NCBI GenBank assembly: GCA_964485555.1
Contig: CAZAJN010000033.1
Coordinates: 1 to 38,962, forward strand
Source: an uncultured Bdellovibrionales bacterium
GTDB taxonomy: Bacteria > Patescibacteriota > Minisyncoccia > Moranbacterales > GWC2-37-73
Direction of reading: 5' to 3'
DNA length: 38,962 bases
The notes beneath the pieces were generated by a model, which was not told the DNA's origin, did no database searches, and worked only from the letters and a program-made list of their open reading frames with translations. Made by a program: the position numbers and the translations under genes. This document shows, piece after piece, positions 1 to 38,962 of the stretch. Within the stretch, counting starts at the first letter, position 1; the number at the start of each line of letters is the position of its first letter.

Positions 1-519
1 TTCATAGTAGAAAATCTTTCCTCCCTGCATTCCATCCCTTTCAGAAAAATCAACATCCTTGGCCTCGATCCCAACTTCCGCGAATTTTTCTTTCCAAAAG
101 CTCACGGCTTCGTTGTCGCGTGCAATTCCCAGTTCATCATTTCCGCGGAAAACCGTGATGAAAAGTTTTTGAGGATCAAGACCGATTTCCTTGGTCAGAA
201 ATTCAAACATCCAAGCAACCTGCTCTTTCTTGAAATAGTCGCCGAATGACCAATTGCCAAGCATTTCAAAAAAAGTGGTGTGACGATTGTCGCCGACTTC
301 TTCGATGTCCTGAGCGCGGAAACATTTCTGAGAATCCACTAATCTTGTTCCAAGCGGATGCTTCTCTCCGAGCAAATACTGAATCATCGGTTGCATCCCA
401 GATCCCGTGAAAAGTGTGGTTGGATCATTTTCCGGAGTAAGCAAAGCCGAAGGCACGATGGCGTGACCCTTTGATTCAAAAAATTTCAAATATTTTGTTC
501 TCAGTTCGTTTGCCTCCAT
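1..519 (-). CDS. alaS: alanine--tRNA ligase, N-terminal part (gene runs off the left edge)
   Basis: Absent from the ORF track because it is open at the window edge. My translation from the ATG at 519 reads MEANELRTKYLKFFESKGHAIVPSALLTPENDPTTLFTGSGMQ...QKCFRAQDIEEVGDNRHTTFFEMLGNWSFGDYFKKE. This is the AlaRS catalytic-core signature. 519 nt is exactly 173 codons. Confidence 0.9.
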   Translation of the reverse strand, partial: MEANELRTKYLKFFESKGHAIVPSALLTPENDPTTLFTGSGMQPMIQYLLGEKHPLGTRLVDSQKCFRAQDIEEVGDNRHTTFFEMLGNWSFGDYFKKEQVAWMFEFLTKEIGLDPQKLFITVFRGNDELGIARDNEAVSFWKEKFAEVGIEAKDVDFSERDGMQGGKIFYYE

Positions 520-645
520 ATTAGCAGCTTTCAGCTTCTAGCTTTTAGTTTTAAGGTCGAAACCATCAACATTAACAGCAATAAAGCATGAATTATTTAA
601 ATTAGAATATTCCTATTATAATCGGAAATTACCCGAAAGTAAAGC

Positions 646-670
646 AAAAGACGGAGCAAATCCGCCTTTT
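646..670 (-). terminator. putative intrinsic terminator after 690..911
   Basis: AAAAGACGGA-gcaaa-TCCGCCTTTT: a short GC stem (one mismatch) flanked by an A-run and a T-run, about 20 nt past the stop codon. Confidence 0.4.
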
Positions 671-689
671 ACACAAAACAAGAATTTTT

Positions 690-911
690 TTATTTTAACA
701 TTTTTGCAAGCTCTTCCCTTTCTTTTCTGCCAACCAGATACTTATAATCTCTTTCTTTCAAAAACAAATCAATTGCTTGATCGAGGGTGATTTTTCCACT
801 AGCCAGATCTCGGCCGACTTGCCTCATATTGGATTCTCCAATGCTTGATAATTTTTCCTTAAAACCTTTTTGTTCAATAAATTTTTTGACAACCGAAAGA
901 AAATCCTTCAT
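690..911 (-). CDS. hypothetical small protein (73 aa)
   Basis: ORF on the same strand as its neighbours, with compact spacing. I recognise no motif. Confidence 0.5.
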   Translation of the reverse strand: MKDFLSVVKKFIEQKGFKEKLSSIGESNMRQVGRDLASGKITLDQAIDLFLKERDYKYLVGRKEREELAKMLK

Positions 912-928
912 ATTATTTTTGTGAGATA

Positions 929-1189
929 TTATCTTCCTAAATTATTCATCTGATGCTTTAATTTTATCAGTTCATTTTGCATCATGGTGTTTTCTGCTTG
1001 CAATTTCTTCAAAAGATTCTCCTTCAGTGTCAGATCCATCTGAAGTTGCGCTTGATTGTGCTTGATGTCCCTCACGGCGATTTCAGCTTCCAGGCGCGCG
1101 CGCATGTTCTTTTTGACATCGCTGTCCTTGAGCATAATATCCATCTGCATCTTTTTCTTCTGTGACATCAATTCTGGTGATAATTGCAT
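929..1189 (-). CDS. hypothetical coiled-coil protein (86 aa)
   Basis: K/E/Q/L/M-rich heptad-like sequence (…LQMDLTLKENLLKKLQAENTMMQNELIKLKHQ…). No TM segment and no family recognised. Confidence 0.55.
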   Translation of the reverse strand: MQLSPELMSQKKKMQMDIMLKDSDVKKNMRARLEAEIAVRDIKHNQAQLQMDLTLKENLLKKLQAENTMMQNELIKLKHQMNNLGR

Positions 1190-1330
1190 AGCAGCTTTTT
1201 AGGCATTAGTTTCATTAGCTTTTTAGCTTTAGGAATTCCCAAGTGCCAATAAAAACCAATAAAATTAACTTCTAATTTATAATTGAATTTTCTAACTAGC
1301 TGATAGCCTGAGAAGCTAAAAAGCTAGAGA
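1190..1330. repeat. AGCT-rich inverted repeat overlapping the mnmA stop codon
   Basis: TTAGCTTTTTAGCTTTAGG (about 1215-1233) faces CCTGAGAAGCTAAAAAGCTAG (about 1308-1328), an imperfect ~18-bp pairing across a ~75-nt loop. Same TAGCT-type motif as at 521-556, 13512-13602 and 24765-24812. Confidence 0.6.
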
Positions 1331-2448
1331 ATTGTTCCTCCTCCGAGCACTTCATTGTCGTCAGCATAGAAAACCGCTGATTGTCCTGGCGTAATCGCTT
1401 TTTGCGCCTCCATGAATTCAACTTCGCACATAGTCTTTTCTCTTCTCTTGTTTGTTTCTTGTTTTCTTATTATACCACGCACCAAAGGATGACGATACCT
1501 GATCTTCACATTAACTTCCATCGGGAAAGTTGGCTCATCCGCAATCCAATTCTTGAGCTCAACCAGCATGGTTTTCTTGAAAATCTTTTCATCAGTCTCA
1601 TCATTGGTCACGATCAATTGATTATTTTCAAAATCTCTGTCAACCACAAAATATGGGCCGTTTCCACCAATATTGATTCCTTTTCTTTGTCCAATAGTAT
1701 AAATTTCCAAACCATCATGGGTACCGATTTTTTCTCCTTCAGTATTAACAATATCACCAACTGATAATGTCAGATTGCGCTTGATGAATTTGGTCGGCGT
1801 CTTTTCCGGAGTGAAGCAAAGTCCTTGCGAATCTTCCTTGTCAAAAATCGGCAGTTTCAATTTTTCAGCAATCTTTCTGATTTCAGGTTTCTTATATCCG
1901 CCCACTGGAAACATGATCCGAGAAAGTTGTTTTTGTGAAAGAGAATACAAAAAATACGTCTGATCCTTTTCCTCGTCAGATGATGTGTAGAGATGGTATT
2001 TCCCCTGCCTACCGGCAGGCAAGCATCTATCTTTTCTTACCTTGGCATAATGTCCAGTTGCAACAAAATCAGCGTCCATTTCCAACATTTTCTTGTACAA
2101 AAAATTGAATTTGATCCTTTCATTGCAAACCACGCACGGATTTGGAGTCCTTCCAGCTTTGATTTCTTCCAGAAAATAATCCACCACTTCCTTTTTGAAT
2201 TCCTCAGCCGCGTTCACTGTATAAAGCGGAATATCCAAAATCTGAGCGACTTTGCGAGCATCCTGTTGGGATTCCACCGAACAACATTTGTTCTCCCTCA
2301 ACTCATCCTGTCCAGGCTCTTTCCAGAAATGCAAAAAAACTCCCACGACATCATAGCCCTGCTCTTTTAAAAGTGCGGCTGCTACAGAAGAATCAACCCC
2401 CGCGCTCATCCCCACAATCACTCGTTTTTTTGCTGCTTTTTTATTCAT
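1324..2448 (-). CDS. mnmA: tRNA-specific 2-thiouridylase MnmA
   Basis: PP-loop VGMSAGVDSSVAA at the N-terminus, ATGHYA…KDQTYFLY, full-length 374 aa. Confidence 0.93.
   Translation of the reverse strand: MNKKAAKKRVIVGMSAGVDSSVAAALLKEQGYDVVGVFLHFWKEPGQDELRENKCCSVESQQDARKVAQILDIPLYTVNAAEEFKKEVVDYFLEEIKAGRTPNPCVVCNERIKFNFLYKKMLEMDADFVATGHYAKVRKDRCLPAGRQGKYHLYTSSDEEKDQTYFLYSLSQKQLSRIMFPVGGYKKPEIRKIAEKLKLPIFDKEDSQGLCFTPEKTPTKFIKRNLTLSVGDIVNTEGEKIGTHDGLEIYTIGQRKGINIGGNGPYFVVDRDFENNQLIVTNDETDEKIFKKTMLVELKNWIADEPTFPMEVNVKIRYRHPLVRGIIRKQETNKRREKTMCEVEFMEAQKAITPGQSAVFYADDNEVLGGGTIL
2004..2021. repeat. 18-nt GC-rich palindromic element, copy 1 (in-frame inside mnmA)
   Basis: CCTGCCTACCGGCAGGCA is identical to 13273-13290. 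On the coding strand it reads TTG CCT GCC GGT AGG CAG = LPAGRQ. Confidence 0.85.
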
Positions 2449-2457
2449 ATGTACCCC

Positions 2458-2486
2458 ATTCTACCAGCATTTCATTTATCTGTAAA
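2458..2486 (-). promoter_or_regulatory. putative sigma70-type promoter of mnmA, near-leaderless
   Basis: Minus strand reads TTTACA-N17-TAGAAT, followed by 9 nt (ggggtacat) and the ATG at 2448. No SD. Confidence 0.45.
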
Positions 2487-2632
2487 CGTTACACCAGCAA
2501 ACCATTGCACAGAAAAATTTTAAGCAAGAAAATCCCTCGACCACTTTTCGACGACCGCATTAATCTGGTTGCGGTGTAGGAAAACTGTAATGGCAATAAT
2601 AGCAAAGAAAAAAAGGAGGGTTGCATGCTAAA

Positions 2633-2746
2633 TTACACAATAGATGCAATAACCTCATCAAAGCTTGAAACGATCTTGAAAGGATTTCCCTTTTCAAGCC
2701 TATGAAAATCTATCGCTTTGTTCTTTGAATCACTTTCCCAACTCAT
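2633..2746 (-). pseudogene. remnant of a HAD-hydrolase 3' end (paralogous to 5373..5957)
   Basis: 2655-2704 matches 5398-5447 at 46/50 nt. The minus-strand frame gives …IDFHRLEKGNPFKIVSSFDEVIASIV*, compared with …VDFGFHERHRLEKGNPFKIVSRFDEILEVVNT* in the intact gene. Only ~37 codons are open. Confidence 0.45.
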
Positions 2747-2892
2747 CAATAAGAGATTTTTCGCCTTCCATATTTGACACACCAGTATTATAAAACTTAC
2801 CATCAGAAACTTTCAATTTCAGCTGGTGACATTTTGTCACTGATTCATTTCCTTCCTTGTTGAGTCTTTCGTTTTTCGTGCTTTTTAAAACA

Positions 2893-3714
2893 CTAAATTA
2901 TAGCTCTTTTTGCTCGAATTTTACTACCAAAGAATTTACTGCCTAGAACATCAAATTTTTTTGTTAAATCAGTAGAATAAAAGTCACGCACTTTATCCTT
3001 GGTCAATATATTTTCTATTTTTGGATGTCTCAATAAATAGTCTTTCAGCTTTTTTGCCACAATTTTTTCTTCAGAAACGACGTTTATGTCTTTGCCAACA
3101 ATTTTTCTTATTCTTGATTCCAATATTCCATAGTGGGTGCATCCAAGAATAAGAGTATCTATCTTTTTATCAACCAGCGGTTTCAGATATTTTTTCAATA
3201 TAATATCGGTTATCTTTGAATCATGTTCCCCAGCTTCAACAATAGGAACGAGCAGCGGACAGGAATTTTGATATACGCACACATCGCCATCAAGCTTCAG
3301 TAATTCTCTTATGAAAGATTCTAATGAAACAGTGCTCTCGGTTGCCATGACACCAATTTTTTTATTCTTAGTTTTTGAAACAGCAAATTGAGCAGCGGGG
3401 ACTATAACACCCAACACTTTCTTGTTTGGATGATGAACTGGCAGATGTTCTTGCTGAATTCTGCGGAGAGCATCACTTGATGCAGTGTTACAAGCTAGGA
3501 TTATTAGCTCACAATTTTTACTAAACAAAAAATCTACAGCCTGCTTTGTAAATTCATAAATAATTTCCTTTGAACGAGTTCCGTAGGGTACACGAGCGGT
3601 ATCCCCCAAATAAATATAATTATATTCAGGCAATTCCTTTACAATGCCTTTCATAATATTCAATCCTCCAAACCCAGAGTCGAATATTCCGATTGATTTG
3701 TTATCTTTACCCAT
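2893..3714 (-). CDS. murI: glutamate racemase
   Basis: GIFDSGFGGL, ILACNTAS and LGCTHY catalytic-Cys motifs. I moved the start to M13 (3714) so it does not overlap 3722..4000; the ORF-track start at 3750 remains possible. Confidence 0.9.
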   Translation of the reverse strand: MGKDNKSIGIFDSGFGGLNIMKGIVKELPEYNYIYLGDTARVPYGTRSKEIIYEFTKQAVDFLFSKNCELIILACNTASSDALRRIQQEHLPVHHPNKKVLGVIVPAAQFAVSKTKNKKIGVMATESTVSLESFIRELLKLDGDVCVYQNSCPLLVPIVEAGEHDSKITDIILKKYLKPLVDKKIDTLILGCTHYGILESRIRKIVGKDINVVSEEKIVAKKLKDYLLRHPKIENILTKDKVRDFYSTDLTKKFDVLGSKFFGSKIRAKRAII

Positions 3715-3721
3715 AATGCAT

Positions 3722-4000
3722 TTATTTCTTGAATTTTTTCTGAGCCTCAATAGCCTCTCTTATACACTCCTCTGGGTCAAAGCCAAGGTCATCACACCAT
3801 CTTATTGTAGAAAATATGATATTACCAAGTTCTTTTTTGAGTTCATTATCAGTGTGAATATCTTCATCCTTTACAGCATTTCTTTCCCAGCGACAGATAT
3901 CGCCAAATACTTTACCCATTCTAACAATGATTTGCGACAGGCTTAATTTTTGATCACCCCAAATATCACGACTTTGACTCAAAAGATTTTTTATCTCCAT
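3722..4000 (-). CDS. MazG-like nucleotide pyrophosphohydrolase family protein (small, all-helical)
   Basis: 92 aa with paired acidic helices (…ELGNIIFSTIRWCDDLGFDPEECIREAIE…). Family assignment is from memory of MazG-type proteins. Confidence 0.55.
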   Translation of the reverse strand: MEIKNLLSQSRDIWGDQKLSLSQIIVRMGKVFGDICRWERNAVKDEDIHTDNELKKELGNIIFSTIRWCDDLGFDPEECIREAIEAQKKFKK

Positions 4001-4017
4001 ATCATTATGAATAATTA

Positions 4018-4758
4018 TTATTTCAAATTATATCCACCATCTACAAAAATGTTCTGTCCAGTAATACTCTTGGCTTTTTCAGATGCGAGAAATAAAACCA
4101 TTTCTGCAATATCCCTAGACTCGACAAGTTTTCCAAGTGGAACATTTTTCAAAACTTCTTCAAGTTCATCCTTTGGAGCAGTGAGCCAATAGCCAGCCTT
4201 AACTGCGCCAGGCGAAACCGCATTAACTCTGCCGAATGGTGCAAGCAATTTTGCATAGGATTGAGTTATGTTGGCGACTCCTGCTTTTGCAGCCGAGTAC
4301 GATAGAGAATCATATGTTCCTTGAGCAGAAAGTCTTGAAGAAATATTCACAATTACACCAGATTTCTGTTCTTGAAAAAGTTTAGCTGCATATTTTGACA
4401 TATTCATAACAGACACTAAATTTTGCTCAAGACTTTTTGTCCAAATTTCAGCAGTGCCATCCCATTCGTCACCATCAATATACCTTCCGGCATTGTTGAC
4501 CAAAATATCTATTTTCCCAAATTTCTTTTTTGTCATTTCAATAACATTTTTTGACTCCAACTCATCAATCAAGTCTGCTTGAATTGCCATCATTTTACAT
4601 CCCATAGCAGTGAGCTTATATGAAATTTCTTCTGCTCCAGATTGATTTTCTTTGTATGTAATTACGACATTTGCACCTTCTTTTGCAAATGCAAGTGCGG
4701 TTTCAGCCCCGATTCCACTTGATGCACCAGTTATAATGACGACTTTATCCTCAAACAT
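4018..4758 (-). CDS. SDR-family oxidoreductase (FabG-like)
   Basis: TGASSGIG Rossmann motif, NNAG, and the YSAAK catalytic Tyr-x3-Lys. Confidence 0.85.
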   Translation of the reverse strand: MFEDKVVIITGASSGIGAETALAFAKEGANVVITYKENQSGAEEISYKLTAMGCKMMAIQADLIDELESKNVIEMTKKKFGKIDILVNNAGRYIDGDEWDGTAEIWTKSLEQNLVSVMNMSKYAAKLFQEQKSGVIVNISSRLSAQGTYDSLSYSAAKAGVANITQSYAKLLAPFGRVNAVSPGAVKAGYWLTAPKDELEEVLKNVPLGKLVESRDIAEMVLFLASEKAKSITGQNIFVDGGYNLK

Positions 4759-4778
4759 ATTTATTTTGAAATTATAAA

Positions 4779-5303
4779 TTATTTTTTAACTTTATAATGA
4801 AGCTGGACCAAACCATTCTCTTTTTGCTTAATATCAATCAATTCCAGACTGTATCCGAAATCTTCTTTTGAAAAAATTGGGATTCCACTTCCCAGAACAA
4901 ACGGCTCCACACTCAAAACTATTTCATCAACCAAGCCAGCTCTCATGAAGGAACTATTATTAGTAGCACCGCCCACAACCAACATCTTTTCAAATCCCTT
5001 GCCACTCAATTTTTCAACGGCGTCATTCGGAGAGTTTGCAATGATATAATCTTCGTCAGTGGTAAATTCACTATTTGCCGAAACAATAACTTTTTGCACA
5101 CCTATTATGCTGTCAAAATTGTATGTCTCATCATTCCAACTTTTGACTACTTCGTAAGTTTTTCTGCCTATCACGAAACAGCCACATTCTTTGGCTAGAT
5201 TACAAAAACTCTCCCAACTTTCATGAGAAATAAAATCTTCTTGCCCGTTTTCTCTGGCGACGTAACCATTAACAGATGTCGCCATAAATAAAATTGTTTT
5301 CAT
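4779..5303 (-). CDS. dihydrofolate-reductase-like (RibD C-terminal domain) family protein
   Basis: MATSVNGYVA…VIGRKTYE…VVGGATNNSSFMRAGLVDEIVLSVEPFVLGSGIPIF pattern. Confidence 0.7.
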   Translation of the reverse strand: MKTILFMATSVNGYVARENGQEDFISHESWESFCNLAKECGCFVIGRKTYEVVKSWNDETYNFDSIIGVQKVIVSANSEFTTDEDYIIANSPNDAVEKLSGKGFEKMLVVGGATNNSSFMRAGLVDEIVLSVEPFVLGSGIPIFSKEDFGYSLELIDIKQKENGLVQLHYKVKK

Positions 5304-5372
5304 ACTATTTTGCGTTAGCTAATATTTTTCCTTCACCATTTGATCCAAGGGACGTTCCTTCATAAACCATTT

Positions 5373-5957
5373 TTATGTATTCACAACCTCCAATATCTCA
5401 TCAAACCTCGAAACAATCTTGAATGGATTTCCCTTTTCAAGCCTATGTCGCTCATGAAATCCAAAATCCACTGCAATGGTTTTAAGTTCAACCTTATTTG
5501 CTTCTAAAATATCCCCCAATGTGTCAGTCACAAAAATACAATCCTCAGCTGTAAGGTTATACTTTTCAAATATATATTTGAATTTTTTGACTTTGGATTG
5601 ATGTGTCTGAGCCCCAAGTATTTCTTTGAAAATGTGAGTGAAATTATTGTTTTGGAAATAAATATTTAGTGCCTCTTCCTGATTAGAGGAAACGATAAAC
5701 AAGTTATATTTCTCTGACAGCTTTTCCAAATTCTTTTTTATGTTCGCATCTATTTCTAAATATTGAAATGCCTCGCTTTGCAATTTGTAGGATTCCTTAT
5801 CTTTTCTTTTTTGCTCTTCAGTGATTTCCCTTTCAAAAAAATTTCCACTGAAAAAATCCTTGAATTCGTCTTCGTCTATTCCTTTCCCGAAGATTCTATA
5901 GGCTAACTCATACGTATCATGAATCACTCCATCAAAATCAAATATTATCGTTTTCAT
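5373..5957 (-). CDS. HAD-superfamily hydrolase
   Basis: Motif I IIFDFDGVIHDT at the N-terminus, then VSSN and VTDTLGDI motifs. Confidence 0.8.
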   Translation of the reverse strand: MKTIIFDFDGVIHDTYELAYRIFGKGIDEDEFKDFFSGNFFEREITEEQKRKDKESYKLQSEAFQYLEIDANIKKNLEKLSEKYNLFIVSSNQEEALNIYFQNNNFTHIFKEILGAQTHQSKVKKFKYIFEKYNLTAEDCIFVTDTLGDILEANKVELKTIAVDFGFHERHRLEKGNPFKIVSRFDEILEVVNT

Positions 5958-6011
5958 AATTTAAATCAAATATAAAGACAAACTCCCATCACTGAGAGCT
6001 TATCTGGCAGA

Positions 6012-8174
6012 TTATTTTTCTTCACCACTGCGGGTTTTGTTGATCAAATTTCGCACTTCATCCAAATTCACATTTGGACGCTGGCGGGGTTTGAATTTCT
6101 TGGGTGCGATGTGTTGCATTTGCGAAAGTGACATCGGGCGATCCTGTGGTTCATAGGTTTTGTGCTCGATTTTTCTTTGAACAGGAACGTATGGCCTAGG
6201 ATTTTGTCGGGTTTGTTGCACGCCAGTTCCGGCAGGAGTTTGCGGTGGCCTTGCCTGAGAATATTGAGGCTGTTGAGGAGCTGGAGATGCAATTGCAGGT
6301 TGAACATCAACGGTCGCTTCTTCTTGCTCTCTTTGCATTTTTCTTTCTTGGTTCAGTTTTTCCTTGGCAGTCATTCGCTGATAGTCTTTCAAGCAATCCT
6401 TGCAGAAAGTAGGACGTTTTCCGTCTGGTTGAAACGGAACTTGGATCTGATCTCCGCACATGTCACAAATCGCTTCAAACACTGGCTTTGGCGGTTCCAG
6501 CTGGTTATATTCGCCCAGATCGTCAGCGGGCGCAGGAGCGGGTTGAAAAGAGACCGGCTCTTGCATCACTTTTGAAGCCTCAGCTTGTCCTAGAGGCTCT
6601 GGCGTGCTCACAGGGGGTTTTGGAGCTTGAAATTGCGGAGTTTCGGGCTCAATTTTTTCCACCGGCTTGACCCCACTGCTGGTTTTTGGAGCAACAAATT
6701 GAGATGCGGCTGGTTGCCTTGGAGCTGTGAAAGCTGGAGCAGGTCCTTGCACTGGATTTTGAATTGAAGGCTGAGCAGGCGCAAAATTTGGATTCGCAGC
6801 TGGCGGTCGCTGATAGACAGTAGCTCCCTGATATGGAGTATTTGAATTGGTCGGTTGCGGACCGTTCACTGTTGGAAATCCTCCCACCGGCATAACGCCA
6901 GACCAGCGAGCAATCTTGTCTTCGACTTCCTCCTTGCTGGACGCATAGCGTTCACGAGAAGCGGCAATGATTTTTTCTTCATTTTCCATCGTGTCTTCAA
7001 TATAGATCGGCGGAAGAACCTGAGCAGAAAAAGCATCGCCCGCGATTCCATCAATCATGAGCTTCAGATAGATGTTATATTTCGGAAGATTGACGATATC
7101 ATTCTGCACGAACACCGGAGCAAATTCTTTTTCCAAAAATTCCGCATCAGTGGCGCCAACCCTAAATGAAATGATCGTGCCAGCATTACCGAAAATAGCG
7201 TCTCGAACTTTTTCGTCGATCTGCGTGATATACTGGTTCGCCAAAATAAGATTCAAGCGATATTTTCGAGCTTCAGACAAAATGTTTGCGAAAGATTCAG
7301 TGGCAAAGTTTTGGAATTCATCAACGTACAAATAGAAATCTTTTCGGTCTTCCTCCTTGATATCCACGCGACCCATGGCCGCCAACTGAATTTTGGTGAT
7401 CATCATGGCTCCCAAAAGTGCCCCATTGTCCTCACCGATGCGCCCCTTGGAAAGATTGATGATCAAAATCTTTTGCGTGTCCATAGCATTGCGGATGTCA
7501 AAAGATGATTGCGTCTGACCGACGATGTTTCGAATCAGTGAACTGGAAAGGAATTGTCCGACCTTGTTTTGAATCGGAGAAACGACTTCCTGCAAAACTT
7601 TGTCGCTCCATTTTGGAAATTCATCCACCCAAAATTGCCTGATCACAGGATCAGTCACTTTGTCGACGACTTTTTCTCGATATTTCTTATCAACCAAAAT
7701 TCTAGTCACGCCCAAAAGAGTGCTGCCTGGATATTCCAAAAGTGCCAAGATGGCATTACGCAGAATATACTCCAAACGAGGTCCCCAAGAATCCGCCCAA
7801 ATCTTTTTGAACACACCGATAAGTCCCGACGCCACCAAATGGCGATAGTCAGGATCGACAGATTCCATCACATTGAATGCGAGTGGAAAATTCTGATCGG
7901 CAGGATTCAAATAGATGACGTCATTGATTCGATTTGCAGGAATTGATTTCAAGAGTTTCTCAGCCGTGTCGCCGTGCGGATCGATGTAGCAGATTCCATG
8001 TCCGTTGCGGATATCTTGAACAACCAAATTCTCTAAGAGATTGGTTTTTCCCATACCGGTCTTTCCGATGATGTACATGTGACGAGTGCGGTCATCAGTC
8101 TTTATTCCAAAAACACGTTCCTGATTTCTGAAGTTTGTTTTTGCAAAAAATGCGATTTCGTTATTGTTTGACAT
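6012..8174 (-). CDS. P-loop NTPase of the TraD/TraG(VirD4) coupling-protein type, with P/Q-rich tail and C-terminal CxxC-x17-CxxC zinc ribbon
   Basis: Walker A IIGKTGMGKT and Walker B FYLYVDEFQNF, then ARKYRLNLILANQY. About 200 aa of P/Q/A-rich low complexity follows. The ribbon is CDMCGDQIQVPFQPDGKRPTFCKDC (nt 6393-6467), followed by a basic tail. No TM segment. Confidence 0.75.
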   Translation of the reverse strand: MSNNNEIAFFAKTNFRNQERVFGIKTDDRTRHMYIIGKTGMGKTNLLENLVVQDIRNGHGICYIDPHGDTAEKLLKSIPANRINDVIYLNPADQNFPLAFNVMESVDPDYRHLVASGLIGVFKKIWADSWGPRLEYILRNAILALLEYPGSTLLGVTRILVDKKYREKVVDKVTDPVIRQFWVDEFPKWSDKVLQEVVSPIQNKVGQFLSSSLIRNIVGQTQSSFDIRNAMDTQKILIINLSKGRIGEDNGALLGAMMITKIQLAAMGRVDIKEEDRKDFYLYVDEFQNFATESFANILSEARKYRLNLILANQYITQIDEKVRDAIFGNAGTIISFRVGATDAEFLEKEFAPVFVQNDIVNLPKYNIYLKLMIDGIAGDAFSAQVLPPIYIEDTMENEEKIIAASRERYASSKEEVEDKIARWSGVMPVGGFPTVNGPQPTNSNTPYQGATVYQRPPAANPNFAPAQPSIQNPVQGPAPAFTAPRQPAASQFVAPKTSSGVKPVEKIEPETPQFQAPKPPVSTPEPLGQAEASKVMQEPVSFQPAPAPADDLGEYNQLEPPKPVFEAICDMCGDQIQVPFQPDGKRPTFCKDCLKDYQRMTAKEKLNQERKMQREQEEATVDVQPAIASPAPQQPQYSQARPPQTPAGTGVQQTRQNPRPYVPVQRKIEHKTYEPQDRPMSLSQMQHIAPKKFKPRQRPNVNLDEVRNLINKTRSGEEK

Positions 8175-8200
8175 ACTAGCGTTGTAGTAAATATTTACTT

Positions 8201-8268
8201 GAATTACGAATCATGAATCATGAATTACGCAAAAGCATTTTTTCTTTATTCACGATTCCAGATTCCAT
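8201..8268. repeat. heptamer-armed inverted repeat (GAATYAY family)
   Basis: GAATTAC GAATCAT GAATCAT GAATTAC (8201-8228) faces ATTCACG ATTCCAG ATTCCAT (8248-8268). Confidence 0.75.
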
Positions 8269-8438
8269 TTCTATCGAAATTGAATGATGAAATTTTTCGA
8301 GAAGTTAGTTGTTTGAAAATCCATATTTTCTTTGAATTTTTTTGTATCTTGTAGTGGCCTACGAAAAAATTCAACAAGAAAAGATAGGATTTGAGTCAAC
8401 TTCGCAGAAAAATATTATCATTCAAGTTTTTATAGATT

Positions 8439-9719
8439 CTACTCGATAGGAAGATTTGAAGGAGCTCCCCCGCGTTTGGCTTCCACGCGACTAAGCGATG
8501 GCGCCATGACGTTCATGTCAGGCATGTGAAAAATTGTTGCCAATTCTTCAGTGCTCATCACCATTTGCACGCCATCCATGCTCCTGCTCCTATAGCGACG
8601 AAGGATTTTTCTTTGCCTGTAGCGCAAGCGTGTTTTCTGATTGACATAGTTGGCAAAAGTCTTGGAAGCATTATCAGGCTTCATGCCGTTCATATTATCA
8701 TCACTGAATTGCTTCAAACTTCCCCAAACTCCAGAAACTCCCAAGGACTTGTCAAAATTCTCTCTGCGGCCCAGATAGATGTATCTGCCTTTCACCGAAA
8801 ATTGCCATTTGCCGAGATTTTCCTCCACAGCCTTGAGCACATCTCGCTCCAAAGGAGAAAGCCTGGTATCAAGCGGTTGCTCATCTTTTTTCTTGGTCTT
8901 TTCAAATTCAACCGGTCCGCTCAATGCTGCGAAAAGATTGGTAAAGATATCCTTCAAATCTTTCCAGAGCCTATCGCTCAAAGATTCTTTTTTCACTTCT
9001 TTGCCTTTCAATTTCTCTGTAAGCTCCTTCCCCACCGTTTGTCCCCAGCTAGGACCTTTCGGAGCAATCACCCATTGCAGCCACATGTGCTGATTCGGTC
9101 CCAATTTTCCCATGACTTCAAAAAGACCAGCCAAAGGATCAATCATTGTTCCAGTCACTGTCTCTTCGAATGCTTTGTAAGTCCTAATCGGATAAGCAGG
9201 GTGTTTGTTAGTAGGAGCGACATCAGCGCCCCAAAGATCCCACTGACCATTAGGAATAAATTTTGGAACGTTATCAGTATAGTCAGGAACCTCCACAATC
9301 TCCACATCGGGATATTGCGCATACATCGCGGCTTCAACAAGACTGCGATATTTTTTCATGACACGGACATACATGTGCACCACACCGGAATCACTGACCA
9401 GTTCCAAGCTCATGTAATCGGGGAACATTCCGGAGATATATTCTTCAGCAATATCAAAGCTTTTTTCAACGCCAGCAAATGTTGTGAACAAAGCCTCCAT
9501 GGGCTTTGGGCTTTTCTCGATGTTTTTTGGAGGAATTATTTCCAAAACAATCCAGCCAGGCGCCGCCCAATAAGCATCCTGGACATGCCTTATCCAATAC
9601 AGCTTGAACATAAAGAAAAAAAGCGGTGGCAAAGCTATGAACCATACGTAGCTCATAACTTGCCAAGCCGTTTTCGCCGAAGAAACTATTTCACTAATTG
9701 AGTTTGAAATAATGTCCAT
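8439..9719 (-). CDS. membrane protein of unknown function (N-terminal TM hairpin, large soluble domain)
   Basis: Hydrophobic N-terminus AWQVMSYVWFIALPPLFFFMFKLYWI. The C-terminus has …STEELATIFHMP…. Lies directly upstream of and co-oriented with the TraD-like ATPase. Confidence 0.6.
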   Translation of the reverse strand: MDIISNSISEIVSSAKTAWQVMSYVWFIALPPLFFFMFKLYWIRHVQDAYWAAPGWIVLEIIPPKNIEKSPKPMEALFTTFAGVEKSFDIAEEYISGMFPDYMSLELVSDSGVVHMYVRVMKKYRSLVEAAMYAQYPDVEIVEVPDYTDNVPKFIPNGQWDLWGADVAPTNKHPAYPIRTYKAFEETVTGTMIDPLAGLFEVMGKLGPNQHMWLQWVIAPKGPSWGQTVGKELTEKLKGKEVKKESLSDRLWKDLKDIFTNLFAALSGPVEFEKTKKKDEQPLDTRLSPLERDVLKAVEENLGKWQFSVKGRYIYLGRRENFDKSLGVSGVWGSLKQFSDDNMNGMKPDNASKTFANYVNQKTRLRYRQRKILRRYRSRSMDGVQMVMSTEELATIFHMPDMNVMAPSLSRVEAKRGGAPSNLPIE

Positions 9720-9751
9720 GTTTTTTATTTTAGAAGTTTTTTCATTATCAG

Positions 9752-9792
9752 TCTCTCCTCAGATGAGGAGAGATGTCGCCACGAAGGCGACA
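9752..9792. repeat. two abutting perfect GC-rich hairpins
   Basis: TCTCTCCTC-agat-GAGGAGAGA (9752-9773, 9 bp) is directly followed by TGTCGCC-acgaa-GGCGACA (9774-9792, 7 bp). No T-run on either strand. Confidence 0.7.
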
Positions 9793-9826
9793 GAGAGGTT
9801 GAGCAATGGCATTCCACCTCGCATCT

Positions 9827-10879
9827 TTATTTTTTGACTGAATACGCCCCTTCTTTTGTTTTGGAAAAATAATTGTTCAAATTTATGACAATCGTGGATT
9901 TCTTCACATGTCTGATCTCAAGCACCTTTTTCAAAATTTCATCCCTATTCAAAGGTTTTGATGATTTCTTCAAAATCTCCTCGATCACATCTTTGACGGT
10001 CCCTTTTTTGTATCCCCATTCAACGAGAGCATAAATTCCTCTTCCAACCAAAACGAAGTTCTTGTCTTTGATCAGCTCATTGTGAACAGTTTGCGGATGT
10101 GTCTTTTTCTTATTTAAATGATACTGGTCTATTTTTTTAGCGATATCACGAAAATGCAATGGCTCTCCAGCTTCCTTCAAAACCAAATACGATTTTTCCC
10201 TTGTTCCCTTGGGAGAAATCTCCTTCCATTTTCCAATTCCCCATTTTTTGAAAGTGTTCTGTTTTATTTCTGCAGAAACTTCCAAATAACTCTTCAGCGT
10301 TTCCTTGTTCAAACTTCCGTCATCTTTCAGCAGCTCAAACATTTCTTCAACTGAAAGAGGTTTCTTTTCCCTGACAAGCACGCTCACTGCAGAATCCTTA
10401 ACTTCTCGCCATCTTGCGATGTCGAAATCCGGAAGCATGAATGAAAACAAAAGCTCATCCTTGATTTCAATGCCTTTGACCGCGTCAGTACATTCAAGAA
10501 AAAAACAAACTGAAGCTTCCTCGCTTGCTTTACCTTTCCCGAGAGTTTTCAGTAATTGCTTCTTTTCCATTATACCACCATTTTCTGCAATAGCCAAAAC
10601 GATCATCTCTTGAACTTGAATGAACAATGGGTCAAGATTTTTCTCTTTCACCTTTTTGAGAACTTCACGAATAACTTGGCGCACTCGTTCTCGAGTGATG
10701 CCGTATTTTTTCCCGATCTCTTCCAAAGTAAGGGCATGAGAATTGAAAACGCCATAACGGGAAAAGATAATTTCCTGACTACGAGTTGAAAAATCAGACA
10801 CGATCCTTTTTAACGCCTCGGAAAAAAACAAGGATCTCTCCTGTTCATTTGATATTTCCTGCTTATTGACTGTTTCCAT
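9827..10879 (-). CDS. sigma-70 region-4 HTH / HARE-HTH domain protein
   Basis: LTLEEIGKKYGITRERVRQVIREVLKK is sigma region 4.2-like. PLHFRDIAKKI…TVHNELIKDKNFVLVGRGIYALVEWGY and a second similar C-terminal unit are HARE-HTH-like. The ORF-track start at 10915 is a TTG; I prefer the ATG at 10879 (METVNKQ…). Confidence 0.6.
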   Translation of the reverse strand: METVNKQEISNEQERSLFFSEALKRIVSDFSTRSQEIIFSRYGVFNSHALTLEEIGKKYGITRERVRQVIREVLKKVKEKNLDPLFIQVQEMIVLAIAENGGIMEKKQLLKTLGKGKASEEASVCFFLECTDAVKGIEIKDELLFSFMLPDFDIARWREVKDSAVSVLVREKKPLSVEEMFELLKDDGSLNKETLKSYLEVSAEIKQNTFKKWGIGKWKEISPKGTREKSYLVLKEAGEPLHFRDIAKKIDQYHLNKKKTHPQTVHNELIKDKNFVLVGRGIYALVEWGYKKGTVKDVIEEILKKSSKPLNRDEILKKVLEIRHVKKSTIVINLNNYFSKTKEGAYSVKK

Positions 10880-10962
10880 ACGATTTAAACAAAATGAATA
10901 AAAATTATGTTTCAAATTATATTAACACATATTAAAATTTTGTCAAGCATTTTAACGCCACC

Positions 10963-10990
10963 AAAAAGAGGGATGCGAAATCCCCCTTTT
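10963..10990 (-). terminator. putative intrinsic terminator after pheT
   Basis: AAAAAGAGGGAT-gcgaa-ATCCCCCTTTT: a short stem flanked by an A-run and a T-run, about 30 nt past the pheT stop. Confidence 0.45.
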
Positions 10991-11017
10991 ATGTCCTTGT
11001 TTAAAGCTAAAACAGGC

Positions 11018-13510
11018 CTATCTGCGCATTTTCACTTTTAGATTCTTTTCCAATTCATTTGTGATTGAAATCATAACATCATCAATCTCTTTTCCGGTCA
11101 AGGTTCGCTCGTCAGCGCCCAAAATTACATGGAAAGCCAAGCTCGAGGTGTCATCTGCAAAATCTATCACGTCAAACATGTCCACATCCAAAACAAAATC
11201 GCCGCCCGCTTTTTGAATTACCATCAGAATTTCATCCACCAAAACAGAGCTCTCCACTAACAATGAAATATCCCTGGTCACCACTGGATGTTTTCTGATA
11301 GGAGAAAATTCTCTTTCCGCCTCTGAAACAGCGCCGAGTTTTTCCATATCAAATTCGAACATCGCAACCCTGGAACTGATGTCAAATTCTTCGAGCACAA
11401 AAGGATTTATTTCTCCGAGAAATCCGATACTTTCGCCGGAACCTTGAATTTTAATCTCAGCAGTTCTGCTCTGGTGCCAAAGGGAGGAAGGAGTTTCAAT
11501 GGAACTACCCTCAAACGTATCATAATAATGGTCAGTTATGCCGATCTGTTCAAGCAAGTGGTCAACATAACTCTTCGCTTCAAAGAAAACAGATCCATGC
11601 CTTTTGTCCATCTTTTCTTCTTTGGCACTTTTCTTTTCCATAACTATCGCGCCGGTCAACAAATTCTTTTCTTCAGGCAGCGCTTCGCCATTCACCCAAT
11701 ATACTTTTCCGATTTCAAAAATATTGAATTGCTTGAAATTCTTAAGATTTTCACGAACATTCTTCAAAAGATTTGGAACCAAACTCACTCTCATCAACGC
11801 CTGATCAAGACTCATGGGAGCCTCCAATTCCAGATGTTTCAACAAGCCGAGTTGAGCCGCTTTTGCATCTTTCTCGGAATAGAAAGAATAATTATAAACT
11901 TCATCAAAACCAAGTCCTGTCAAAACATTTTTCGTTTGCCTGACAAAAGCGCGCTGAAGATTGACAGGAGCTGGTTGAACTGAAACCAATGGGGCTACTG
12001 TCGAAATTTTTTCATAACCATAAATCCTGCCTATTTCCTCAATCAAATCCTCCTGGGTTGCAATATCCAGTCGATAAGTTGGAATTTCGCAGTTTATGAC
12101 ATTGCCCATGCCGGAAACTTTAATTCCCAAAAGTGACAGGATTTTTTTGCTTTCCTTTGAAGGAATAGCAATACCCAAAAGCTTATCAGCATATGCCAAA
12201 TCCAGTTTTATGCTCCAAGTCTTTTTCTTTTCCGGATATTCATCCAAACCACCTTCCAGGGCTCCACCAGCAACATGTTCAAGAATTTCTATCACTCGCA
12301 CCATGGCTTTTTCAGCAATATTCGGATCGATTTCTTTTTCAAATCTGAGGGCCGCGTCCGAAGATATTCCCAATCTCATCCTGGTCCGCCTGATGGTGGC
12401 CGGCGCAAAATTGGCTGATTCCAAAACGATATTTTTCGTTTCTTTGGTGACTCCAGTTTCCAATCCTCCCATTATGCCGGCAAGTGCAATTGCTTCTTCA
12501 TTATTAGCAATAACAATATCCTCAGAAGAAAGTTTCTTACTGCTTCCATCTAAAATAGTAATTTCTTCCCCCTCTCTTGCATTGCGAACTATTATTTTTA
12601 CGGTTTGATTATTGATATTTGAATTTTGAGATTTGCTTGGAATTTGTAATTTATCATTTGGAATTTCACTTTTTATCTTATCAAAATCGAAAGCATGGAG
12701 TGGTTGCCCGATTTCCAACATTACGAGATTGGTAGCATCCACAATATTATTGATCGGACGGATGCCGCAAAGTTGAAGTCTGTTCTTGATCCATTGTGGC
12801 GAATCTGAGACCTCCACACCCTCCAAAACTGCTCCGACATAGCGACAGCAAATGTTCTTATCGGCAATTTGCACGGAAAGTTTTTTTGATTTAATTTTGG
12901 AAAGTTTCAGCCCGTCATAGTCATAGTCAATTTCTCGTCCTTCCAGAATTGCAATTTCTCGTCCCATTCCAACATGCGAAAGTGCATCATGTGCGCGATT
13001 AGCCAAAATGTCGATTTCAATCATGGCATCGTCAAGATCAAGCACGTCCTTGATTGGAGTTCCAATTTCCAAATTTCTATCCAAAAGCAGGATTCCTTCA
13101 TGACTGGTCCCTAGTCCAAGTTCGTCTTCCGCACAAAGCATTCCGAAGGATTTTACTCCGCGAATTTCTGCTTCCTTGATCTTGAAGTCGCCAGGAAGCG
13201 TCGTGCCTACTGTTGCAACTGGAACTTTGTCACCGACTGAAATATTTTTAGCGCCACAAACAATTTGCAGAACCTGCCTACCGGCAGGCAGGCCTCCTTC
13301 TTTTATCAATGTCCTGGTCACTTGCAATTTGTCAGCATCCGGATGCTTTTCAATTTCCAAAATTTCGCCAACAACCACGCCATCAAGCTTATTTTCAACT
13401 TTTTCAATACCCTCAACTTCGAAAGCGTGCAACATCAACAGATCCTTAATTTCTTCTGGAGTTTTTTCACTTCCCGATATTTCACTGAGCCAATTGTAAC
13501 TATATTTCAT
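11018..13510 (-). CDS. pheT: phenylalanine--tRNA ligase beta subunit
   Basis: 830 aa. N-terminal tRNA-binding domain HPDADKL…QIVCGAKN…GMLCAEDELGL. Located directly downstream of pheS. Confidence 0.93.
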   Translation of the reverse strand: MKYSYNWLSEISGSEKTPEEIKDLLMLHAFEVEGIEKVENKLDGVVVGEILEIEKHPDADKLQVTRTLIKEGGLPAGRQVLQIVCGAKNISVGDKVPVATVGTTLPGDFKIKEAEIRGVKSFGMLCAEDELGLGTSHEGILLLDRNLEIGTPIKDVLDLDDAMIEIDILANRAHDALSHVGMGREIAILEGREIDYDYDGLKLSKIKSKKLSVQIADKNICCRYVGAVLEGVEVSDSPQWIKNRLQLCGIRPINNIVDATNLVMLEIGQPLHAFDFDKIKSEIPNDKLQIPSKSQNSNINNQTVKIIVRNAREGEEITILDGSSKKLSSEDIVIANNEEAIALAGIMGGLETGVTKETKNIVLESANFAPATIRRTRMRLGISSDAALRFEKEIDPNIAEKAMVRVIEILEHVAGGALEGGLDEYPEKKKTWSIKLDLAYADKLLGIAIPSKESKKILSLLGIKVSGMGNVINCEIPTYRLDIATQEDLIEEIGRIYGYEKISTVAPLVSVQPAPVNLQRAFVRQTKNVLTGLGFDEVYNYSFYSEKDAKAAQLGLLKHLELEAPMSLDQALMRVSLVPNLLKNVRENLKNFKQFNIFEIGKVYWVNGEALPEEKNLLTGAIVMEKKSAKEEKMDKRHGSVFFEAKSYVDHLLEQIGITDHYYDTFEGSSIETPSSLWHQSRTAEIKIQGSGESIGFLGEINPFVLEEFDISSRVAMFEFDMEKLGAVSEAEREFSPIRKHPVVTRDISLLVESSVLVDEILMVIQKAGGDFVLDVDMFDVIDFADDTSSLAFHVILGADERTLTGKEIDDVMISITNELEKNLKVKMRR
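13273..13290. repeat. 18-nt GC-rich palindromic element, copy 2 (in-frame inside pheT)
   Basis: CCTGCCTACCGGCAGGCA, extended to the 20-nt near-palindrome CCTGCCTACCGGCAGGCAGG. On the coding strand it reads CTG CCT GCC GGT AGG CAG = LPAGRQ. Confidence 0.85.
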
Positions 13511-13511
13511 A

Positions 13512-13602
13512 TTTTAGCTTCTTAGCTTCTTAACTTCTTAGCTTTTTAGCTCAGGGAATTTTAATTTCCTAAAAAGCTAGAAAGCTAAAGCCTAAAAAGC
13601 TG
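13512..13602. repeat. octamer-armed inverted repeat between pheS and pheT
   Basis: TTTTAGCT TCTTAGCT TCTTAACT TCTTAGCT TTTTAGCT (13512-13551), then a central small hairpin AGGGAAT…ATTTCCT, then AAAAAGCT AGAAAGCT AAAGCCTA AAAAGCT in inverted sense. Confidence 0.75.
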
Positions 13603-13604
13603 TT

Positions 13605-14654
13605 TTAAAATTGTTTTGTAAATCTTATATCCCCACTATTGAAAAGTCTGATGTCATTGATCTTGTGACGCATCATCAAGAGCCTTTCGAGTCCAAATCC
13701 CCAGGCAAATCCTTGGTATTTCCCTCTAGGGTATCCGGCGGCTTCAAAAACAGCCTGATTCACCATTCCTGCCCCACCAACTTCAAGCCAGCCAGTGTTT
13801 TTGCATGATGAGCAACCCTTGCCTCCACAAACTGTGCAACTGATGTCAAATTCAAAACTTGGTTCAGTGAATGGAAAGTAACTTGGACGAAGTCTTACTG
13901 TTATTTCTTTTTTAAAAAATCTGGAAAAGAATTGCTGCGCCACATATTTGAAATTTCCCACATTCACATCATCGCCCACCATCAAGGCTTCAAATTGATA
14001 GAATGAATGTTCATGAGTAGCATCAGTCGCCTCATTTCTGAAACATTTGCCAGGCGCAATGATCCTGAACGGCGGAGTATGCGACTGCATAAATCTTATT
14101 TGCACCGGCGATGTGTGAGTTCTGAGAAGAATTCTTTCTTTTTGCGCTCCACGCTCCACGCTTTGCGCTTCACTCTTGAGCCAGAAAGTGTCCCACTTAT
14201 CTCTCGCAGGATGATCTTTTGGAATATTGAGAGCATCAAAATTATAGAATTCGGTTTCCACTTCAGGCCCATCAGCAACCTCAAAACCCATAGACGTGAA
14301 AATGTCTTCCAGTTCATTTTGAATTTTGGTAAGAGGATGAAGATGTCCGCGTTTCATTTTCTTTGCCGGCATGGTCACATCTATTTTTTCAGCGGCAAAG
14401 TCAAAACTTTTTTCTTTGAGCTCTTTTTCTTTCTGAGCAAACGCGCTTTCTATCTCCGCTTTAGCAATATTAGCAAGTTGTCCTACAGTTTTTCTTTCAT
14501 CTCCCTCAAGGTCTTTCAAACCCTTTAGAATATTGGTAAATTCACTTTTACGCCCCAGATATTTAATGCGAAGTTCCTCGGCAACATCAAAAGATTCCGC
14601 CGAACTTATCTCAACCAACGCCTCTGATTTAATTTTTTCAATTTTTTCTTTCAT
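13605..14654 (-). CDS. pheS: phenylalanine--tRNA ligase alpha subunit
   Basis: Class II core including the Cys cluster CTVCGGKGCSSCKNTGWLEVGGAGMV, then FAWGFGLERLLM. Confidence 0.93.
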   Translation of the reverse strand: MKEKIEKIKSEALVEISSAESFDVAEELRIKYLGRKSEFTNILKGLKDLEGDERKTVGQLANIAKAEIESAFAQKEKELKEKSFDFAAEKIDVTMPAKKMKRGHLHPLTKIQNELEDIFTSMGFEVADGPEVETEFYNFDALNIPKDHPARDKWDTFWLKSEAQSVERGAQKERILLRTHTSPVQIRFMQSHTPPFRIIAPGKCFRNEATDATHEHSFYQFEALMVGDDVNVGNFKYVAQQFFSRFFKKEITVRLRPSYFPFTEPSFEFDISCTVCGGKGCSSCKNTGWLEVGGAGMVNQAVFEAAGYPRGKYQGFAWGFGLERLLMMRHKINDIRLFNSGDIRFTKQF

Positions 14655-14662
14655 ATATTTTT

Positions 14663-14736
14663 TGTCATTCCGGACTTGATCCGGAATCTAGAGCACACAT
14701 ATCCATACAAGATCCTGAAACAAGTTCAGGATGACA
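14663..14736. repeat. double-hairpin palindromic element, copy A
   Basis: TGTCAT-TCCGGA-cttga-TCCGGA-ATCTAGAG…GAT-CCTGAA-acaag-TTCAGG-ATGACA. Same architecture as 38081-38151. Confidence 0.8.
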
Positions 14737-14748
14737 CAAGCAAATAAA

Positions 14749-15951
14749 TTATTTTTTAAAAACTATTTTCACAAAACCCATCTTTCCTATTTTCAAAACT
14801 TTCCCATCCAATTCTTTTGTCACCACAAATTGTGGATCAAGAAATTTTTCATCACCAATCGAAACCCCGCCTTGTTCAATCTTCCTTCGCGCATCTCCCA
14901 TACTGCTTGCATTACCTGATTTGAAAACCAATTCAATCAATTTCATCTCACCTTCAACTTTGAATTCTGCAATATCAGTCGGTATTTCTTTTTTTGAAAA
15001 AGTGTTGATGAAATATTCCCTTGCTTCCCTTGCCGCATGCTCTCCATGATAAATCGTTACTATTTCACCAGCCAAGCGAAGTTTTGCGTCACGTGGTTCC
15101 GCTTTCATTATTTCTTTTATTTCTTCAAGTGATAAGAGGGTGCAATTAACTAATAATATCTCAATCATTTCATCTGATTGTGACATGATCTGACCAAATT
15201 TATCATTCGCGCCAGTATCTAGAAATATACCTGTTCCTTTGCTTTTAGACATTAATTCTCCCGTCTTTGGATTCTCCATCAGCGTAACCGCCACGACAAA
15301 CTTATTCTTGTCTTTTAACTTTCTTAGCAATGTTCTTCCAGTTAAAGCATTGAAAATTTGATCAGTTCCACACACCTCCACATCTACATCCATAGCGACA
15401 CTGTCATATCCTTGCATAAGCGGATAAAGAAATTCGTGCAGATGGATCGGCTTACCCTCACCAATTCTTTTTTCAAACATATCCCTTTCTAACATCTGTT
15501 GGACAGTAAGATTTGATGCAAGTTTAATCACATCTTCAAAATTAAGTTTAGAAAGCCAATCATGATTATATCTTATCAAAGGTGGGTTCTCCGTGCTATT
15601 AAAATCCATCAATGGTGCAATCATCGCTTTCCATTTTTCAACATTACTCAGAACTTCTTCGCGCGACAATTGTTTACGAGCAGAAGATTCCCCTGTGGGA
15701 TCACCAATTCTAGCTGTGAAATCCCCAAATAGGACAATAACTTCATGCCCTAGCATCCTAAATTTTTCTAAAAGCATGAAATTTTTCGCATGACTAAGGT
15801 GAAGTGTTGGCGCTGTTGCATCAAAACCGATGTAAAATCTTAGCTTATCTCCACTCAATAATACCCTCTTAAATTCTTCCTTAGTAGGCAAAATTTCAAC
15901 TATAGTTCCCCGGTTTAAAATTTCATCTATCTGTTTTTCCAAGTCATTCAT
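14749..15951 (-). CDS. tyrS: tyrosine--tRNA ligase
   Basis: HIGH-type PTLHLSHA, KMSKS-type LMSKSKG, and a C-terminal S4-like domain (ARRKIEQGGVSI). Confidence 0.93.
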   Translation of the reverse strand: MNDLEKQIDEILNRGTIVEILPTKEEFKRVLLSGDKLRFYIGFDATAPTLHLSHAKNFMLLEKFRMLGHEVIVLFGDFTARIGDPTGESSARKQLSREEVLSNVEKWKAMIAPLMDFNSTENPPLIRYNHDWLSKLNFEDVIKLASNLTVQQMLERDMFEKRIGEGKPIHLHEFLYPLMQGYDSVAMDVDVEVCGTDQIFNALTGRTLLRKLKDKNKFVVAVTLMENPKTGELMSKSKGTGIFLDTGANDKFGQIMSQSDEMIEILLVNCTLLSLEEIKEIMKAEPRDAKLRLAGEIVTIYHGEHAAREAREYFINTFSKKEIPTDIAEFKVEGEMKLIELVFKSGNASSMGDARRKIEQGGVSIGDEKFLDPQFVVTKELDGKVLKIGKMGFVKIVFKK

Positions 15952-16004
15952 ATATAATTATTTTAAATACCCATTTAAATACCCAACAAACCTAATATGC
16001 TTCA

Positions 16005-16033
16005 ATAATACCAATTTGAGCCAATTTTTGCAA
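16005..16033 (-). promoter_or_regulatory. putative tyrS promoter
   Basis: Minus strand reads TTGCAA (16033-16028), N17, TATTAT (16010-16005), about 50 nt upstream of the ATG. Confidence 0.5.
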
Positions 16034-16089
16034 CACTTCGAAGCCTTTAACTTACCCATCCATTCCCGATAACAGAGCAGCCGCCGATA

Positions 16090-16118
16090 TTGACAAATAT
16101 CAATATTATCTATATAAT
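16090..16118 (+). promoter_or_regulatory. consensus sigma70 promoter of the GGDEF gene
   Basis: TTGACA (16090-16095), N17, TATAAT (16113-16118), checked base by base. SD AAGGAGG at 16166-16172. Confidence 0.6.
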
Positions 16119-16180
16119 TACAAATCAGTCTAAAATGGCTGGAATTTAGTACCTTTACTTTATCCAAGGAGGGGGTTTAC

Positions 16181-16852
16181 ATGAAACAAGTTAGTGCGAC
16201 ATTAATGGGGCCTCCGATTGACAAGGAGGTGGCATCTTTACGAAAAAAGTTAGCCAGGCTTTCCGACGCTCACAACATTGCCATACAGGCGCTGTTGATC
16301 CAAGCAGAGGAAAACGAACGTTTGAAAATGGAATTGGCAAAAAGATCTGTCGATTCTATAACCGGCCTCATTTCTGATCCTCATGTTATCGATCAGGAAT
16401 TATCGCTCTTATGTGCTTTGGCAAAAAGAGCCAACCAGGCTTTCGTTGTGTTTTTTCTAGATATGAACGGACTGAAAGACATCAATGACCGATTCGGACA
16501 TGAGGCTGGCGACAAAGCCATACTCGAAGCCAGCATTTCCATCAGGTCATGCCTCAGAGAGTCGGATTTTCTGGCTCGCAGAGGAAGCAAGAGTGACGAA
16601 TTTATTCTGGTCAGCACTTTTGAAAAAGAAGATCTGATCAAAAAAGTTCTCTGCTTCCAGAAAAGAATCCAGGAGTGTGTAGCTGGCAGACTGGTTGAAA
16701 TCGGCCGCAATAGAGCATCCATTTCAATAGCTATGGGATTTTCCATCAGAAACCCCCTAAAGCGCACCCTCCAACAGGAACTTAGGATTGCGGACCACAA
16801 AATGTACCGCAACAAAATAAGGATGAAACTTAAAAATAAGGAGGTGCAATAG
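16181..16852 (+). CDS. GGDEF-domain protein with atypical active-site motif (G-SKS-DEF)
   Basis: DSITGL…FFLDMNGLKDINDRFGHEAGDKAIL…RESDFLARRGSKSDEFILV…SISIAMGF…ADHKMYRNK, with an N-terminal coiled coil and no sensor domain. RESD sits where the I-site RxxD is expected. Confidence 0.8.
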   Translation: MKQVSATLMGPPIDKEVASLRKKLARLSDAHNIAIQALLIQAEENERLKMELAKRSVDSITGLISDPHVIDQELSLLCALAKRANQAFVVFFLDMNGLKDINDRFGHEAGDKAILEASISIRSCLRESDFLARRGSKSDEFILVSTFEKEDLIKKVLCFQKRIQECVAGRLVEIGRNRASISIAMGFSIRNPLKRTLQQELRIADHKMYRNKIRMKLKNKEVQ

Positions 16853-16890
16853 AAAAAGTCGGAACACGAACTCGTGTTGCCGGCTTTTTT
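16853..16890 (+). terminator. intrinsic terminator of the GGDEF gene
   Basis: AAAAAGTCGGAACACGA-ac-TCGTGTTGCCGGC followed by TTTTTT, immediately after the stop. Confidence 0.65.
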
Positions 16891-16907
16891 AAATTCCTGC
16901 AAGAAGC

Positions 16908-17180
16908 CTACAGTAATCCCAGTCTTTTCTTGGCTTCAAAAATCTGATGATCATTCATTTGACCAGTTTTTTTCATCTGCTCCAAGGTTTTCAAAATATC
17001 AGCCTTATTTTTTTGGATATTATCAGGCGTCATAACTTTCTTCATCAACTGTTCCCTTTCAGCCGGACTCATCTTCTGCAATTTTTTCATAGCCATGCGC
17101 TGCAACATTCCCATGTTCTGAGGATCCATTGGATCAGCATTAGAAGCCTTTTTCTTTTTAAATTTATCAAGTAAGCTCAT
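16908..17180 (-). CDS. hypothetical Met/Lys-rich small protein (90 aa)
   Basis: Co-oriented ORF directly downstream of secF. …MGMLQRMAMKKLQKMSPAEREQLMKK… No confident family. Confidence 0.5.
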   Translation of the reverse strand: MSLLDKFKKKKASNADPMDPQNMGMLQRMAMKKLQKMSPAEREQLMKKVMTPDNIQKNKADILKTLEQMKKTGQMNDHQIFEAKKRLGLL

Positions 17181-17321
17181 ATTTTTGTGATTTAAGTTAT
17201 TATTTTAAATCCAAATTTCAAAATCTCAATGTCAAATAAAATCTCAATAATTCAAGTCTAAAAAAATTGGATTTTGGTCATTTATTTGACATTCGTCATT
17301 TGGATTTGAGATTTTTAATGG

Positions 17322-18227
17322 CTATTTTTTATATTTCATTGTCAATTCATAGCTCGTCACCAATAAAGCACTTGCAATAAAAATGGATGAATAGGTTCCA
17401 AAAGTCACACCGATCAAAAGTGCCAAAGCGAAATATTTTATAGTAGCTCCACCAAAAAGATAAATTGCCAAAAGTGTTATGATCACAGTCATTGAGGTGT
17501 TGATCGAACGCACCAACGTCTCGTTGAGACTTTTGTTGACCACTTCTGGGAAAGGAGTTTTGCTTGATCCCTTGAGCAGATTTTCGCGGGTCCTGTCATA
17601 CACAACAATCGTATCATGCACGGAAAATCCCAAGATTGTCAAAAGTGCCGCAATGAAAGGAATGCCGACTTCAACTCCATAAAAATGACCCAGCAGTGAA
17701 AAAACTCCAGCAGTGATGAGAATGTCATGCGCCAGCGCAATCACAGCCCCTGCTCCATATTTCCAAGATTCAACAGGGCGCGATACCTTGCGAAAAGCCC
17801 AAGCAATATAGGCCATGATGGTAAAAATAGCCAGAAAAATAGCATTCAATGATTTAGACTTCAGTTCCTTTGATACGGATGGATTGATAAAGTCGACACT
17901 TTGTTGAACAGCTCCCTCATATTTCGTGCTAAGAATCTTCCAAACTTCTTCATTGACTTTGTCGTCTTCCGAAGCGTAGCGAACCAACATTGAATCATTA
18001 TTTGAAGCTTGAATAGTGAGACTACTGAGATTCAGATCCTTCAATGCTTCAGCGACTTCATCATTGTTAGCTGGAACACTTTCAGCGTACTTTATTTTCA
18101 TCAAAGTACCACTGGTAAAATCAATGTCATACTTAAGCCCCCAAACACTGAGACTCAAAATGCTTAATAACGAGACAGTGATTGAAAATGCGTAAGCGTA
18201 TTTGGTTTTTGAAATGATATTAATCAT
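17322..18227 (-). CDS. secF: protein translocase subunit SecF
   Basis: 301 aa with six-TM SecF topology and the HDTIVVYDRTREN motif. Follows secD. Confidence 0.9.
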   Translation of the reverse strand: MINIISKTKYAYAFSITVSLLSILSLSVWGLKYDIDFTSGTLMKIKYAESVPANNDEVAEALKDLNLSSLTIQASNNDSMLVRYASEDDKVNEEVWKILSTKYEGAVQQSVDFINPSVSKELKSKSLNAIFLAIFTIMAYIAWAFRKVSRPVESWKYGAGAVIALAHDILITAGVFSLLGHFYGVEVGIPFIAALLTILGFSVHDTIVVYDRTRENLLKGSSKTPFPEVVNKSLNETLVRSINTSMTVIITLLAIYLFGGATIKYFALALLIGVTFGTYSSIFIASALLVTSYELTMKYKK

Positions 18228-18384
18228 AGATTAAATTTTCAATTAGTAAATGAAATTGAGTTTGATAATTGTTTATTGTAAATTATTTGGAAATATGAGT
18301 ATATATTTTCTACGCTCGCTCAGTAATTAAAACATTTTTTATTACATTCGCTTTGTTTGAAAATTGTAAATTGATCATTGTAAA

Positions 18385-20055
18385 TTAATCCGATTTTATA
18401 TCGGATTTACGTACTCCTACCATCCAAGTCCTGCCATGGATCCAGTCACTTATGATGAATCTGAGCATGGTGCGGGTGATGACGACTGCTGTAAACATCG
18501 ACACCACCACTCCGATGAAAAGTGAGGCAGCAAATCCTTTGACGAAACCTGTACCCATGAGATACAAGATTCCAGCAGTCAAAAGAGAGGAAACATTTCC
18601 GTCGCGAATCGAGGTCCAGGCACGTTTGAATCCTTCTTCCAATGAATTTGCGATCGTCCTGCCATTTCTTATTTCCTCTTTTGTTCTTTCAAAAATCAGA
18701 ATGTTGGCATCAACAGCCATCCCGATGGACAAGACAAAACCGGCAATTCCTGAAAGTGTCAGAGTAATTCCAGTAAATTTGAAAATAGTGATCATGAGCG
18801 CAGTGTAAATAAGAAGCGCCAAAGATGCCACAAGTCCCAGGAATCGATAGAAGATCAACATGAAAACAATGACAGCACCAAGACCTATCGCGCCAGCTAT
18901 AAGACTTTTATTGAGCGAATCTTGCCCCAGGGAAGCCTCCACGCTTTGCTGTGAAACCAACGTAAGTGGGACAGGCAATGCACCTGTATTCAATTTTTGA
19001 ACCAACTCCTTGGCTTCCTCCAAAGCAAAATTTCCAGTAATGACAGCTTCTCCATTGGTGATTTCGGATTGCACGGTTGGAGCACTAATAATGCTTCCAT
19101 CCAAAAGTATGGCTATCGTCTTTCCAAGATTAGCCTTGGTAAGTTCAGAAAACAGTTTGGTTCCTTCATCGTCAAACTGCAATGAAATTTGCGGCTCTCC
19201 CAGACCTTGACTTTGAAAAGTCACCGTTGCATTTTTCAAATTCTTACCAGTAAGCCCGGTGCCTTTGTATTTAAGTTCGGGATATTGATCCAGAGAAGTT
19301 TTTGGCAGCAAGATGTGAGCTGAGTGAACTTCCTTGTCCTCCCCCTCCCCGCGCGATTCTACAAATTTTATGATGTGCCAACCGAAATCTGACTCAACCA
19401 GCTCCGGATGGATTTCCCCAGGCTTAAGATTTTTTTCAAATAAAACCTGGTCAAATTCTGGCACAAATGTTCCCTTTTTGACGAAATCCAAATCTCCACC
19501 CTTTTCTTTTGAGCCAGAATCCTGACTGTTTTCCTTGGCCAATTCTTCAAAATTTCCTCCCTTTTTGATTTGATCAAGCAATTGAGCAGCTTTTTCTTTT
19601 GATTGCTGGTTTTGAGAATCAAGCATCTGTTGGATCTGTGGATCTACGCCTTCTTCTTTGAATTCAAGCAAGGGAGTTCCTTTGATCTGTTGTTTGGCTT
19701 GTTCAATGTCCTTTATGCCTGGTATTTCTATGACAACTCGGTTTTCATCCCCGCTTTTTGTAGTATAAACCAACGGCTCACCCACACCAAAAGCATTTAT
19801 GCGCCTTTCAATGACATCCTGAACACCTTCCAATGCCTCGCCAACCTTAGATTGGTCGATGCCTGACACATCAGCCTTGTATTCCAGATGGCTGCCACCT
19901 TGCAGGTCAAGCCCCAGATTTATCTTGAACTTATTCAAAACGTCATATAATGCAGGAACTTTGCTGACTGATTGAGGATAGGAAACAAGTCCGGCAAACA
20001 AAGCCAGGACAACAATGGCACCAAACTTCAATTGAATTTTTTTCTTATTGTTCAT
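18385..20055 (-). CDS. secD: protein translocase subunit SecD with inserted parvulin-like segment
   Basis: The GMAVDANILIFERTKEE TM core is present. I trimmed the ORF-track start (20334) to the ATG at 20055 (MNNKKKIQLKFGAIVVLALFAGLV, the signal-anchor). The discarded 93 codons cover a promoter, a terminator and a structured element. Confidence 0.9.
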   Translation of the reverse strand: MNNKKKIQLKFGAIVVLALFAGLVSYPQSVSKVPALYDVLNKFKINLGLDLQGGSHLEYKADVSGIDQSKVGEALEGVQDVIERRINAFGVGEPLVYTTKSGDENRVVIEIPGIKDIEQAKQQIKGTPLLEFKEEGVDPQIQQMLDSQNQQSKEKAAQLLDQIKKGGNFEELAKENSQDSGSKEKGGDLDFVKKGTFVPEFDQVLFEKNLKPGEIHPELVESDFGWHIIKFVESRGEGEDKEVHSAHILLPKTSLDQYPELKYKGTGLTGKNLKNATVTFQSQGLGEPQISLQFDDEGTKLFSELTKANLGKTIAILLDGSIISAPTVQSEITNGEAVITGNFALEEAKELVQKLNTGALPVPLTLVSQQSVEASLGQDSLNKSLIAGAIGLGAVIVFMLIFYRFLGLVASLALLIYTALMITIFKFTGITLTLSGIAGFVLSIGMAVDANILIFERTKEEIRNGRTIANSLEEGFKRAWTSIRDGNVSSLLTAGILYLMGTGFVKGFAASLFIGVVVSMFTAVVITRTMLRFIISDWIHGRTWMVGVRKSDIKSD

Positions 20056-20084
20056 CCGGTATGCATAAAATATTAATATCACTA

Positions 20085-20113
20085 ATAATACTAAACAAAC
20101 ATTGATTTTGCAA
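20085..20113 (-). promoter_or_regulatory. putative secD promoter
   Basis: Minus strand reads TTGCAA (20113-20108), N17, TATTAT (20090-20085). These are the same hexamers as the tyrS promoter. About 30 nt upstream of the ATG at 20055. Confidence 0.5.
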
Positions 20114-20117
20114 TACT

Positions 20118-20143
20118 GACAAAAAATACCCTCGAAGGTATTT
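20118..20143 (-). terminator. putative (bidirectional) intrinsic terminator
   Basis: AAATACC-ctcgaa-GGTATTT (20124-20143) with an A-run on one side and a T-run on the other. The stem is AT-rich and therefore weak. Confidence 0.4.
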
Positions 20144-20170
20144 CTTTTTGTAACACGTAGAAATATTTTT

Positions 20171-20352
20171 GACTTACGCGTTTGAAATGGATTCTGTTTT
20201 CTGCTGGCATGCACGTTTTCTTTTGAGGCAACAGCGAGCTCCGCCAGCTGGCGGAAGCGAGGTCTTAGCTCTTGATCATTAACTCCTTGATCAAGAGCGT
20301 GCCGAAAAAGGAAATGTGCATGCCAGTTCATCATCTTTCAAGCGCGTAGGTC
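20171..20352. ncRNA. candidate structured RNA / nested palindromic element (strand unresolved)
   Basis: Hand-traced helices: 20171-20187/20336-20352 (17 bp), 20204-20224/20306-20326 (21 bp), 20227-20230/20300-20303, and 20268-20278/20288-20298 (11 bp). See the finding for detail. Confidence 0.45.
20240..20255. repeat. 16-nt palindrome TCCGCCAGCTGGCGGA (family copy 1)
   Basis: Perfect palindrome, flanked by AGCGAG (20233-20238) and AGCGAG (20256-20261). Confidence 0.85.
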
Positions 20353-20359
20353 CTAATTC

Positions 20360-20587
20360 TCACTCTGCCAACAGTGATTCGATTTCATTCCACCTCAATT
20401 CCAAAGAACGCTTAAGTTGTTCCAGATCTTCATCCTCGGAATAAAAACCGTAACTCTTCTTTTCTTCAATCAGAACATCAATCAAATCTTTATATTCATC
20501 AAAACTGCGAACGTCTTCCGCCCGTACCTGCCTCAACAATTCGTGGAAAAGATTTTCTGAAGAATACTCTGCGCCTGTGTAAGTCAT
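20360..20587 (-). CDS. hypothetical acidic small protein (75 aa)
   Basis: Co-oriented ORF, E/D-rich and helical. No family recognised. Confidence 0.5.
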   Translation of the reverse strand: MTYTGAEYSSENLFHELLRQVRAEDVRSFDEYKDLIDVLIEEKKSYGFYSEDEDLEQLKRSLELRWNEIESLLAE

Positions 20588-20624
20588 AAGAATAAATATT
20601 ACAATTTACACAGTGTAATACTGA

Positions 20625-21107
20625 TCATATCTGTTGATTCTTTCTTTTCTTGATGATAGCATCAGCTGAGCGCAGGACATTTTTTGAACCATCATTTTTA
20701 ATGTTGATGCGCTTATACGCCTGATCAAAAGTGAGCCAAGCGAAATCATTGTTTTCAAAATCTATTATAACATTTTCATTTTCTGTTTTAACAGCATAAA
20801 AAACTGCCTTTTTGAAAATATAAATGCCCCTTCCCTCCCTGATCCGTTCTTTTTTTTCATTGCCTTTGGCTGTATAAAAATATCGGACAGGCATGCGAAA
20901 AGCCGGGAGAATTTCAAGATCATCAAGTCCTGTTTCTTCTTGAACTTCGCGTCTGAGTGTCTGCTGCTCTGTTTCGCCTTCTTCCACATGACCTTTGGGA
21001 AAATCCCATTGCCAAGATCGATAGCGCACCAAAAGATACAAGATTTTTTCATCTCGAATTCTATAAACAACCCCGCCTACAGATTTTTCAAAAGATATAT
21101 ATTTCAT
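20625..21107 (-). CDS. Nudix hydrolase
   Basis: Nudix box GHVEEGETEQQTLRREVQEETGL. Confidence 0.85.
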   Translation of the reverse strand: MKYISFEKSVGGVVYRIRDEKILYLLVRYRSWQWDFPKGHVEEGETEQQTLRREVQEETGLDDLEILPAFRMPVRYFYTAKGNEKKERIREGRGIYIFKKAVFYAVKTENENVIIDFENNDFAWLTFDQAYKRINIKNDGSKNVLRSADAIIKKRKNQQI

Positions 21108-21231
21108 ATTTATATCAAATATACCACAATTAAGACTCCCTTCACAGGAGCCTTAATTCTCATGCAGATCAGTCACTTTTTCAGCAACCTCTGCTTGAAA
21201 TCTTGCACTATTTTTGCTATCCATGAAAATT

Positions 21232-21624
21232 TTATCTAGTTGAAGCTTTCACGGTTTTTGAATAATCACTATATGAATCCTTGTTTCTCTCCTTAATTCT
21301 CGCTTTAAATTTATATTCAGTATTTGATTTCAGATCCGATATGGTAATTTTCTTTTCACCGTCGCTGTTCAACCTCACATTAAAAGTTTGATAAAATTTT
21401 TCGCCTGTCGCGATTTTCTCTATTCTCACCTTTATTCTGACCTTGTCCTTTTCGAAATCACTTTGTTTCACTCTGAGCACAATAGAATTGGAATCTTTTT
21501 GGGATATGCTAATTTTAGGCTTGTCAGCTTTGGCATACACCTCGGACGGAATTCCCAAAAATGAAACCACTGAGAATATTGAAAGTATCGTTATAAGTGC
21601 AGATTTCCTAACAAATCCAATCAT
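21232..21624 (-). CDS. secreted FN3-like beta-sandwich protein
   Basis: I trimmed the start to the ATG at 21624 (MIGFVRKSALITILSIFSVVSFLGIPSEVYA, a signal peptide). A ~95-aa beta-rich unit follows (…SIVLRVKQ…TEYKFKARI…YSDYS…). Confidence 0.6.
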   Translation of the reverse strand: MIGFVRKSALITILSIFSVVSFLGIPSEVYAKADKPKISISQKDSNSIVLRVKQSDFEKDKVRIKVRIEKIATGEKFYQTFNVRLNSDGEKKITISDLKSNTEYKFKARIKERNKDSYSDYSKTVKASTR

Positions 21625-21752
21625 AAATTTATATAATAAATTATGAAGATTATCAGTAATCAGGCAACCGACCTTTATTTCATGAAGGATGATGCCCTCA
21701 GCTCCTTCAGCTATTAATACAAAAATCAGGCAAATTTCTTCTGACGGACGAC

Positions 21753-21783
21753 AAAAAAAGAGAAGACTGCAATCTTCTCTTTT
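21753..21783 (-). terminator. intrinsic terminator after secA
   Basis: AAAAGAGAAGA-ctgcaa-TCTTCTCTTTT gives an 11-bp stem. The minus strand continues into a T-run. Starts 8 nt past the secA stop. Confidence 0.55.
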
Positions 21784-21790
21784 CATATCT

Positions 21791-24445
21791 TCAACAGTTA
21801 CTTACCATGGCAATTCTTGAATTTTTTTCCACTTCCGCAAGGACAGGGGTCGTTTCTGCCGACGTTGTCTTTGTTGATGATGGCCCGCCCGCATCGCTAT
21901 GCGAAGCATTGCGGGCAGGTTTTTGTTCATCAACACTAGCGGCAAATTGCGGTGCATTTTCTTCAGCTCCTTGATATTGAATGTTTTGGGGCTGGACAAC
22001 TTGAGCTGAAGGTTGAGCAGAAACCATGGAAATTTTGAAAATTGTTCGCACAGTTGTTGAGCGCATGTTTTCCATAAGATGAGAAAACAAATGAAAAGCC
22101 TCGCGCTTATATTCAATGAGCGGATCGCGTTGACCGTAGCCTCGAAGACCGATTCCCTGCCTCAAGTAATCGATTTCATCCAAATGATTCATCCAAAGAG
22201 TGTCTATTGTTTGAAGCACGATGGCCTTTTCAATTTGTCTGAGAGCGTCAGTTCCGATTTCGTTTTCCTTTTGAATATAAGCTTCTTTGGCTTTGCTCAT
22301 TGCAAATTCCAACATCAGGGAAATTTTTTCGGCAGTGTTTTTGGATTTATCATCCTTGATTTGTTCCAGTTTTTTCTCATCTTGATCTGCAAAAGCAAAA
22401 ATGTTCCTGAGTTCGTTGGAAATTGTAGCAACGTCCCATTCATAGTCCTCGCCGACGCAATGAGCTGAAATGTTTCTTTCGATTTCCTCTTCAATGTAAT
22501 GCAGGATCTCGTTTTTCACATCGCTCGATGCCAAAATTTCCTTGCGTTTTTTGTAGACAACTTCACGTTGCTTGTTCATCACATCGTCATAGTCCAAAAC
22601 ATGTTTTCGAATATCAAAATTGTAGCCTTCAATTTTTGATTGGGCGCTTTCAATTGTTCGAGAAATGATTGCGTTTTGAATCGGTTGGTCCTCAGGAAGT
22701 CCCAAAGTGTCCATCATGTTTTTCAAACGATCACCTCCAAATCTTCGCATCAATTCATCTTCCAGGGAAACAAAAAATTCAGTGACACCAGGATCTCCTT
22801 GGCGTCCAGCTCGTCCTCTGAGCTGATTGTCGATGCGACGAGCTTCGTGTCTCTCAGTTCCTATAATATAAAGTCCTCCAAGCTCGCGCACGCCTTCTCC
22901 AAGCTTGATGTCAGTTCCGCGACCAGCCATGTTGGTTGCGATCGTCACGGCGCCTTTTTGTCCAGCTCCTGCAATAATAGAAGCCTCTCTTTCATGATGC
23001 TTTGCATTCAAAACTTCATGCTTTATTCCTTCCCTTGCAAGCAAAGCGCTAAGATATTCTGATTTCTCAATAGCCACAGTTCCGACCAAAAACGGTTGTC
23101 CGTTCTCATGGTTTTCTTTGATGGTTTGCACGATGGCATCAAATTTTCCTTTTTCAGTTTTATACACAACGTCTGGAAGATCTTTTCTAATCTGAATCTT
23201 ATTGGTTGGAATTTCAAGCACGTCCAATTTGTACACCTTAGCGAATTCTTCCGCGCTGGTGCTGGCTGTTCCAGTCATTCCGGCCAATTTGTTGTACATG
23301 CGGAAATAGTTTTGGAAAGTGATGGTTGCCAAAGTTCTGGATTCTTTTTGCACTTCCACGTTTTCCTTGGCCTCAATAGCTTGATGCAAGCCGTCACTGT
23401 AACGGCGTCCTTCCATCAATCGTCCAGTGAAATCATCAACAATAATAACTTGCCCGTCTTTGACCACATAATCGCGATCAAGTTTGAACAAAGTCTGAGC
23501 CTTCAAAGATTGTTCCAGATGATGGACATAGTTTATCTTTCCAAGTTCATAAATATTGCCGACTCCAAGTGCGCTTTCCACTTTGGAAATTCCGCTTTCA
23601 GTCAAAGTCACGGCTTTCATTTTTTCATCAATTTCATAGTCCTCTTTCTCTCTGAGGCGTGGCACGATTTGCGCAAATCTTTGATAAAGCTTGGTGGATT
23701 CCGTGTCTGGCGCTGAAATGATAAGTGGCGTCCGAGCTTCATCGATCAAAATGGAATCAACTTCATCCACAATCGCATAGTTCAATTCTCTTTGTGACAT
23801 TTGCTGAGCGCTTTGCACCATGTTGTCACGCAAATAGTCAAAACCGAATTCATTGTTTGTTCCATAGGTGATGTCCGCAGCGTAAGCCTCGCGCCGTGAA
23901 ATTGCTTTCAGGTTTTCCATTTCTACACTCACAGCGTCTGCATCCACAACTTTGGATTCATAGAGATACGATGCGTCATGCATGATGCAAGCAGTTGAAA
24001 GTCCAAGCGCTTGATAGACCGATCCCATCCAATTGCAATCACGTTTGGCCAAATAGTCATTAACTGTCACCACATGCACGCCCTTTCCCTCAATCGCATT
24101 CAAATAGATAGGCAAAGTCGAAGTCAAAGTTTTTCCTTCTCCTGTTTTCATTTCTGTGATTGTTCCACGATGAAGCGCTATTCCTCCAAGCATCTGCACG
24201 TCATAGTGACGTTCGCCGATCACACGCTTGGCAGTTTCACGCACAACCGCAAAAGCCTCCGGCAAAATATCATCCAGAGTTTCATCTTTTTTCAATCGAT
24301 CGCGAAATTCCTGAACTTTTTTAGTCAGCTCTTCATCAGTCAACTTGATCATCACTTCCTCAAAGGAATTTATTTTTCCCACGATCGGGCGAAGCTTGCC
24401 AATCTCGCGTTCATTTGAGCCAAACAGTTTTGAGAATAAAGACAT
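21791..24445 (-). CDS. secA: preprotein translocase ATPase SecA (C-terminal tail apparently frameshifted)
   Basis: [28 protein letters not shown] and [13 protein letters not shown] motor motifs. 884 aa as drawn, ending …[12 protein letters not shown] without the zinc motif. Confidence 0.93.
21798..21896 (-). other. SecA zinc-binding C-terminal motif encoded in the -1 frame
   Basis: Codon-by-codon translation of the alternate frame gives [32 protein letters not shown]. It is bounded upstream by a TAG at 21897-21899. Confidence 0.8.
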
Positions 24446-24556
24446 AGTTTTAAAAATTCCAAATTACCAATTACAAATTCCAAGGTAATTGCTACTACCT
24501 TGTAAATACCAGTTTCTTCAATAATAATACAGCAAAAATACGCCAAAGTCCAAGAC

Positions 24557-24585
24557 TTGACAAAAAGCCTAAATAGGAGTATGAT
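24557..24585 (+). promoter_or_regulatory. near-consensus + strand promoter in the secA-hpf spacer
   Basis: TTGACA (24557-24562), N17, TATGAT (24580-24585). It shares CTTGACA-N8-AAATAGGAGTAT with the promoter at 31125-31151. Confidence 0.5.
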
Positions 24586-24591
24586 TAACAA

Positions 24592-24702
24592 CTACTATCT
24601 TCAGCTAATTTATGACGTAAAGGCTTATTTAGAAGCAAAAATGCAAAAAGCTCGCAAGCACTGTAGAGTTAAAAAGAAGGCTCTCGCCTTCTTTTTAACT
24701 CT
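24592..24702 (+). ncRNA. candidate ~100-nt sRNA (promoter-to-terminator unit without a credible ORF)
   Basis: The predicted TSS is about 7 nt after the -10 box. The unit ends at a perfect 17-bp hairpin at 24665-24702 (AGAGTTAAAAAGAAGGC-tctc-GCCTTCTTTTTAACTCT). Its GC core GAAGGC/GCCTTC is flanked by A5 and T5, so it could terminate in both directions. Confidence 0.4.
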
Positions 24703-24786
24703 TGCATTTCTAAATTTACGTTCCTGAGAGCCGACTTGTGAAGCGAACAGCAATGACCATGTTCAACTAAAAAGCTAATAAGCTAA

Positions 24787-24802
24787 TCCGCCAACTGGCG
24801 GA
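24787..24802. repeat. 16-nt palindrome TCCGCCAACTGGCGGA (family copy 2)
   Basis: Flanked by CTAATAAGCT (24775-24784) and CTAAGAAGCT (24803-24812). Confidence 0.85.
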
Positions 24803-24814
24803 CTAAGAAGCTGC

Positions 24815-25177
24815 TTAAAATCTTGCATTCTCATCCAGCACTACTTTTTTCTTCAAAGACATTGCGCCTCTTTTCTTCAGAGTTCTCAAGCGGTCTTTCA
24901 TGTGCGTGATCTGCTCTTGAAGCTCATCCACCACCATATCAATTGAGGCCTCAATGCTGTCAGTGGTGTTGTCTGCGCGGAACATGTTGCGCGGAGTGTG
25001 AGCCATGACTTCCACTCTGAATTTTCCTTTTTTGTCCAAATCAATTTCAACTTCGGATTTGATGATATTGTCGACAAACTTATCCAAGGTGCTAATTCTT
25101 TTTTCAATATATTCTCTGGTCTTCTCATCCACCTCGACCCCCTTGAAAAAAAATCTGATGTTTTCAATCGTGCTCAT
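24815..25177 (-). CDS. hpf: ribosome hibernation promoting factor / RaiA family (short form)
   Basis: MSTIENIRFFFKGVEVDEKTREYIEKRISTLDKF…FRVEVMAHTP…ADNTTDSIEASIDMVVDELQEQI pattern. I trimmed the start from 25210 to M12 (25177) because the extension would cover the palindrome at 25210-25225. Confidence 0.8.
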   Translation of the reverse strand: MSTIENIRFFFKGVEVDEKTREYIEKRISTLDKFVDNIIKSEVEIDLDKKGKFRVEVMAHTPRNMFRADNTTDSIEASIDMVVDELQEQITHMKDRLRTLKKRGAMSLKKKVVLDENARF

Positions 25178-25209
25178 AATGTTTTTAACCGATACGAACC
25201 TACGAATCA

Positions 25210-25225
25210 TCCGCCAACTGGCGGA
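25210..25225. repeat. 16-nt palindrome TCCGCCAACTGGCGGA (family copy 3)
   Basis: Flanked by CGAACCTACGAA (25195-25206) and CGAATCTACGAA (25227-25238). Confidence 0.85.
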
Positions 25226-25286
25226 GCGAATCTACGAAAATTTATTCGTTGATTCGAATTTACATTAGTAGTTTCGAATCGGATTG

Positions 25287-26216
25287 TTAAAATCCTAGAT
25301 AATTTACTTCTTCCTGCAATTGCACTCCGAATTGGTCGCGCACTTGCTGCTTGACATAGCTTACCAGCATCATGATTTCATCAGCAGTCGCATCCTCAGC
25401 ATTAATGATGTAGTTGGAATGTTTCTCACACACAGCTGCTCCTCCGATTTTTTTCCCCCTAAGTCCAGCTTGCTCTATCACCCACCCGGCTGGCAATTTA
25501 CTGTTTCTTGCCTGTTCACCTTTTTCTTTTTCAAAATCTTCCTTAAGTTTTTGATCTTCCACGATTGGGTTCATGAAAAATGATCCAGCACTTTTATATC
25601 CACCAAGTCCCATCCCCACACGTTTGGCAATCGTCGCACTTGTTTTGCCTTGAGTCTCTTTGTCGTCAGCGGTTTCAAGTTCCAGTTTGGTTGAGATGAC
25701 AATCAAATTTGGGTTTTTCTTGAAGATGCTTGAACGATATGAGAAATTGCAATCTTCATTGGCAAAAACGATTTCCTGATTCTTTTCCAGATCGTACGCG
25801 GTCACCATCTTGATGACTTGGCATATTTCAGCGCCATAAGCTCCGGCATTGCCACGCACAGCACCGCCAACAGTGCCGGGAATTCCAGCCATGAGCTCGA
25901 GCCCAGACAAGCCAGCTTGCGCGGCCATGTTTATGATTTTTATCAAAGGCACGCCAGCTTCTATTTCAAGCACGTTGTCATTGACGCAAGCAGAATTCAT
26001 CTTGACCTTAATGATCAAGCCGTCAAAACCCTTGTCACTCACCAAAAGATTTGTTCCTCCGCCAAGCACATACAAACCCAATTTCTTGTCTTTGGCAAAA
26101 TTCACAGCTTCTTTCAATTCTTCCAATGATTTTATTTCCACAAAGAACTTTGCATTTCCTCCAACTCTGAAAGATGTCATCGGCGCTAATGGAATATTTT
26201 TCTGTACGTTAATCAT
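25287..26216 (-). CDS. murB: UDP-N-acetylenolpyruvoylglucosamine reductase
   Basis: PLAPMTSFRVGGNAKFF, LGGGTNLLVSD, GIPGTVGGAVRGNAGAYG. Confidence 0.92.
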   Translation of the reverse strand: MINVQKNIPLAPMTSFRVGGNAKFFVEIKSLEELKEAVNFAKDKKLGLYVLGGGTNLLVSDKGFDGLIIKVKMNSACVNDNVLEIEAGVPLIKIINMAAQAGLSGLELMAGIPGTVGGAVRGNAGAYGAEICQVIKMVTAYDLEKNQEIVFANEDCNFSYRSSIFKKNPNLIVISTKLELETADDKETQGKTSATIAKRVGMGLGGYKSAGSFFMNPIVEDQKLKEDFEKEKGEQARNSKLPAGWVIEQAGLRGKKIGGAAVCEKHSNYIINAEDATADEIMMLVSYVKQQVRDQFGVQLQEEVNYLGF

Positions 26217-26269
26217 GATTTCTGCTTTGAATGATTATATGAACCGTCAGCAAATTTTTTACATATTTG

Positions 26270-26285
26270 TCCACCAACTGGCGGA
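26270..26285. repeat. 16-nt palindrome family copy 4 (TCCACCAACTGGCGGA, one substitution)
   Basis: Lies between the ATPase stop and the murB start. Here the flanks are inverted (ACATAT…ATATGT) rather than direct. Confidence 0.7.
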
Positions 26286-26291
26286 TATGTA

Positions 26292-29018
26292 TTATTTTGT
26301 AATTCTGTAAGACTCAGCTTTGCGCCCTTCTTCAAAAACAAACACTGCCAGAGTCACCACAGCCACAGCCATCCAGTCGCGTCCAGTTATCGGCATCATG
26401 CGAAGATAATTTTGCAAAAGCGGGACATACATGAATGATAGCAAAATTGAGGTGGAGATTGCAATGGCTCCAATTGCATATCTGTTTTTAAAAAATCCAA
26501 GGGTGAAAACCGAAAGAGTTTCACTACGCGCCGAAAGCAAATTGGCCATCTGCGACATTGCAAGAACTGCATATGTTGCGCTCGTTGATCTTATATATAA
26601 TACGCTGTTGGTGTCGATTTTATTGCCGAAATCCCAGCCACCTCTTTTCATGGACAGAATGAATGCTATCACTGCGCCGATGGCCATGATGAGCCCCACC
26701 CTGACAAGTCTCCAAATGCTTGCGCTGTCTATGATTTTTTCCTTTGAACTGAAAGGCTTGCGCTTCATGACGCCAGGTTCTGATTTTTCCATGCTAAGAG
26801 AAAAAGATGGCAAAAGATCTGTTCCCAAATCAATCGCCAAAATCTGCACAGCCGCAATAGGCGCCGGAATTTGCAAAAGAAGCCCGATTGCAACCGTAAA
26901 AAATTCGCTGACGTTGGAAGTGAAAACATAGTAAACAAATTTTTTCAAATTTTGATAGATAGTTCTTCCCTGCTTGATAACTTTCACAATGGAAGCGAAA
27001 TTATCATCCAGCAAAATAAGATCGGAAGCTTCCTTGGAAACATCTGTCCCGGTTATTCCCATCGCGATTCCAATGTCAGCTTTTTTGAGAGCCGGCGCAT
27101 CATTGACCCCGTCTCCTGTCATGGCGATCACTGCTCCATTGTTTTTTAGTGCGGTCGCAATGCGAAGTTTTTGCTCCGGTTCAATTCGGGCAAAAACGAT
27201 TTCCTTTTCAAAGATCTTTGAGATAAGTTCCTCGTCAGTCAATTTGTTGAGCATTTTTCCGTTGATAATTTCAGCATTAGGATGGCGCAAAAGACCGACA
27301 TTTCTTGCGATAGCCTCGGCAGTAATTTCATAATCGCCGGTGATCATGATGACTTTTATCCCCGAAAGATTGCATTCCTCAACTGCCCCCTTCACATCGG
27401 CTCTTGGCGGATCTATCATGCCCATCATGCCAACCCAGACCAAATCCTTCTCTGATTGTCCGCCATATTGTGATTTTTCAATTCCATCCAAACTCCTTTC
27501 CGCAAAAGCCAGCACCCTGAGCGCTTGCTTGCTCATGGCATCATAGCTGTTTTTAACTTTCAATTTTTCCTCCTCACTGAAAGCAACAATTTCATCGCCG
27601 TTTCGCTTATGCGTGCAAAGATCAATCATAACATCAGGCGAACCCTTCACAAAAGAAGCTACACTGCCATCAAGAGCTCGATAGACAACGCTCATGCGCA
27701 TTCTTTCAGAAGAAAAAGGATTTTCATCAATTTTTTCCAAGCCATTTCGAAAAAAATTCAAATCTTGATCATATTTTCTAGCAGCAACCAAAAGAGCAAC
27801 TTCCGTCGGATCTCCACTGATGGAAATTTTTCCGTCCTTTTCGCCAAGACCACTGTCGTTGCAAAGTGCTCCAATTTGCAAGATCATCTTGAGTTGCGCA
27901 AAACTTTTTGGATCCACCTTCCTGCCGAAGTTGTAGAAAGATCCTTCCTTAGCATAACCTTGTCCATCCACTGTGAATTCATCTTCTCCCGCAATAATGT
28001 TGGTCACCATAAGTTCGTTGCGCGTGATGGTTCCAGTCTTGTCAGTACAGATGATGCTCACCGAGGCCAAGGTCTCAACGGCATTAAGTTTTTTCGCCAG
28101 CACATTATTCTTTAGCAATTTTTTCATGCCCAATGAAAGCGCCACTGAGATTGCAGCCGGAAGACCTTCCGGAACTACTGAAACAGACAGAGCAAGGGCG
28201 AACAAGAAATTCTCATACCAAGATATGTGATAATAATAGCCGGCCACCATAACCAATCCGCCGATAAACACAGCCAAAATGGAGACATCACGTCCCAACA
28301 CTCTCATCTGTTTTTGCAGTGGCGTCTCTTCCTCTTTGACTTCATTTACTAAATTTGCAATGTGCCCCAACTGAGTGCTTGTCCCTGTCTCACTGACCAT
28401 CGCAACAGCGCTTCCTCGCGTAAGTGAGCTGCCCATGAAAATCATGTTATCGATATCAGCCAGCACTGTATTTTCTTCATTGATGATCTGAGTATTTTTT
28501 TTGCCTGGCTTGGACTCACCCGTAAAAATGAACTCGTTGACATAGACGTCGTAACTTTCAATCAAATATGCGTCAGCCGCCACACTGTCGCCCGATGAAA
28601 GCACTATCACATCACCGGGAACCAGCAAGGTTGAATCGATTTCAACTCGCTGACCATCGCGCAAAACGACAGCCTTGTCACTGGCAAGTTTCCTGATATT
28701 TTCCAAAGTTCTCTCAGCCTTATATTCTTGAAAAAAACCGATCGAGGCGTTAATAGTGATGATCAACAAAATTATGGTGGTGTCGCGATACTCGCCGAAA
28801 GCAAATGCCAGCGTGCCTGCTACCAACAATATCCAAACCAACGCATCATTAAACTGCCCAAGCAAAATTGAAAACCAGCTCCAGGATTGTTTCTTGGCCA
28901 CTGCATTTTTTCCATATTGCTTAAGTCTTTTTTCAGCTTCTGCAGTTGTCAGCCCTCCCTCATCTGCAGAAAATTTTTCAAACAGCTCCTTCTTGGTCAA
29001 ATTGTATGTTTGTTTCAT
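26292..29018 (-). CDS. cation-transporting P-type ATPase (type II, Ca2+/Mg2+-like)
   Basis: CTDKTGTITRN phosphorylation site, VPEGLPA, MITGDY, TGDGVNDAPALKKADIG. I prefer M20 (29018, MKQTYNLTKKELFEKF…) because the ORF-track start at 29075 overlaps the upstream gene. Confidence 0.9.
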   Translation of the reverse strand: MKQTYNLTKKELFEKFSADEGGLTTAEAEKRLKQYGKNAVAKKQSWSWFSILLGQFNDALVWILLVAGTLAFAFGEYRDTTIILLIITINASIGFFQEYKAERTLENIRKLASDKAVVLRDGQRVEIDSTLLVPGDVIVLSSGDSVAADAYLIESYDVYVNEFIFTGESKPGKKNTQIINEENTVLADIDNMIFMGSSLTRGSAVAMVSETGTSTQLGHIANLVNEVKEEETPLQKQMRVLGRDVSILAVFIGGLVMVAGYYYHISWYENFLFALALSVSVVPEGLPAAISVALSLGMKKLLKNNVLAKKLNAVETLASVSIICTDKTGTITRNELMVTNIIAGEDEFTVDGQGYAKEGSFYNFGRKVDPKSFAQLKMILQIGALCNDSGLGEKDGKISISGDPTEVALLVAARKYDQDLNFFRNGLEKIDENPFSSERMRMSVVYRALDGSVASFVKGSPDVMIDLCTHKRNGDEIVAFSEEEKLKVKNSYDAMSKQALRVLAFAERSLDGIEKSQYGGQSEKDLVWVGMMGMIDPPRADVKGAVEECNLSGIKVIMITGDYEITAEAIARNVGLLRHPNAEIINGKMLNKLTDEELISKIFEKEIVFARIEPEQKLRIATALKNNGAVIAMTGDGVNDAPALKKADIGIAMGITGTDVSKEASDLILLDDNFASIVKVIKQGRTIYQNLKKFVYYVFTSNVSEFFTVAIGLLLQIPAPIAAVQILAIDLGTDLLPSFSLSMEKSEPGVMKRKPFSSKEKIIDSASIWRLVRVGLIMAIGAVIAFILSMKRGGWDFGNKIDTNSVLYIRSTSATYAVLAMSQMANLLSARSETLSVFTLGFFKNRYAIGAIAISTSILLSFMYVPLLQNYLRMMPITGRDWMAVAVVTLAVFVFEEGRKAESYRITK

Positions 29019-29034
29019 TTTTTTATCGAATTTT

Positions 29035-31062
29035 TTATATAATGCCCAATAATGATTTAAGAGATATGATGTCATATCTAATATCGCCTTTTTTTATGGT
29101 AGAAAATTCTCCAACCATGAAATCATTCCCTCTTTCAAACGCCACTTCTTTCGTTTCTGAATTCTTCAACAAATCAATCATATATTCGAGCAAATGTTCA
29201 TCCCTTTCCAATTCTGCAATTTCAAATTCAGAGTATCCAATTTCGGATTTATTATTCTTTAAGATTTCAAACAGACTCGCACTGCTCATATTTGACCTGT
29301 CTGATTTGAAAACTACATCCAAAAAAGAACTAAACTTTTTGATATTCTCTTTTATTTTGCCGTTCTTTTTCCTGATCTTGCGATCTCTAATTTTCTTGAA
29401 CTCGTCAATCAAGGCAGGGTTTCTTTGCAAAGTTATTTCAATCAATTTCTCAGAGGCATTTTCAATCTTTAACTGCGGAAATATTTTTTCAACTCTTTCA
29501 CCAACTCTTTTTCCAATTTCAAGAAGTTGTTCATCCTCTTCCAATTCACTAATATTTGCCGCTGACTGTAAAAATTCAAGAACGATTTTTCTTTCGTCTT
29601 CATCAAGCAATGATTCTCCTTCAATAGAAATGATTTCGTCCAATATTTGCATATCGACAAATTCGCCCTCAATAATCTTAATGATTCGACTATTTATCTT
29701 AGCCATCAACTCCCTACGAAAGGGATCTGCAACAAAAGTGTCGCTTTTATTCATTATAGCTTCTGCAAATTTTATTTTTTGTTGTCCGTGGCCACAATCC
29801 ACATCAGTCCTGGCTGAATATCTGTCCGCAGTTATGACTGAAACATCTTCAGTTCTTTCAGTTTTTCCAATCTTAGCAAGACGAAATCCAAATTCAGGAT
29901 CTTCGCCACCTTTTTTTTCAGGGACACCGCCAACAATAGCTGACTCATACGCCCTACTGAGCATATTTGCTCCTGAGAAATGCACCCTTTCAGTCTCGAT
30001 AAATTCACCGACTTCATCTTTGCAATTCCTGGCAAAAAGATTATCCGTCACTAGCCAATACAAATATTCCAATTCGGCGAAATATCCAGCCTGAACCATG
30101 ATAGGATCATATTTTTCCATCTGCTCAAATTGCAATTTGCCAGCTGCACCAACCAATTCCGGCTTTTCACTGAATAGTTTCAATATATTATAAATGTATT
30201 TTTCATCAACCTTCGTGTCCGCATCTGTTTGAGCGATTATTCCATTTTCCTTTTTCTGTTCGTAAAAACGTGCCACAGCTTCAGCGACACCCCTATTTCT
30301 AGCAGAACCAACGTTGGATATTGCCATTGTTTCTCCTTCGCTTGCCTTATCAATAATATGAATTTTTATTTTTGATTCTTTGATCAAACCGATTGTTTTC
30401 ATCTCATCTTCCGTGCATCCAATTTCCTTTTCTTCTCCATTTATAAATTCAAGAATATTCATCACTTGCTTGTTTTCAACAAGCGATTTTTTGTACTGCT
30501 CCAAAGTCCTGGAATAGTCAACATCACTTTCTTTTTTACTTCTCAAAGGTTCCTCGCCTGGATTATTCAAAACAAAAATCACTTCAAAATCTTCCGGTTT
30601 TACATCTTTTTGTTTTGCCAAAGATTCCAATGGACGAAAAACATAATCTCTCTCGCCATAAACGGGAATTACCACAATCACCTTGCATGCTTTATCCAAG
30701 AGTGTTTCGATTCTTTTTTCCGTATCAGGCAAATTCTTCATCAAGTACTCGATTATTTTCTTTTCATTCAAAAGTTCGTCAAATTTCTCATTGACTCGCT
30801 CAGCCAACTCAATTGACTCATGTTCCATTTTTTCGAAAATTAGTTTTCTTGTCTGTTCACCAATTTCATATCCCGCATCCCTCATTTCGTCCAATCTTTT
30901 TTCAATATCCGAGTTTCTTTTTTGTTCTAACTCTGAATTATCAGCGTTTTTATCACCACTAAAAGAAGCCAGATTCATGTTGATAACTGTAAGTCTGTTT
31001 ATTCTTTCCTGTTGAATGTTTTCGATTTTTGTTTTTTCTTGGTTTTCGATTCTTGATTCCAT
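29035..31062 (-). CDS. large soluble GT2-family (GT-A) glycosyltransferase with coiled-coil N-terminus and ~240-aa helical C-terminal extension
   Basis: VVIPVYGERDYVFRPLESLAKQ, IIAQTDADTKVD (DxD), FSGANML…GGEDPEFGFRL. No TM segment. The ORF-track start at 31074 is a TTG; I prefer the ATG at 31062. Confidence 0.7.
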   Translation of the reverse strand: MESRIENQEKTKIENIQQERINRLTVINMNLASFSGDKNADNSELEQKRNSDIEKRLDEMRDAGYEIGEQTRKLIFEKMEHESIELAERVNEKFDELLNEKKIIEYLMKNLPDTEKRIETLLDKACKVIVVIPVYGERDYVFRPLESLAKQKDVKPEDFEVIFVLNNPGEEPLRSKKESDVDYSRTLEQYKKSLVENKQVMNILEFINGEEKEIGCTEDEMKTIGLIKESKIKIHIIDKASEGETMAISNVGSARNRGVAEAVARFYEQKKENGIIAQTDADTKVDEKYIYNILKLFSEKPELVGAAGKLQFEQMEKYDPIMVQAGYFAELEYLYWLVTDNLFARNCKDEVGEFIETERVHFSGANMLSRAYESAIVGGVPEKKGGEDPEFGFRLAKIGKTERTEDVSVITADRYSARTDVDCGHGQQKIKFAEAIMNKSDTFVADPFRRELMAKINSRIIKIIEGEFVDMQILDEIISIEGESLLDEDERKIVLEFLQSAANISELEEDEQLLEIGKRVGERVEKIFPQLKIENASEKLIEITLQRNPALIDEFKKIRDRKIRKKNGKIKENIKKFSSFLDVVFKSDRSNMSSASLFEILKNNKSEIGYSEFEIAELERDEHLLEYMIDLLKNSETKEVAFERGNDFMVGEFSTIKKGDIRYDIISLKSLLGII

Positions 31063-31125
31063 GGATATATACAAACATGAATTACAATACTATTAATTAT
31101 ACCTTAATTTTGCTTGATTTTATAC

Positions 31126-31154
31126 TTGACATTTAGGTGAAATAGGAGTATAAT
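31126..31154 (+). promoter_or_regulatory. consensus sigma70 promoter of the + strand small-protein operon
   Basis: TTGACA (31126-31131), N17, TATAAT (31149-31154), checked base by base. Confidence 0.6.
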
Positions 31155-31209
31155 ATACTGTTAGGATAAAAATTGCAGTTATTTCAAAAAAGACCCAAGG
31201 GAGGGCTTT

Positions 31210-31389
31210 ATGGACAGAATTATTGACGCATTCATGGCATGGGCTGGACGGTTTTTGGCTCTTTCTGATCTCATATTGACACCTAATTCAATACGTACTA
31301 ATATATACTATCAGAGATCAGGTAGTTCCTTAAGTCGGCGAGACGTTAAAACGCAAAAGGAGGTTGCCAATGAAAACAATAACGGCTAG
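31210..31389 (+). CDS. possible small protein (59 aa; below the ORF-track cutoff)
   Basis: My translation: MDRIIDAFMAWAGRFLALSDLILTPNSIRTNIYYQRSGSSLSRRDVKTQKEVANENNNG. SD GGGAGGG (31199-31205) lies 4 nt before the ATG. It overlaps the next ORF by 20 nt. Confidence 0.3.
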   Translation: MDRIIDAFMAWAGRFLALSDLILTPNSIRTNIYYQRSGSSLSRRDVKTQKEVANENNNG

Positions 31390-31621
31390 TATAACTTTTC
31401 AGTATTCACTTCGTGCAAAAATTGAATTACTGATAATGTATGTGTTTTTCTTTTTCGCTTGTTTCATGTGTCTTGCAGGAATATGTGAAGGCGTCATTCC
31501 ATATGAGATTCTTGCGATGCTAGCAATGGTCATGACGCTTTCTTTCCTGCTCTACGTTCAAATTCAGAACAGAAGGTTCTGTGAGCGAATGAGCAGAGTG
31601 AAGGTTGTGTCGATCGACTGA
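31370..31621 (+). CDS. small two-TM membrane protein (83 aa)
   Basis: AAGGAGG (31357-31363), 6 nt, then ATG. There are two hydrophobic stretches (LLIMYVFFFFACFMCLAGI; ILAMLAMVMTLSFLLYV) and a basic C-terminus. The ORF-track TTG start at 31364 is less likely. Confidence 0.55.
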   Translation: MKTITASITFQYSLRAKIELLIMYVFFFFACFMCLAGICEGVIPYEILAMLAMVMTLSFLLYVQIQNRRFCERMSRVKVVSID

Positions 31622-31638
31622 CAAACTACTTGCTCCAC

Positions 31639-31675
31639 AAGCCGCTACTCGTCTTATCGGGTACGGCTTTTTTTT
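31639..31675 (+). terminator. intrinsic terminator of the small-protein operon
   Basis: AAGCCGCTAC…GTACGGCTT stem followed by a T8 run. Confidence 0.6.
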
Positions 31676-31813
31676 GAGAAAAAATTATTATTGAATTGTT
31701 TTTTATATTTAGATAATGCAAATTTTTGATAAAATCAACGATAATCAAATGTTCTGCAAACAAATACAAATGGTTAATACGCTACCAATTGTATCTGCAT
31801 TATAGCAATGATT

Positions 31814-33340
31814 TTATCTTTGAAATTTGTACACTAAGATATTTTTGTATTGATCAACTAAGACCAAATTTTGAGTTGAAAAGTATTGATTGTCACGGGT
31901 GAGGGGCTTATTGGAAATGACAAGTGCCCTTGGATTGTTCTTGAGATCATCGAAGTTTTCACTGCGTTTGAGACCTTTTCCGATTGCCGCCCAGAAATCA
32001 GGATTGTATCCTGGCCAATCATAATTATACAAGGTCAATTTTTCATCGCCCAGATAATATTTGGCGATGACATAGTCGAAAGAATTCAAAATATAAAAAT
32101 CATTATTCTTATATCTATCAAGATGCAAAATCATTTCATTATAACCTTTGGAATTTGCCAGCGGAATTATCATGGAAATCAACAGCAAATATGAAGCGAA
32201 AATTCCTGCCACAATTTGCCACCTCAATCGTGAAAGCCAAAATCCCACAAAAATAAAAAAGAAGAAAGCTCCCGGCAAGATGTAGCGAGCAACAAAATAT
32301 TGCTGATCTGCCATGGTGACTGAAAGGAAATAGATGACAAGCATGAATCCTAGTGAAAACAATAATGCTATGGACATTTGTTTTCTAGCCTTCCTGCTCC
32401 ACAGTTGCCAAACAATGACAGCCAAGCCCATCGCCAATGCCATCCGGATTGAATCATGGGCGATGCCGGAAAGTTCATTGGGTTGTGGCATTCCGGAAGA
32501 CAACTCGCCAAGAGGAGTTCCAAAAAGAAACATCTGGATCATCGTGGCAAAATCCCCCAATGTGGCAGGCTTCACCCAACTCAAATTCTCGCCCTTAATC
32601 GAAAGATGATATAGGAAATTTTTAAGCCAAGGCAGAAAAACAATCAGTCCAAAAATGTACCCAGCAATCAGATTTTTGATTGGCAAGCATTTTTGAAAAA
32701 TAAGTGAAAATTTCTGTTTCAGTTTTTTTCCATCAAAAGATCCGTTGTCTGACAAATTCCATATGACAAATGCCGGATAATATAGCGCTGAAAAAATTAT
32801 GCCTATATAGTGCGTCAACATTGAAAATCCTGTGAAAATCCCCCACCAAACAAAATATTTGTGTTGATTTGTTTTCAGCCCTTTCACAAAAAAATATGAA
32901 GCAATCAGAATGCAAAAAACCAGCATCGCATACATGCGCGCTTCTTGCGAGTATTGGATAGCTAAAGGAGAAATTGCCCCAATCAATGCCGCATAGCGCC
33001 CGACCCTTGCATCAAACAATTCTTTTGCCAACATATACAGCGCCCAAATGGAAGCTAGACCGAAAATTGCAGAAAAAAGTCTAAGTCCATAGACACTATA
33101 ATCAAAGAAAAAAGAAAAACCTTTGAGAAAAATATAGTACAGCGGTGGGTGGACATCATTGATGATCATTTCAATCATGCTTCCGAAATTCTCCTTGACT
33201 GTCACACCCGTGAAAGCTTCATCATACCAAAGATCCCTTCTGACTAATCCTTTGAATCTCAAGACCGACGCCAAAACCAAAATCGCCCAAATTCCATGGC
33301 GACTCCAATTTAATCTTATCTTTTCAAAATAATTCCTCAT
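31814..33340 (-). CDS. GT-C fold membrane glycosyltransferase (GT39 / ArnT-PMT_2 type)
   Basis: Polytopic, 508 aa. The acidic first-loop motif RRDLWYDEAFTG is typical of polyprenyl-phosphate-sugar dependent GT-C enzymes. Confidence 0.8.
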   Translation of the reverse strand: MRNYFEKIRLNWSRHGIWAILVLASVLRFKGLVRRDLWYDEAFTGVTVKENFGSMIEMIINDVHPPLYYIFLKGFSFFFDYSVYGLRLFSAIFGLASIWALYMLAKELFDARVGRYAALIGAISPLAIQYSQEARMYAMLVFCILIASYFFVKGLKTNQHKYFVWWGIFTGFSMLTHYIGIIFSALYYPAFVIWNLSDNGSFDGKKLKQKFSLIFQKCLPIKNLIAGYIFGLIVFLPWLKNFLYHLSIKGENLSWVKPATLGDFATMIQMFLFGTPLGELSSGMPQPNELSGIAHDSIRMALAMGLAVIVWQLWSRKARKQMSIALLFSLGFMLVIYFLSVTMADQQYFVARYILPGAFFFFIFVGFWLSRLRWQIVAGIFASYLLLISMIIPLANSKGYNEMILHLDRYKNNDFYILNSFDYVIAKYYLGDEKLTLYNYDWPGYNPDFWAAIGKGLKRSENFDDLKNNPRALVISNKPLTRDNQYFSTQNLVLVDQYKNILVYKFQR

Positions 33341-33353
33341 TATTATTCACTGG

Positions 33354-34754
33354 CTACTGATTACTGTTTCTCAGTTTTTCTGCTACGCGCCAAACATCTC
33401 CAGCTCCCATAGTTATCAGCACATCATATTCTCCAGATTTTTCTTTCAAATATTCTACTGCTTCATCAATTGTTTCTATATATTCAGCCTTATCCCTATT
33501 ATATTTATTTATAAGCTTTACTAAGTCTTCCGACGTAGCCCCTCCTCCGGTTTCCCGAGCGCTTCCATATGTTCCGATCACAACAACTTTTTCCGTATCA
33601 TCAAAACTTTGCGCAAAGTCCTCCAAAAGGGCTTTGGTTCTGGAAAAAGTGTGGGGATGAAAAACTGTCCAAATCCTTTTTCCTTCATAGCGAGTCTTTG
33701 CACCGTTCAAAGTAGGTTTAATCTCGTCAGGATGATGAGCGTAGTCATCAATCAAGACAGCCTCGCCAAATTTTCCGATAAGTTCAAATCGGCGAGAAGT
33801 GCCCTTAGCCTGTGACAAGGATTTTTTTATCTTTTCCAAATCGAGTCCGATCGCATGCGAAAGCGCTATCACAGCAGTTGAATTCAAAACATTATGCTTT
33901 CCAGACAGCGGCGTTTCAAAAATACCCAAACTCTCATCTTCAAAAAAAACTTCAAATGATTGAAAATTTTTCTTATCTTCTTCCATGATTCGTGATTCAT
34001 GATTCATGATTCTGTACATATTATCCTCTCCAAATCCATAGGTCAGCACTTGGCAGTTGGCATCTTTTGCAACCTCAACCGTATCAGAGCTGTCACCCCA
34101 AACAACCAGAAAACCTGTCTTGGGAATTTTGGCGACAAAATCTTTGAAAACTTGCTTGTATGATTGAAAGTCCGGGAAAAAATCAGGATGATCATAGTCA
34201 ACACTGGTCAAGATCACCGACCAAGGTTGATAGAATCTCAATTTATTTTGATATTCATCCGATTCCGCAATAAAATATTCCCCCTGACCGGAAAGTGCGC
34301 TCCCTTGCCAAGCAATGACCTGGGAACCGACAATTGCACTAGGATCTTTTCCGGCGGATGCAAAAGCCTCAGCCAACATAGCAGTCGTGGTTGTTTTTCC
34401 ATGTGTTCCGCAAACTGCAATTCCTAGCTTTTCCTGAAAGAGTTTGCCCAGCATTTCAGGATAACTCAACATAGGAATTCCAGTCTTCTTGGCAGCCGCC
34501 ATTTCCTGATTGTTCTCTTCATTATAGGCTGTGGAAAAAATGATCAGATCTGAATCTCTGGGCACATTTTCAGCTGAAAATTTTTCATAAAATGGAATTT
34601 GCAGACGCTTCAAAATTTCATCTGTATAAAAAACTTCTTCTGTGTCAGATCCACTCACCTCAATTCCTCGACTTTTCAAAATCTCAGCCACAGCAGTCAT
34701 GCCAGCCCCCTTAATTCCAATGCAATAAATTTTCTTCAAATCTTTTATTTCCAT
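33354..34754 (-). CDS. murC: UDP-N-acetylmuramate--L-alanine ligase
   Basis: IGIKGAGMTAVAEIL and the CGTHGKTTTTAML P-loop. Sits in a dcw-type context next to murG. Confidence 0.92.
   Translation of the reverse strand: MEIKDLKKIYCIGIKGAGMTAVAEILKSRGIEVSGSDTEEVFYTDEILKRLQIPFYEKFSAENVPRDSDLIIFSTAYNEENNQEMAAAKKTGIPMLSYPEMLGKLFQEKLGIAVCGTHGKTTTTAMLAEAFASAGKDPSAIVGSQVIAWQGSALSGQGEYFIAESDEYQNKLRFYQPWSVILTSVDYDHPDFFPDFQSYKQVFKDFVAKIPKTGFLVVWGDSSDTVEVAKDANCQVLTYGFGEDNMYRIMNHESRIMEEDKKNFQSFEVFFEDESLGIFETPLSGKHNVLNSTAVIALSHAIGLDLEKIKKSLSQAKGTSRRFELIGKFGEAVLIDDYAHHPDEIKPTLNGAKTRYEGKRIWTVFHPHTFSRTKALLEDFAQSFDDTEKVVVIGTYGSARETGGGATSEDLVKLINKYNRDKAEYIETIDEAVEYLKEKSGEYDVLITMGAGDVWRVAEKLRNSNQ
33985..34012. 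repeat. tandem heptamer array inside murC coding sequence
   Basis: ATGATTC GTGATTC ATGATTC ATGATTC, which is the reverse complement of the intergenic GAATCAT units. It is read in-frame as …YRIMNHESRIMEE…. Confidence 0.8.
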
Positions 34755-34774
34755 GATTTTTTATTACCAATCAA

Positions 34775-35884
34775 TTAAGCGCGCACTATTTCAATGATGC
34801 TGTTTGCAATAACTTCTGCAGCATTTGGGTGATAGAAGGTTCTTATTTCAGTCGTCATCGTCTTGCGTAATTGTTCATCAGACAATATCTTATCGATTTT
34901 TTCCAGCATGATGTGCTCCCCGAGATTTGTTTCCTCAAGAACCAAAGCGGCTCCAATTCGAGCAAGCGAATAGGCATTCATCCGCTGATGATCATTGGCG
35001 CTGTTTGAAAGTGGAATCAAAATTGCAGGCTTTGAGTTGGCAGCGATCTCAGTAATGAAAGTCGCCCCGGATCTGCTTATGACCAAATCACTGAGAGCAA
35101 AAGAGTCGCGGAGCTTGTTGGCATTCATGAATCCGACCGGATAATATCCGCCATGTCCAGCCTTGATTCCCATGAAAGCCGCTTCTCTGACCACATTTTC
35201 CAAATTGGCCTCGCCAGTCTGATGAATGATTTGATAGCGAGTCAGCAATTGCGGCAAAACTTTGATTATTGCGTCATTGATCACTTGAGATCCCTGAGAA
35301 CCACCAAGTATGAGAATGGTTTTTTTGGATTCAGTAAATCCAAGTTCTTTTCTGAGAATGACAGGATCACCATCAACAACCTGATGGCGTATAGGATTTC
35401 CCACAAGTGCAGTTTTCGTCCTTGGAAAATATTCTTCCGCGGAAGGATATGCAACTGCGATACGGTTTGCAAATCTGGCCAAAAATTGATTGGCAAGTCC
35501 AGGCGTGCTGTCCGATTCATGCATCATAACCGGAATGCGATAAATCCAAGCTGCCAGCACAATGGGCACAGCCACATATCCGCCCTTTGAGAAAATGACG
35601 TCCGGCATGAACCGCAGCAATATCCAAAGAGATTGAACAAAGCCGATAGGAATTTTCAAAAAATCAGTAAAATTCTCAAAAGAAAAATAGCGCCTCATTT
35701 TGCCGCTCATCACAAATTTTACCGGGATACCCTCAGCCCCCATGATCTTTTTTTCCATCTCAGCTCCCGACCCAATATACAAAATGTTAGCCTCTGGTCC
35801 TAATTTTGCTTTCAATTTATCAGCGATAGCAACCAAAGGTGTCGTGTGACCCCCAGTCCCCCCGCCTGTTAGTACGATTCGCAT
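34775..35884 (-). CDS. murG: undecaprenyldiphospho-muramoylpentapeptide beta-N-acetylglucosaminyltransferase
   Basis: TGGGTGGHTTP G-loop. 369 aa, located between ftsW and murC. Confidence 0.92.
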   Translation of the reverse strand: MRIVLTGGGTGGHTTPLVAIADKLKAKLGPEANILYIGSGAEMEKKIMGAEGIPVKFVMSGKMRRYFSFENFTDFLKIPIGFVQSLWILLRFMPDVIFSKGGYVAVPIVLAAWIYRIPVMMHESDSTPGLANQFLARFANRIAVAYPSAEEYFPRTKTALVGNPIRHQVVDGDPVILRKELGFTESKKTILILGGSQGSQVINDAIIKVLPQLLTRYQIIHQTGEANLENVVREAAFMGIKAGHGGYYPVGFMNANKLRDSFALSDLVISRSGATFITEIAANSKPAILIPLSNSANDHQRMNAYSLARIGAALVLEETNLGEHIMLEKIDKILSDEQLRKTMTTEIRTFYHPNAAEVIANSIIEIVRA

Positions 35885-35892
35885 AATGTTCA

Positions 35893-35968
35893 GAATTATG
35901 AATTATGAATTATGAATTATGAAAATGCAAATCATACTTAATTCATGATTCATGCTTCATAATTCATC
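35893..35968. repeat. heptamer-armed inverted repeat between ftsW and murG
   Basis: GAATTAT x4 (35893-35920) plus GAAAATG, a 13-nt spacer, then ATTCATG ATTCATG CTTCATA ATTCATC (35941-35968). Confidence 0.8.
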
Positions 35969-36019
35969 TATATAGAATAAGCATACCAACAAATCTGCAA
36001 TAAATCCAGCCAGTTGAAG

Positions 36020-37126
36020 CTAGTTCTCGATGCTGGACTGCTTGGAGATGTTGAGCAAAATTCCAATCGAGGACATCAAGAACACCAGCGAAGTTCCACC
36101 GTAACTTATAAAAGGCAAAGGAATTCCTGTGAGCGGGACAAGAGCGATGTTTGCACTGATGTTTATAAACGCCTGCATGATGATCCAGACCGTGATTCCA
36201 GTGGCAACCAATCGACCGAACATATCCGGTGCATTTTTGGCAATCTTGATTCCTCGCATGGCCAACATGACAAACAATGTCACTAAAATAAAAGCTCCTA
36301 TGAATCCCACCTCTTCTCCAATTACTGCAAAGATTGAATCCCCCACTGGCTCAGGCAGATAGTTGAATTTTTGTCTGCTATGACCCAATCCGACGCCGAA
36401 CAATCCACCCGATCCAACAGCCAACAAGGCCTGATTTATTTGATAGCCGATTCCTTGTGGATCAGCGCCTGGATCCATGAACGCCAAGATTCGATCAAAT
36501 CTGTATGGCTCAAGCTTGATCAGAATCCAAAGCAACGCAGCGCCCATCGCCCCCATCGAAAAAAGATGATTGAATTTCGCGCCCGACACAAAAAAAATAG
36601 CAAAAGAAGACAAAACTATCACGCCGAATGTTCCAGTGTCAGGTTGCTTCATGATCAAAAAACCAACCATACCCATGATTCCCAAAAATGGCAAGAATCC
36701 TTCATAGACGTCTTTGATGCGATTAGCTCCACGACTTTCAAGCCAGGCTGCCAGATAAATAACCATTGCAAGTTTGGCCATTTCTGATGGCTGAAAAGAG
36801 AATGGTCCCAATTGAAGCCAGCGACTTGCTCCATAGATCCTGGAACCGATTCCCGGAACAAAAACCAAAATAAGAAAAATTATAGACAAGAAAAAGAATG
36901 GGACTGCCATCTTTCGCCAATAGTGATAATCTATTTTCTGAAAAAGCCACATCGCCAAAAGACCCGGCATCAATCCAAAAAGAAGTTGTCTCTTGAAAAG
37001 GAAATACGCGTCGCCATAGCGAGTTTCGGAATAAATAATTCCAGCGCTTGAAATCATGATGAGTCCAAAGGTCAACAAAATCAAAACCACTGGAAGCAAC
37101 ACTTTGTCTGGTGCTTTATTTTGCAT
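36020..37126 (-). CDS. ftsW: SEDS-family peptidoglycan polymerase FtsW
   Basis: Polytopic, 368 aa, with …LPEPVGDSIFAVIGEE…. The position upstream of murG favours FtsW over RodA. Confidence 0.85.
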   Translation of the reverse strand: MQNKAPDKVLLPVVLILLTFGLIMISSAGIIYSETRYGDAYFLFKRQLLFGLMPGLLAMWLFQKIDYHYWRKMAVPFFFLSIIFLILVFVPGIGSRIYGASRWLQLGPFSFQPSEMAKLAMVIYLAAWLESRGANRIKDVYEGFLPFLGIMGMVGFLIMKQPDTGTFGVIVLSSFAIFFVSGAKFNHLFSMGAMGAALLWILIKLEPYRFDRILAFMDPGADPQGIGYQINQALLAVGSGGLFGVGLGHSRQKFNYLPEPVGDSIFAVIGEEVGFIGAFILVTLFVMLAMRGIKIAKNAPDMFGRLVATGITVWIIMQAFINISANIALVPLTGIPLPFISYGGTSLVFLMSSIGILLNISKQSSIEN

Positions 37127-37212
37127 AATTCAATAAGTTATTGGAAACATTAGGTATTAGCTGTAGGTCTAGAAGTATGTTGTAAGTTGTAAGTAGCAAA
37201 CCCTACTTCCTA

Positions 37213-37250
37213 AAACATAAGGCTTGTCTTACTGCCAATGCCTTATGTTT
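37213..37250 (-). terminator. putative terminator after trmD
   Basis: AAACATAAGGC (37213-37223) pairs with GCCTTATGTTT (37240-37250): an 11-bp perfect stem with a 16-nt loop. On the minus strand it runs into TTTTAGG. Confidence 0.45.
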
Positions 37251-37267
37251 CTTACTTCTGCCCAACC

Positions 37268-37933
37268 TTATTTTTTGCTTTTCGCCTTACCTTTTCTCCA
37301 CTTCTCAATCTCACCATGATGTCCGCTTAAAAGAACCTCGGGAACCTTCCAACCTTCGAATTCTTCCGGCTTGGAATATTGCGGGTATTCCAAATATCCT
37401 TCTTCACTGTGAGATTCAATTACCGCACTTTGATCATTGCCCAAAACTCCAGGCAGAAGGCGCGTGATACTGTCCACGACAACCATGGCTGGAATTTCAC
37501 CTCCAGTCAGCACGAAATCCCCGATTGAGATTTCCTCATCAACAAGGTTTTCAGCCACTCTTTCATCCACACCTTCATATCGTCCGCATATCATTATGAT
37601 TCGATCATATTCAGCAAGTCTGTGCGCATCGGCTTGCGTGAATCTTTTACCTTTGGCAGAAAAAAGAATGGTGCGAGCAGATGACTGATCACTAATGACC
37701 AATGACTTCTTTATTTCTTTCAAGCAATTGTAAATAGGCTCAACTCGCATCACCATCCCGGCGCCTCCACCATACGGAGTGTCGTCAATGTTGTGATGCT
37801 TGTCTGCAGTATAATCTCTCAAGTTATGCGTCTCAATTTCCACAGCTCCGGCATTTTTAGCACGTTTAATAATAGACTCATTAAAATAGCTGTCGAAAAT
37901 TTCCGGGAAAATTGTGAGGATGTCGAATTTCAT
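37268..37933 (-). CDS. trmD: tRNA (guanine37-N1)-methyltransferase
   Basis: FDILTIFPEIF, YGGGAGMVM, and LTGGEIPAMVVVDSITRLLPGVLG (SPOUT knot). Confidence 0.93.
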   Translation of the reverse strand: MKFDILTIFPEIFDSYFNESIIKRAKNAGAVEIETHNLRDYTADKHHNIDDTPYGGGAGMVMRVEPIYNCLKEIKKSLVISDQSSARTILFSAKGKRFTQADAHRLAEYDRIIMICGRYEGVDERVAENLVDEEISIGDFVLTGGEIPAMVVVDSITRLLPGVLGNDQSAVIESHSEEGYLEYPQYSKPEEFEGWKVPEVLLSGHHGEIEKWRKGKAKSKK

Positions 37934-38080
37934 AAACCTAACGAAATTACAAATTTAATACAAATCTACAAATTATTCAGTATCCCGCAGAAGCCAACTA
38001 ATAATGTATTTTTACTAATAACTGATTTAATTTAAATGCCATTTTTATCTTTAAATAAGCCTGAACTTGCAACTCACTTT

Positions 38081-38151
38081 TGTCATCCTGAATTTATTTC
38101 AGGATCTAGAGTTTCGGCTTATATAGATGCTGAAACAAGTTCAGCATGACA
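38081..38151. repeat. double-hairpin palindromic element, copy B
   Basis: TGTCAT-CCTGAA-tttat-TTCAGG-ATCTAGAG…GAT-GCTGAA-acaag-TTCAGC-ATGACA. Confidence 0.8.
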
Positions 38152-38234
38152 TTGATATCAAATGACCTAATAATATATACATTTTAACATGATTTAATGA
38201 AATAAAAAAGCTCGAACTATATCCAGAAATATCA

Positions 38235-38263
38235 TTGCCAAAGCCAGATTTTCCAAGTATGAT
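38235..38263 (+). promoter_or_regulatory. putative folC promoter giving a leaderless mRNA
   Basis: TTGCCA (38235-38240), N17, TATGAT (38258-38263). The ATG at 38270 starts 7 nt after the -10 box. No SD. Confidence 0.5.
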
Positions 38264-38269
38264 TGTTAG

Positions 38270-38962
38270 ATGAAAATTCAAACGCTGGCACAATTTGAAG
38301 AATTTCTCAAAACCCGCATTCCGACACGGGATGCTTTGTTCATGGGAGATATCGGCCTCAAAAGAGCCAAATACTTCATGAAACTCTTAGGGGATCCTCA
38401 GAACAAAATTAAAGTCATCCATATTGCCGGAACATCCGGCAAAGGCTCAACCGCCTATCTGACCAGCCATATTTTGCAAAGTCAGGGATTCAAGGTCGGA
38501 CTCTCAATTTCACCGCATATTTTTGACATCAGGGAAAGGATGCAAATTGGCAACACCTTTCCGGATGAAAAATTGATTTTAAAATATTTCAACCAGATTC
38601 TTCCCGCAATACGAAAAATGGAAAGTTGCAAATATGGCGCCCCGACATTTTTTGAAATAAATGTAGGATTGGCATTTTTCATGTTCGACAAAGAAAAGAT
38701 TGACTACGCGGTCATGGAAACTGGTCTGGGCGGAACCCTGGACGCAACCAACACGGTCACCTCAAAAAATAAAATCTGCATCATCACAAAAATAGGGCTG
38801 GATCACACTGAAATTCTCGGAAAAACAATTGCAAAAATTGCTGAGCAGAAAGCAGGAATAATCGGAAAGCAAAATACAACAATCAATATCCAACAGTCAG
38901 CTAGAGCACAAAAAATTATCAAAGAAAGATGCATTGATAAAAAATCCCAGCTTTTCACAATC
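38270..38962 (+). CDS. folC: folylpolyglutamate synthase / dihydrofolate synthase (Mur-ligase family), N-terminal part
   Basis: Absent from the ORF track because it is open at the right edge. My translation: MKIQTLAQFEEFLKTRIP…VIHIAGTSGKGSTAYL…VMETGLGGTLDATN…GLDHTEILG. 693 nt is 231 codons, in frame to the window end. Confidence 0.85.
   Translation, partial: MKIQTLAQFEEFLKTRIPTRDALFMGDIGLKRAKYFMKLLGDPQNKIKVIHIAGTSGKGSTAYLTSHILQSQGFKVGLSISPHIFDIRERMQIGNTFPDEKLILKYFNQILPAIRKMESCKYGAPTFFEINVGLAFFMFDKEKIDYAVMETGLGGTLDATNTVTSKNKICIITKIGLDHTEILGKTIAKIAEQKAGIIGKQNTTINIQQSARAQKIIKERCIDKKSQLFTI

Follow-up and report, generated by a model that had tools for sequence, protein, structure and literature searches.

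A 20-bp palindrome inserted in mnmA and pheT of a Moranbacteria genome, and its probable home in GIY-YIG/tRNA cassettes

Why do two unrelated essential genes of an uncultivated groundwater bacterium, a Moranbacteria (CPR) lineage, carry the same short palindrome, translated as LPAGRQ in both? The stretch of DNA analysed here (38,962 nt, hereafter the window) contains CCTGCCTACCGGCAGGCA exactly twice, at positions 2004-2021 and 13273-13290. Both copies are read from the minus strand, which is the coding strand of the long ORFs that hold them. A search of the whole window found no third copy at up to three mismatches, the palindrome's own reverse strand aside. The first-pass annotation had reported the two identical 18-mers, and chance does not account for them: the sequence was absent from 100 of 100 dinucleotide shuffles, giving a chance expectation of 0. 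We consider it probable (roughly three chances in four) that they are solo copies of a REP-like 20-bp palindrome, precisely inserted in loops, whose home is a GIY-YIG nuclease/tRNA cassette.

The repeat unit and its two insertions

The shared repeat is longer than the 18 nt originally annotated. On the coding strand, the common unit is 20 nt, C[T/C]TGCCTGCCGGTAGGCAGG, at 2004-2023 and 13273-13292, with one difference between the mnmA and pheT copies. It is palindromic as described, but has two hairpin registers rather than one: 7-8 bp with a loop of 4-6 nt, and 6 bp with a GGTA loop. The two strands fold about equally. Both window copies belong to a GGTAGG subfamily, one substitution away from the family consensus CCTGCCTGCCGGCAGGCAGG, which is a perfect palindrome. 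Beyond the unit, the mnmA and pheT flanks match at 88% over 32 nt of purine-rich Lys/Glu/Asp codons; we place this similarity outside the unit, given that 125 other copies have flanks that are unconserved beyond positions -1 and +1. Rfam and tRNA scans of the window returned no matches, and neither a GIY-YIG gene nor a tRNA gene lies within it. Another palindrome of the window, TCCGCCAACTGGCGGA, was considered as a widespread family and rejected, its 57 viral-contig matches falling mostly on GC-rich contigs with unconserved flanks.

The first host gene is mnmA (tRNA 2-thiouridylase; 1324-2448, minus strand; Pfam PF03054, PF20259 and PF20258). Its unit, CTTGCCTGCCGGTAGGCAGG on the coding strand, follows the first G of an ancestral Gly codon (GAT G^GG AAA), and the orthologues L001, L237 and L238 read ATY GAT GGN AAA without interruption. 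An A-run 8-12 nt upstream of the unit (2031-2036, minus strand) has an additional nucleotide, reading AAAA against AAA or AAG in relatives. This +1 nt shifts the reading of the ancestral ATA GAT G, now GAT AGA TG, by one frame; the displaced codons and the unit that follows them encode DRCLPAGRQ (2005-2031). Relative to L001, a 20-nt insertion plus 1 nt leaves a single substitution, compared with about seven for a clean 21-nt insertion. The alignment thus suggests that the mnmA insert consists of the 20-nt unit and a 1-nt frame-restoring slip. The second host is pheT (PheRS beta subunit; 11018-13510, minus strand), which also has PDB matches. Its unit, CCTGCCTGCCGGTAGGCAGG on the coding strand, is flanked by G at -1 and T at +1 and is translated as G-LPAGRQ-V within GGLPAGRQ (13274-13297).

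LPAGRQ is missing from all 119 of the closest MnmA homologues and from all 120 PheT homologues, the closest of which read ...IGKE-VLQIVCGA. With some 120 homologues per protein lacking the peptide, both copies are therefore lineage-specific insertions. Both sit in beta-turn loops of solved structures. In MnmA, the insert falls in the turn between the GHYA and KYHLY strands, where alignment to PDB 2hma/9hln leaves a six-residue gap (HYARVARDE------DGTVHM). In PheT, it lies at a turn of the OB domain, the N-terminal domain that binds tRNA, with gaps against PDB 3pco/7n8y (VTKVNV--G----GDRLLDIVCGA). Related inserts also occur in the same MnmA/PheT loops of other lineages, namely LSAGRQ in P0080 and LPADRQ in P0204.

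The first-pass annotation thus stands in part. The host genes were correctly named, with Pfam domains in MnmA and PDB matches for both proteins in agreement; the predicted miniature palindromic element is a true insertion in two unrelated essential genes; the insert-free alleles expected among relatives are the rule for both proteins; and the sites are loops. Other details do not hold. The element is not inherently in frame, being 20 nt long and needing a compensating nucleotide in mnmA, and the net gain over the closest orthologues is seven codons instead of six.

Distribution of the palindrome and the GIY-YIG/tRNA cassette

The over-representation that the annotation anticipated is massive in public genomes. 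A scan of species-representative genomes found the 20-mer without change at 125 or more sites; these lie in at least 120 loci, drawn from more than 10 phyla, and by our calculation about two sites would be expected. The element is not private to one genome: the window copies represent a subfamily of a palindrome that is shared across phyla and linked to GIY-YIG nuclease/tRNA cassettes. Nor is insertion directed at genes, the majority of copies elsewhere being intergenic. Genes that do carry the unit include a class-I aaRS (Trp/Tyr family), Fpg, a GSDH-like protein and a histidine kinase. Copy number is two in the 39 kb studied here and reaches three to six in some single loci or contigs elsewhere. 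We found no paper on LPAGRQ or on the 16-mer in either orientation, and the literature searched does not report the palindrome, its association with tRNAs or its identity across phyla.

Conservation among these sites, at least 125 in number, stops exactly at the ends of the unit. Across 125 sites no extended target motif was conserved past -1 and +1, and no target duplication was seen at the copies. The junctions are biased, -1 being mostly G at solo sites and mostly A at cassette sites. Hairpin loops account for 11.6% of target sites versus 1.2-1.5% in controls, and copies are found nested at one another's centre. The G-T asymmetry of the variant was considered as a mark of a functional strand; this idea was dropped because GGTAGG orientation was unbiased with respect to GC skew (58 versus 49) and gene direction (42 versus 37).

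All-versus-all clustering of about 2000 neighbouring ORFs identified GIY-YIG genes as the sole recurrent family near the palindrome. Searching forward from the repeat, such a gene lay within 150 nt in seven of at least 120 loci, and approximately 94% of the genomic copies listed are not adjacent to a nuclease gene. Searching in reverse, from loci chosen by the protein alone with a profile built on a narrow alignment, the palindrome was present in 64 of 80 GIY-YIG loci and within 200 nt of 72 of 83 GIY-YIG ORFs. The cassette nuclease has 77-88 residues and comprises the Pfam GIY-YIG domain alone; its best PDB matches are the UPF0213 proteins 1ywl and 1zg2, followed by SLX1. In these 64 loci, a partial and redundant tRNA copy adjoins the nuclease gene, and it is always this copy that the palindrome interrupts. 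These insertions are precise: at 40 of 85 sites, the intact tRNA nearby contains the flanks in uninterrupted form. A Moranbacteria genome holds the same kind of cassette, recovered in three independent assemblies. A GIY-YIG gene that adjoins mnmA in L237 was set aside: it belongs to a different subfamily and has neither palindrome nor tRNA.

Possible route of spread and rival explanations

If the window copies derive from such cassettes, a coherent though inferred route can be proposed. The home cassette would pair a tRNA gene with the gene for a single-domain GIY-YIG nuclease of about 80 residues (UPF0213/Slx1-like and resembling Ssn), its palindrome interrupting the redundant partial tRNA copy. 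The hairpin may be copied next to a purine, on its 3' side, where the DNA is briefly single-stranded, with the edge of a hairpin loop as the preferred target. Copying would depend on a cognate GIY-YIG nuclease that recognises the hairpin, and also on the repair or replication machinery of the host, in line with proposals for REP/RAYT and NTS/SsnA. In this lineage, the unit would have entered the surface beta-turn loops of mnmA and pheT with no target duplication or loss. Within genes, copies would persist only in loops that accept seven extra residues, and only if the reading frame is repaired (20 nt + 1 nt). The host most likely carries such an insert as a passenger of no selective effect. 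A stronger version would make the palindrome the smallest known trans-mobilised element, pasted into single-stranded loops by a hairpin-specific GIY-YIG ssDNA nuclease of about 80 residues with host ligation or repair. The nuclease gene would cross phyla on conserved tRNA genes, the palindrome disabling the duplicated tRNA copy, and the whole would form a new kind of selfish system, able to edit even the essential genes of minimal CPR genomes. We put this version forward tentatively and think it rather doubtful.

Several points count against the proposed route: the window has neither nuclease nor tRNA gene, the junction bias differs between solo and cassette sites, and the palindrome does not fit the published SRM pattern. 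The catalyst is a further difficulty. GIY-YIG enzymes hydrolyse DNA, and because they are not known to join strands, a nuclease-driven copying step has no obvious catalyst. Established knowledge gives the family no strand-transfer chemistry, and the demonstrated role of Neisseria SsnA is to cut NTS-bearing ssDNA during transformation, not to mobilise NTS (PMC11893778). Both points speak for dispersal without the nuclease, for instance through replication template switching or through repair that a hairpin primes at the centre of a palindrome. The nuclease would then use the hairpin only as a recognition tag, in an ssDNA 'restriction' of incoming DNA like that shown for Neisseria SsnA, or the cassettes would simply accumulate the repeat. 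That the repeat is found mostly away from the nuclease gene speaks for it too, and nesting at centres and the enrichment in hairpin loops fit palindrome breakage and repair. We nonetheless judge such dispersal unlikely. Template switching leaves an identical 20-mer at unrelated loci across phyla unexplained, and the 80-87% linkage of nuclease to palindrome is the pattern of autonomous/non-autonomous pairs such as RAYT and REP. Another rival is an ordinary REP, mobilised by a RAYT (an IS200/IS605-like HUH enzyme). REP-like size, the hairpin, the GTAG contained in the GGTAGG variant and an IS200-like ORF family in 2 of the 120 palindrome loci listed would suit this origin, and REPs have been described within ORFs as well as within small palindromes (PMC3733652). 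It is very unlikely all the same: the IS200-like family is no recurrent neighbour of the kind that REP/RAYT pairs show, whereas the GIY-YIG gene is one. Most copies are perfect palindromes without GTAG/CGTC, the GTAG of the variant is central rather than terminal, and REP families are normally lineage-specific rather than identical across phyla.

Two further explanations concern the window copies themselves. The hairpin or the LPAGRQ peptide could be a selected feature of mnmA and pheT, acting through mRNA structure, a translational pause or loop function in the protein; LPAGRQ is the frame used by six of the eight genic copies, and the inserts in P0080 and P0204 occupy the same loops. This is highly improbable given that nearly all orthologues function without the insert and that copies of the unit are mostly intergenic, and loops that are permissive and offer a G^G target would be expected to receive inserts repeatedly. 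Least credible is a sequencing or assembly artefact, in which a fixed insertion of about 21 nt would always seem to be in frame. Both window inserts do come from a single 2012 short-read assembly (with the protein on two contigs), and 21 nt were added in all four genic cases first looked at. Yet the mnmA copy shows a one-base difference and has its extra nucleotide at a separate position upstream, and the L002 copy has paired changes that preserve the 6-bp stem. The unit is also found in records named as cultured strains and in assemblies from many groups with different contig-naming schemes, the same Moranbacteria cassette comes from independent assemblies, and the context of tRNA fragments, nuclease genes and nesting is biological.

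If the link between palindrome and nuclease holds, a defined 20-mer and a protein of about 80 residues form a very compact nuclease/repeat pair that spans CPR bacteria, Bacteroidota and many other phyla. It would add a new enzyme/sequence pair to the site-specific ssDNA nucleases, which are of practical interest as tools. Direct testing is possible because the palindrome (in Olivibacter) and the nuclease (in Salinimicrobium sediminis and Mucilaginibacter psychrotolerans, for example) occur in genomes named as cultured strains. The findings bear on the long-standing open question of how REP-like hairpins spread, and on how selfish DNA crosses phyla, possibly with conserved tRNA genes as its landing sites. 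They also bear on streamlined CPR genomes, where insertions in essential genes appear to be tolerated through loop inserts and frame repair.

Comparison with known systems

Rickettsia palindromic elements, the analogue first proposed for the window copies, are about 100-150 bp long and confined to Rickettsia. They likewise lie in frame in working genes, many of them essential, at surface positions that tolerate insertion. This in-frame genic location is all that is common to both, the unit here being 20 bp, not a multiple of three and present in more than 10 phyla; REPs inside ORFs and the Ssn/NTS hairpin repeats are closer. The GC-rich palindromic clusters of fungal mitochondria are short hairpins that spread in AT-rich genomes, sometimes into coding regions, but they are organellar and longer, whereas the present palindrome is tied to a GIY-YIG/tRNA cassette. 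MITEs, with terminal inverted repeats, target-site duplication and lengths of 50-500 bp, are also distinct from a precise 20-bp unit without duplication.

Among GIY-YIG proteins, phage T4 SegB is a free-standing homing endonuclease encoded in a tRNA gene cluster. It resembles the cassette in having a GIY-YIG gene among or beside tRNA genes that spreads with flanking tRNA sequence (PMC2330249). A DNA-binding domain distinguishes Seg enzymes from the bare catalytic domain found here, and they are not known to have an associated dispersed palindrome. REP/BIME repeats are close in another respect. They are 20-40-bp GC-rich hairpins, mostly extragenic and occasionally genic in frame, including in tRNA synthetase genes, and small palindromes are insertion targets for some of the families (Di Nocera et al. 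2013, PMC3733652). The present palindrome differs in having no terminal GTAG/CGTC tag and no linked RAYT, and in being identical across phyla.

The closest known system is that of the Ssn nucleases with their NTS/SRM hairpin repeats. Ssn proteins are GIY-YIG ssDNA nucleases that bind their own flanking hairpin repeats and cut beside them (Chenal et al. 2025, PMC11893778), a system likened by its authors to IS and to REP/RAYT. The palindrome here is unrelated in sequence to the SRM, has no GTCAT lead and is a near-perfect 20-bp palindrome; the published pattern (HGTCWY...) matched neither the 20-mer with its flanks nor any other part of the window. Unlike Ssn, the cassette is tied to tRNA genes, its repeat lying inside a redundant tRNA fragment, and the text of PMC11893778 mentions neither tRNA nor Bacteroidota nor Patescibacteria. 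NTS are rarely genic (2%; PMC11893778). The Ssn clade corresponds to CDD cd10448; the cassette nuclease is likened to it by size, domain and repeat linkage, and its ssDNA cleavage is putative. Both systems nevertheless comprise a GIY-YIG-only protein of about 80-95 residues whose gene is flanked by a hairpin repeat of 20-50 nt, and in both the repeat is also dispersed as many solo copies and the distribution is wide.

Two palindrome copies in mnmA and pheT

The 18-mer CCTGCCTACCGGCAGGCA occurs exactly at positions 2004-2021 and 13273-13290 of the window, inside long minus-strand ORFs encoding MnmA (1324..2448) and PheT (11018..13510). Both copies translate as LPAGRQ, as the first-pass annotation had reported. 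The window corresponds to contig ACD_56C00034 of a Candidatus Moranbacteria (CPR) organism. With up to three mismatches allowed, the only further matches in the window (35-45% G+C) came from the palindrome's own reverse strand, and none arose in 100 dinucleotide-preserving shuffles. The annotation's core idea of a miniature palindromic element in essential genes holds, but the unit is 20 nt long rather than 18 and is not inherently in-frame. It spans 2004-2023 in mnmA and 13273-13292 in pheT, where the coding (minus) strand reads CTTGCCTGCCGGTAGGCAGG and CCTGCCTGCCGGTAGGCAGG, respectively. The unit has two alternative hairpin registers, an 8-bp stem closed by a CCGG loop and a 6-bp stem closed by a GGTA loop; on either strand the fold energy is about -7 kcal/mol as DNA and about -12 kcal/mol as RNA.

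Insert-free alleles are the rule among relatives. The insert is absent from all 119 closest MnmA homologues (60-86% identity), and LPAGRQ from all 120 PheT N-terminal homologues. Where MnmA homologues read HYAEVKN-IDG-KFHLY, the window protein reads HYAKVRK-DRCLPAGRQ-GKYHLY; the closest PheT homologues read TKVNIGKE-VLQIVCGA, and the window protein TRTLIKEGGLPAGRQ-VLQIVCGA. The net gain is seven residues in each gene, not the six codons proposed earlier. At the DNA level, three mnmA orthologues (85-86% protein identity) have ATY GAT GGN AAA, and the window has AGA AAA G-ATA GAT G[20-mer]GG AAA. The ancestral ATA GAT G survives in a shifted frame, so the most economical explanation would be that 20 nt were inserted behind the Gly codon's first G and that the A-run upstream gained a single base, which restores the frame. 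This model needs one substitution, against about seven for a clean 21-nt insertion. The arithmetic in pheT is also 20 + 1, with a path not fixed by alignment to its distant relatives (about 60-74% identity).

The genic copies sit in permissive loops. Aligned with solved structures, both inserts fall at beta-hairpin turns, in line with the variable loops proposed in the annotation: the gap is HYARVARDE------DGTVHM for MnmA (2hma/9hln) and VTKVNV--G----GDRLLDIVCGA for PheT (3pco/7n8y). The MnmA homologue P0080 (locus L002) reads ATA GAC G[A CCTGTCTGCCGGTAGGCAGA]GA AAA, an insert apparently at the same Gly codon, in which a paired T/A change preserves the 6-bp stem. At the PheT position, a stand-alone tRNA-binding protein (P0204) from L003, a locus syntenic with the window, has LPADRQ encoded by CTTGCCTGCCGACAGACAG, and the PheT homologue P0126 has SPQPSPSKGEG, apparently the translation of another kind of palindrome. 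The MnmA and PheT loops are permissive sites that have been hit repeatedly.

The palindrome read as PSP..GEG, CCCTCTCC...GGAGAGGG, occurs in the PheT loop of P0126, from another lineage, and also at loci L068, L085, L125 and L132. It often hosts the 20-mer at its loop edge, showing that hairpins of one family insert into those of another. In L003 (10001-11865; JGI Ga0172374_1000408), PheT's N-terminal tRNA-binding domain forms a separate protein of 155 amino acids and the adjoining PheS-like protein has an FDX-ACB domain, suggesting a PheRS architecture that differs from the window's 830-amino acid PheT.

Dispersal across genomes and target sites

The palindrome is a dispersed 20-bp unit whose sequence is identical across phyla. 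In species-representative genomes, CYTGCCTGCCGGTAGGCAGG was found at no fewer than 125 sites in at least 120 loci, against a chance expectation of about 2 sites by our own arithmetic, which took 596 Gb on both strands and two patterns. Hosts among the matches listed include many Bacteroidota, some of which bear the names of cultured strains (Olivibacter oleidegradans CCM 7765, Thermobacterium salinum TK19130 and Flavobacteriaceae R38). Ignavibacteria are also represented, as are many Patescibacteria lineages (Saccharibacteria, Uhrbacteria, Doudnabacteria, Buchananbacteria, Moraniibacteriota, Paceibacterota, Peribacteria and Absconditabacterales), Chloroflexota, Nitrospirae, Planctomycetes, Omnitrophota, Stahlbacteria, WOR-3, Acidobacteria, and delta- and gammaproteobacterial MAGs. 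In viral contigs, the 16-nt core occurs at 33 sites, 14 of which also carry five extra 5' bases (GCCTG) on contigs of 33-70% G+C. There the perfect palindrome CCTGCCTGCCGGCAGGCAGG, the main form beside GIY-YIG nuclease genes, is roughly three times commoner than the GGTAGG form carried by the window. The window unit is one subfamily of this cross-phylum palindrome, which belongs to GIY-YIG nuclease/tRNA cassettes.

Insertion is precise, with the target neither duplicated nor lost. Across the 125 sites listed from species-representative genomes, conservation ends exactly at the 20-mer edges, and flank positions beyond -1 and +1 are all random. At the junction there is a bias towards purine^G/T, with G (84 sites) or A (33) at position -1 and G (70), T (29) or C (19) at position +1. 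Among the targets, hairpin loops and the centre of the unit itself are over-represented. Copies nest exactly at the centre of another unit (CCG^G; L040, L056, L071 and L108) and lie in the loops of unrelated palindromes or terminator-like hairpins (e.g. L072, L076, L085, L091, L125, L148 and L154). A perfect stem of at least 6 bp brackets 11.6% of sites, compared with 1.2% after flanks had been shuffled among sites and 1.5% for purine^G/T positions drawn at random from these loci. No orientation bias of the GGTAGG variant was seen relative to GC skew or gene direction. At low-GC loci most copies are probably intergenic, since 72 of 103 lie within open spans shorter than 300 nt. Genic copies include those in a class-I aminoacyl-tRNA synthetase of the Trp/Tyr family (GLPAGRQV), Fpg/MutM (ACLPAGRS), a GSDH-like protein (SLPTGRQA) and a histidine-kinase ATPase domain; six of eight genic copies are read as LPAGRQ.

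The window also carries other repeats. GTCATCCTGAA-N5-TTCAGGATC is present as two inverted copies (14710-14740 and 38077-38107). It has the GTCAT...ATC frame of the Neisseria hairpin repeat NTS but a different stem, and does not match the published pattern of the broader SRM class. About 85 exact sites in 53 loci of viral contigs (up to nine per contig) mark it as a further hairpin family with wide dispersal. The GC-rich palindrome TCCGCCA[A/G]CTGGCGGA has three copies (20240-20255, 24787-24802 and 25210-25225), two of which bracket an S30AE/hibernation-factor gene (24815..25210), one lying exactly at the start and the other shortly after the stop. Its viral-contig matches are chance-like only, so it looks lineage-specific. 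A 27-nt inverted repeat (20204-20230/20300-20326; 85% complementary) encloses the first copy upstream of secD and may represent either a structured RNA or a small mobile element; in ORF 18385..20334, the initial ~80 codons are unlikely to be coding. SecD (18385-20334) has a PPIase (Rotamase) domain inserted between P1 subdomains, as in the syntenic L003. In the spacer upstream of mnmA, 58 nt duplicate the 3' end of a RecR-like gene at about 90% identity (2647-2704 versus 5391-5447). Intergenic heptamer-repeat runs (ATGATTC/GAATTAT types) occupy several spacers (8192-8265, 33981-34012 and 35893-35974) and are partly complementary to one another.

The GIY-YIG nuclease and tRNA cassette

The palindrome is tightly linked to a GIY-YIG/tRNA cassette that is present in Moranbacteria. 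When about 2000 ORFs from the 120 species-representative loci listed were clustered, a small GIY-YIG protein gene lay within 150 nt of the palindrome in seven loci (Bacteroidota, Saccharibacteria and Dehalococcoidia), and no other neighbour family recurred. In the reverse test, the protein alone was the query against a metagenome collection; 285 of the first 600 pattern matches listed encoded relatives, and the best 80 of these loci (196 kb in total) were searched. The palindrome (up to two mismatches) was present in 64 of the 80 and within 200 nt of 72 of their 83 GIY ORFs. It usually precedes the start codon by 25-70 nt or closely follows the stop.

The order is constant: a palindrome-interrupted partial tRNA copy, a GIY-YIG ORF (77-88 amino acids) and an intact tRNA, mostly tRNA-Leu but also Asn, Lys, Asp or Arg. 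A mirror cassette runs from intact tRNA through the gene to a 3' tRNA fragment with the palindrome. At 40 of 85 cassette sites, the joined flanks (28 nt, up to three substitutions, no gap) match the adjacent intact tRNA, so the palindrome is a precise insertion into a redundant tRNA copy. Recurring positions, assigned by eye, are the early D-loop, the D-loop/D-stem edge, the GG within the D-loop and the 3' edge of the anticodon loop; A occupies position -1 in 70 of 85 sites. The protein has only the Pfam GIY-YIG domain, and its nearest structures are UPF0213 (1ywl and 1zg2), followed by SLX1. Its identity is about 60-77% between Saccharibacteria, Moranbacteria, Buchananbacteria, Paceibacterota, Bacteroidales and named-species records (Salinimicrobium sediminis and Mucilaginibacter psychrotolerans), which fits horizontal spread. 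In the window's own lineage, the Moranbacteria genome LBTM01000014 has a full cassette, ...ggtggaattg[CCTGCCTGCCGGCAGGCAGG]gtatacacgcc..., followed by the ATG of a 78-amino acid gene and an intact tRNA-Leu(TAG); two more independent assemblies share the gene, neighbourhood and palindrome position. The window itself contains neither the cassette gene nor a tRNA gene.

Near a GIY-YIG gene (2719-3078) in L098, a Dehalococcoidia MAG locus, we observed an array of tRNA-Met 5' fragments with the D-arm replaced by another palindrome, CCCGCCYGAGGCGGGAG. Several different hairpins interrupt a downstream pseudo-tRNA, among them the 20-mer in its T-loop.

Mechanism and relation to known systems

We infer that transiently single-stranded DNA receives a copy of the hairpin, a step that would depend on the cognate nuclease and host replication or repair. 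Genic copies would be neutral passengers filtered by selection, and cross-phylum identity would reflect horizontal cassette spread through conserved tRNA genes. Copying is the weakest step, because GIY-YIG enzymes cut DNA and are not known to join it. A serious alternative is that the nuclease reads the palindrome and does not mobilise it, which is compatible even with a real nuclease-palindrome association.

Other explanations fare less well. Chance or ancestral sequence is excluded by the empty shuffles, the insert-free homologues of both proteins and the excess of genomic sites over expectation. An assembly artefact is very unlikely given the unit's sequence variants, the separate compensating base in mnmA, the cultured-strain records, the independent assemblies and the biological context. 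A selected function of the LPAGRQ peptide or an mRNA hairpin is improbable, as almost all orthologues lack the insert. The predominance of LPAGRQ among genic copies hints at peptide-level filtering. Mobilisation as a REP by a RAYT, the REP-associated Y1 transposase, is not supported, since neither a terminal tag nor, at the loci listed, a linked Y1 transposase accompanies the unit. REPs of 20-40 bp do occur in frame within ORFs, tRNA synthetase genes included, and some REP families insert into small palindromes (Di Nocera et al. 2013, PMC3733652).

The pairing of palindrome and nuclease gene has its closest parallel in Ssn, single-domain GIY-YIG nucleases of about 94 amino acids that bind and cut single-stranded DNA beside a hairpin repeat, named NTS and, for the general class, SRM (Chenal et al. 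2025, PMC11893778). The repeat flanks ssn's own gene and is present in hundreds of copies, rarely genic; those authors likened NTS-ssnA-NTS to IS and REP/RAYT and did not demonstrate how the repeats spread. Neither CCTGCC nor GGCAGG appears in their text, which also does not mention tRNA, Bacteroidota or Patescibacteria, and the published SRM pattern does not match the 20-nt palindrome. In the searchable literature we found neither the 16-mer, on either strand, nor LPAGRQ; the palindrome itself, its systematic placement in redundant tRNA fragments and its letter-for-letter identity across phyla appear in none of it. The palindrome system is an Ssn/SRM-like, REP-like variant.

Follow-up and report, generated by a model that had tools for sequence, protein, structure and literature searches.

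Each of the two palindromic elements in the window, the whole 38,962-nt stretch of DNA analysed here, is a doublet of small hairpin units that belongs to a described family of hairpin repeats and is not a new kind of element; its AT-rich arms and candidate-phyla host extend that family. We think it likely that each doublet is a gene-less head-to-head heterodimer of the CGTC/TGTC-tagged REP superfamily, best read as a non-autonomous, REPIN-like form of the cassettes that carry ssn, the gene of a small GIY-YIG nuclease. A first-pass annotation had stated that a match of the units to a described repeat family would leave the elements real but not novel. This is the case, since the units match repeats already described as CGTC/TGTC-tagged REPs and as NTS/SRM.

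Results

Four hairpin units in two inverted pairs

A frame scan of the window that required a perfect 6-bp stem found four units and no more, each of the form (T)GTC-AT-N6-loop5-N6'-AT-C; together they make up two inverted (convergent) pairs (Table 1). T precedes GTC in 4/4 units, and all four stems are perfectly paired. In 500 dinucleotide shuffles of the window, paired units were expected at a mean of 0.004 with a maximum of 1, and a looser pattern lacking the pairing requirement gave 13 matches in the window against 8.2 expected, which is not above chance. That the four units are real, and far from chance, is confirmed. Reading of the stretches together with the scan bore out what the first-pass annotation had described, namely that both copies lie at the positions it gave and share a TGTCAT...ATGACA frame, that each is an inverted pair of GTCAT-hairpin-ATC units with perfect stems, and that the inner stretches from ATCTAGAG to GAT, which measure 17 nt in copy A and 14 nt in copy B, fall within 14-17 nt.

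Table 1. Features of the two doublets and their surroundings (positions in the window)
Feature	Position	Strand	Description
Copy A	14663..14736		Head-to-head heterodimer (tags outside) of two TGTC-tagged hairpin units
Unit A1 core	14664-14688	+	GTCAT-TCCGGA-CTTGA-TCCGGA-ATC
Unit A1 with tag and tail	14663..14691	+	T-GTC, AT-TCCGGA-CTTGA-TCCGGA-AT, C-TAG; DNA fold -7.6 kcal/mol, z -4.0
Copy A variable spacer	14692..14710		ATC-to-GAT 22 nt here, 10 nt in L050, 47 nt in L053
Unit A2 core	14711-14735	-	GTCAT-CCTGAA-CTTGT-TTCAGG-ATC
Unit A2 with tag and tail	14708..14736	-	T-GTC, AT-CCTGAA-CTTGT-TTCAGG-AT, C-TTG; fold -6.1 kcal/mol
Copy B	38081..38151		Head-to-head heterodimer in divergent spacer between trmD and Mur-ligase-like gene
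Unit B1 core	38082-38106	+	GTCAT-CCTGAA-TTTAT-TTCAGG-ATC
Unit B1 with tag and tail	38081..38109	+	T-GTC, AT-CCTGAA-TTTAT-TTCAGG-AT, C-TAG
Unit B2 core	38126-38150	-	GTCAT-GCTGAA-CTTGT-TTCAGC-ATC
Unit B2 with tag and tail	38123..38151	-	T-GTC, AT-GCTGAA-CTTGT-TTCAGC-AT, C-TAT
Possible remnant half-unit	38060..38069	+	CCTGAACTTG, 5' arm and loop without tag or 3' arm; 11 nt left of copy B; 9-nt match; weak evidence
Promoter-like block upstream of trmD	38177..38213	-	GCTTTTTTATTTCA...CATG-TTAAAAT; conserved in L099, L100, L102, L103, L106
PheS	13605-14654	-	Flanking gene (Pfam)
TyrS	14749-15951	-	Flanking gene (Pfam)
TrmD	37268-37933	-	Flanking gene (Pfam)
Mur-ligase-middle-domain protein	38270->	+	Pfam; earlier called 'folC'

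Folded as single-stranded DNA, each unit forms an 8-bp stem (AT plus the 6 bp) and a 5-nt loop and leaves GTC and C unpaired. In copy A the two hairpins form independently of each other, whereas copy B has the alternative of a single long hairpin, because its arms differ at only one base. Apart from the possible half-unit beside copy B, no further or degenerate copies were found in the window. Unit B1 and a solo unit of another Moranbacteria MAG (L008) are 100% identical over 35 nt. Two other kinds of repeated sequence were observed in the window: AT-rich heptamer blocks (GAATTAT/GAATCAT runs and their complements), direct and inverted, in several spacers (8192-8232, 33979-34012 and 35893-35974), and a GC-rich palindrome, CCTGCCTACCGGCAGGCA, inside mnmA and pheT (2004-2035 and 13273-13304).

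Genomic setting of the two copies

Copy A lies where it had been placed, between tyrS and pheS and about 9 nt from the pheS start. The spacer from the tyrS stop to the pheS start is 94 nt long, 74 of which are copy A, and 8-9 nt are left before the pheS ATG; pheT was confirmed by Pfam too. As to copy B, Pfam supports its trmD neighbour and corrects the other, taken for folC, to a Mur-ligase-middle-domain protein. A terminator scan found no terminator-like sites, in agreement with the earlier view that the hairpins are not terminators.

Judging from its sequence and conservation, the block upstream of trmD would act as the trmD promoter. Copy B lies about 30 nt downstream of the -10 box of this block, and in L099 the block is followed directly by trmD; copy B of the window would therefore sit in the trmD 5' leader. 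On the other side of copy B, its ATGACA end is followed by N17 and AATAAT (38146-38174, + strand), a promoter-like arrangement that faces the Mur-ligase-like gene. An outward promoter starting from this ATGACA end was considered and discarded, such matches being no commoner than in shuffles.

The units belong to the CGTC/TGTC-tagged REPs and resemble NTS/SRM

CGTC-tagged REPs have an unpaired CGTC tag, often replaced by TGTC and also found as CCTC, a stem of 8-9 bp that begins with AT, a loop of 4-5 nt and a 3-nt tail, and they include Neisseria dRS3, equated with CGTC-1, and Rickettsia RPE-4 and RPE-6 (Di Nocera, De Gregorio, Rocco, BMC Genomics 2013, PMC3733652). They form mostly head-to-head dimers, with heterodimers predominating in families 2 and 3, and were reported mainly from Alphaproteobacteria, no partner gene being known then (PMC3733652). 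The TGTC variant of the tag, the 8-bp stem made of AT plus 6 bp and the 5-nt loop are present in 4/4 window units, and copies A and B are both head-to-head heterodimers whose units have a 3-nt tail. Spacers of 1-100 bp, and in-frame intragenic copies in some genomes, are likewise common to both. The tails differ, being CTA, CTT, CTA and CTA in the window whereas the consensus is CCA. CGTC-2 has an 8-bp stem and a 5-nt loop, and it is by stem and loop length only that the window units would be placed there.

The Neisseria NTS has the form CGTC-AT-TCCCGCG-MAV-GCGGGA-AT-C-YRG, and it is bound by SsnA, a 94-aa GIY-YIG protein, as single-stranded DNA only and on one strand only (Chenal et al., Nat Commun 2025, PMC11893778). 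Binding depends above all on the C that follows the palindrome, and cutting, which takes place a few bases upstream, on the three bases that precede it (PMC11893778). All four window units have GTC directly 5' and C directly 3' of a palindrome that starts with AT, and their tails are YRG-like, with ATCTAG (fitting ATCYRG) in three of the four. NTS/SRM repeats and the units studied here also share a similar hairpin size, many gene-less copies in spacers, spread across phyla, and the flanking, in convergent orientation, of a ~95-aa single-domain GIY-YIG gene. They differ in that the window stems are AT-rich (CCTGAA, GCTGAA, TCCGGA) with 5-nt loops (CTTGT, CTTGA, TTTAT), and in that the window host is a Patescibacteria (Moranbacteria) MAG, with no ssn within the 39-kb window. 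The published SRM pattern, HGTCWYN(0-2)YYVSBRHN(0-5)WNVSBRGN(0-2)RNCYNB, matches none of the four units because their stems are too AT-rich; its flanking part, HGTCWY...RNCYNB, matches all four.

Arm types recur letter for letter across phyla

An exact search for GTCATCCTGAA-N5-TTCAGGATCTAGAG (25 bases specified), with one genome per species, returned 49 loci from more than 10 phyla. They include Moranbacteria, Gottesman-, Roizman-, Sacchari- and Parcubacteria, Alpha- and Gammaproteobacteria, Bacteroidota, MAGs of Rhodothermaceae and Balneolaceae, Thermodesulfobacteriota and Sulfurimonas, and the same exact pattern was present in 53 further stretches of viral contigs. With such recurrence, and with the fit to the features of the superfamily, the idea of a REP/REPIN-like member of a dispersed family is upheld. 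In these loci the CCTGAA unit is found alone, in tandem or tail-to-tail, but its commonest arrangement is head-to-head with a second unit that has another stem; the pairings seen in the window, CCTGAA+TCCGGA and CCTGAA+GCTGAA, rank among the commonest heterodimers. Of the 525 units of the fetched loci, 318 have T before GTCAT and 171 have C, and CCAG (180) and CTAG (68) were counted among the tails.

CCTGAA, GCTGAA and TCCGGA are thus discrete arm types, not products of local compensatory drift. The different but perfectly paired stems had been taken as covariation indicating selection on the hairpin rather than on the sequence. However, the arm types recur letter for letter, and changing the sequence of a hairpin that was itself kept abolished the activity of SsnA, the one enzyme studied (PMC11893778). 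The sequence is therefore important too, not the structure alone.

In four viral contigs from IMG/VR (L278, L275, L293 and L267) the units all point in the same direction (15/15, 11/11, 9/9 and 4/4) and mix several stems, namely CCTGAA, TCCCGA with 9-nt loops, TCCTGC and TCTGAA. Such a bias points to a possible connection with a single-stranded stage or with the direction of transcription. No ssn gene was found in the 53 unit-carrying viral stretches, and the fetched stretches of these four contigs are likewise without it.

The inverted TGTCAT...ATGACA ends had also been compared with the terminal repeats of MITEs. The ends are indeed inverted, but a classical MITE, with these ends as terminal inverted repeats moved by a DDE transposase, is very unlikely: neither copy A nor copy B shows a target-site duplication in its flanks, the spacing of units varies from 2 to 117 nt, and solo, tail-to-tail and tandem arrangements are all common. 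Moreover, the dimer census (83 head-to-head, 50 head-to-tail, 38 tail-to-tail) contains 67 head-to-head pairs with different arms and 16 with the same arm. What can be said for a MITE, besides the inverted ends, is that a unit may ride inside a real one. In MAG GFS_5816 (JAYTWQ01, in the L001-L049 set) a CCTGAA unit lies in the middle of a ~130-nt element bounded by terminal inverted repeats of its own (TATACTCAATCT...AAGTGTGAAAAGTATA); there are dozens of copies of this element, and contigs end where the assembly breaks at them.

Units with the same frame flank a small GIY-YIG nuclease gene

Which protein might act on such units? A motif scan and tblastn identified small GIY-YIG genes (PF01541, 91-105 aa) in 3 of the first 49 loci, each flanked as unit(+)...gene...unit(-). 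Pfam assigns these genes to PF01541 only, the partner class of SRM being of the cd10448 type. In one of the three, from Sulfurimonas (L037), a CCTGAA-CTTGA unit that differs by one loop base from unit A2 lies directly downstream of ssn.

We then defined units by the frame GTCAT-stem-loop-stem-ATC only, in 80 further ssn-like loci from many phyla that had been retrieved by similarity to the three proteins alone. Of these loci, 58 have units upstream of ssn, 63 have them downstream and 50 have them on either side. Within 250 nt of ssn their density is 4.3/kb (170 in 39 kb) versus 0.17/kb beyond (78 in 468 kb), a 26-fold difference, and they are oriented mostly + upstream (63:20) and - downstream (65:22). 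The ssn cassettes carry units in the same convergent orientation as the window does; therefore the window doublets have the layout of the cassette without its gene. The arms beside ssn are mostly GC-rich (TCCCGC), and the loop CTTGA recurs with many stems. Because an ssn gene is present in only 3 of the ~100 fetched stretches that contain a CCTGAA unit, the link of the CCTGAA arm to ssn rests mostly on family resemblance.

A REP-associated transposase-like protein had been suggested as a candidate for binding the units. The gene flanked by units of this kind is instead the small GIY-YIG nuclease, not a REP-associated tyrosine transposase, and mobilization of the doublets as REPINs by a RAYT, that is, an IS200/IS605-like tyrosine transposase, is scarcely credible. 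The layout would suit it, being that of an inverted REP doublet, as REPINs reportedly are in their classic form. The REPIN-RAYT systems of Pseudomonas and E. coli, which are said to combine a GTAG tag with an HUH tyrosine transposase, share with the present units the inverted doublets of short palindromes, a partner gene that is present once and has the same repeats on either side of it, and a hairpin of single-stranded DNA as the proposed substrate. They differ in tag, GTAG as against (T/C)GTC, TGTC in the window, and in enzyme, and there is no sequence similarity. Pfam detected no Y1 transposase domain in any window ORF of at least 90 aa. Finally, according to published work, CGTC REPs are never found beside RAYT genes (PMC3733652).

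The window itself gave no match to the three Ssn proteins by tblastn, and Pfam found no nuclease or transposase among all 30 of its ORFs of at least 90 aa, almost all of which are housekeeping or secretion genes, with a few matching nothing. The doublets could accordingly be orphan relics, members of the family in a genome without Ssn that persist as inert leftovers of past invasions or of imported DNA tolerated by spacers. The absence of ssn from 39 kb, the low density of units in Moranbacteria loci (4 units in 121 kb of trmD loci) and the decayed half-unit that may adjoin copy B are what this explanation would predict, and we regard it as a real if lesser possibility. Against it, all four stems are perfect, which suggests either a recent origin or purifying selection, two relatives with the same pheS doublet encode ssn (see below), and the metagenome that contains the window also holds low-depth ssn-like contigs, not assignable to an organism.

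Patchy distribution in Moranbacteria

Searches with PheS and TrmD group the window with Moranbacteria; for PheS, an exact-protein match was sought as a source of strain variants and none is on record. The closest relative by PheS, MAG CAZSTB01 (86%, labelled Bdellovibrionales), has the same CCTGAA/TCCGGA doublet before pheS (L050). Another of its contigs (L047) carries an ssn cassette together with a doublet whose arm stems, CCTGAA and GCTGAA, are those of copy B. In LCKI01 (PheS 72%) the pheS doublet is present as well (L053), and there is an ssn gene (L179). At the pheS site of CAYLWX01 (PheS 69%) the arms are of NTS type (TCCCGCG / CCCCGC; L058), and its ssn lies between units of these two arm types (L185). 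In L060 (PheS 62%) TCCCGCG is combined with TCCCGA-TCAAG-TCGGGA; the latter aligns with the TCCGGA unit one compensatory pair apart (TCCGGA/TCCGGA versus TCCCGA/TCGGGA), a genuine compensatory change at an orthologous site. L051 (PheS 83%) and several other relatives are without the doublet.

On the PheS tree the carriers do not form one clade, and the sister lineages L054, L059 and L061 are without the doublet. Doublets in the pheS spacer are hence patchy, occurring in four or five non-sister Moranbacteria lineages with differing arms and spacers. L099, whose TrmD is 84% identical, has no counterpart of copy B in its syntenic spacer. That the doublets are mobile we infer solely from this patchy distribution. 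The pheS spacer may be a hot spot, or may hold an old insertion that has been repeatedly remodelled.

Two further observations concern these genomes. In LCKI01 (Parcubacteria group GW2011_GWC1_45_14) a head-to-head CCTGAA/TCCGGA doublet, the arm pair of copy A, lies in frame inside trmD (L103:2230-2297), inserting ~18 residues (..CHPELDSGSQLAGKEIPDQ..) where the protein has a poorly conserved loop. The label 'uncultured Bdellovibrionales' given to several MAGs (CAZSTB01, CAYLWX01 and others; L047, L050, L058, L100, L185) is probably wrong, because they encode a PheS or TrmD 69-86% identical to that of the window and group with Moranbacteria in the PheS tree.

The position of the doublets at pheS raises the question of whether they act as leader RNA, a transcribed double hairpin controlling in cis the stability, processing or translation of the pheST (and trmD) mRNA. 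The distance to the pheS start is 9-13 nt in the window, L050, L053 and L060 and 33 nt in L058, all 7 units present in 65 kb of Moranbacteria pheS loci fall within the tyrS-pheS spacer, and the L053 doublet lies downstream of a promoter-like TTGACT-N17-TAGAAT. In the same spacer of L051 (Moranbacteria UBA12142; 2440-2500) there is an unrelated 17-bp palindrome (CACCCTGTTAAAT...ATTTAACAGGGT) 14 nt before the pheS start, which also speaks for a structure at this place. We nevertheless find a leader function improbable as the explanation of the doublets: besides their patchiness on the PheS tree and the differences in arms and spacers between lineages, these units turn up in hundreds of unrelated places, including inside genes and in viral contigs, copy B is without a counterpart in relatives, and Rfam 15 gives 0 matches at gathering score across the whole window.

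Gene-less doublets in groundwater metagenomes

Three groundwater metagenome runs from 2012 contain the window; they are present as contigs, which break at repeats. The contigs of the window organism (depth ~7) break at the units, over which the summed contig depth ranges from 200 to 4000. The arm type of unit A2 is the most abundant (3300-4100 versus ~7 for the flanks). Such depths imply that the arms are repeated across many members of the community. No empty-site or excision alleles were seen in the three runs, whose contigs break at the repeats. The ssn cassette of L047 forms a contig of its own, 473 nt long and bounded by a unit at each end, with 100% identity. In more than 10 distinct contigs its two arm types are joined at a distance of 0-28 nt; therefore, gene-less doublets with the cassette's own arms exist in the abundant relative.

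Discussion

Reading the doublets as the gene-less form of the ssn cassette leads to a model in which most steps are taken over from relatives. When DNA becomes single-stranded, during replication, uptake or transfer, a unit would fold into its 8-bp stem with 5-nt loop, with GTC predicted to stay unpaired 5' of the stem and C 3' of it. By analogy with what has been shown for relatives, a small single-domain GIY-YIG nuclease (Ssn) would bind this hairpin on one strand only and nick a few bases upstream of the tag. Since the two units of a doublet lie on opposite strands, each strand would offer one site. Both copies in the window would have landed in transcribed 5' leaders, those of pheS and trmD, and any effect on the mRNA would be secondary.

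A bolder version of the same model makes the doublets true non-autonomous mobile elements, copied through single-stranded DNA by Ssn acting in trans, spread between phyla, possibly by phage-like DNA, landing preferentially 5' of certain start codons and perhaps co-opted as a leader structure of pheST. We consider this doubtful. Nonetheless, the near-identical arms found across more than 10 phyla and in viral contigs bear on whether Ssn cassettes and doublets are a mobile system, and the recurrence of doublets before pheS in non-sister lineages bears on the question of mobility likewise.

For the family as a whole, the present elements add one host, Moranbacteria, and an AT-rich arm type to repeats that were described in 2013 and whose partner enzyme was described in 2025, and otherwise little. 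In this respect, the published SRM pattern misses AT-rich arms, which means that surveys using it undercount the family in low-GC and in candidate-phyla genomes.

Follow-up and report, generated by a model that had tools for sequence, protein, structure and literature searches.

A candidate palindromic insertion between the stop codon and the terminator of an operon upstream of secD in Candidatus Moranbacteria

Among the described systems, the closest to the element reported here are the MITEs and the REP/REPIN palindromes; 6S RNA and the integron attC sites are further points of comparison. In known MITE families, copy numbers range from tens to hundreds per genome, and the target duplications are defined (TA in the case of Correia elements). 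REPINs are long hairpins made of two inverted REPs. The helices of 6S RNA are frequently interrupted. Correia elements are bound by RNase III, which either cleaves or protects them (PMC2649163). REPINs are a family of miniature mobile DNA (PMC3116915), and REPs are thought to stabilise mRNA (PMC3733652).

The window (the whole stretch of DNA that was analysed, 38,962 nt) is from Candidatus Moranbacteria (Patescibacteria/CPR), as judged from the homologues of its SecD. It corresponds to contig ACD_56C00035 (WGS AMFJ01) from the groundwater of the Rifle aquifer. The element under study (20171-20352) resembles the MITEs (Correia/CREE of Neisseria, ERIC/IRU of enterobacteria, bcr1 of Bacillus), which are 100-200 bp long, non-coding and bounded by terminal inverted repeats. 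Like Correia, ERIC and bcr1 elements, it is intergenic, lies near a gene end and varies in presence between close relatives. Three of the features by which MITEs are recognised (terminal inverted repeats, small size without coding capacity, variable presence at orthologous sites) were found. The transcript would also fold into a long hairpin, which may be a target of RNase III in known families (PMC2649163, PMC10969869). Unlike for the known MITEs, only one copy was seen in the window (39 kb), none was seen in related loci (about 160 kb), and no duplication was seen. Only the 14-15-nt termini are common to its two members (see below), and no partner transposase is known.

With the REPIN/REP/BIME group, the element shares the form of a long imperfect hairpin that is built from smaller GC-rich palindromes and is located just after a stop codon in a transcription unit. 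The description of a REP (a short GC-rich extragenic palindrome in several copies) applies only to the inner 16-nt hairpin. This is present in four copies per 39 kb, all of them extragenic, and two of the three free copies are 6-12 nt past a stop codon. RAYT-associated REPs carry a GTAG or CGTC tag at one end (PMC3733652), whereas neither tag is found beside any of the four small hairpin copies. No target duplication is expected for REPINs (PMC3116915, PMC3733652), and no clear one was found for the element. In contrast to a REPIN, the arms of the large element are not two copies of the small hairpin, and the window does not code for a RAYT protein.

The locus and the anatomy of the element

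The neighbouring genes are all housekeeping genes and are all encoded on the - strand (secA, a fibronectin-type-III-like ORF, a NUDIX gene, a 75-aa ORF, secD and secF). Along this strand, the stop codon of the 75-aa gene (20362-20360) is followed by 7 nt, the element, 29 nt, the terminator (20143-20118) and the secD promoter (20113-20085). As it is positioned between the stop codon of the 75-aa gene and the operon terminator, the element is inside the 3' UTR of the upstream operon. The features are, in the order in which they are encountered along the - strand:

20360..20587, - strand: conserved 75-aa gene with no assigned function, which has the element in its 3' UTR (homologues, synteny)
20171..20352, no strand assigned: whole nested palindromic element, 182 bp (folds, inverted repeats, comparison of the spacer with relatives)
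20336..20352, no strand assigned: right arm of P1, a terminal inverted repeat; its reverse complement is GACCTACGCGCTTGAAA
20300..20326, no strand assigned: right arm of P2 (inverted-repeat detection)
20268..20298, no strand assigned: apical hairpin with a perfect 11-bp stem and a 9-nt loop (20268-20278 with 20288-20298, 11 of 11 pairs)
20233..20261, no strand assigned: 16-nt GC-rich hairpin TCCGCCAGCTGGCGGA (20240-20255) between AGCGAG direct repeats
20204..20230, no strand assigned: left arm of P2, with 21 pairs, a 2x2 mismatch and then GGCA (inverted-repeat detection)
20188..20203, no strand assigned: 16-nt side of an asymmetric internal loop, facing 9 nt at 20327-20335 (sequence reading, folds)
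20171..20187, no strand assigned: left arm of P1, with the terminal inverted repeat GACTTACGCGTTTGAAA, of which the first 14 nt agree with the family terminus GACYTRCGYRYTTG
20118..20143, - strand: intrinsic terminator of the NUDIX/75-aa operon, a hairpin with a T-run (position kept in all relatives that have a gene of the 75-aa family)
20085..20113, - strand: secD promoter TTGCAA-17-TATTAT (TTGCAAAA box kept in relatives)
18385..20058, - strand: secD, with its true start at MNNKKK (comparison with relatives)

The first-pass annotation had already pointed out that the context fits a 3' UTR or a processed RNA on the - strand. The former is strengthened by the conserved position of the terminator, which makes the element a passenger of the 3' UTR. 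The spacing requires a small correction: the element does adjoin 20360..20587, but it is separated from the stop codon (20360-20362) by 7 bases (20353-20359) and not by 8.

P1 consists of 17 pairs (15 Watson-Crick and two T:G), and P2 (20204-20224 with 20306-20326) consists of 21 (19 Watson-Crick and two T:G). Beyond the 2x2 mismatch, GGCA (20227-20230) pairs with TGCC (20300-20303). The AGCGAG copies that flank TCCGCCAGCTGGCGGA are at 20233-20238 and 20256-20261. The helices, the internal loop, the palindrome and its AGCGAG flanks had been traced by hand, and all of them were recovered, from the sequence and by inverted-repeat detection, at the same coordinates. The two sides of the internal loop (16 nt and 9 nt) are not decayed complements of one another, and RNAfold also pairs part of this "bubble".

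When folded as RNA, the element has an energy of -96.8 kcal/mol on the + strand and -76.0 kcal/mol on the - strand (z = -9.2 and -7.2, respectively). Folding as DNA results in z = -7.9 and -6.2. In each case, none of 200 dinucleotide shuffles was as stable. The structure that had been proposed from the hand-traced helices is thus far beyond chance on both strands. The proposed GC enrichment is also real: the element has 48.9% GC, whereas the window as a whole has 39.9%, its other intergenic DNA 34.5% and the rest of the spacer around the element 24%.

All four non-Watson-Crick positions in P1 and P2 correspond to G:T if the + strand is read and to A:C if the - strand is read, which had been considered an indication for a + strand RNA. 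The observation is correct, but with four of four positions the two-sided p is only 0.125, and the strand argument weakens further once the related element described below (L025) is counted. The polarity is mixed there, with one G:U per strand, and the pooled count (5 of 6) is not significant. Deamination of the exposed or non-template strand, the mutational origin that was considered, would result in the reverse polarity, but n = 4 to 6 is too few for a conclusion.

The element has only one open frame, which runs on into secD and is missing in the relatives. Its translation has no homologue among 1.84 billion representative proteins (HMMER), where only three weak matches to long repeat proteins were obtained. 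The deposited SecD proteins (648/649 aa; EKD58894.1 and a 649-aa twin) start at an ATG within the element and are about 91-92 residues too long. This is an annotation error. The true start is MNNKKK at 20058, because this is the start that the relatives show.

No T-run follows P1 on either strand, and the element was therefore rejected as an intrinsic terminator. The real terminator is the separate hairpin at 20143-20118, which folds independently beside the element in the - strand transcript. A consensus scan for a sigma-70-type promoter found none on the + strand, and the element has no promoter of its own on either strand. Neither a transposase nor a RAYT, integrase or reverse transcriptase is encoded in the window (for reverse transcriptase, ORFs of at least 100 aa were considered).

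An independent Logan assembly of run SRR446575 (L001) contains 75 nt of the element on the gene-proximal side, up to the apical loop, in which the contig ends. As it carries these 75 nt, the element is not peculiar to one assembler. A population variant with an empty site was also sought; the Logan contig with SecF ends before it reaches secD.

The syntenic spacer in related lineages

The syntenic locus was compared in nine related lineages. All relatives have the NUDIX gene, the 75-aa gene, the spacer, secD and secF in this order, with the exception of L027 (SecD 80% identical to that of the window), where the 75-aa gene is missing and the spacer between the NUDIX gene and secD is 109 nt long. 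The element is absent from this spacer in seven lineages. These are the L002/L019-L022 group (SecD identity 91%), L016 (88%), L004, L005 and L017 (87%), L024 (86%) and L028 (85%). In six of these (L002/L019-L022, L016, L004, L005, L017 and L028), the distance from the stop codon to the terminator is about 12-35 nt, and in L024 the whole spacer has only 116 nt. The corresponding distance in the window is 7 + 182 + 29 nt. Without the element, it would be 36 nt, which is the same architecture as in L002, and the element is thus an insertion relative to the nearest relatives. Seven related lineages, among them the closest relative, do without the element at this position, and the structured RNA that had been envisaged is thus most likely not a conserved RNA gene. 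The 5' UTR of secD in L004, L005 and L002 contains unrelated insertions and duplications, so that this spacer is an indel hot spot.

Among the compared lineages, the site is occupied only in the window and in L025/L026. The latter are two independent sequencing runs with identical sequence (SecD 84% identical to that of the window). Their spacer contains a long hairpin of about 147 nt between the stop codon and the terminator (z = -7.7 and -7.2). The L025 element has the termini GGACTTGCGTATTTG and CAAACACGCAAGTCC, which can be aligned with the two arms of P1 in the window. They are identical in 11 of 15 positions, and all differences are transitions. The consensus is GGACYTRCGYRYTTG; in profile form, the common termini are AATTWGGACYTRCGYRYTTG. 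Two pairs in P1 show compensatory changes between L025 and the window (A-T to G-C and C-G to T-A). Because only two sequences are available, these are without statistical weight, and the observed level of covariation is reached by 123 of 500 shuffles.

The interiors of the two elements are unlike in sequence and in architecture and do not align (z below 2), with that of L025 being multi-branched. An AATTW prefix on the gene-proximal side is common to both elements. AATT adjoins both ends of the L025 element but only one end of the window element. A clear target-site duplication was found in neither element, in spacers that are too diverged for an exact reconstruction of the empty site.

A neighbour-joining tree of SecD has the topology ((L025, L028), ((window, L002), (L004/L005/L016/L017 clade))), with L024 outside. 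Each of the two carriers thus has a sister lineage with an empty site (L002 for the window, L028 for L025). Because both sisters are empty, two gains cost fewer events than one gain and three losses. At four-fold degenerate sites, the window and its closest relative, L002, are identical in 31%, which corresponds to saturation. In the stems of the element, however, 49 of 53 positions (92%) are Watson-Crick. As neutral sites are saturated while the stems are so well preserved, the palindrome is either much younger than the split from L002 or actively maintained.

The small hairpin and the search for further copies

The palindrome between the AGCGAG repeats belongs to a family of small hairpins with the motif TCCGCCARYTGGCGGA. 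TCCGCCA(A/G)CTGGCGGA is present in four copies in the window, where none are expected by chance. One copy is inside the element, and three are free:

24787..24802, no strand assigned: free small hairpin TCCGCCAACTGGCGGA, 12 nt after the hpf stop codon
25210..25225, no strand assigned: free small hairpin between murB and hpf, bracketed by a 12-nt direct repeat that has one mismatch
26270..26285, no strand assigned: free small hairpin TCCACCAACTGGCGGA, 6 nt after the stop codon of a P-type ATPase gene

Short GC-rich hairpins in intergenic DNA number about nine in the window, and these copies make up four of them. None of the related loci that were compared contains the motif, and this includes the syntenic regions of the 91% relative. 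The copy at 24787 is flanked by direct repeats of 10 nt (p about 0.01), that at 25210 by direct repeats of 12 nt (p about 0.0006). We do not claim these as target duplications, because spacers in this clade consist of locally repeated words. The central palindrome is probably a secondary insertion into the larger element. The first-pass annotation had suspected this, and the presence of the same 16-nt hairpin three more times in intergenic spacers of the window makes it probable.

The whole window was searched against Rfam 15 at gathering thresholds, and no family was matched. In sensitive mode, only chance matches (E above 0.4) were obtained, and for the region 19900-20700 (801 nt) there was no 6S RNA even at E up to 10. 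A sensitive search with the L025 element also returned nothing. A confident match to 6S RNA or to any other family, which had been raised as a prospect for this region, was thus not obtained. When up to three mismatches were allowed, no second copy of the large element or of its termini was found, either in the window or in the related loci of Moranbacteria (about 160 kb). For the 21-mer of P2, an exact-word scan of JGI metagenomes, a collection that does not contain the source contig, resulted only in four chance matches to a single arm. For the gapped P1...P1' pattern, the representative genomes of GTDB contain two unrelated matches, as judged by an exact-pattern scan, which is insensitive to diverged copies. 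Scans of IMG/VR, also with exact patterns and thus equally insensitive to diverged copies, resulted only in four chance matches in high-GC coding DNA. A blastn search against phages and plasmids returned nothing.

Possible origins and consequences

The element is most likely not an independent RNA gene. On balance, we consider it to be a young, non-coding, nested palindromic insertion of the MITE/REPIN kind, which is passively transcribed in the 3' UTR and the mobility of which we infer. This interpretation is based on the combination of conserved termini with a variable interior, the patchy presence, the youth, the foreign GC content, the lack of coding capacity and of an Rfam match, and the nested hairpin. 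It also has weak points, namely the apparent single copy, the failure to find a target duplication or a transposase, and the occurrence of both members in one gap of about 35 nt. The last point implies either a strong target preference or an ancestral element that is maintained by selection and has been repeatedly lost.

The latter alternative would be a selected, locus-specific RNA (a 3'-UTR hairpin on the - strand or an antisense RNA on the + strand) that is ancestral to the window and L025. We regard it as unlikely but worth keeping in mind. It would explain why both carriers hold the element in the same spacer, why the fold is very stable in both members, and why P1 has been kept, with two compensatory pairs, despite saturated neutral sites. 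These two compensatory changes are as compatible with a selected RNA helix as with co-evolving terminal repeats. The covariation analysis is powerless with two sequences (123 of 500 shuffles are as high). The four window mismatches are all G:U on the + strand, which is worth about 21 kcal/mol between the strands. Against this, L025 has one G:U on each strand, the scan for + strand promoters found none, and just upstream on the + strand is a terminator that looks bidirectional. The absence from seven lineages, including the sisters of both carriers, would require at least three losses. In addition, the interiors of the two members are unrelated in length and in sequence, and the near-perfect long helices resemble young DNA palindromes rather than evolved RNA helices. 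Alternatively, the palindrome may have arisen on the spot, through template switching or an inverted duplication in the course of replication or repair, and may be immobile and without function. That the element is apparently single-copy in all data examined, that neither a target-site duplication nor a transposase was found in the window, and that the spacer is an indel hot spot in relatives (L004, L005, L002) would all be in line with such an accident. The window, however, contains no source sequence for the arms, an element of 49% GC would have arisen inside a spacer of 24% GC, and the two sides of the internal loops (16 versus 9 nt; 15 versus 1 nt) are not complements that have decayed. 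Nor would two separate accidents of this kind result in matching termini in a second lineage, so that a local origin is distinctly improbable.

Two further explanations are hardly credible. Because of its length (about 182 nt), its rod shape and its asymmetric internal loop (16 versus 9 nt), the element had been considered reminiscent of 6S RNA (RF00013 and related); it would then be a 6S RNA or a functional analogue that mimics an open promoter. Membership in the 6S family is refuted by the missing covariance-model match (even at E up to 10 in the 801-nt search), by the lack of conservation at the syntenic spacer of close relatives and by the absence of an own promoter on either strand. The element also differs from 6S RNA in having near-perfect helices and in being inside a 3' UTR, and the interior of the L025 element is multi-branched instead of being a bubble between irregular helices. 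Nor does an artefact of assembly or amplification (a chimeric inverted duplication) have much to commend it: the source is a short-read metagenome assembly from 2012, and the Logan assembly of this run has a contig break within the apical loop, but artefactual fold-backs are exact copies of adjacent sequence, whereas the arms differ at four positions and are interrupted by two asymmetric loops. Moreover, the Logan assembly independently links 75 nt of the element to the 75-aa gene, and the related element is identical in two other runs (L025 and L026).

A few other candidates were rejected. As an imperfect palindrome directly downstream of a small ORF, for which folding of one strand would matter, the element is similar to an integron attC site. 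It lacks, however, the R''/R' core sites at its ends (RYYYAAC ... GTTRRRY), having termini with GACYTRCG... instead, and no integrase is encoded in the window; the upstream gene keeps its position in those relatives that have it and is not a cassette. A retron msr-msd is contradicted by the absence of a reverse transcriptase domain in the ORFs of at least 100 aa in the window, and a plasmid single-strand origin by the absence of a plasmid context.

If the element is indeed an insertion of the MITE/REPIN kind, its termini (GGACYTRCGYRYTTG and the complement) would be the part that is recognised by whatever moves it, while its interior would be free to vary. Mobilisation would be in trans, by some transposase. 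Being upstream of the terminator, the element would be passively transcribed on the - strand as part of the NUDIX/75-aa mRNA. This transcript would fold into a long hairpin (about -76 kcal/mol), which, by analogy to known bacterial palindromic repeats, could serve as a substrate of RNase III or as a barrier to 3'-exonucleases.

It is tempting to speculate further, even though the following proposal is a tentative one that we consider less probable than not by a wide distance. The elements of the window and of L025 may be the first two members of an undescribed palindromic family of Patescibacteria (CPR), which has 15-nt termini and homes to the gap between stop codon and terminator of one operon; or they may represent a selected 3'-UTR or antisense hairpin that was lost several times. 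Under both views, a further 16-nt hairpin repeat, which is specific to the genome, would accumulate in the loops of the element, perhaps along with flanking duplications of variable length.

No new class of RNA is revealed by this analysis. If the interpretation as an insertion is true, palindromic DNA of the MITE/REP type is acquired even by genomes as small and streamlined as those of Moranbacteria (CPR), and such palindromes can occupy 3' UTRs and may alter the processing of mRNA. The same gap of 35 nt would then have been filled by different members in two lineages. This is a hint of target specificity, and it would be of interest if confirmed.

Relatives of the 182-nt element and its sequence matches

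In the lineage of loci L025 and L026, whose SecD is 84% identical to that of the window, a long hairpin of about 147 nt (L025:1254-1400; likewise in L026) lies between the stop codon of a small ORF and the terminator. Its termini match P1, the 17-bp terminal inverted repeat of the window element. Its interior consists of three hairpins and is unrelated to that of the window element.

A Logan unitig of the source run SRR446575 (L001:1543-1617) breaks off precisely where the element's apical loop ends on its 3' side, which may be due to low coverage or to a variant in the population, e.g., an inversion of the loop. On the 3' side of the internal loop, 15 nt (20321-20335) exactly match 3429-3443, within the coding sequence of an Asp/Glu racemase. 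About 0.01 exact matches of this length are expected; the match is probably due to chance.

A small GC-rich hairpin repeat

A 16-nt GC-rich hairpin, TCCGCCA(A/G)CTGGCGGA, is genome-specific and occurs four times in the window, always in intergenic regions.

Copies of the small hairpin
20240-20255, inside the element
24787-24802, free-standing
25210-25225, free-standing
26270-26285, free-standing

The three free-standing copies share the same orientation, and two of them are placed 6-12 nt downstream of a stop codon. The motif was not found in the syntenic spacers of the relative with 91% SecD identity. Two copies have locus-specific direct repeats on either side, 10 nt long in one case and 12 nt in the other; these may be target duplications of variable length or simply local word repeats.

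The secD upstream region and the SecD protein

Among relatives, the 5' UTR of secD is a hot spot for indels (L004:940-1200; L005:968-1050; L002:3860-3950). That of L004 carries additional copies of the ribosome-binding/start region of secD (gaatttctactaccggatgaat), which alternate in orientation and form hairpins, and that of L005 has a hairpin-rich insert of about 80 nt with TAAT on its flanks. In L027:1391-1501 (P0013 clade; SecD 80% identical), the NUDIX gene is followed by secD without the 75-aa gene between them. As it is missing from this lineage, the 75-aa gene is a clade-restricted addition.

The start ATG of the deposited SecD (EKD58894.1, 648 aa, plus a 649-aa twin) falls within the palindromic element. 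The N-terminal 91-92 residues or so of the deposited protein (20059-20334, minus strand) are spurious. In relatives, SecD starts with a conserved MN(N/T)KKK. In this clade, the periplasmic region of SecD (18385-20058, minus strand, in the window) has an inserted parvulin-type PPIase domain (Rotamase, PF00639/PF13616); every Moranbacteria homologue among the matches listed, more than 100 in number, has it too.

Other features of the window

Further spacers contain AT-rich inverted repeats that are made up of short words in tandem, e.g., GAATTAT repeats and AGCTAAAAAGCT. These are a low-GC class, distinct from the 182-nt element.

AT-rich inverted repeats
1211-1331
13530-13588
17202-17319
24665-24702, perfect 17-bp hairpin in the hpf-secA spacer
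35893-35967

A 720-aa protein (6012-8174, minus strand) combines TrwB/TraG-type coupling-protein and HerA-like ATPase domains with a treble-clef zinc finger, and its gene is surrounded by housekeeping genes.

Follow-up and report, generated by a model that had tools for sequence, protein, structure and literature searches.

The window, by which we mean the whole 38,962-nt stretch of DNA analysed, comes from a genome of ~1.08 Mb (91 contigs, ~80% complete, 40% GC) whose named matches are Candidatus Moranbacteria / Moraniibacteriota, in the Patescibacteria. It carries a secA open reading frame whose 884-residue product has the domains expected of the SecA ATPase: the DEAD motor domain (PF07517, 419.5 bits), PPXD (PF01043, 147.5 bits), the P-loop NBD2 (PF21090, 268 bits) and the wing/scaffold (PF07516, 219 bits). 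Pfam found no SEC-C domain in this product, which had no exact match beyond the window's own record; a terminator scan called no intrinsic terminator after the gene. The DNA for the SEC-C zinc finger, or metal-binding domain (MBD), is present in the -1 frame (Table 1). Translation of the minus strand of 21798-21899 in that frame yielded a 32-residue peptide with the SEC-C motif, scoring 45.2 bits against PF02810 (cut-off 20.4, E 8e-12). This confirms the central claim of the first-pass annotation, that the zinc finger of SecA lies in the -1 frame, and the coordinates, closing TAG and GC-rich patch (21882-21892) that it gave are all present in the window sequence. The closing TAG lies within the loop of an inserted GC-rich hairpin unit and hence was brought in with that unit rather than being a feature of the host gene.

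Table 1. Features at the 3' end of secA in the window.
Feature	Position	Strand	Remarks
secA open reading frame of the record	21791-24445	minus	884 aa; stop TGA at 21791-21793
SEC-C (MBD) coding DNA	21798-21881	minus	27 aa plus stop TAA at 21798-21800; -1 frame relative to secA
Out-of-frame secA tail	21794-21883	minus	30 codons; frame of the record across the MBD-coding DNA
TAG closing the -1 frame upstream	21897-21899	minus	in the loop (C-ATAG-C) of the inserted 36-nt unit
GC-rich palindromic unit CCTGCCCGCAATGCTTCGCATAGCGATGCGGGCGGG	21884-21919	minus	36 nt; 12 aa in the secA frame
Junction	21881-21883	minus	Pro codon CC, then ATC; one base missing between 21882 and 21881
Host inverted repeat, left arm TGTTGATGA	21927-21935	minus	9 bp; brackets the insertion site
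Host inverted repeat, right arm TCATCAACA	21872-21880	minus	within the I-I-N-K codons

SecA was present in 30 of 31 related genomes. The secA 3' ends of relatives, a comparison that the first-pass annotation had called for, have the zinc finger in frame at every one of the 18 loci where that end is complete; the window record is the exception. The motif in the -1 frame is therefore not a chance match. Among full-length SecAs of the clade, 106 of 113 keep the MBD. SecB, the classical partner of the SecA MBD, was absent from all 21 relatives in which it was sought. Because the MBD is kept in the 18 relatives and in the great majority of clade SecAs, it is under selection in this lineage despite the absence of SecB; such retention agrees with a part in ribosome binding, as put forward by Jamshad et al. 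2019 (PMC6620043). Nor was decay seen in the MBD codons of the window, which over 27 codons have seven synonymous and four conservative differences from those of the same-genus genome G002, with all ligands intact.

Many clade SecAs (P0015, P0056, P0061, P0073, P0077, P0078, P0095 and others) have a longer MBD variant, CPCGAKKEDGTPKKYKNCCGK, with 14-15 residues between the ligand pairs. This variant was missed by the precomputed Pfam SEC-C annotation, and the C-terminus of some of these proteins reads ...CCYPKFG.

An alignment of secA 3'-end DNA placed the hairpin unit of the window between the Lys and Pro codons of a conserved QKP. The inserted block occurs in that alignment only in the window and, at a different site in the tail, in a locus from another genus (L003), where a near-identical block lies in the secA tail in frame (PASNASRSDAGW). 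The unit consists of a 4-nt unpaired 5' tail, CCYG, followed by a 32-nt bulged hairpin, as determined from an alignment of 25 copies. In this alignment 93.7% of cells were paired and five of 12 pairs had changed on both sides, compared with 28-49% pairing and 0-1 such pairs in slid controls. The fold of the unit as ssDNA was -12 to -13.6 kcal/mol (z about -3), and Rfam held no family matching the 36-nt hairpin.

The size of the unit was fixed by comparing filled and empty sites. A trxB-like gene of G002 carries two in-frame units, one of which splits the other exactly in half (18+36+18 nt); the orthologue in the window's own genome has neither and is shorter by exactly 72 nt. Two more filled/empty pairs (L025 and L028) differ by exactly 36 nt, and there was no target duplication at any of these three sites. 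Being exactly 36 nt, or 12 codons, the unit could not by itself have shifted the secA frame. We considered a window unit one base shorter than the consensus and rejected it; no base of the unit is lacking, and the gap falls in the adjoining host codon. These results bear on an insertion reading in the first-pass annotation, that a small GC-rich insertion like other palindromes of the window had broken the frame and that removal of the 11 nt at 21882-21892 would rejoin it. A palindrome was indeed inserted, but it is 36 nt long rather than 11, is frame-neutral and is not the cause. The 11-nt block proved to be the last 9 nt of the unit (its 3' arm) plus two host C's. Its deletion restores the frame arithmetically, 11 being 2 modulo 3, but the unit boundaries are fixed by the nested copy and the three filled/empty comparisons, as well as by three other carriers of a unit at the same site, and an 11-nt insertion as the cause has practically no chance of being correct.

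At the junction, the window reads CAAAAA, then the unit, then CC ATC ATC AAC, so that the Pro of QKP is without its third base; just two bases separate the 3' end of the unit from the gap. From the same organism there is an independent contig, Logan SRR446575_3117 (1617 nt), which matches window positions 21890-20278 with 99.88% identity over 1614 nt. It starts GGGGGGCGGGCCAATCATCAACAATGAC... and its junction, GGGCGGGCCAATCATCAAC (GGGCC-A-ATCATC), has an extra A, the sole gap relative to the window, giving CCA ATC ATC AAC. In this contig P-I-I-N and the whole zinc finger, including the CxCx8C[HC] motif that is absent from the secA frame of the record, are in frame with the unit and secA. An extra base that restores a single frame, the observation that the first-pass annotation had said would remove any biological interpretation, thus exists, as judged from assemblies rather than reads. 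Several relatives also have CCAATCATCAAC at this junction, and a random error is unlikely to have reproduced it in the Logan contig. That contig starts just ~10 nt upstream of the junction and differs from the window at three other places in its first 25 nt (the two leading bases, and AAT vs AAA); its end seems to be noisy or to derive from a second haplotype. A third sequence, AMFJ01024290 (3963 nt), is 100% identical to window positions 21910-25872 and stops 16 nt into the unit. Two assemblies therefore fail or disagree exactly at the secA hairpin. Exact-pattern scans for the post-junction DNA of either allele gave no match in the genome or metagenome contig sets.

Because an in-frame sequence exists in the Logan contig, the MBD is pristine and the assemblies fail or disagree at the hairpin, we favor a one-base consensus or assembly error, or a minor variant, beside a hard-to-sequence hairpin as the likely source of the missing A. 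Of the options raised at first, an assembly or sequencing error of 1 nt is now the best supported, and the record would carry the wrong version or a minor one. Some results run against this reading. Probes for frame breaks (69 comparisons from relatives and 185 from 379 kb of G002) identified secA as the sole true one in about 235 orthologue comparisons, from which it follows that random errors and real frameshifts are both rare in this genome; the assembly is otherwise clean. A second candidate, in contig C83 near 12593, was rejected as two adjacent genes with conserved DNA. Single-base deletions are also uncommon in short-read de Bruijn assemblies. The in-frame evidence, moreover, comes from a Logan contig whose possibly noisy or second-haplotype end is ~10 nt from the junction, and a real allele could persist, given that MBD loss is tolerated in E. 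coli (PMC6620043).

The frameshift could, on the other hand, be a genuine allele in all or part of the population, arising from an imprecise insertion or a later slip that deleted one A. SecA would then keep its linker and the 12-residue insert and end in 30 junk residues, making it a natural SecA-ΔMBD. Consistent with this are the clean consensus of the record and the scarcity of other frame breaks; an insertion that breaks the frame would persist only if the sequence beyond it could be dispensed with, and the secA tail is such a place. SecA-ΔMBD and SecA-ΔCTT support viability in E. coli (PMC6620043), the relatives lack SecB, and the AAT vs AAA difference in the Logan contig could mark a second haplotype. 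Yet the same organism also yields an in-frame sequence, the relatives and the clade at large retain the MBD, whose codons show no decay in the window, and in no other carrier does the unit come with a broken frame. Furthermore, ΔMBD was worse than loss of the whole tail in E. coli, because the linker stays autoinhibitory (PMC6620043). On balance we consider a genuine allele unlikely.

The favored reading, an error beside the hairpin, implies the following course of events. The 36-nt hairpin repeat has landed in the flexible secA linker, exactly between the codons for the Lys and Pro that precede the zinc finger. Having 12 codons, being open in the host frame and making no target duplication, it by itself adds only 12 residues. 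The separate deficit of one base 3' of the unit, CCA ATC becoming CC ATC, would have arisen as a consensus error beside a hairpin that assemblers handle badly, and the organism would make full-length SecA with a 12-residue insert and an intact zinc finger.

Apart from the window, a second clade SecA with its MBD in the -1 frame was encountered (P0076, from L172; ENA ERZ2648158 NODE_3540, coverage 2.2). The 3' end of this gene, GCTCAGCAAAA-CCAATCATAAAT, has an A-run one base short at the same QKP codons and has no hairpin unit. Given the very low assembly coverage, this frame break is probably an error too. Poly-G or GC-rich junk was also seen at contig ends of the window's genome, e.g., C4:1-66, C23:11535-11594, C39:1-59 and C62:1-45, which suggests that untrimmed low-quality read ends entered the assembly input.

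Programmed -1 ribosomal frameshifting or transcriptional slippage, with the hairpin as stimulator, was another way in which the two frames might be joined. The MBD frame is intact, and the RNA fold of 21840-21940 is strong (-43.1 kcal/mol, z -5.9). But the zone in which a shift is permitted, 21882-21896 (GAT GCG GGC GGG CC), has no in-phase X XXY YYZ heptamer, which bears out the first-pass annotation on the lack of a canonical slippery site. The hairpin lies at or upstream of this zone instead of 5-9 nt downstream, where a stimulatory structure would be placed, and the sole A-run (GGAAAAAAATTC) falls within the zinc finger, past the point at which a shift could be of use. Nor is a two-frame layout found in relatives. 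All 18, and all other carriers of the unit, use one continuous frame, so that there is nothing conserved that would need recoding. The frameshifting option that the first-pass annotation had left open therefore fared badly, and we judge recoding to be highly improbable.

Beyond secA, the unit is a dispersed repeat. Its core occurs in three copies in the window's own genome (in secA and on contigs C46 and C78), with a variant on C56, in 21 of 33 genomes of the family, and in 33 of 301 genomes of the class, across 29 genera; a reversed control pattern gave no matches. About 10 of 30 copies lie within long open reading frames, mostly in frame as P-A-R/S-N-A-S-R/H/Q-S-D-A-G-G/W. With its length of 12 codons and its REP-like form, the hairpin repeat represents a new family, which is scattered through Moranbacteria and other Patescibacteria. 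The 21-nt core is identical or has 1-2 mismatches across more than 20 families whose SecAs are just 50-70% identical. Such near-invariance suggests that the unit either has spread horizontally in recent times or is under very strong constraint. At least three further families of GC-rich palindromes were noted in the window's own genome (GCGGCCTGCCTGCCGGTAGGCAGGCTTCCG..., CCCGCCTCGACTCGCGAAGACGATCGCTCGTAGACGCGAGGCGGG and CCCAGGGCAAGCCCTGGACCCTTTGGGCTCACGAGGCAAGC), at sites such as C22:7284-7323, C55:2884-2920, C58:11388-11427, C48:3797-3857, C48:5714-5773 and C78:9022-9055.

SecA is a recurrent host of the unit: 15 of the 113 full-length clade SecAs carry one or two units in frame. In four of them (P0048, P0055, P0060 and P0078) the unit is in frame at exactly the window's site. 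Where DNA for these carriers was available, the unit is followed by a whole CCN codon, with a sequence that differs from carrier to carrier (CCA ATT in L170, CCC ATT in L166, CCG ATA in L171). On a tree of the SecA core, from which inserts and tails had been stripped, four state changes are required to account for the five same-site carriers, window included. The units at this site are nearly identical and their flanks different. This pattern points to repeated insertion at one SecA site; spread of the same-site units by recombination of secA tails could also account for it. A second SecA site was observed at the start of PPXD (residues about 269-300), with the arrangement …KE-PARNASQSDAGG-DYEVDEK…, in P0064, P0070, P0075 and P0097. 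Carriers at this site do not cluster on the core tree, the three that were scored needing three changes.

The secA insertion site is bracketed by a perfect 9-bp host inverted repeat (Table 1), which places the unit in the loop of a hairpin that was there before it. Of 30 unit sites (L003 and L021-L050), 10% had flanking stems of at least 8 bp, compared with 0.8% of control positions (p 0.006). As most sites are without a flanking inverted repeat, a preference for hairpin loops is a lead only. Units nested in the centre of other units were also seen in L047, P0097 and P0098. A tentative extension, to which we give somewhat less than even weight, is that the unit is an active, horizontally spreading and site-preferring Patescibacteria hairpin element of 36 nt, which would have hit the site between QK and P at least four times, that between KE and DYEVDEK at least three times, and the loops of its own copies. 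If so, it would rank as a "protein-colonising REP", mobilised by some enzyme and possibly with a preference for the tips of DNA hairpins, and the one-base loss in the record could be the scar of an imprecise insertion.

Taken together, these results indicate that the -1-frame SecA zinc finger is most probably not a biological feature, and the SecA of the record should probably not be annotated as being without a zinc finger. GC-rich hairpin repeats in AT-rich CPR genomes may cause contig breaks and local consensus errors that mimic recoding. The real biology at this locus is a frame-neutral hairpin element that repeatedly colonises the SecA linker and other housekeeping genes, and that recurs, almost unchanged in sequence, in many Patescibacteria families. 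The unit offers a tractable case of REP-like movement and target choice in ~1 Mb genomes, and its copies also bear on how much insertion the SecA linker tolerates.

Of the known systems with which the unit can be compared, the closest in form are the REPs, whose GTAG and CGTC super-families were described by Di Nocera et al. 2013 (PMC3733652). Like REPs, the unit is an imperfect palindrome, rich in GC and in the short, 20-40 bp range, that has an unpaired tetranucleotide at one end, and it is dispersed with variable copy number among related genomes, some copies being intragenic and adding amino acids (PMC3733652). Its imperfect stem-loop is supported across copies. Unlike REPs, its unpaired tag is CCYG rather than GTAG or CGTC throughout the 25-copy alignment, GTAG or ATAG occurring just in the loop; copies are few, at 1-15 per genome, and about a third are intragenic. 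The RAYT / IS200-type Y1 transposase family PF01797 had no match in the window's own genome or in two of four other carriers, and the two matches in other carriers each lie at least 2.8 kb from a unit.

Chenal et al. 2025 (PMC11893778) described Ssn GIY-YIG ssDNA nucleases together with their NTS/SRM hairpin repeats, and here too hairpin repeats of 20-50 nt occur in genomes with several small single-domain GIY-YIG genes. Small genes of this type (85-135 aa; loci L151-L162) number 4-6 per ~1 Mb genome in G000, G002, G039, G043 and G017, which is high for such small genomes. The unit flanks a GIY-YIG gene at none of the 12 loci, one degenerate half-copy lying ~125 nt away. Unlike the SRM consensus (PMC11893778), it is without an HGTC/CGTC head, the window's copy having no GTC on either strand.

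At the protein level, the frame of the record, if real, would resemble the E. coli SecA-ΔMBD and SecA-ΔCTT variants (Jamshad et al. 2019, PMC6620043) in having a linker without a zinc finger. Those variants were engineered truncations. In the window a real loss is improbable, and the linker would also have 12 + 30 foreign residues. In yeast mitochondrial genomes, mobile GC clusters are likewise short, GC-rich and palindromic, spreading through AT-rich DNA and at times entering genes. They differ from the unit in host domain and sequence, and no 12-codon rule is known for them. Rickettsia palindromic elements (RPEs) are about 100-150 bp long and confined to Rickettsia. The unit is like them in forming in-frame palindromes in essential genes, tolerated as an extra peptide (cited in PMC3733652), as documented by the ~10 of 30 copies within reading frames, the 15 of 113 SecAs and the clean trxB-like, L025 and L028 cases. 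It is unlike them in being exactly 36 nt, outside the RPE length class, and in having Patescibacteria as hosts. By these tests of membership the unit falls outside the described families, but in behaviour it resembles a REP or an RPE.

Follow-up and report, generated by a model that had tools for sequence, protein, structure and literature searches.

The 38,962-nucleotide stretch of DNA analysed here (the window), a contig of a Candidatus Moranbacteria (CPR) genome, carries copies of a short GC-rich palindrome in the spacers around murB, hpf and secD, which raises the question of whether these copies are regulatory sites of the neighbouring genes, elements of their transcripts or the traces of a mobile sequence. 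The palindrome, P1, is a perfect 16-nt inverted repeat, TCCGCCARCTGGCGGA, and the four positions given for it in a first-pass annotation (20240, 24787, 25210 and 26270, the last with one substitution) were all confirmed. A scan of the 38,962 bases allowing up to three mismatches returned exactly these four sites, compared with a mean in shuffled sequence of 0.00 matches at up to two mismatches and 0.24 at up to three. All four copies are intergenic and every gene around them is carried by the minus strand. They cluster to a degree that is only slightly out of the ordinary, three copies falling within 1.5 kb (P = 0.05) and the full set within 6 kb (P = 0.018). The most likely start of hpf is at 25177 rather than 25210. 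The true start of secD lies near 20056 (MNNKKKIQLKF...), and the mechanical ORF at 18385-20334 wrongly takes in the copy at 20240, which is therefore located within a 303-nt spacer after a small ORF. The copies and the elements associated with them are as follows.

26270-26285, P1 copy 1 (plus strand TCCACCAACTGGCGGA, sense RNA UCCGCCAGUUGGUGGA), 6 nt past the stop codon of a P-type ATPase gene and 54 nt ahead of the murB start
25210-25225, P1 copy 2 (TCCGCCAACTGGCGGA), 33 nt upstream of the hpf ATG, splitting the second unit of a period-8 array
25193-25238, minus strand, period-8 tandem array (sense TTCGTAGA x3.8) with P1 copy 2 inside
24787-24802, P1 copy 3 (TCCGCCAACTGGCGGA), between the hpf stop codon (12 nt away) and the conserved terminator of that gene
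24767-24812, minus strand, period-8 array (sense AGCTTNTT x3.2) with P1 copy 3 inside
24665-24702, minus strand, canonical intrinsic terminator of hpf (AAAAAGAAGGCGAGAGCCTTCTTTTT), kept at the same position in all three relatives
20240-20255, P1 copy 4, a perfect palindrome (TCCGCCAGCTGGCGGA) with a 6-nt duplication on its flanks, in the spacer that separates secD from the small ORF (about 20360-20585)

The direct repeats reported around three of the copies are real, with two of the three pairs being units of existing period-8 arrays. Deletion of the 16 nt of copy 2 in silico restores an uninterrupted TTCGTAGA array without indels, which is undetected otherwise, and the 12-nt direct repeats at 25195-25206 and 25227-25238 arise because they are units of this array. 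Similarly, the repeats at 24775-24784 and 24803-24812 are units of the AGCTTNTT array, which is restored without indels once copy 3 and a further 4 nt (TTAG) are deleted. Insertion into pre-existing tandem repeats, one of the options originally offered, thus explains the two longest flanking repeats. The third pair, AGCGAG on both sides of the 20240 copy, is a 6-nt duplication, and removal of P1 leaves the tandem CTCGCTG CTCGCTG. The copy at 26270 sits on top of an AT-rich inverted repeat, TACATAT/ATATGTA (26260-26266 and 26285-26291). The alternative proposal of a target-site duplication is not supported in the form given, with apparent duplications of 0, 4 and 6 nt in the window and of 0-10 nt elsewhere.

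In the sense transcripts all four copies are predicted to form a stable 6-bp hairpin closed by a tetraloop, which describes P1 better than the 7-bp stem with a 2-nt spacer assigned to it at first. At 26270 the substitution still allows pairing, as G-U, on the sense (minus) strand, and the plus strand has an A.C mismatch there. The three asymmetric (AGTT) copies share one orientation, co-directed with the genes, and a Y-shaped structured region at 20180-20320 has copy 4 as one of its arms. None of the four is followed by a T run 3' of P1 on the sense strand, as an intrinsic terminator would be, and the sole terminator-like call to cover P1 in a consensus scan, at 26260-26291, is on the antisense (plus) strand. 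Downstream of hpf, the canonical terminator follows 85 nt after copy 3 and is conserved in relatives, identifying copy 3 as an extra element and not the terminator. A scan against Rfam at gathering thresholds produced no match in the window, where no tRNA genes were found either.

A second palindrome, P2 (20 nt, CCTGCCTGCCGGCAGGCAGG), is the LPAGRQ palindrome and travels with P1. It is present twice in the window, each time within a gene.

13273-13292, P2 copy CCTGCCTACCGGCAGGCAGG (1 mismatch to CCTGCCTGCCGGCAGGCAGG) in pheT, an exact 6-codon insertion reading LPAGRQ
2004-2023, P2 copy (2 mismatches) in mnmA, an exact 6-codon insertion reading (C)LPAGR(Q)

The orthologous region was compared in three related species (loci L001, L003-5 and L006-8), which show MurB identities of 72-77% and an unchanged murB-hpf-secA-NUDIX-secD-secF order. 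A look-up of exact proteins returned no match for the MurB of the window, and for its Hpf only that of locus L009 (100% identical, the same sequence). With the nearest other MurB at 79% identity, the comparison is one between species and not between strains. The three species conserve the hpf terminator and the promoter region of secD, and both CCGCCNNNNGGCGG and P2 are absent throughout their loci. In this check for empty sites, of the kind suggested at the outset, the orthologous spacers of all three lack P1.

Outside the window P1 has a wide distribution in low-GC genomes (CPR, Bacteroidota, Elusimicrobia and related ones). A genome scan (one genome per species, with figures covering the matches listed) revealed at least 133 P1 sites; 91 of those listed are in loci of <50% GC, where as many as 4 copies occur in 8 kb, and these low-GC loci belong mostly to CPR, Bacteroidota, Elusimicrobia, Cloacimonadota and KSB1. 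Among the metagenome loci listed, none is derived from the source organism of the window. The flanks outside the 16-mer are nearly without information. The window has four P1 and two P2 copies in 39 kb, and 73 of the 91 low-GC sites listed elsewhere lie outside long ORFs. P2 is the sole other recurrent GC hairpin in the P1-selected loci (14 copies in 8 loci) and recurs in metagenome loci, and the co-occurrence of the two palindromes spans phyla. Among the matches listed, P2 is also recurrent in high-GC viral contigs. Phages are not supported as a vector for P1: in a viral-contig control 91 of the 120 loci among the matches listed were of high GC, as chance predicts, and no co-occurrence of P1 and P2 was observed in viral contigs among the matches listed.

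Where P1 falls within an ORF it is read as PPAGG at 14 of the 18 sites listed. In CysRS, GDH and a TraG-like protein it forms in-frame insertions of ~18 nt reading NPPAGG, and alignment of CysRS and GDH to solved homologues places a 6-7-residue gap on the palindrome; the same 16-mer is also found in-frame inside RecJ and UvrD-like genes. The TraG-like protein encoded in the window represents the empty site of the P1-filled homologue in L111, and in an isolate, Mucilaginibacter flavidus, filled and empty copies occur within one repeat family. The ORF-internal copies keep the reading frame, which rules out a tiny intron or removal at the RNA level. P1 also makes the tips of helices P3 and P12 in one RNase P RNA and is found at the tips of terminators and other hairpins. 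Overall, 13 of 94 sites occupy the tip of a longer hairpin (2.7 expected) and 6 of 94 have flanking direct repeats of at least 6 nt (0.7 expected). Most solo copies have neither a duplication nor a flanking hairpin, and no copying mechanism is therefore evident. At some sites P1 replaces sequence rather than being plainly inserted, the stretch replaced being 9 nt long in L093 and 3-8 nt long in the pseudo-tRNA fragments. With duplications of no fixed length and no internal sequence, P1 does not resemble a classical MITE or DNA transposon.

The genes next to P1 provide a link not foreseen by the first-pass annotation. Among small ORFs (no longer than 260 aa and at most 400 nt away from P1, in the genome-scan loci listed) the only recurrent family is GIY-YIG, and a Y1 transposase gene is not among the recurrent families. 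All eight GIY-YIG ORFs in the P1-selected loci have Pfam GIY-YIG as their only domain and a length of 77-101 aa, and for seven of them the distance to P1 is at most 180 nt. A further sample was drawn independently, by protein identity (3 protein clusters with 20 loci, from Moraniibacteriota, Jacksonbacteria and Woesebacteria); here an exact P1 was located 16-30 nt upstream of the ATG of an 83-aa GIY-YIG subfamily in 20 of 20 loci and all three clusters. The arrangement is that of a cassette, in which a duplicated tRNA-Asn 5' fragment, its D arm holding P1 or P2, is followed by the ~83-aa GIY-YIG ORF and then by the intact tRNA-Asn. L104 and L379 have an exact P1 at the same cassette position too, and L280 has the same cassette with P2 in place of P1. 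Disruption of tRNA genes is ruled out, as the P1-interrupted tRNA pieces are duplicated fragments beside intact genes.

A second, 97-aa GIY-YIG subfamily is bracketed by GTCATTGCGAG...GAAGCAATC hairpins, the loops of which hold P1 in L344, L093, L107, L109 and L116. When this subfamily was sampled independently P1 was absent in 12 of 12 loci, suggesting that P1 is specific to one subfamily or merely optional. In searches against NCBIfam the GIY-YIG proteins gave sub-threshold GIY-YIG matches only, and the best solved structure is UPF0213 EF2693 (E = 0.66). The 39-kb window itself has no GTCATTGCGAG hairpins, and a tblastn search of it with one GIY-YIG protein (from L104) revealed no GIY-YIG gene.

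P1 is insertional, spread across phyla, absent from the relatives and physically linked to GIY-YIG genes. Each copy in the window is probably a solo representative of an ultra-short hairpin repeat of the Ssn/NTS or REP/RAYT kind, which together with P2 belongs to the repeat set of small single-domain GIY-YIG genes and has the tRNA-Asn cassette as its putative carrier in CPR bacteria. P1 probably entered this Moranbacteria lineage and inserted in spacers with slippage- or hairpin-prone DNA, namely the tandem octamers and the AT-rich hairpin. By analogy with Ssn and RAYT/REP, P1 on single-stranded DNA would fold into a 6-bp GC hairpin, which may be recognized and cleaved by the GIY-YIG nuclease as its cognate site, and the repeat may then be spread by the nuclease or by the repair of its breaks. 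Once in place, the copies might act on murB and hpf, for example through recombination of incoming DNA or through mRNA ends. Among the suggestions initially made for the palindrome, a REP-like motif or the footprint of a tiny mobile palindrome in the style of the LPAGRQ element is supported, by the empty orthologous spacers and interrupted tandem arrays, and by the clean in-frame insertions in conserved proteins and the cross-phylum co-occurrence with P2, the LPAGRQ palindrome.

Several other explanations address the same observations. Chance matches or ancestral spacer sequence would be compatible with the small copy number in the window and with nothing beyond it; the absence of matches in shuffles, the orthologous spacers without the motif and the hundreds of identical copies in other low-GC genomes found by the scan refute both, leaving them a negligible probability. 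That a dimeric transcription factor co-regulates murB, hpf and secD through a 7+2+7 operator, as had also been suggested for envelope and translation genes, is very improbable. The perfect or near-perfect palindrome with GC-rich half-sites and the location of copies upstream of all three genes are what an operator would look like, but P1 is missing from the same spacers in three species with an identical gene order, one copy lies downstream of hpf, no helix-turn-helix regulator is associated with P1, and the identical 16-mer occurs in coding regions, RNase P RNA and terminator tips of unrelated phyla. An annotation of this contig should not present the P1 palindromes as operators of murB, hpf or secD. 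A role of the hairpins in RNA, where they would be kept as 3'-end stabilisers, processing sites or attenuators of a polycistronic mRNA, as proposed for REPs, is improbable. All four sense transcripts have the predicted 6-bp tetraloop hairpin, two copies follow stop codons by 6 and 12 nt, and a few degenerate copies elsewhere show compensatory double changes; moreover, the shared AGTT orientation of the three asymmetric copies and the pairing at 26270 that is kept only in sense RNA (the G-U pair) leave room for selection at the RNA level. However, the hairpins have no U tract and the conserved canonical terminator stands further downstream, the asymmetric variant outside the window has no sense-strand bias (5 versus 5), relatives manage without the hairpin, and such a role is impossible for the copies in coding regions and pseudo-tRNA fragments. 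It could also be a secondary effect of insertion, and would leave the origin of P1 unexplained.

The means by which P1 spreads is a separate matter. Spread independent of a nuclease, by template switching during replication or short-patch gene conversion between hairpins, with the position beside GIY-YIG genes reflecting a favoured hairpin or tRNA-like target, appears rather unlikely. The replacement of sequence in L093 and in pseudo-tRNA fragments, the preference for hairpin tips and tandem repeats and the variable or absent flanking duplications are all in keeping with it, but it does not account for an exact P1 at the same cassette position in all three independent protein clusters (from different CPR lineages) and in L104 and L379, nor for the proximity of P1 to seven of eight GIY-YIG ORFs, and identical 16-mers across phyla require a vehicle for horizontal transfer. 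It is possible, and can be put forward only tentatively, that P1 and P2 are the cognate single-stranded DNA hairpin sites of CPR-wide, tRNA-Asn-associated selfish GIY-YIG cassettes and that the nuclease itself disperses them, its breaks (at hairpin loops, tandem repeats and off-targets) being healed by copying of the 16-20-nt palindrome out of the cassette. Should the nuclease disperse the repeat, P1 would be the shortest mobile DNA unit known, common to several bacterial phyla, and P1 and P2 would be able to lengthen proteins (NPPAGG and LPAGRQ) and to remodel structural-RNA helices, such as those of RNase P. If the link to the GIY-YIG genes holds, a concrete and testable origin would be at hand for the puzzling short insertions seen in the proteins and structural RNAs of CPR bacteria, and new enzyme/site pairs would become available for tools that cut single-stranded DNA.

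Literature searches for the sequences and for the topic turned up no account of P1, of P2 or of the tRNA-Asn cassette. Four known systems share some of their features. The GC clusters and repetitive hairpin-forming elements of mitochondria (PMC4478555, PMC2800124) and the palindromic elements of Rickettsia (PMC10969869) are, like P1, GC-rich hairpins that invade AT-rich compact genomes. They are likewise sporadic among close relatives, with short or ambiguous flanking duplications and nested or merged insertions, in-frame insertions in protein genes are tolerated, and the involvement of homing endonucleases has been proposed. These elements, however, are 30-150 nt long and lineage-restricted, whereas P1 and P2 are of 16-20 nt and common to several bacterial phyla. 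Short ORF-less insertions in the rRNA genes of CPR bacteria also resemble P1 in occurring in CPR genomes at the top or base of structural-RNA stem-loops, and some of the rRNA-gene insertions code for GIY-YIG proteins without being introns; their description is confined to rRNA genes and reports no 16-nt palindrome (PMC11270868).

The likeness to REP/RAYT systems lies in short GC-rich extragenic palindromes between co-oriented genes and in an enzyme gene flanked by the repeat (PMC3733652, PMC11893778). The enzymes differ, being GIY-YIG for P1 and HUH/Y1 (IS200/IS605-like) for the REP/RAYT 'REPtrons' (PMC3733652), and P1 is half the length of a REP and identical across phyla, in contrast to the species-specific REPs. 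The GTAG or CGTC tag of REPs, which are imperfect palindromes of 20-40 nt, is not conserved beside P1, with GTAG present only inside the octamer units at copy 2.

Ssn proteins are single-domain GIY-YIG nucleases (CDD family cd10448) flanked by their own hairpin repeats (NTS/SRM), next to which they cleave single-stranded DNA (Chenal et al., Nat Commun 2025, PMC11893778); binding and cleavage are sequence-specific and restricted to single-stranded DNA, and SsnA requires an oriented GTCAT tag to cleave (PMC11893778). The repeats number tens to hundreds per genome and are mostly intergenic and clustered around genes (PMC11893778). P1 appears to be similarly dispersed, mostly intergenic and gene-clustered, with P1-murB-P1-hpf-P1 resembling NTS-gene-NTS, and the carriers have in common a small single-domain GIY-YIG protein (~80-100 aa) and a GC-rich hairpin repeat that flanks its gene. 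The identity of the SRM loop is dispensable (PMC11893778), a tolerance of any loop sequence that fits the nesting of P1 in the loops of GTCATTGCGAG...GCAATC hairpins. Unlike SRM, P1 has 16 nt, is perfectly symmetric and is without the oriented GTCAT tag; the SRM pattern HGTCWYN(0-2)YYVSBRHN(0-5)WNVSBRGN(0-2)RNCYNB has no match in the window or in the scanned P1/GIY-YIG loci, and P1 lacks a GTCW tag. A further difference from the Ssn repeats as described is the occurrence of P1 in-frame within coding regions and within RNA genes, and the carrier of P1 is a CPR subfamily joined to a duplicated 5' fragment of tRNA-Asn, an arrangement absent from the Ssn paper (PMC11893778). If the link between P1 and the GIY-YIG genes holds, the principle of a nuclease with its own hairpin repeats, described in 2025 for Neisseria and other Pseudomonadati (PMC11893778), would extend to CPR bacteria, with a different repeat and in the context of a tRNA-Asn cassette.

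Copies of the 16-nt palindrome P1 (TCCGCCARCTGGCGGA) were found in the window at 20240-20255, 24787-24802 and 25210-25225, with a fourth copy, carrying one substitution, at 26270-26285. No further copy was present in the window, even at up to three mismatches, and a shuffled-sequence control averaged 0.00 matches when up to two mismatches were allowed; the clustering reaches only mild significance. The surrounding genes, assigned with Pfam, are as follows:

26292-29075, minus strand: P-type ATPase
25287-26216, minus strand: murB
24815-25177, minus strand: hpf
21791-24445, minus strand: secA
21232-21786, minus strand: fn3 protein
20625-21107, minus strand: NUDIX protein
start near 20056, end 18385, minus strand: secD
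17322-18227, minus strand: secF

A mechanical ORF at 18385-20334 overcalls secD; its true start lies near 20056 rather than at 20334, and the 20240 copy is therefore intergenic. The sense strand of three copies reads UCCGCC-AGUU-GGCGGA, predicted to fold in every context as a 6-bp stem with a tetraloop, and the 26270 variant retains G-U pairing on the sense strand only. The change of the centre from AGCT to AGTT is common to three of the four copies. A Y-shaped structured region at 20180-20320, within the 3' part of a small ORF and ahead of the secD promoter (folding z = -3.2), consists of an outer stem (GGCATGCAC...GTGCATGCC), an 11-bp hairpin and, for its second arm, P1; a related species (L003) has a long inverted repeat of different sequence as its counterpart, and two others (L001 and L006) have none. 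SecD itself (18385-20056) carries a PPIC-type peptidyl-prolyl isomerase (rotamase) domain between its N-terminal P1 domain and P1 head subdomain, an insertion kept in the homologues from L001, L003 and L006.

The first-pass annotation had offered either target-site duplication or insertion into pre-existing tandem repeats for the direct repeats around the palindrome, and the evidence favors the latter. Period-8 tandem arrays occupy the spacers around hpf in both the window and its relatives, with a unit that differs by species, and P1 is inserted into them. In silico removal of the 16 nt from the murB/hpf spacer restored an unbroken TTCGTAGA x3.8 array, undetected while P1 was left in place, and removal of P1 and TTAG from the spacer after hpf gave AGCTTNTT x3.2 with no indels. 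The 20240 copy splits a tandem CTCGCTG pair, and an AT-rich hairpin has the 26270 copy in its loop. As the apparent duplications measure 0, 4 and 6 nt, there is no fixed target-site duplication. The arrays, present in several Moranbacteria (window 24767-24812 and 25193-25238; L003 10931-11017; L006 8600-8691; L288 about 3440-3500 and 5700-5760), have the units TTCGTAGN, AGCTTNTT, GTTAACGN and ATTGTTAN, depending on species, and those 5' of hpf often form two inverted sets.

The contig is part of the AMFJ01 aquifer metagenome, and the closest homologues of its MurB are from Candidatus Moranbacteria/Patescibacteria. Three related species (L001; L003-5; L006-8) with 72-77% MurB identity and identical gene order were obtained, and neither CCGCCNNNNGGCGG nor any other recurrent GC-rich 16-nt hairpin was found in the 11-20 kb searched. 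The hpf terminator and the TATTGCAAAAT box ahead of secD are conserved in position in all three, making the spacers comparable. Consequently, this comparison indicates that P1 is not ancestral but a lineage-specific addition to this Moranbacteria lineage.

Scanning one genome per bacterial species revealed at least 119 stretches with at least 133 P1 sites, the identical palindrome recurring across phyla. A 16-mer with 12 G+C is expected to be far commoner in high-GC DNA; contrary to this expectation, 91 of the 133 listed sites lie in loci of <50% GC. By title count, candidate phyla radiation (CPR) MAGs make up about a third of the listed records and Bacteroidota about a quarter, and the matches listed also include Elusimicrobia, Cloacimonadota, KSB1 and Marinimicrobia, as well as several loci with 2-4 copies. 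A control scan of viral contigs was high-GC in 91/120 loci listed, as chance predicts, and a metagenome scan with the AGTT variant was low-GC in 82/120 listed. Outside the window, the asymmetric AGTT/AACT variant has no sense-strand bias (5 vs 5). Since the flanks beyond the 16 nt hold almost no sequence information, the conserved unit is the palindrome itself.

P1 is inserted in genes as well. Among the matches listed, PPAGG is the frame of translation at 14 of the 18 low-GC sites that fall within long ORFs, in most cases with the reading NPPAGG, and in one CysRS and one glutamate dehydrogenase a 6-7-residue gap falls on the palindrome in alignments to solved homologues. The seven residues NPPAGGE of a TraG-like homologue (L111) are missing from the window TraG-like protein (6012-8174). 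The latter is encoded by a TraG/VirD4-like coupling-protein gene with a zinc-finger tail, which has a higher G+C (0.44-0.49) than its surroundings (about 0.39) and may belong to an integrated element. In the RNase P RNA of a Cyclobacteriaceae MAG, the tips of P3 and P12 are both P1. P1 forms the tip of a longer hairpin, bidirectional terminators included, at 13/94 sites (2.7 expected) and is flanked by direct repeats of at least 6 nt at 6/94 (0.7 expected). The isolate Mucilaginibacter flavidus has filled and empty members within one repeat family, where P1 replaces 9 nt rather than being simply inserted.

The only other recurrent GC hairpin in loci selected solely for P1 is the 20-nt palindrome P2 (CCTGCCTGCCGGCAGGCAGG), with 14 copies in eight of the loci listed, some within 10-50 nt of P1, and it was found again in metagenome loci. 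Two copies occur in the window (2004-2023, mnmA; 13273-13292, pheT), with 1-2 C-to-T changes from CCTGCCTGCCGGCAGGCAGG, one central change being common to both, a parallel to the AGCT-to-AGTT change common to three P1 copies. Compared with solved MnmA and PheT structures, these are exact 6-codon in-frame insertions encoding LPAGRQ. P2 is thus the LPAGRQ element to which the palindrome had been tentatively related, and the two are parts of one phenomenon. Exact P2 is also present in 35 stretches of IMG/VR viral contigs (L249-L283), mostly high-GC, with at least six copies in one 29.5-kb contig, far above chance for a 20-mer.

All-against-all clustering of small ORFs <400 nt from P1 revealed a single-domain GIY-YIG protein as the only family common to different P1 loci among the matches listed, with the ORF 4-180 nt from P1 in 7/8 cases, metagenome loci included. 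Three cassettes (L104, L379 and L297) share the order duplicated tRNA 5' fragment, GIY-YIG ORF, intact tRNA, with a GC palindrome within the D arm of the fragment. An independent sample of homologues of the L104 protein, taken by protein identity alone, was positive in 3/3 clusters (Moraniibacteriota L404, Jacksonbacteria L405-413 and Woesebacteria L414-423). In all 20 loci, exact TCCGCCAGCTGGCGGA lies 16-30 nt 5' of the start codon, within a copy of the 5' part of the host's own tRNA-Asn, and intact tRNA-Asn(GTT) abuts the ORF; in L280 this cassette has P2 in the position of P1. The tRNA-Asn locus 3' of the gene (L414-L423, L405-L413) is a variable hotspot between strains, where a second GIY-YIG ORF, with a tRNA 3'-end fragment after it, is present or absent and where either a type I R-M system or a serine recombinase plus DNA methylase is found. 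A second, 97-aa GIY-YIG subfamily (L424-435) has no P1 in the independent sample and lies between inverted GTCATTGCGAG-loop-GAAGCAATC hairpins, the loops of which hold P1 in other loci (L344, L093, L107, L109 and L116). No GIY-YIG gene is present within the window.

The four window palindromes are best read as solo copies of a dispersed hairpin repeat associated with a nuclease, and the operator suggested in the first-pass annotation is not supported. The GIY-YIG protein would recognize P1 on single-stranded DNA and drive its dispersal, and the P1-murB-P1-hpf-P1 arrangement may affect recombination or mRNA ends.

Among described systems, the Ssn family comes closest: its members are single-domain GIY-YIG proteins, about 94 aa long, whose genes are flanked by their own NTS/SRM hairpin repeats, which number hundreds of copies clustered around genes. 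Ssn binds the hairpin on ssDNA only and cuts just upstream of it, the loop identity is dispensable, and its authors draw the analogy to REP/RAYT; CPR bacteria and tRNA-linked cassettes are not mentioned (PMC11893778). P1 behaves like an NTS/SRM repeat but differs from it in a defining feature, with no match to the degenerate SRM pattern and no oriented GTCAT tag. With their GTCATT and AATC ends, the GTCATTGCGAG-loop-GAAGCAATC hairpins (L424-L435, L093 and L344) are similar to the published NTS (CGTCATTCCCGCG...GCGGGAATC), but the published search pattern for SRM misses them. In CPR rRNA genes, short insertions that lack an ORF are described at stem-loop tips (PMC11270868). In behavior, P1 is similar to mitochondrial GC clusters and hairpin elements (PMC4478555, PMC2800124) and to Rickettsia palindromic elements.
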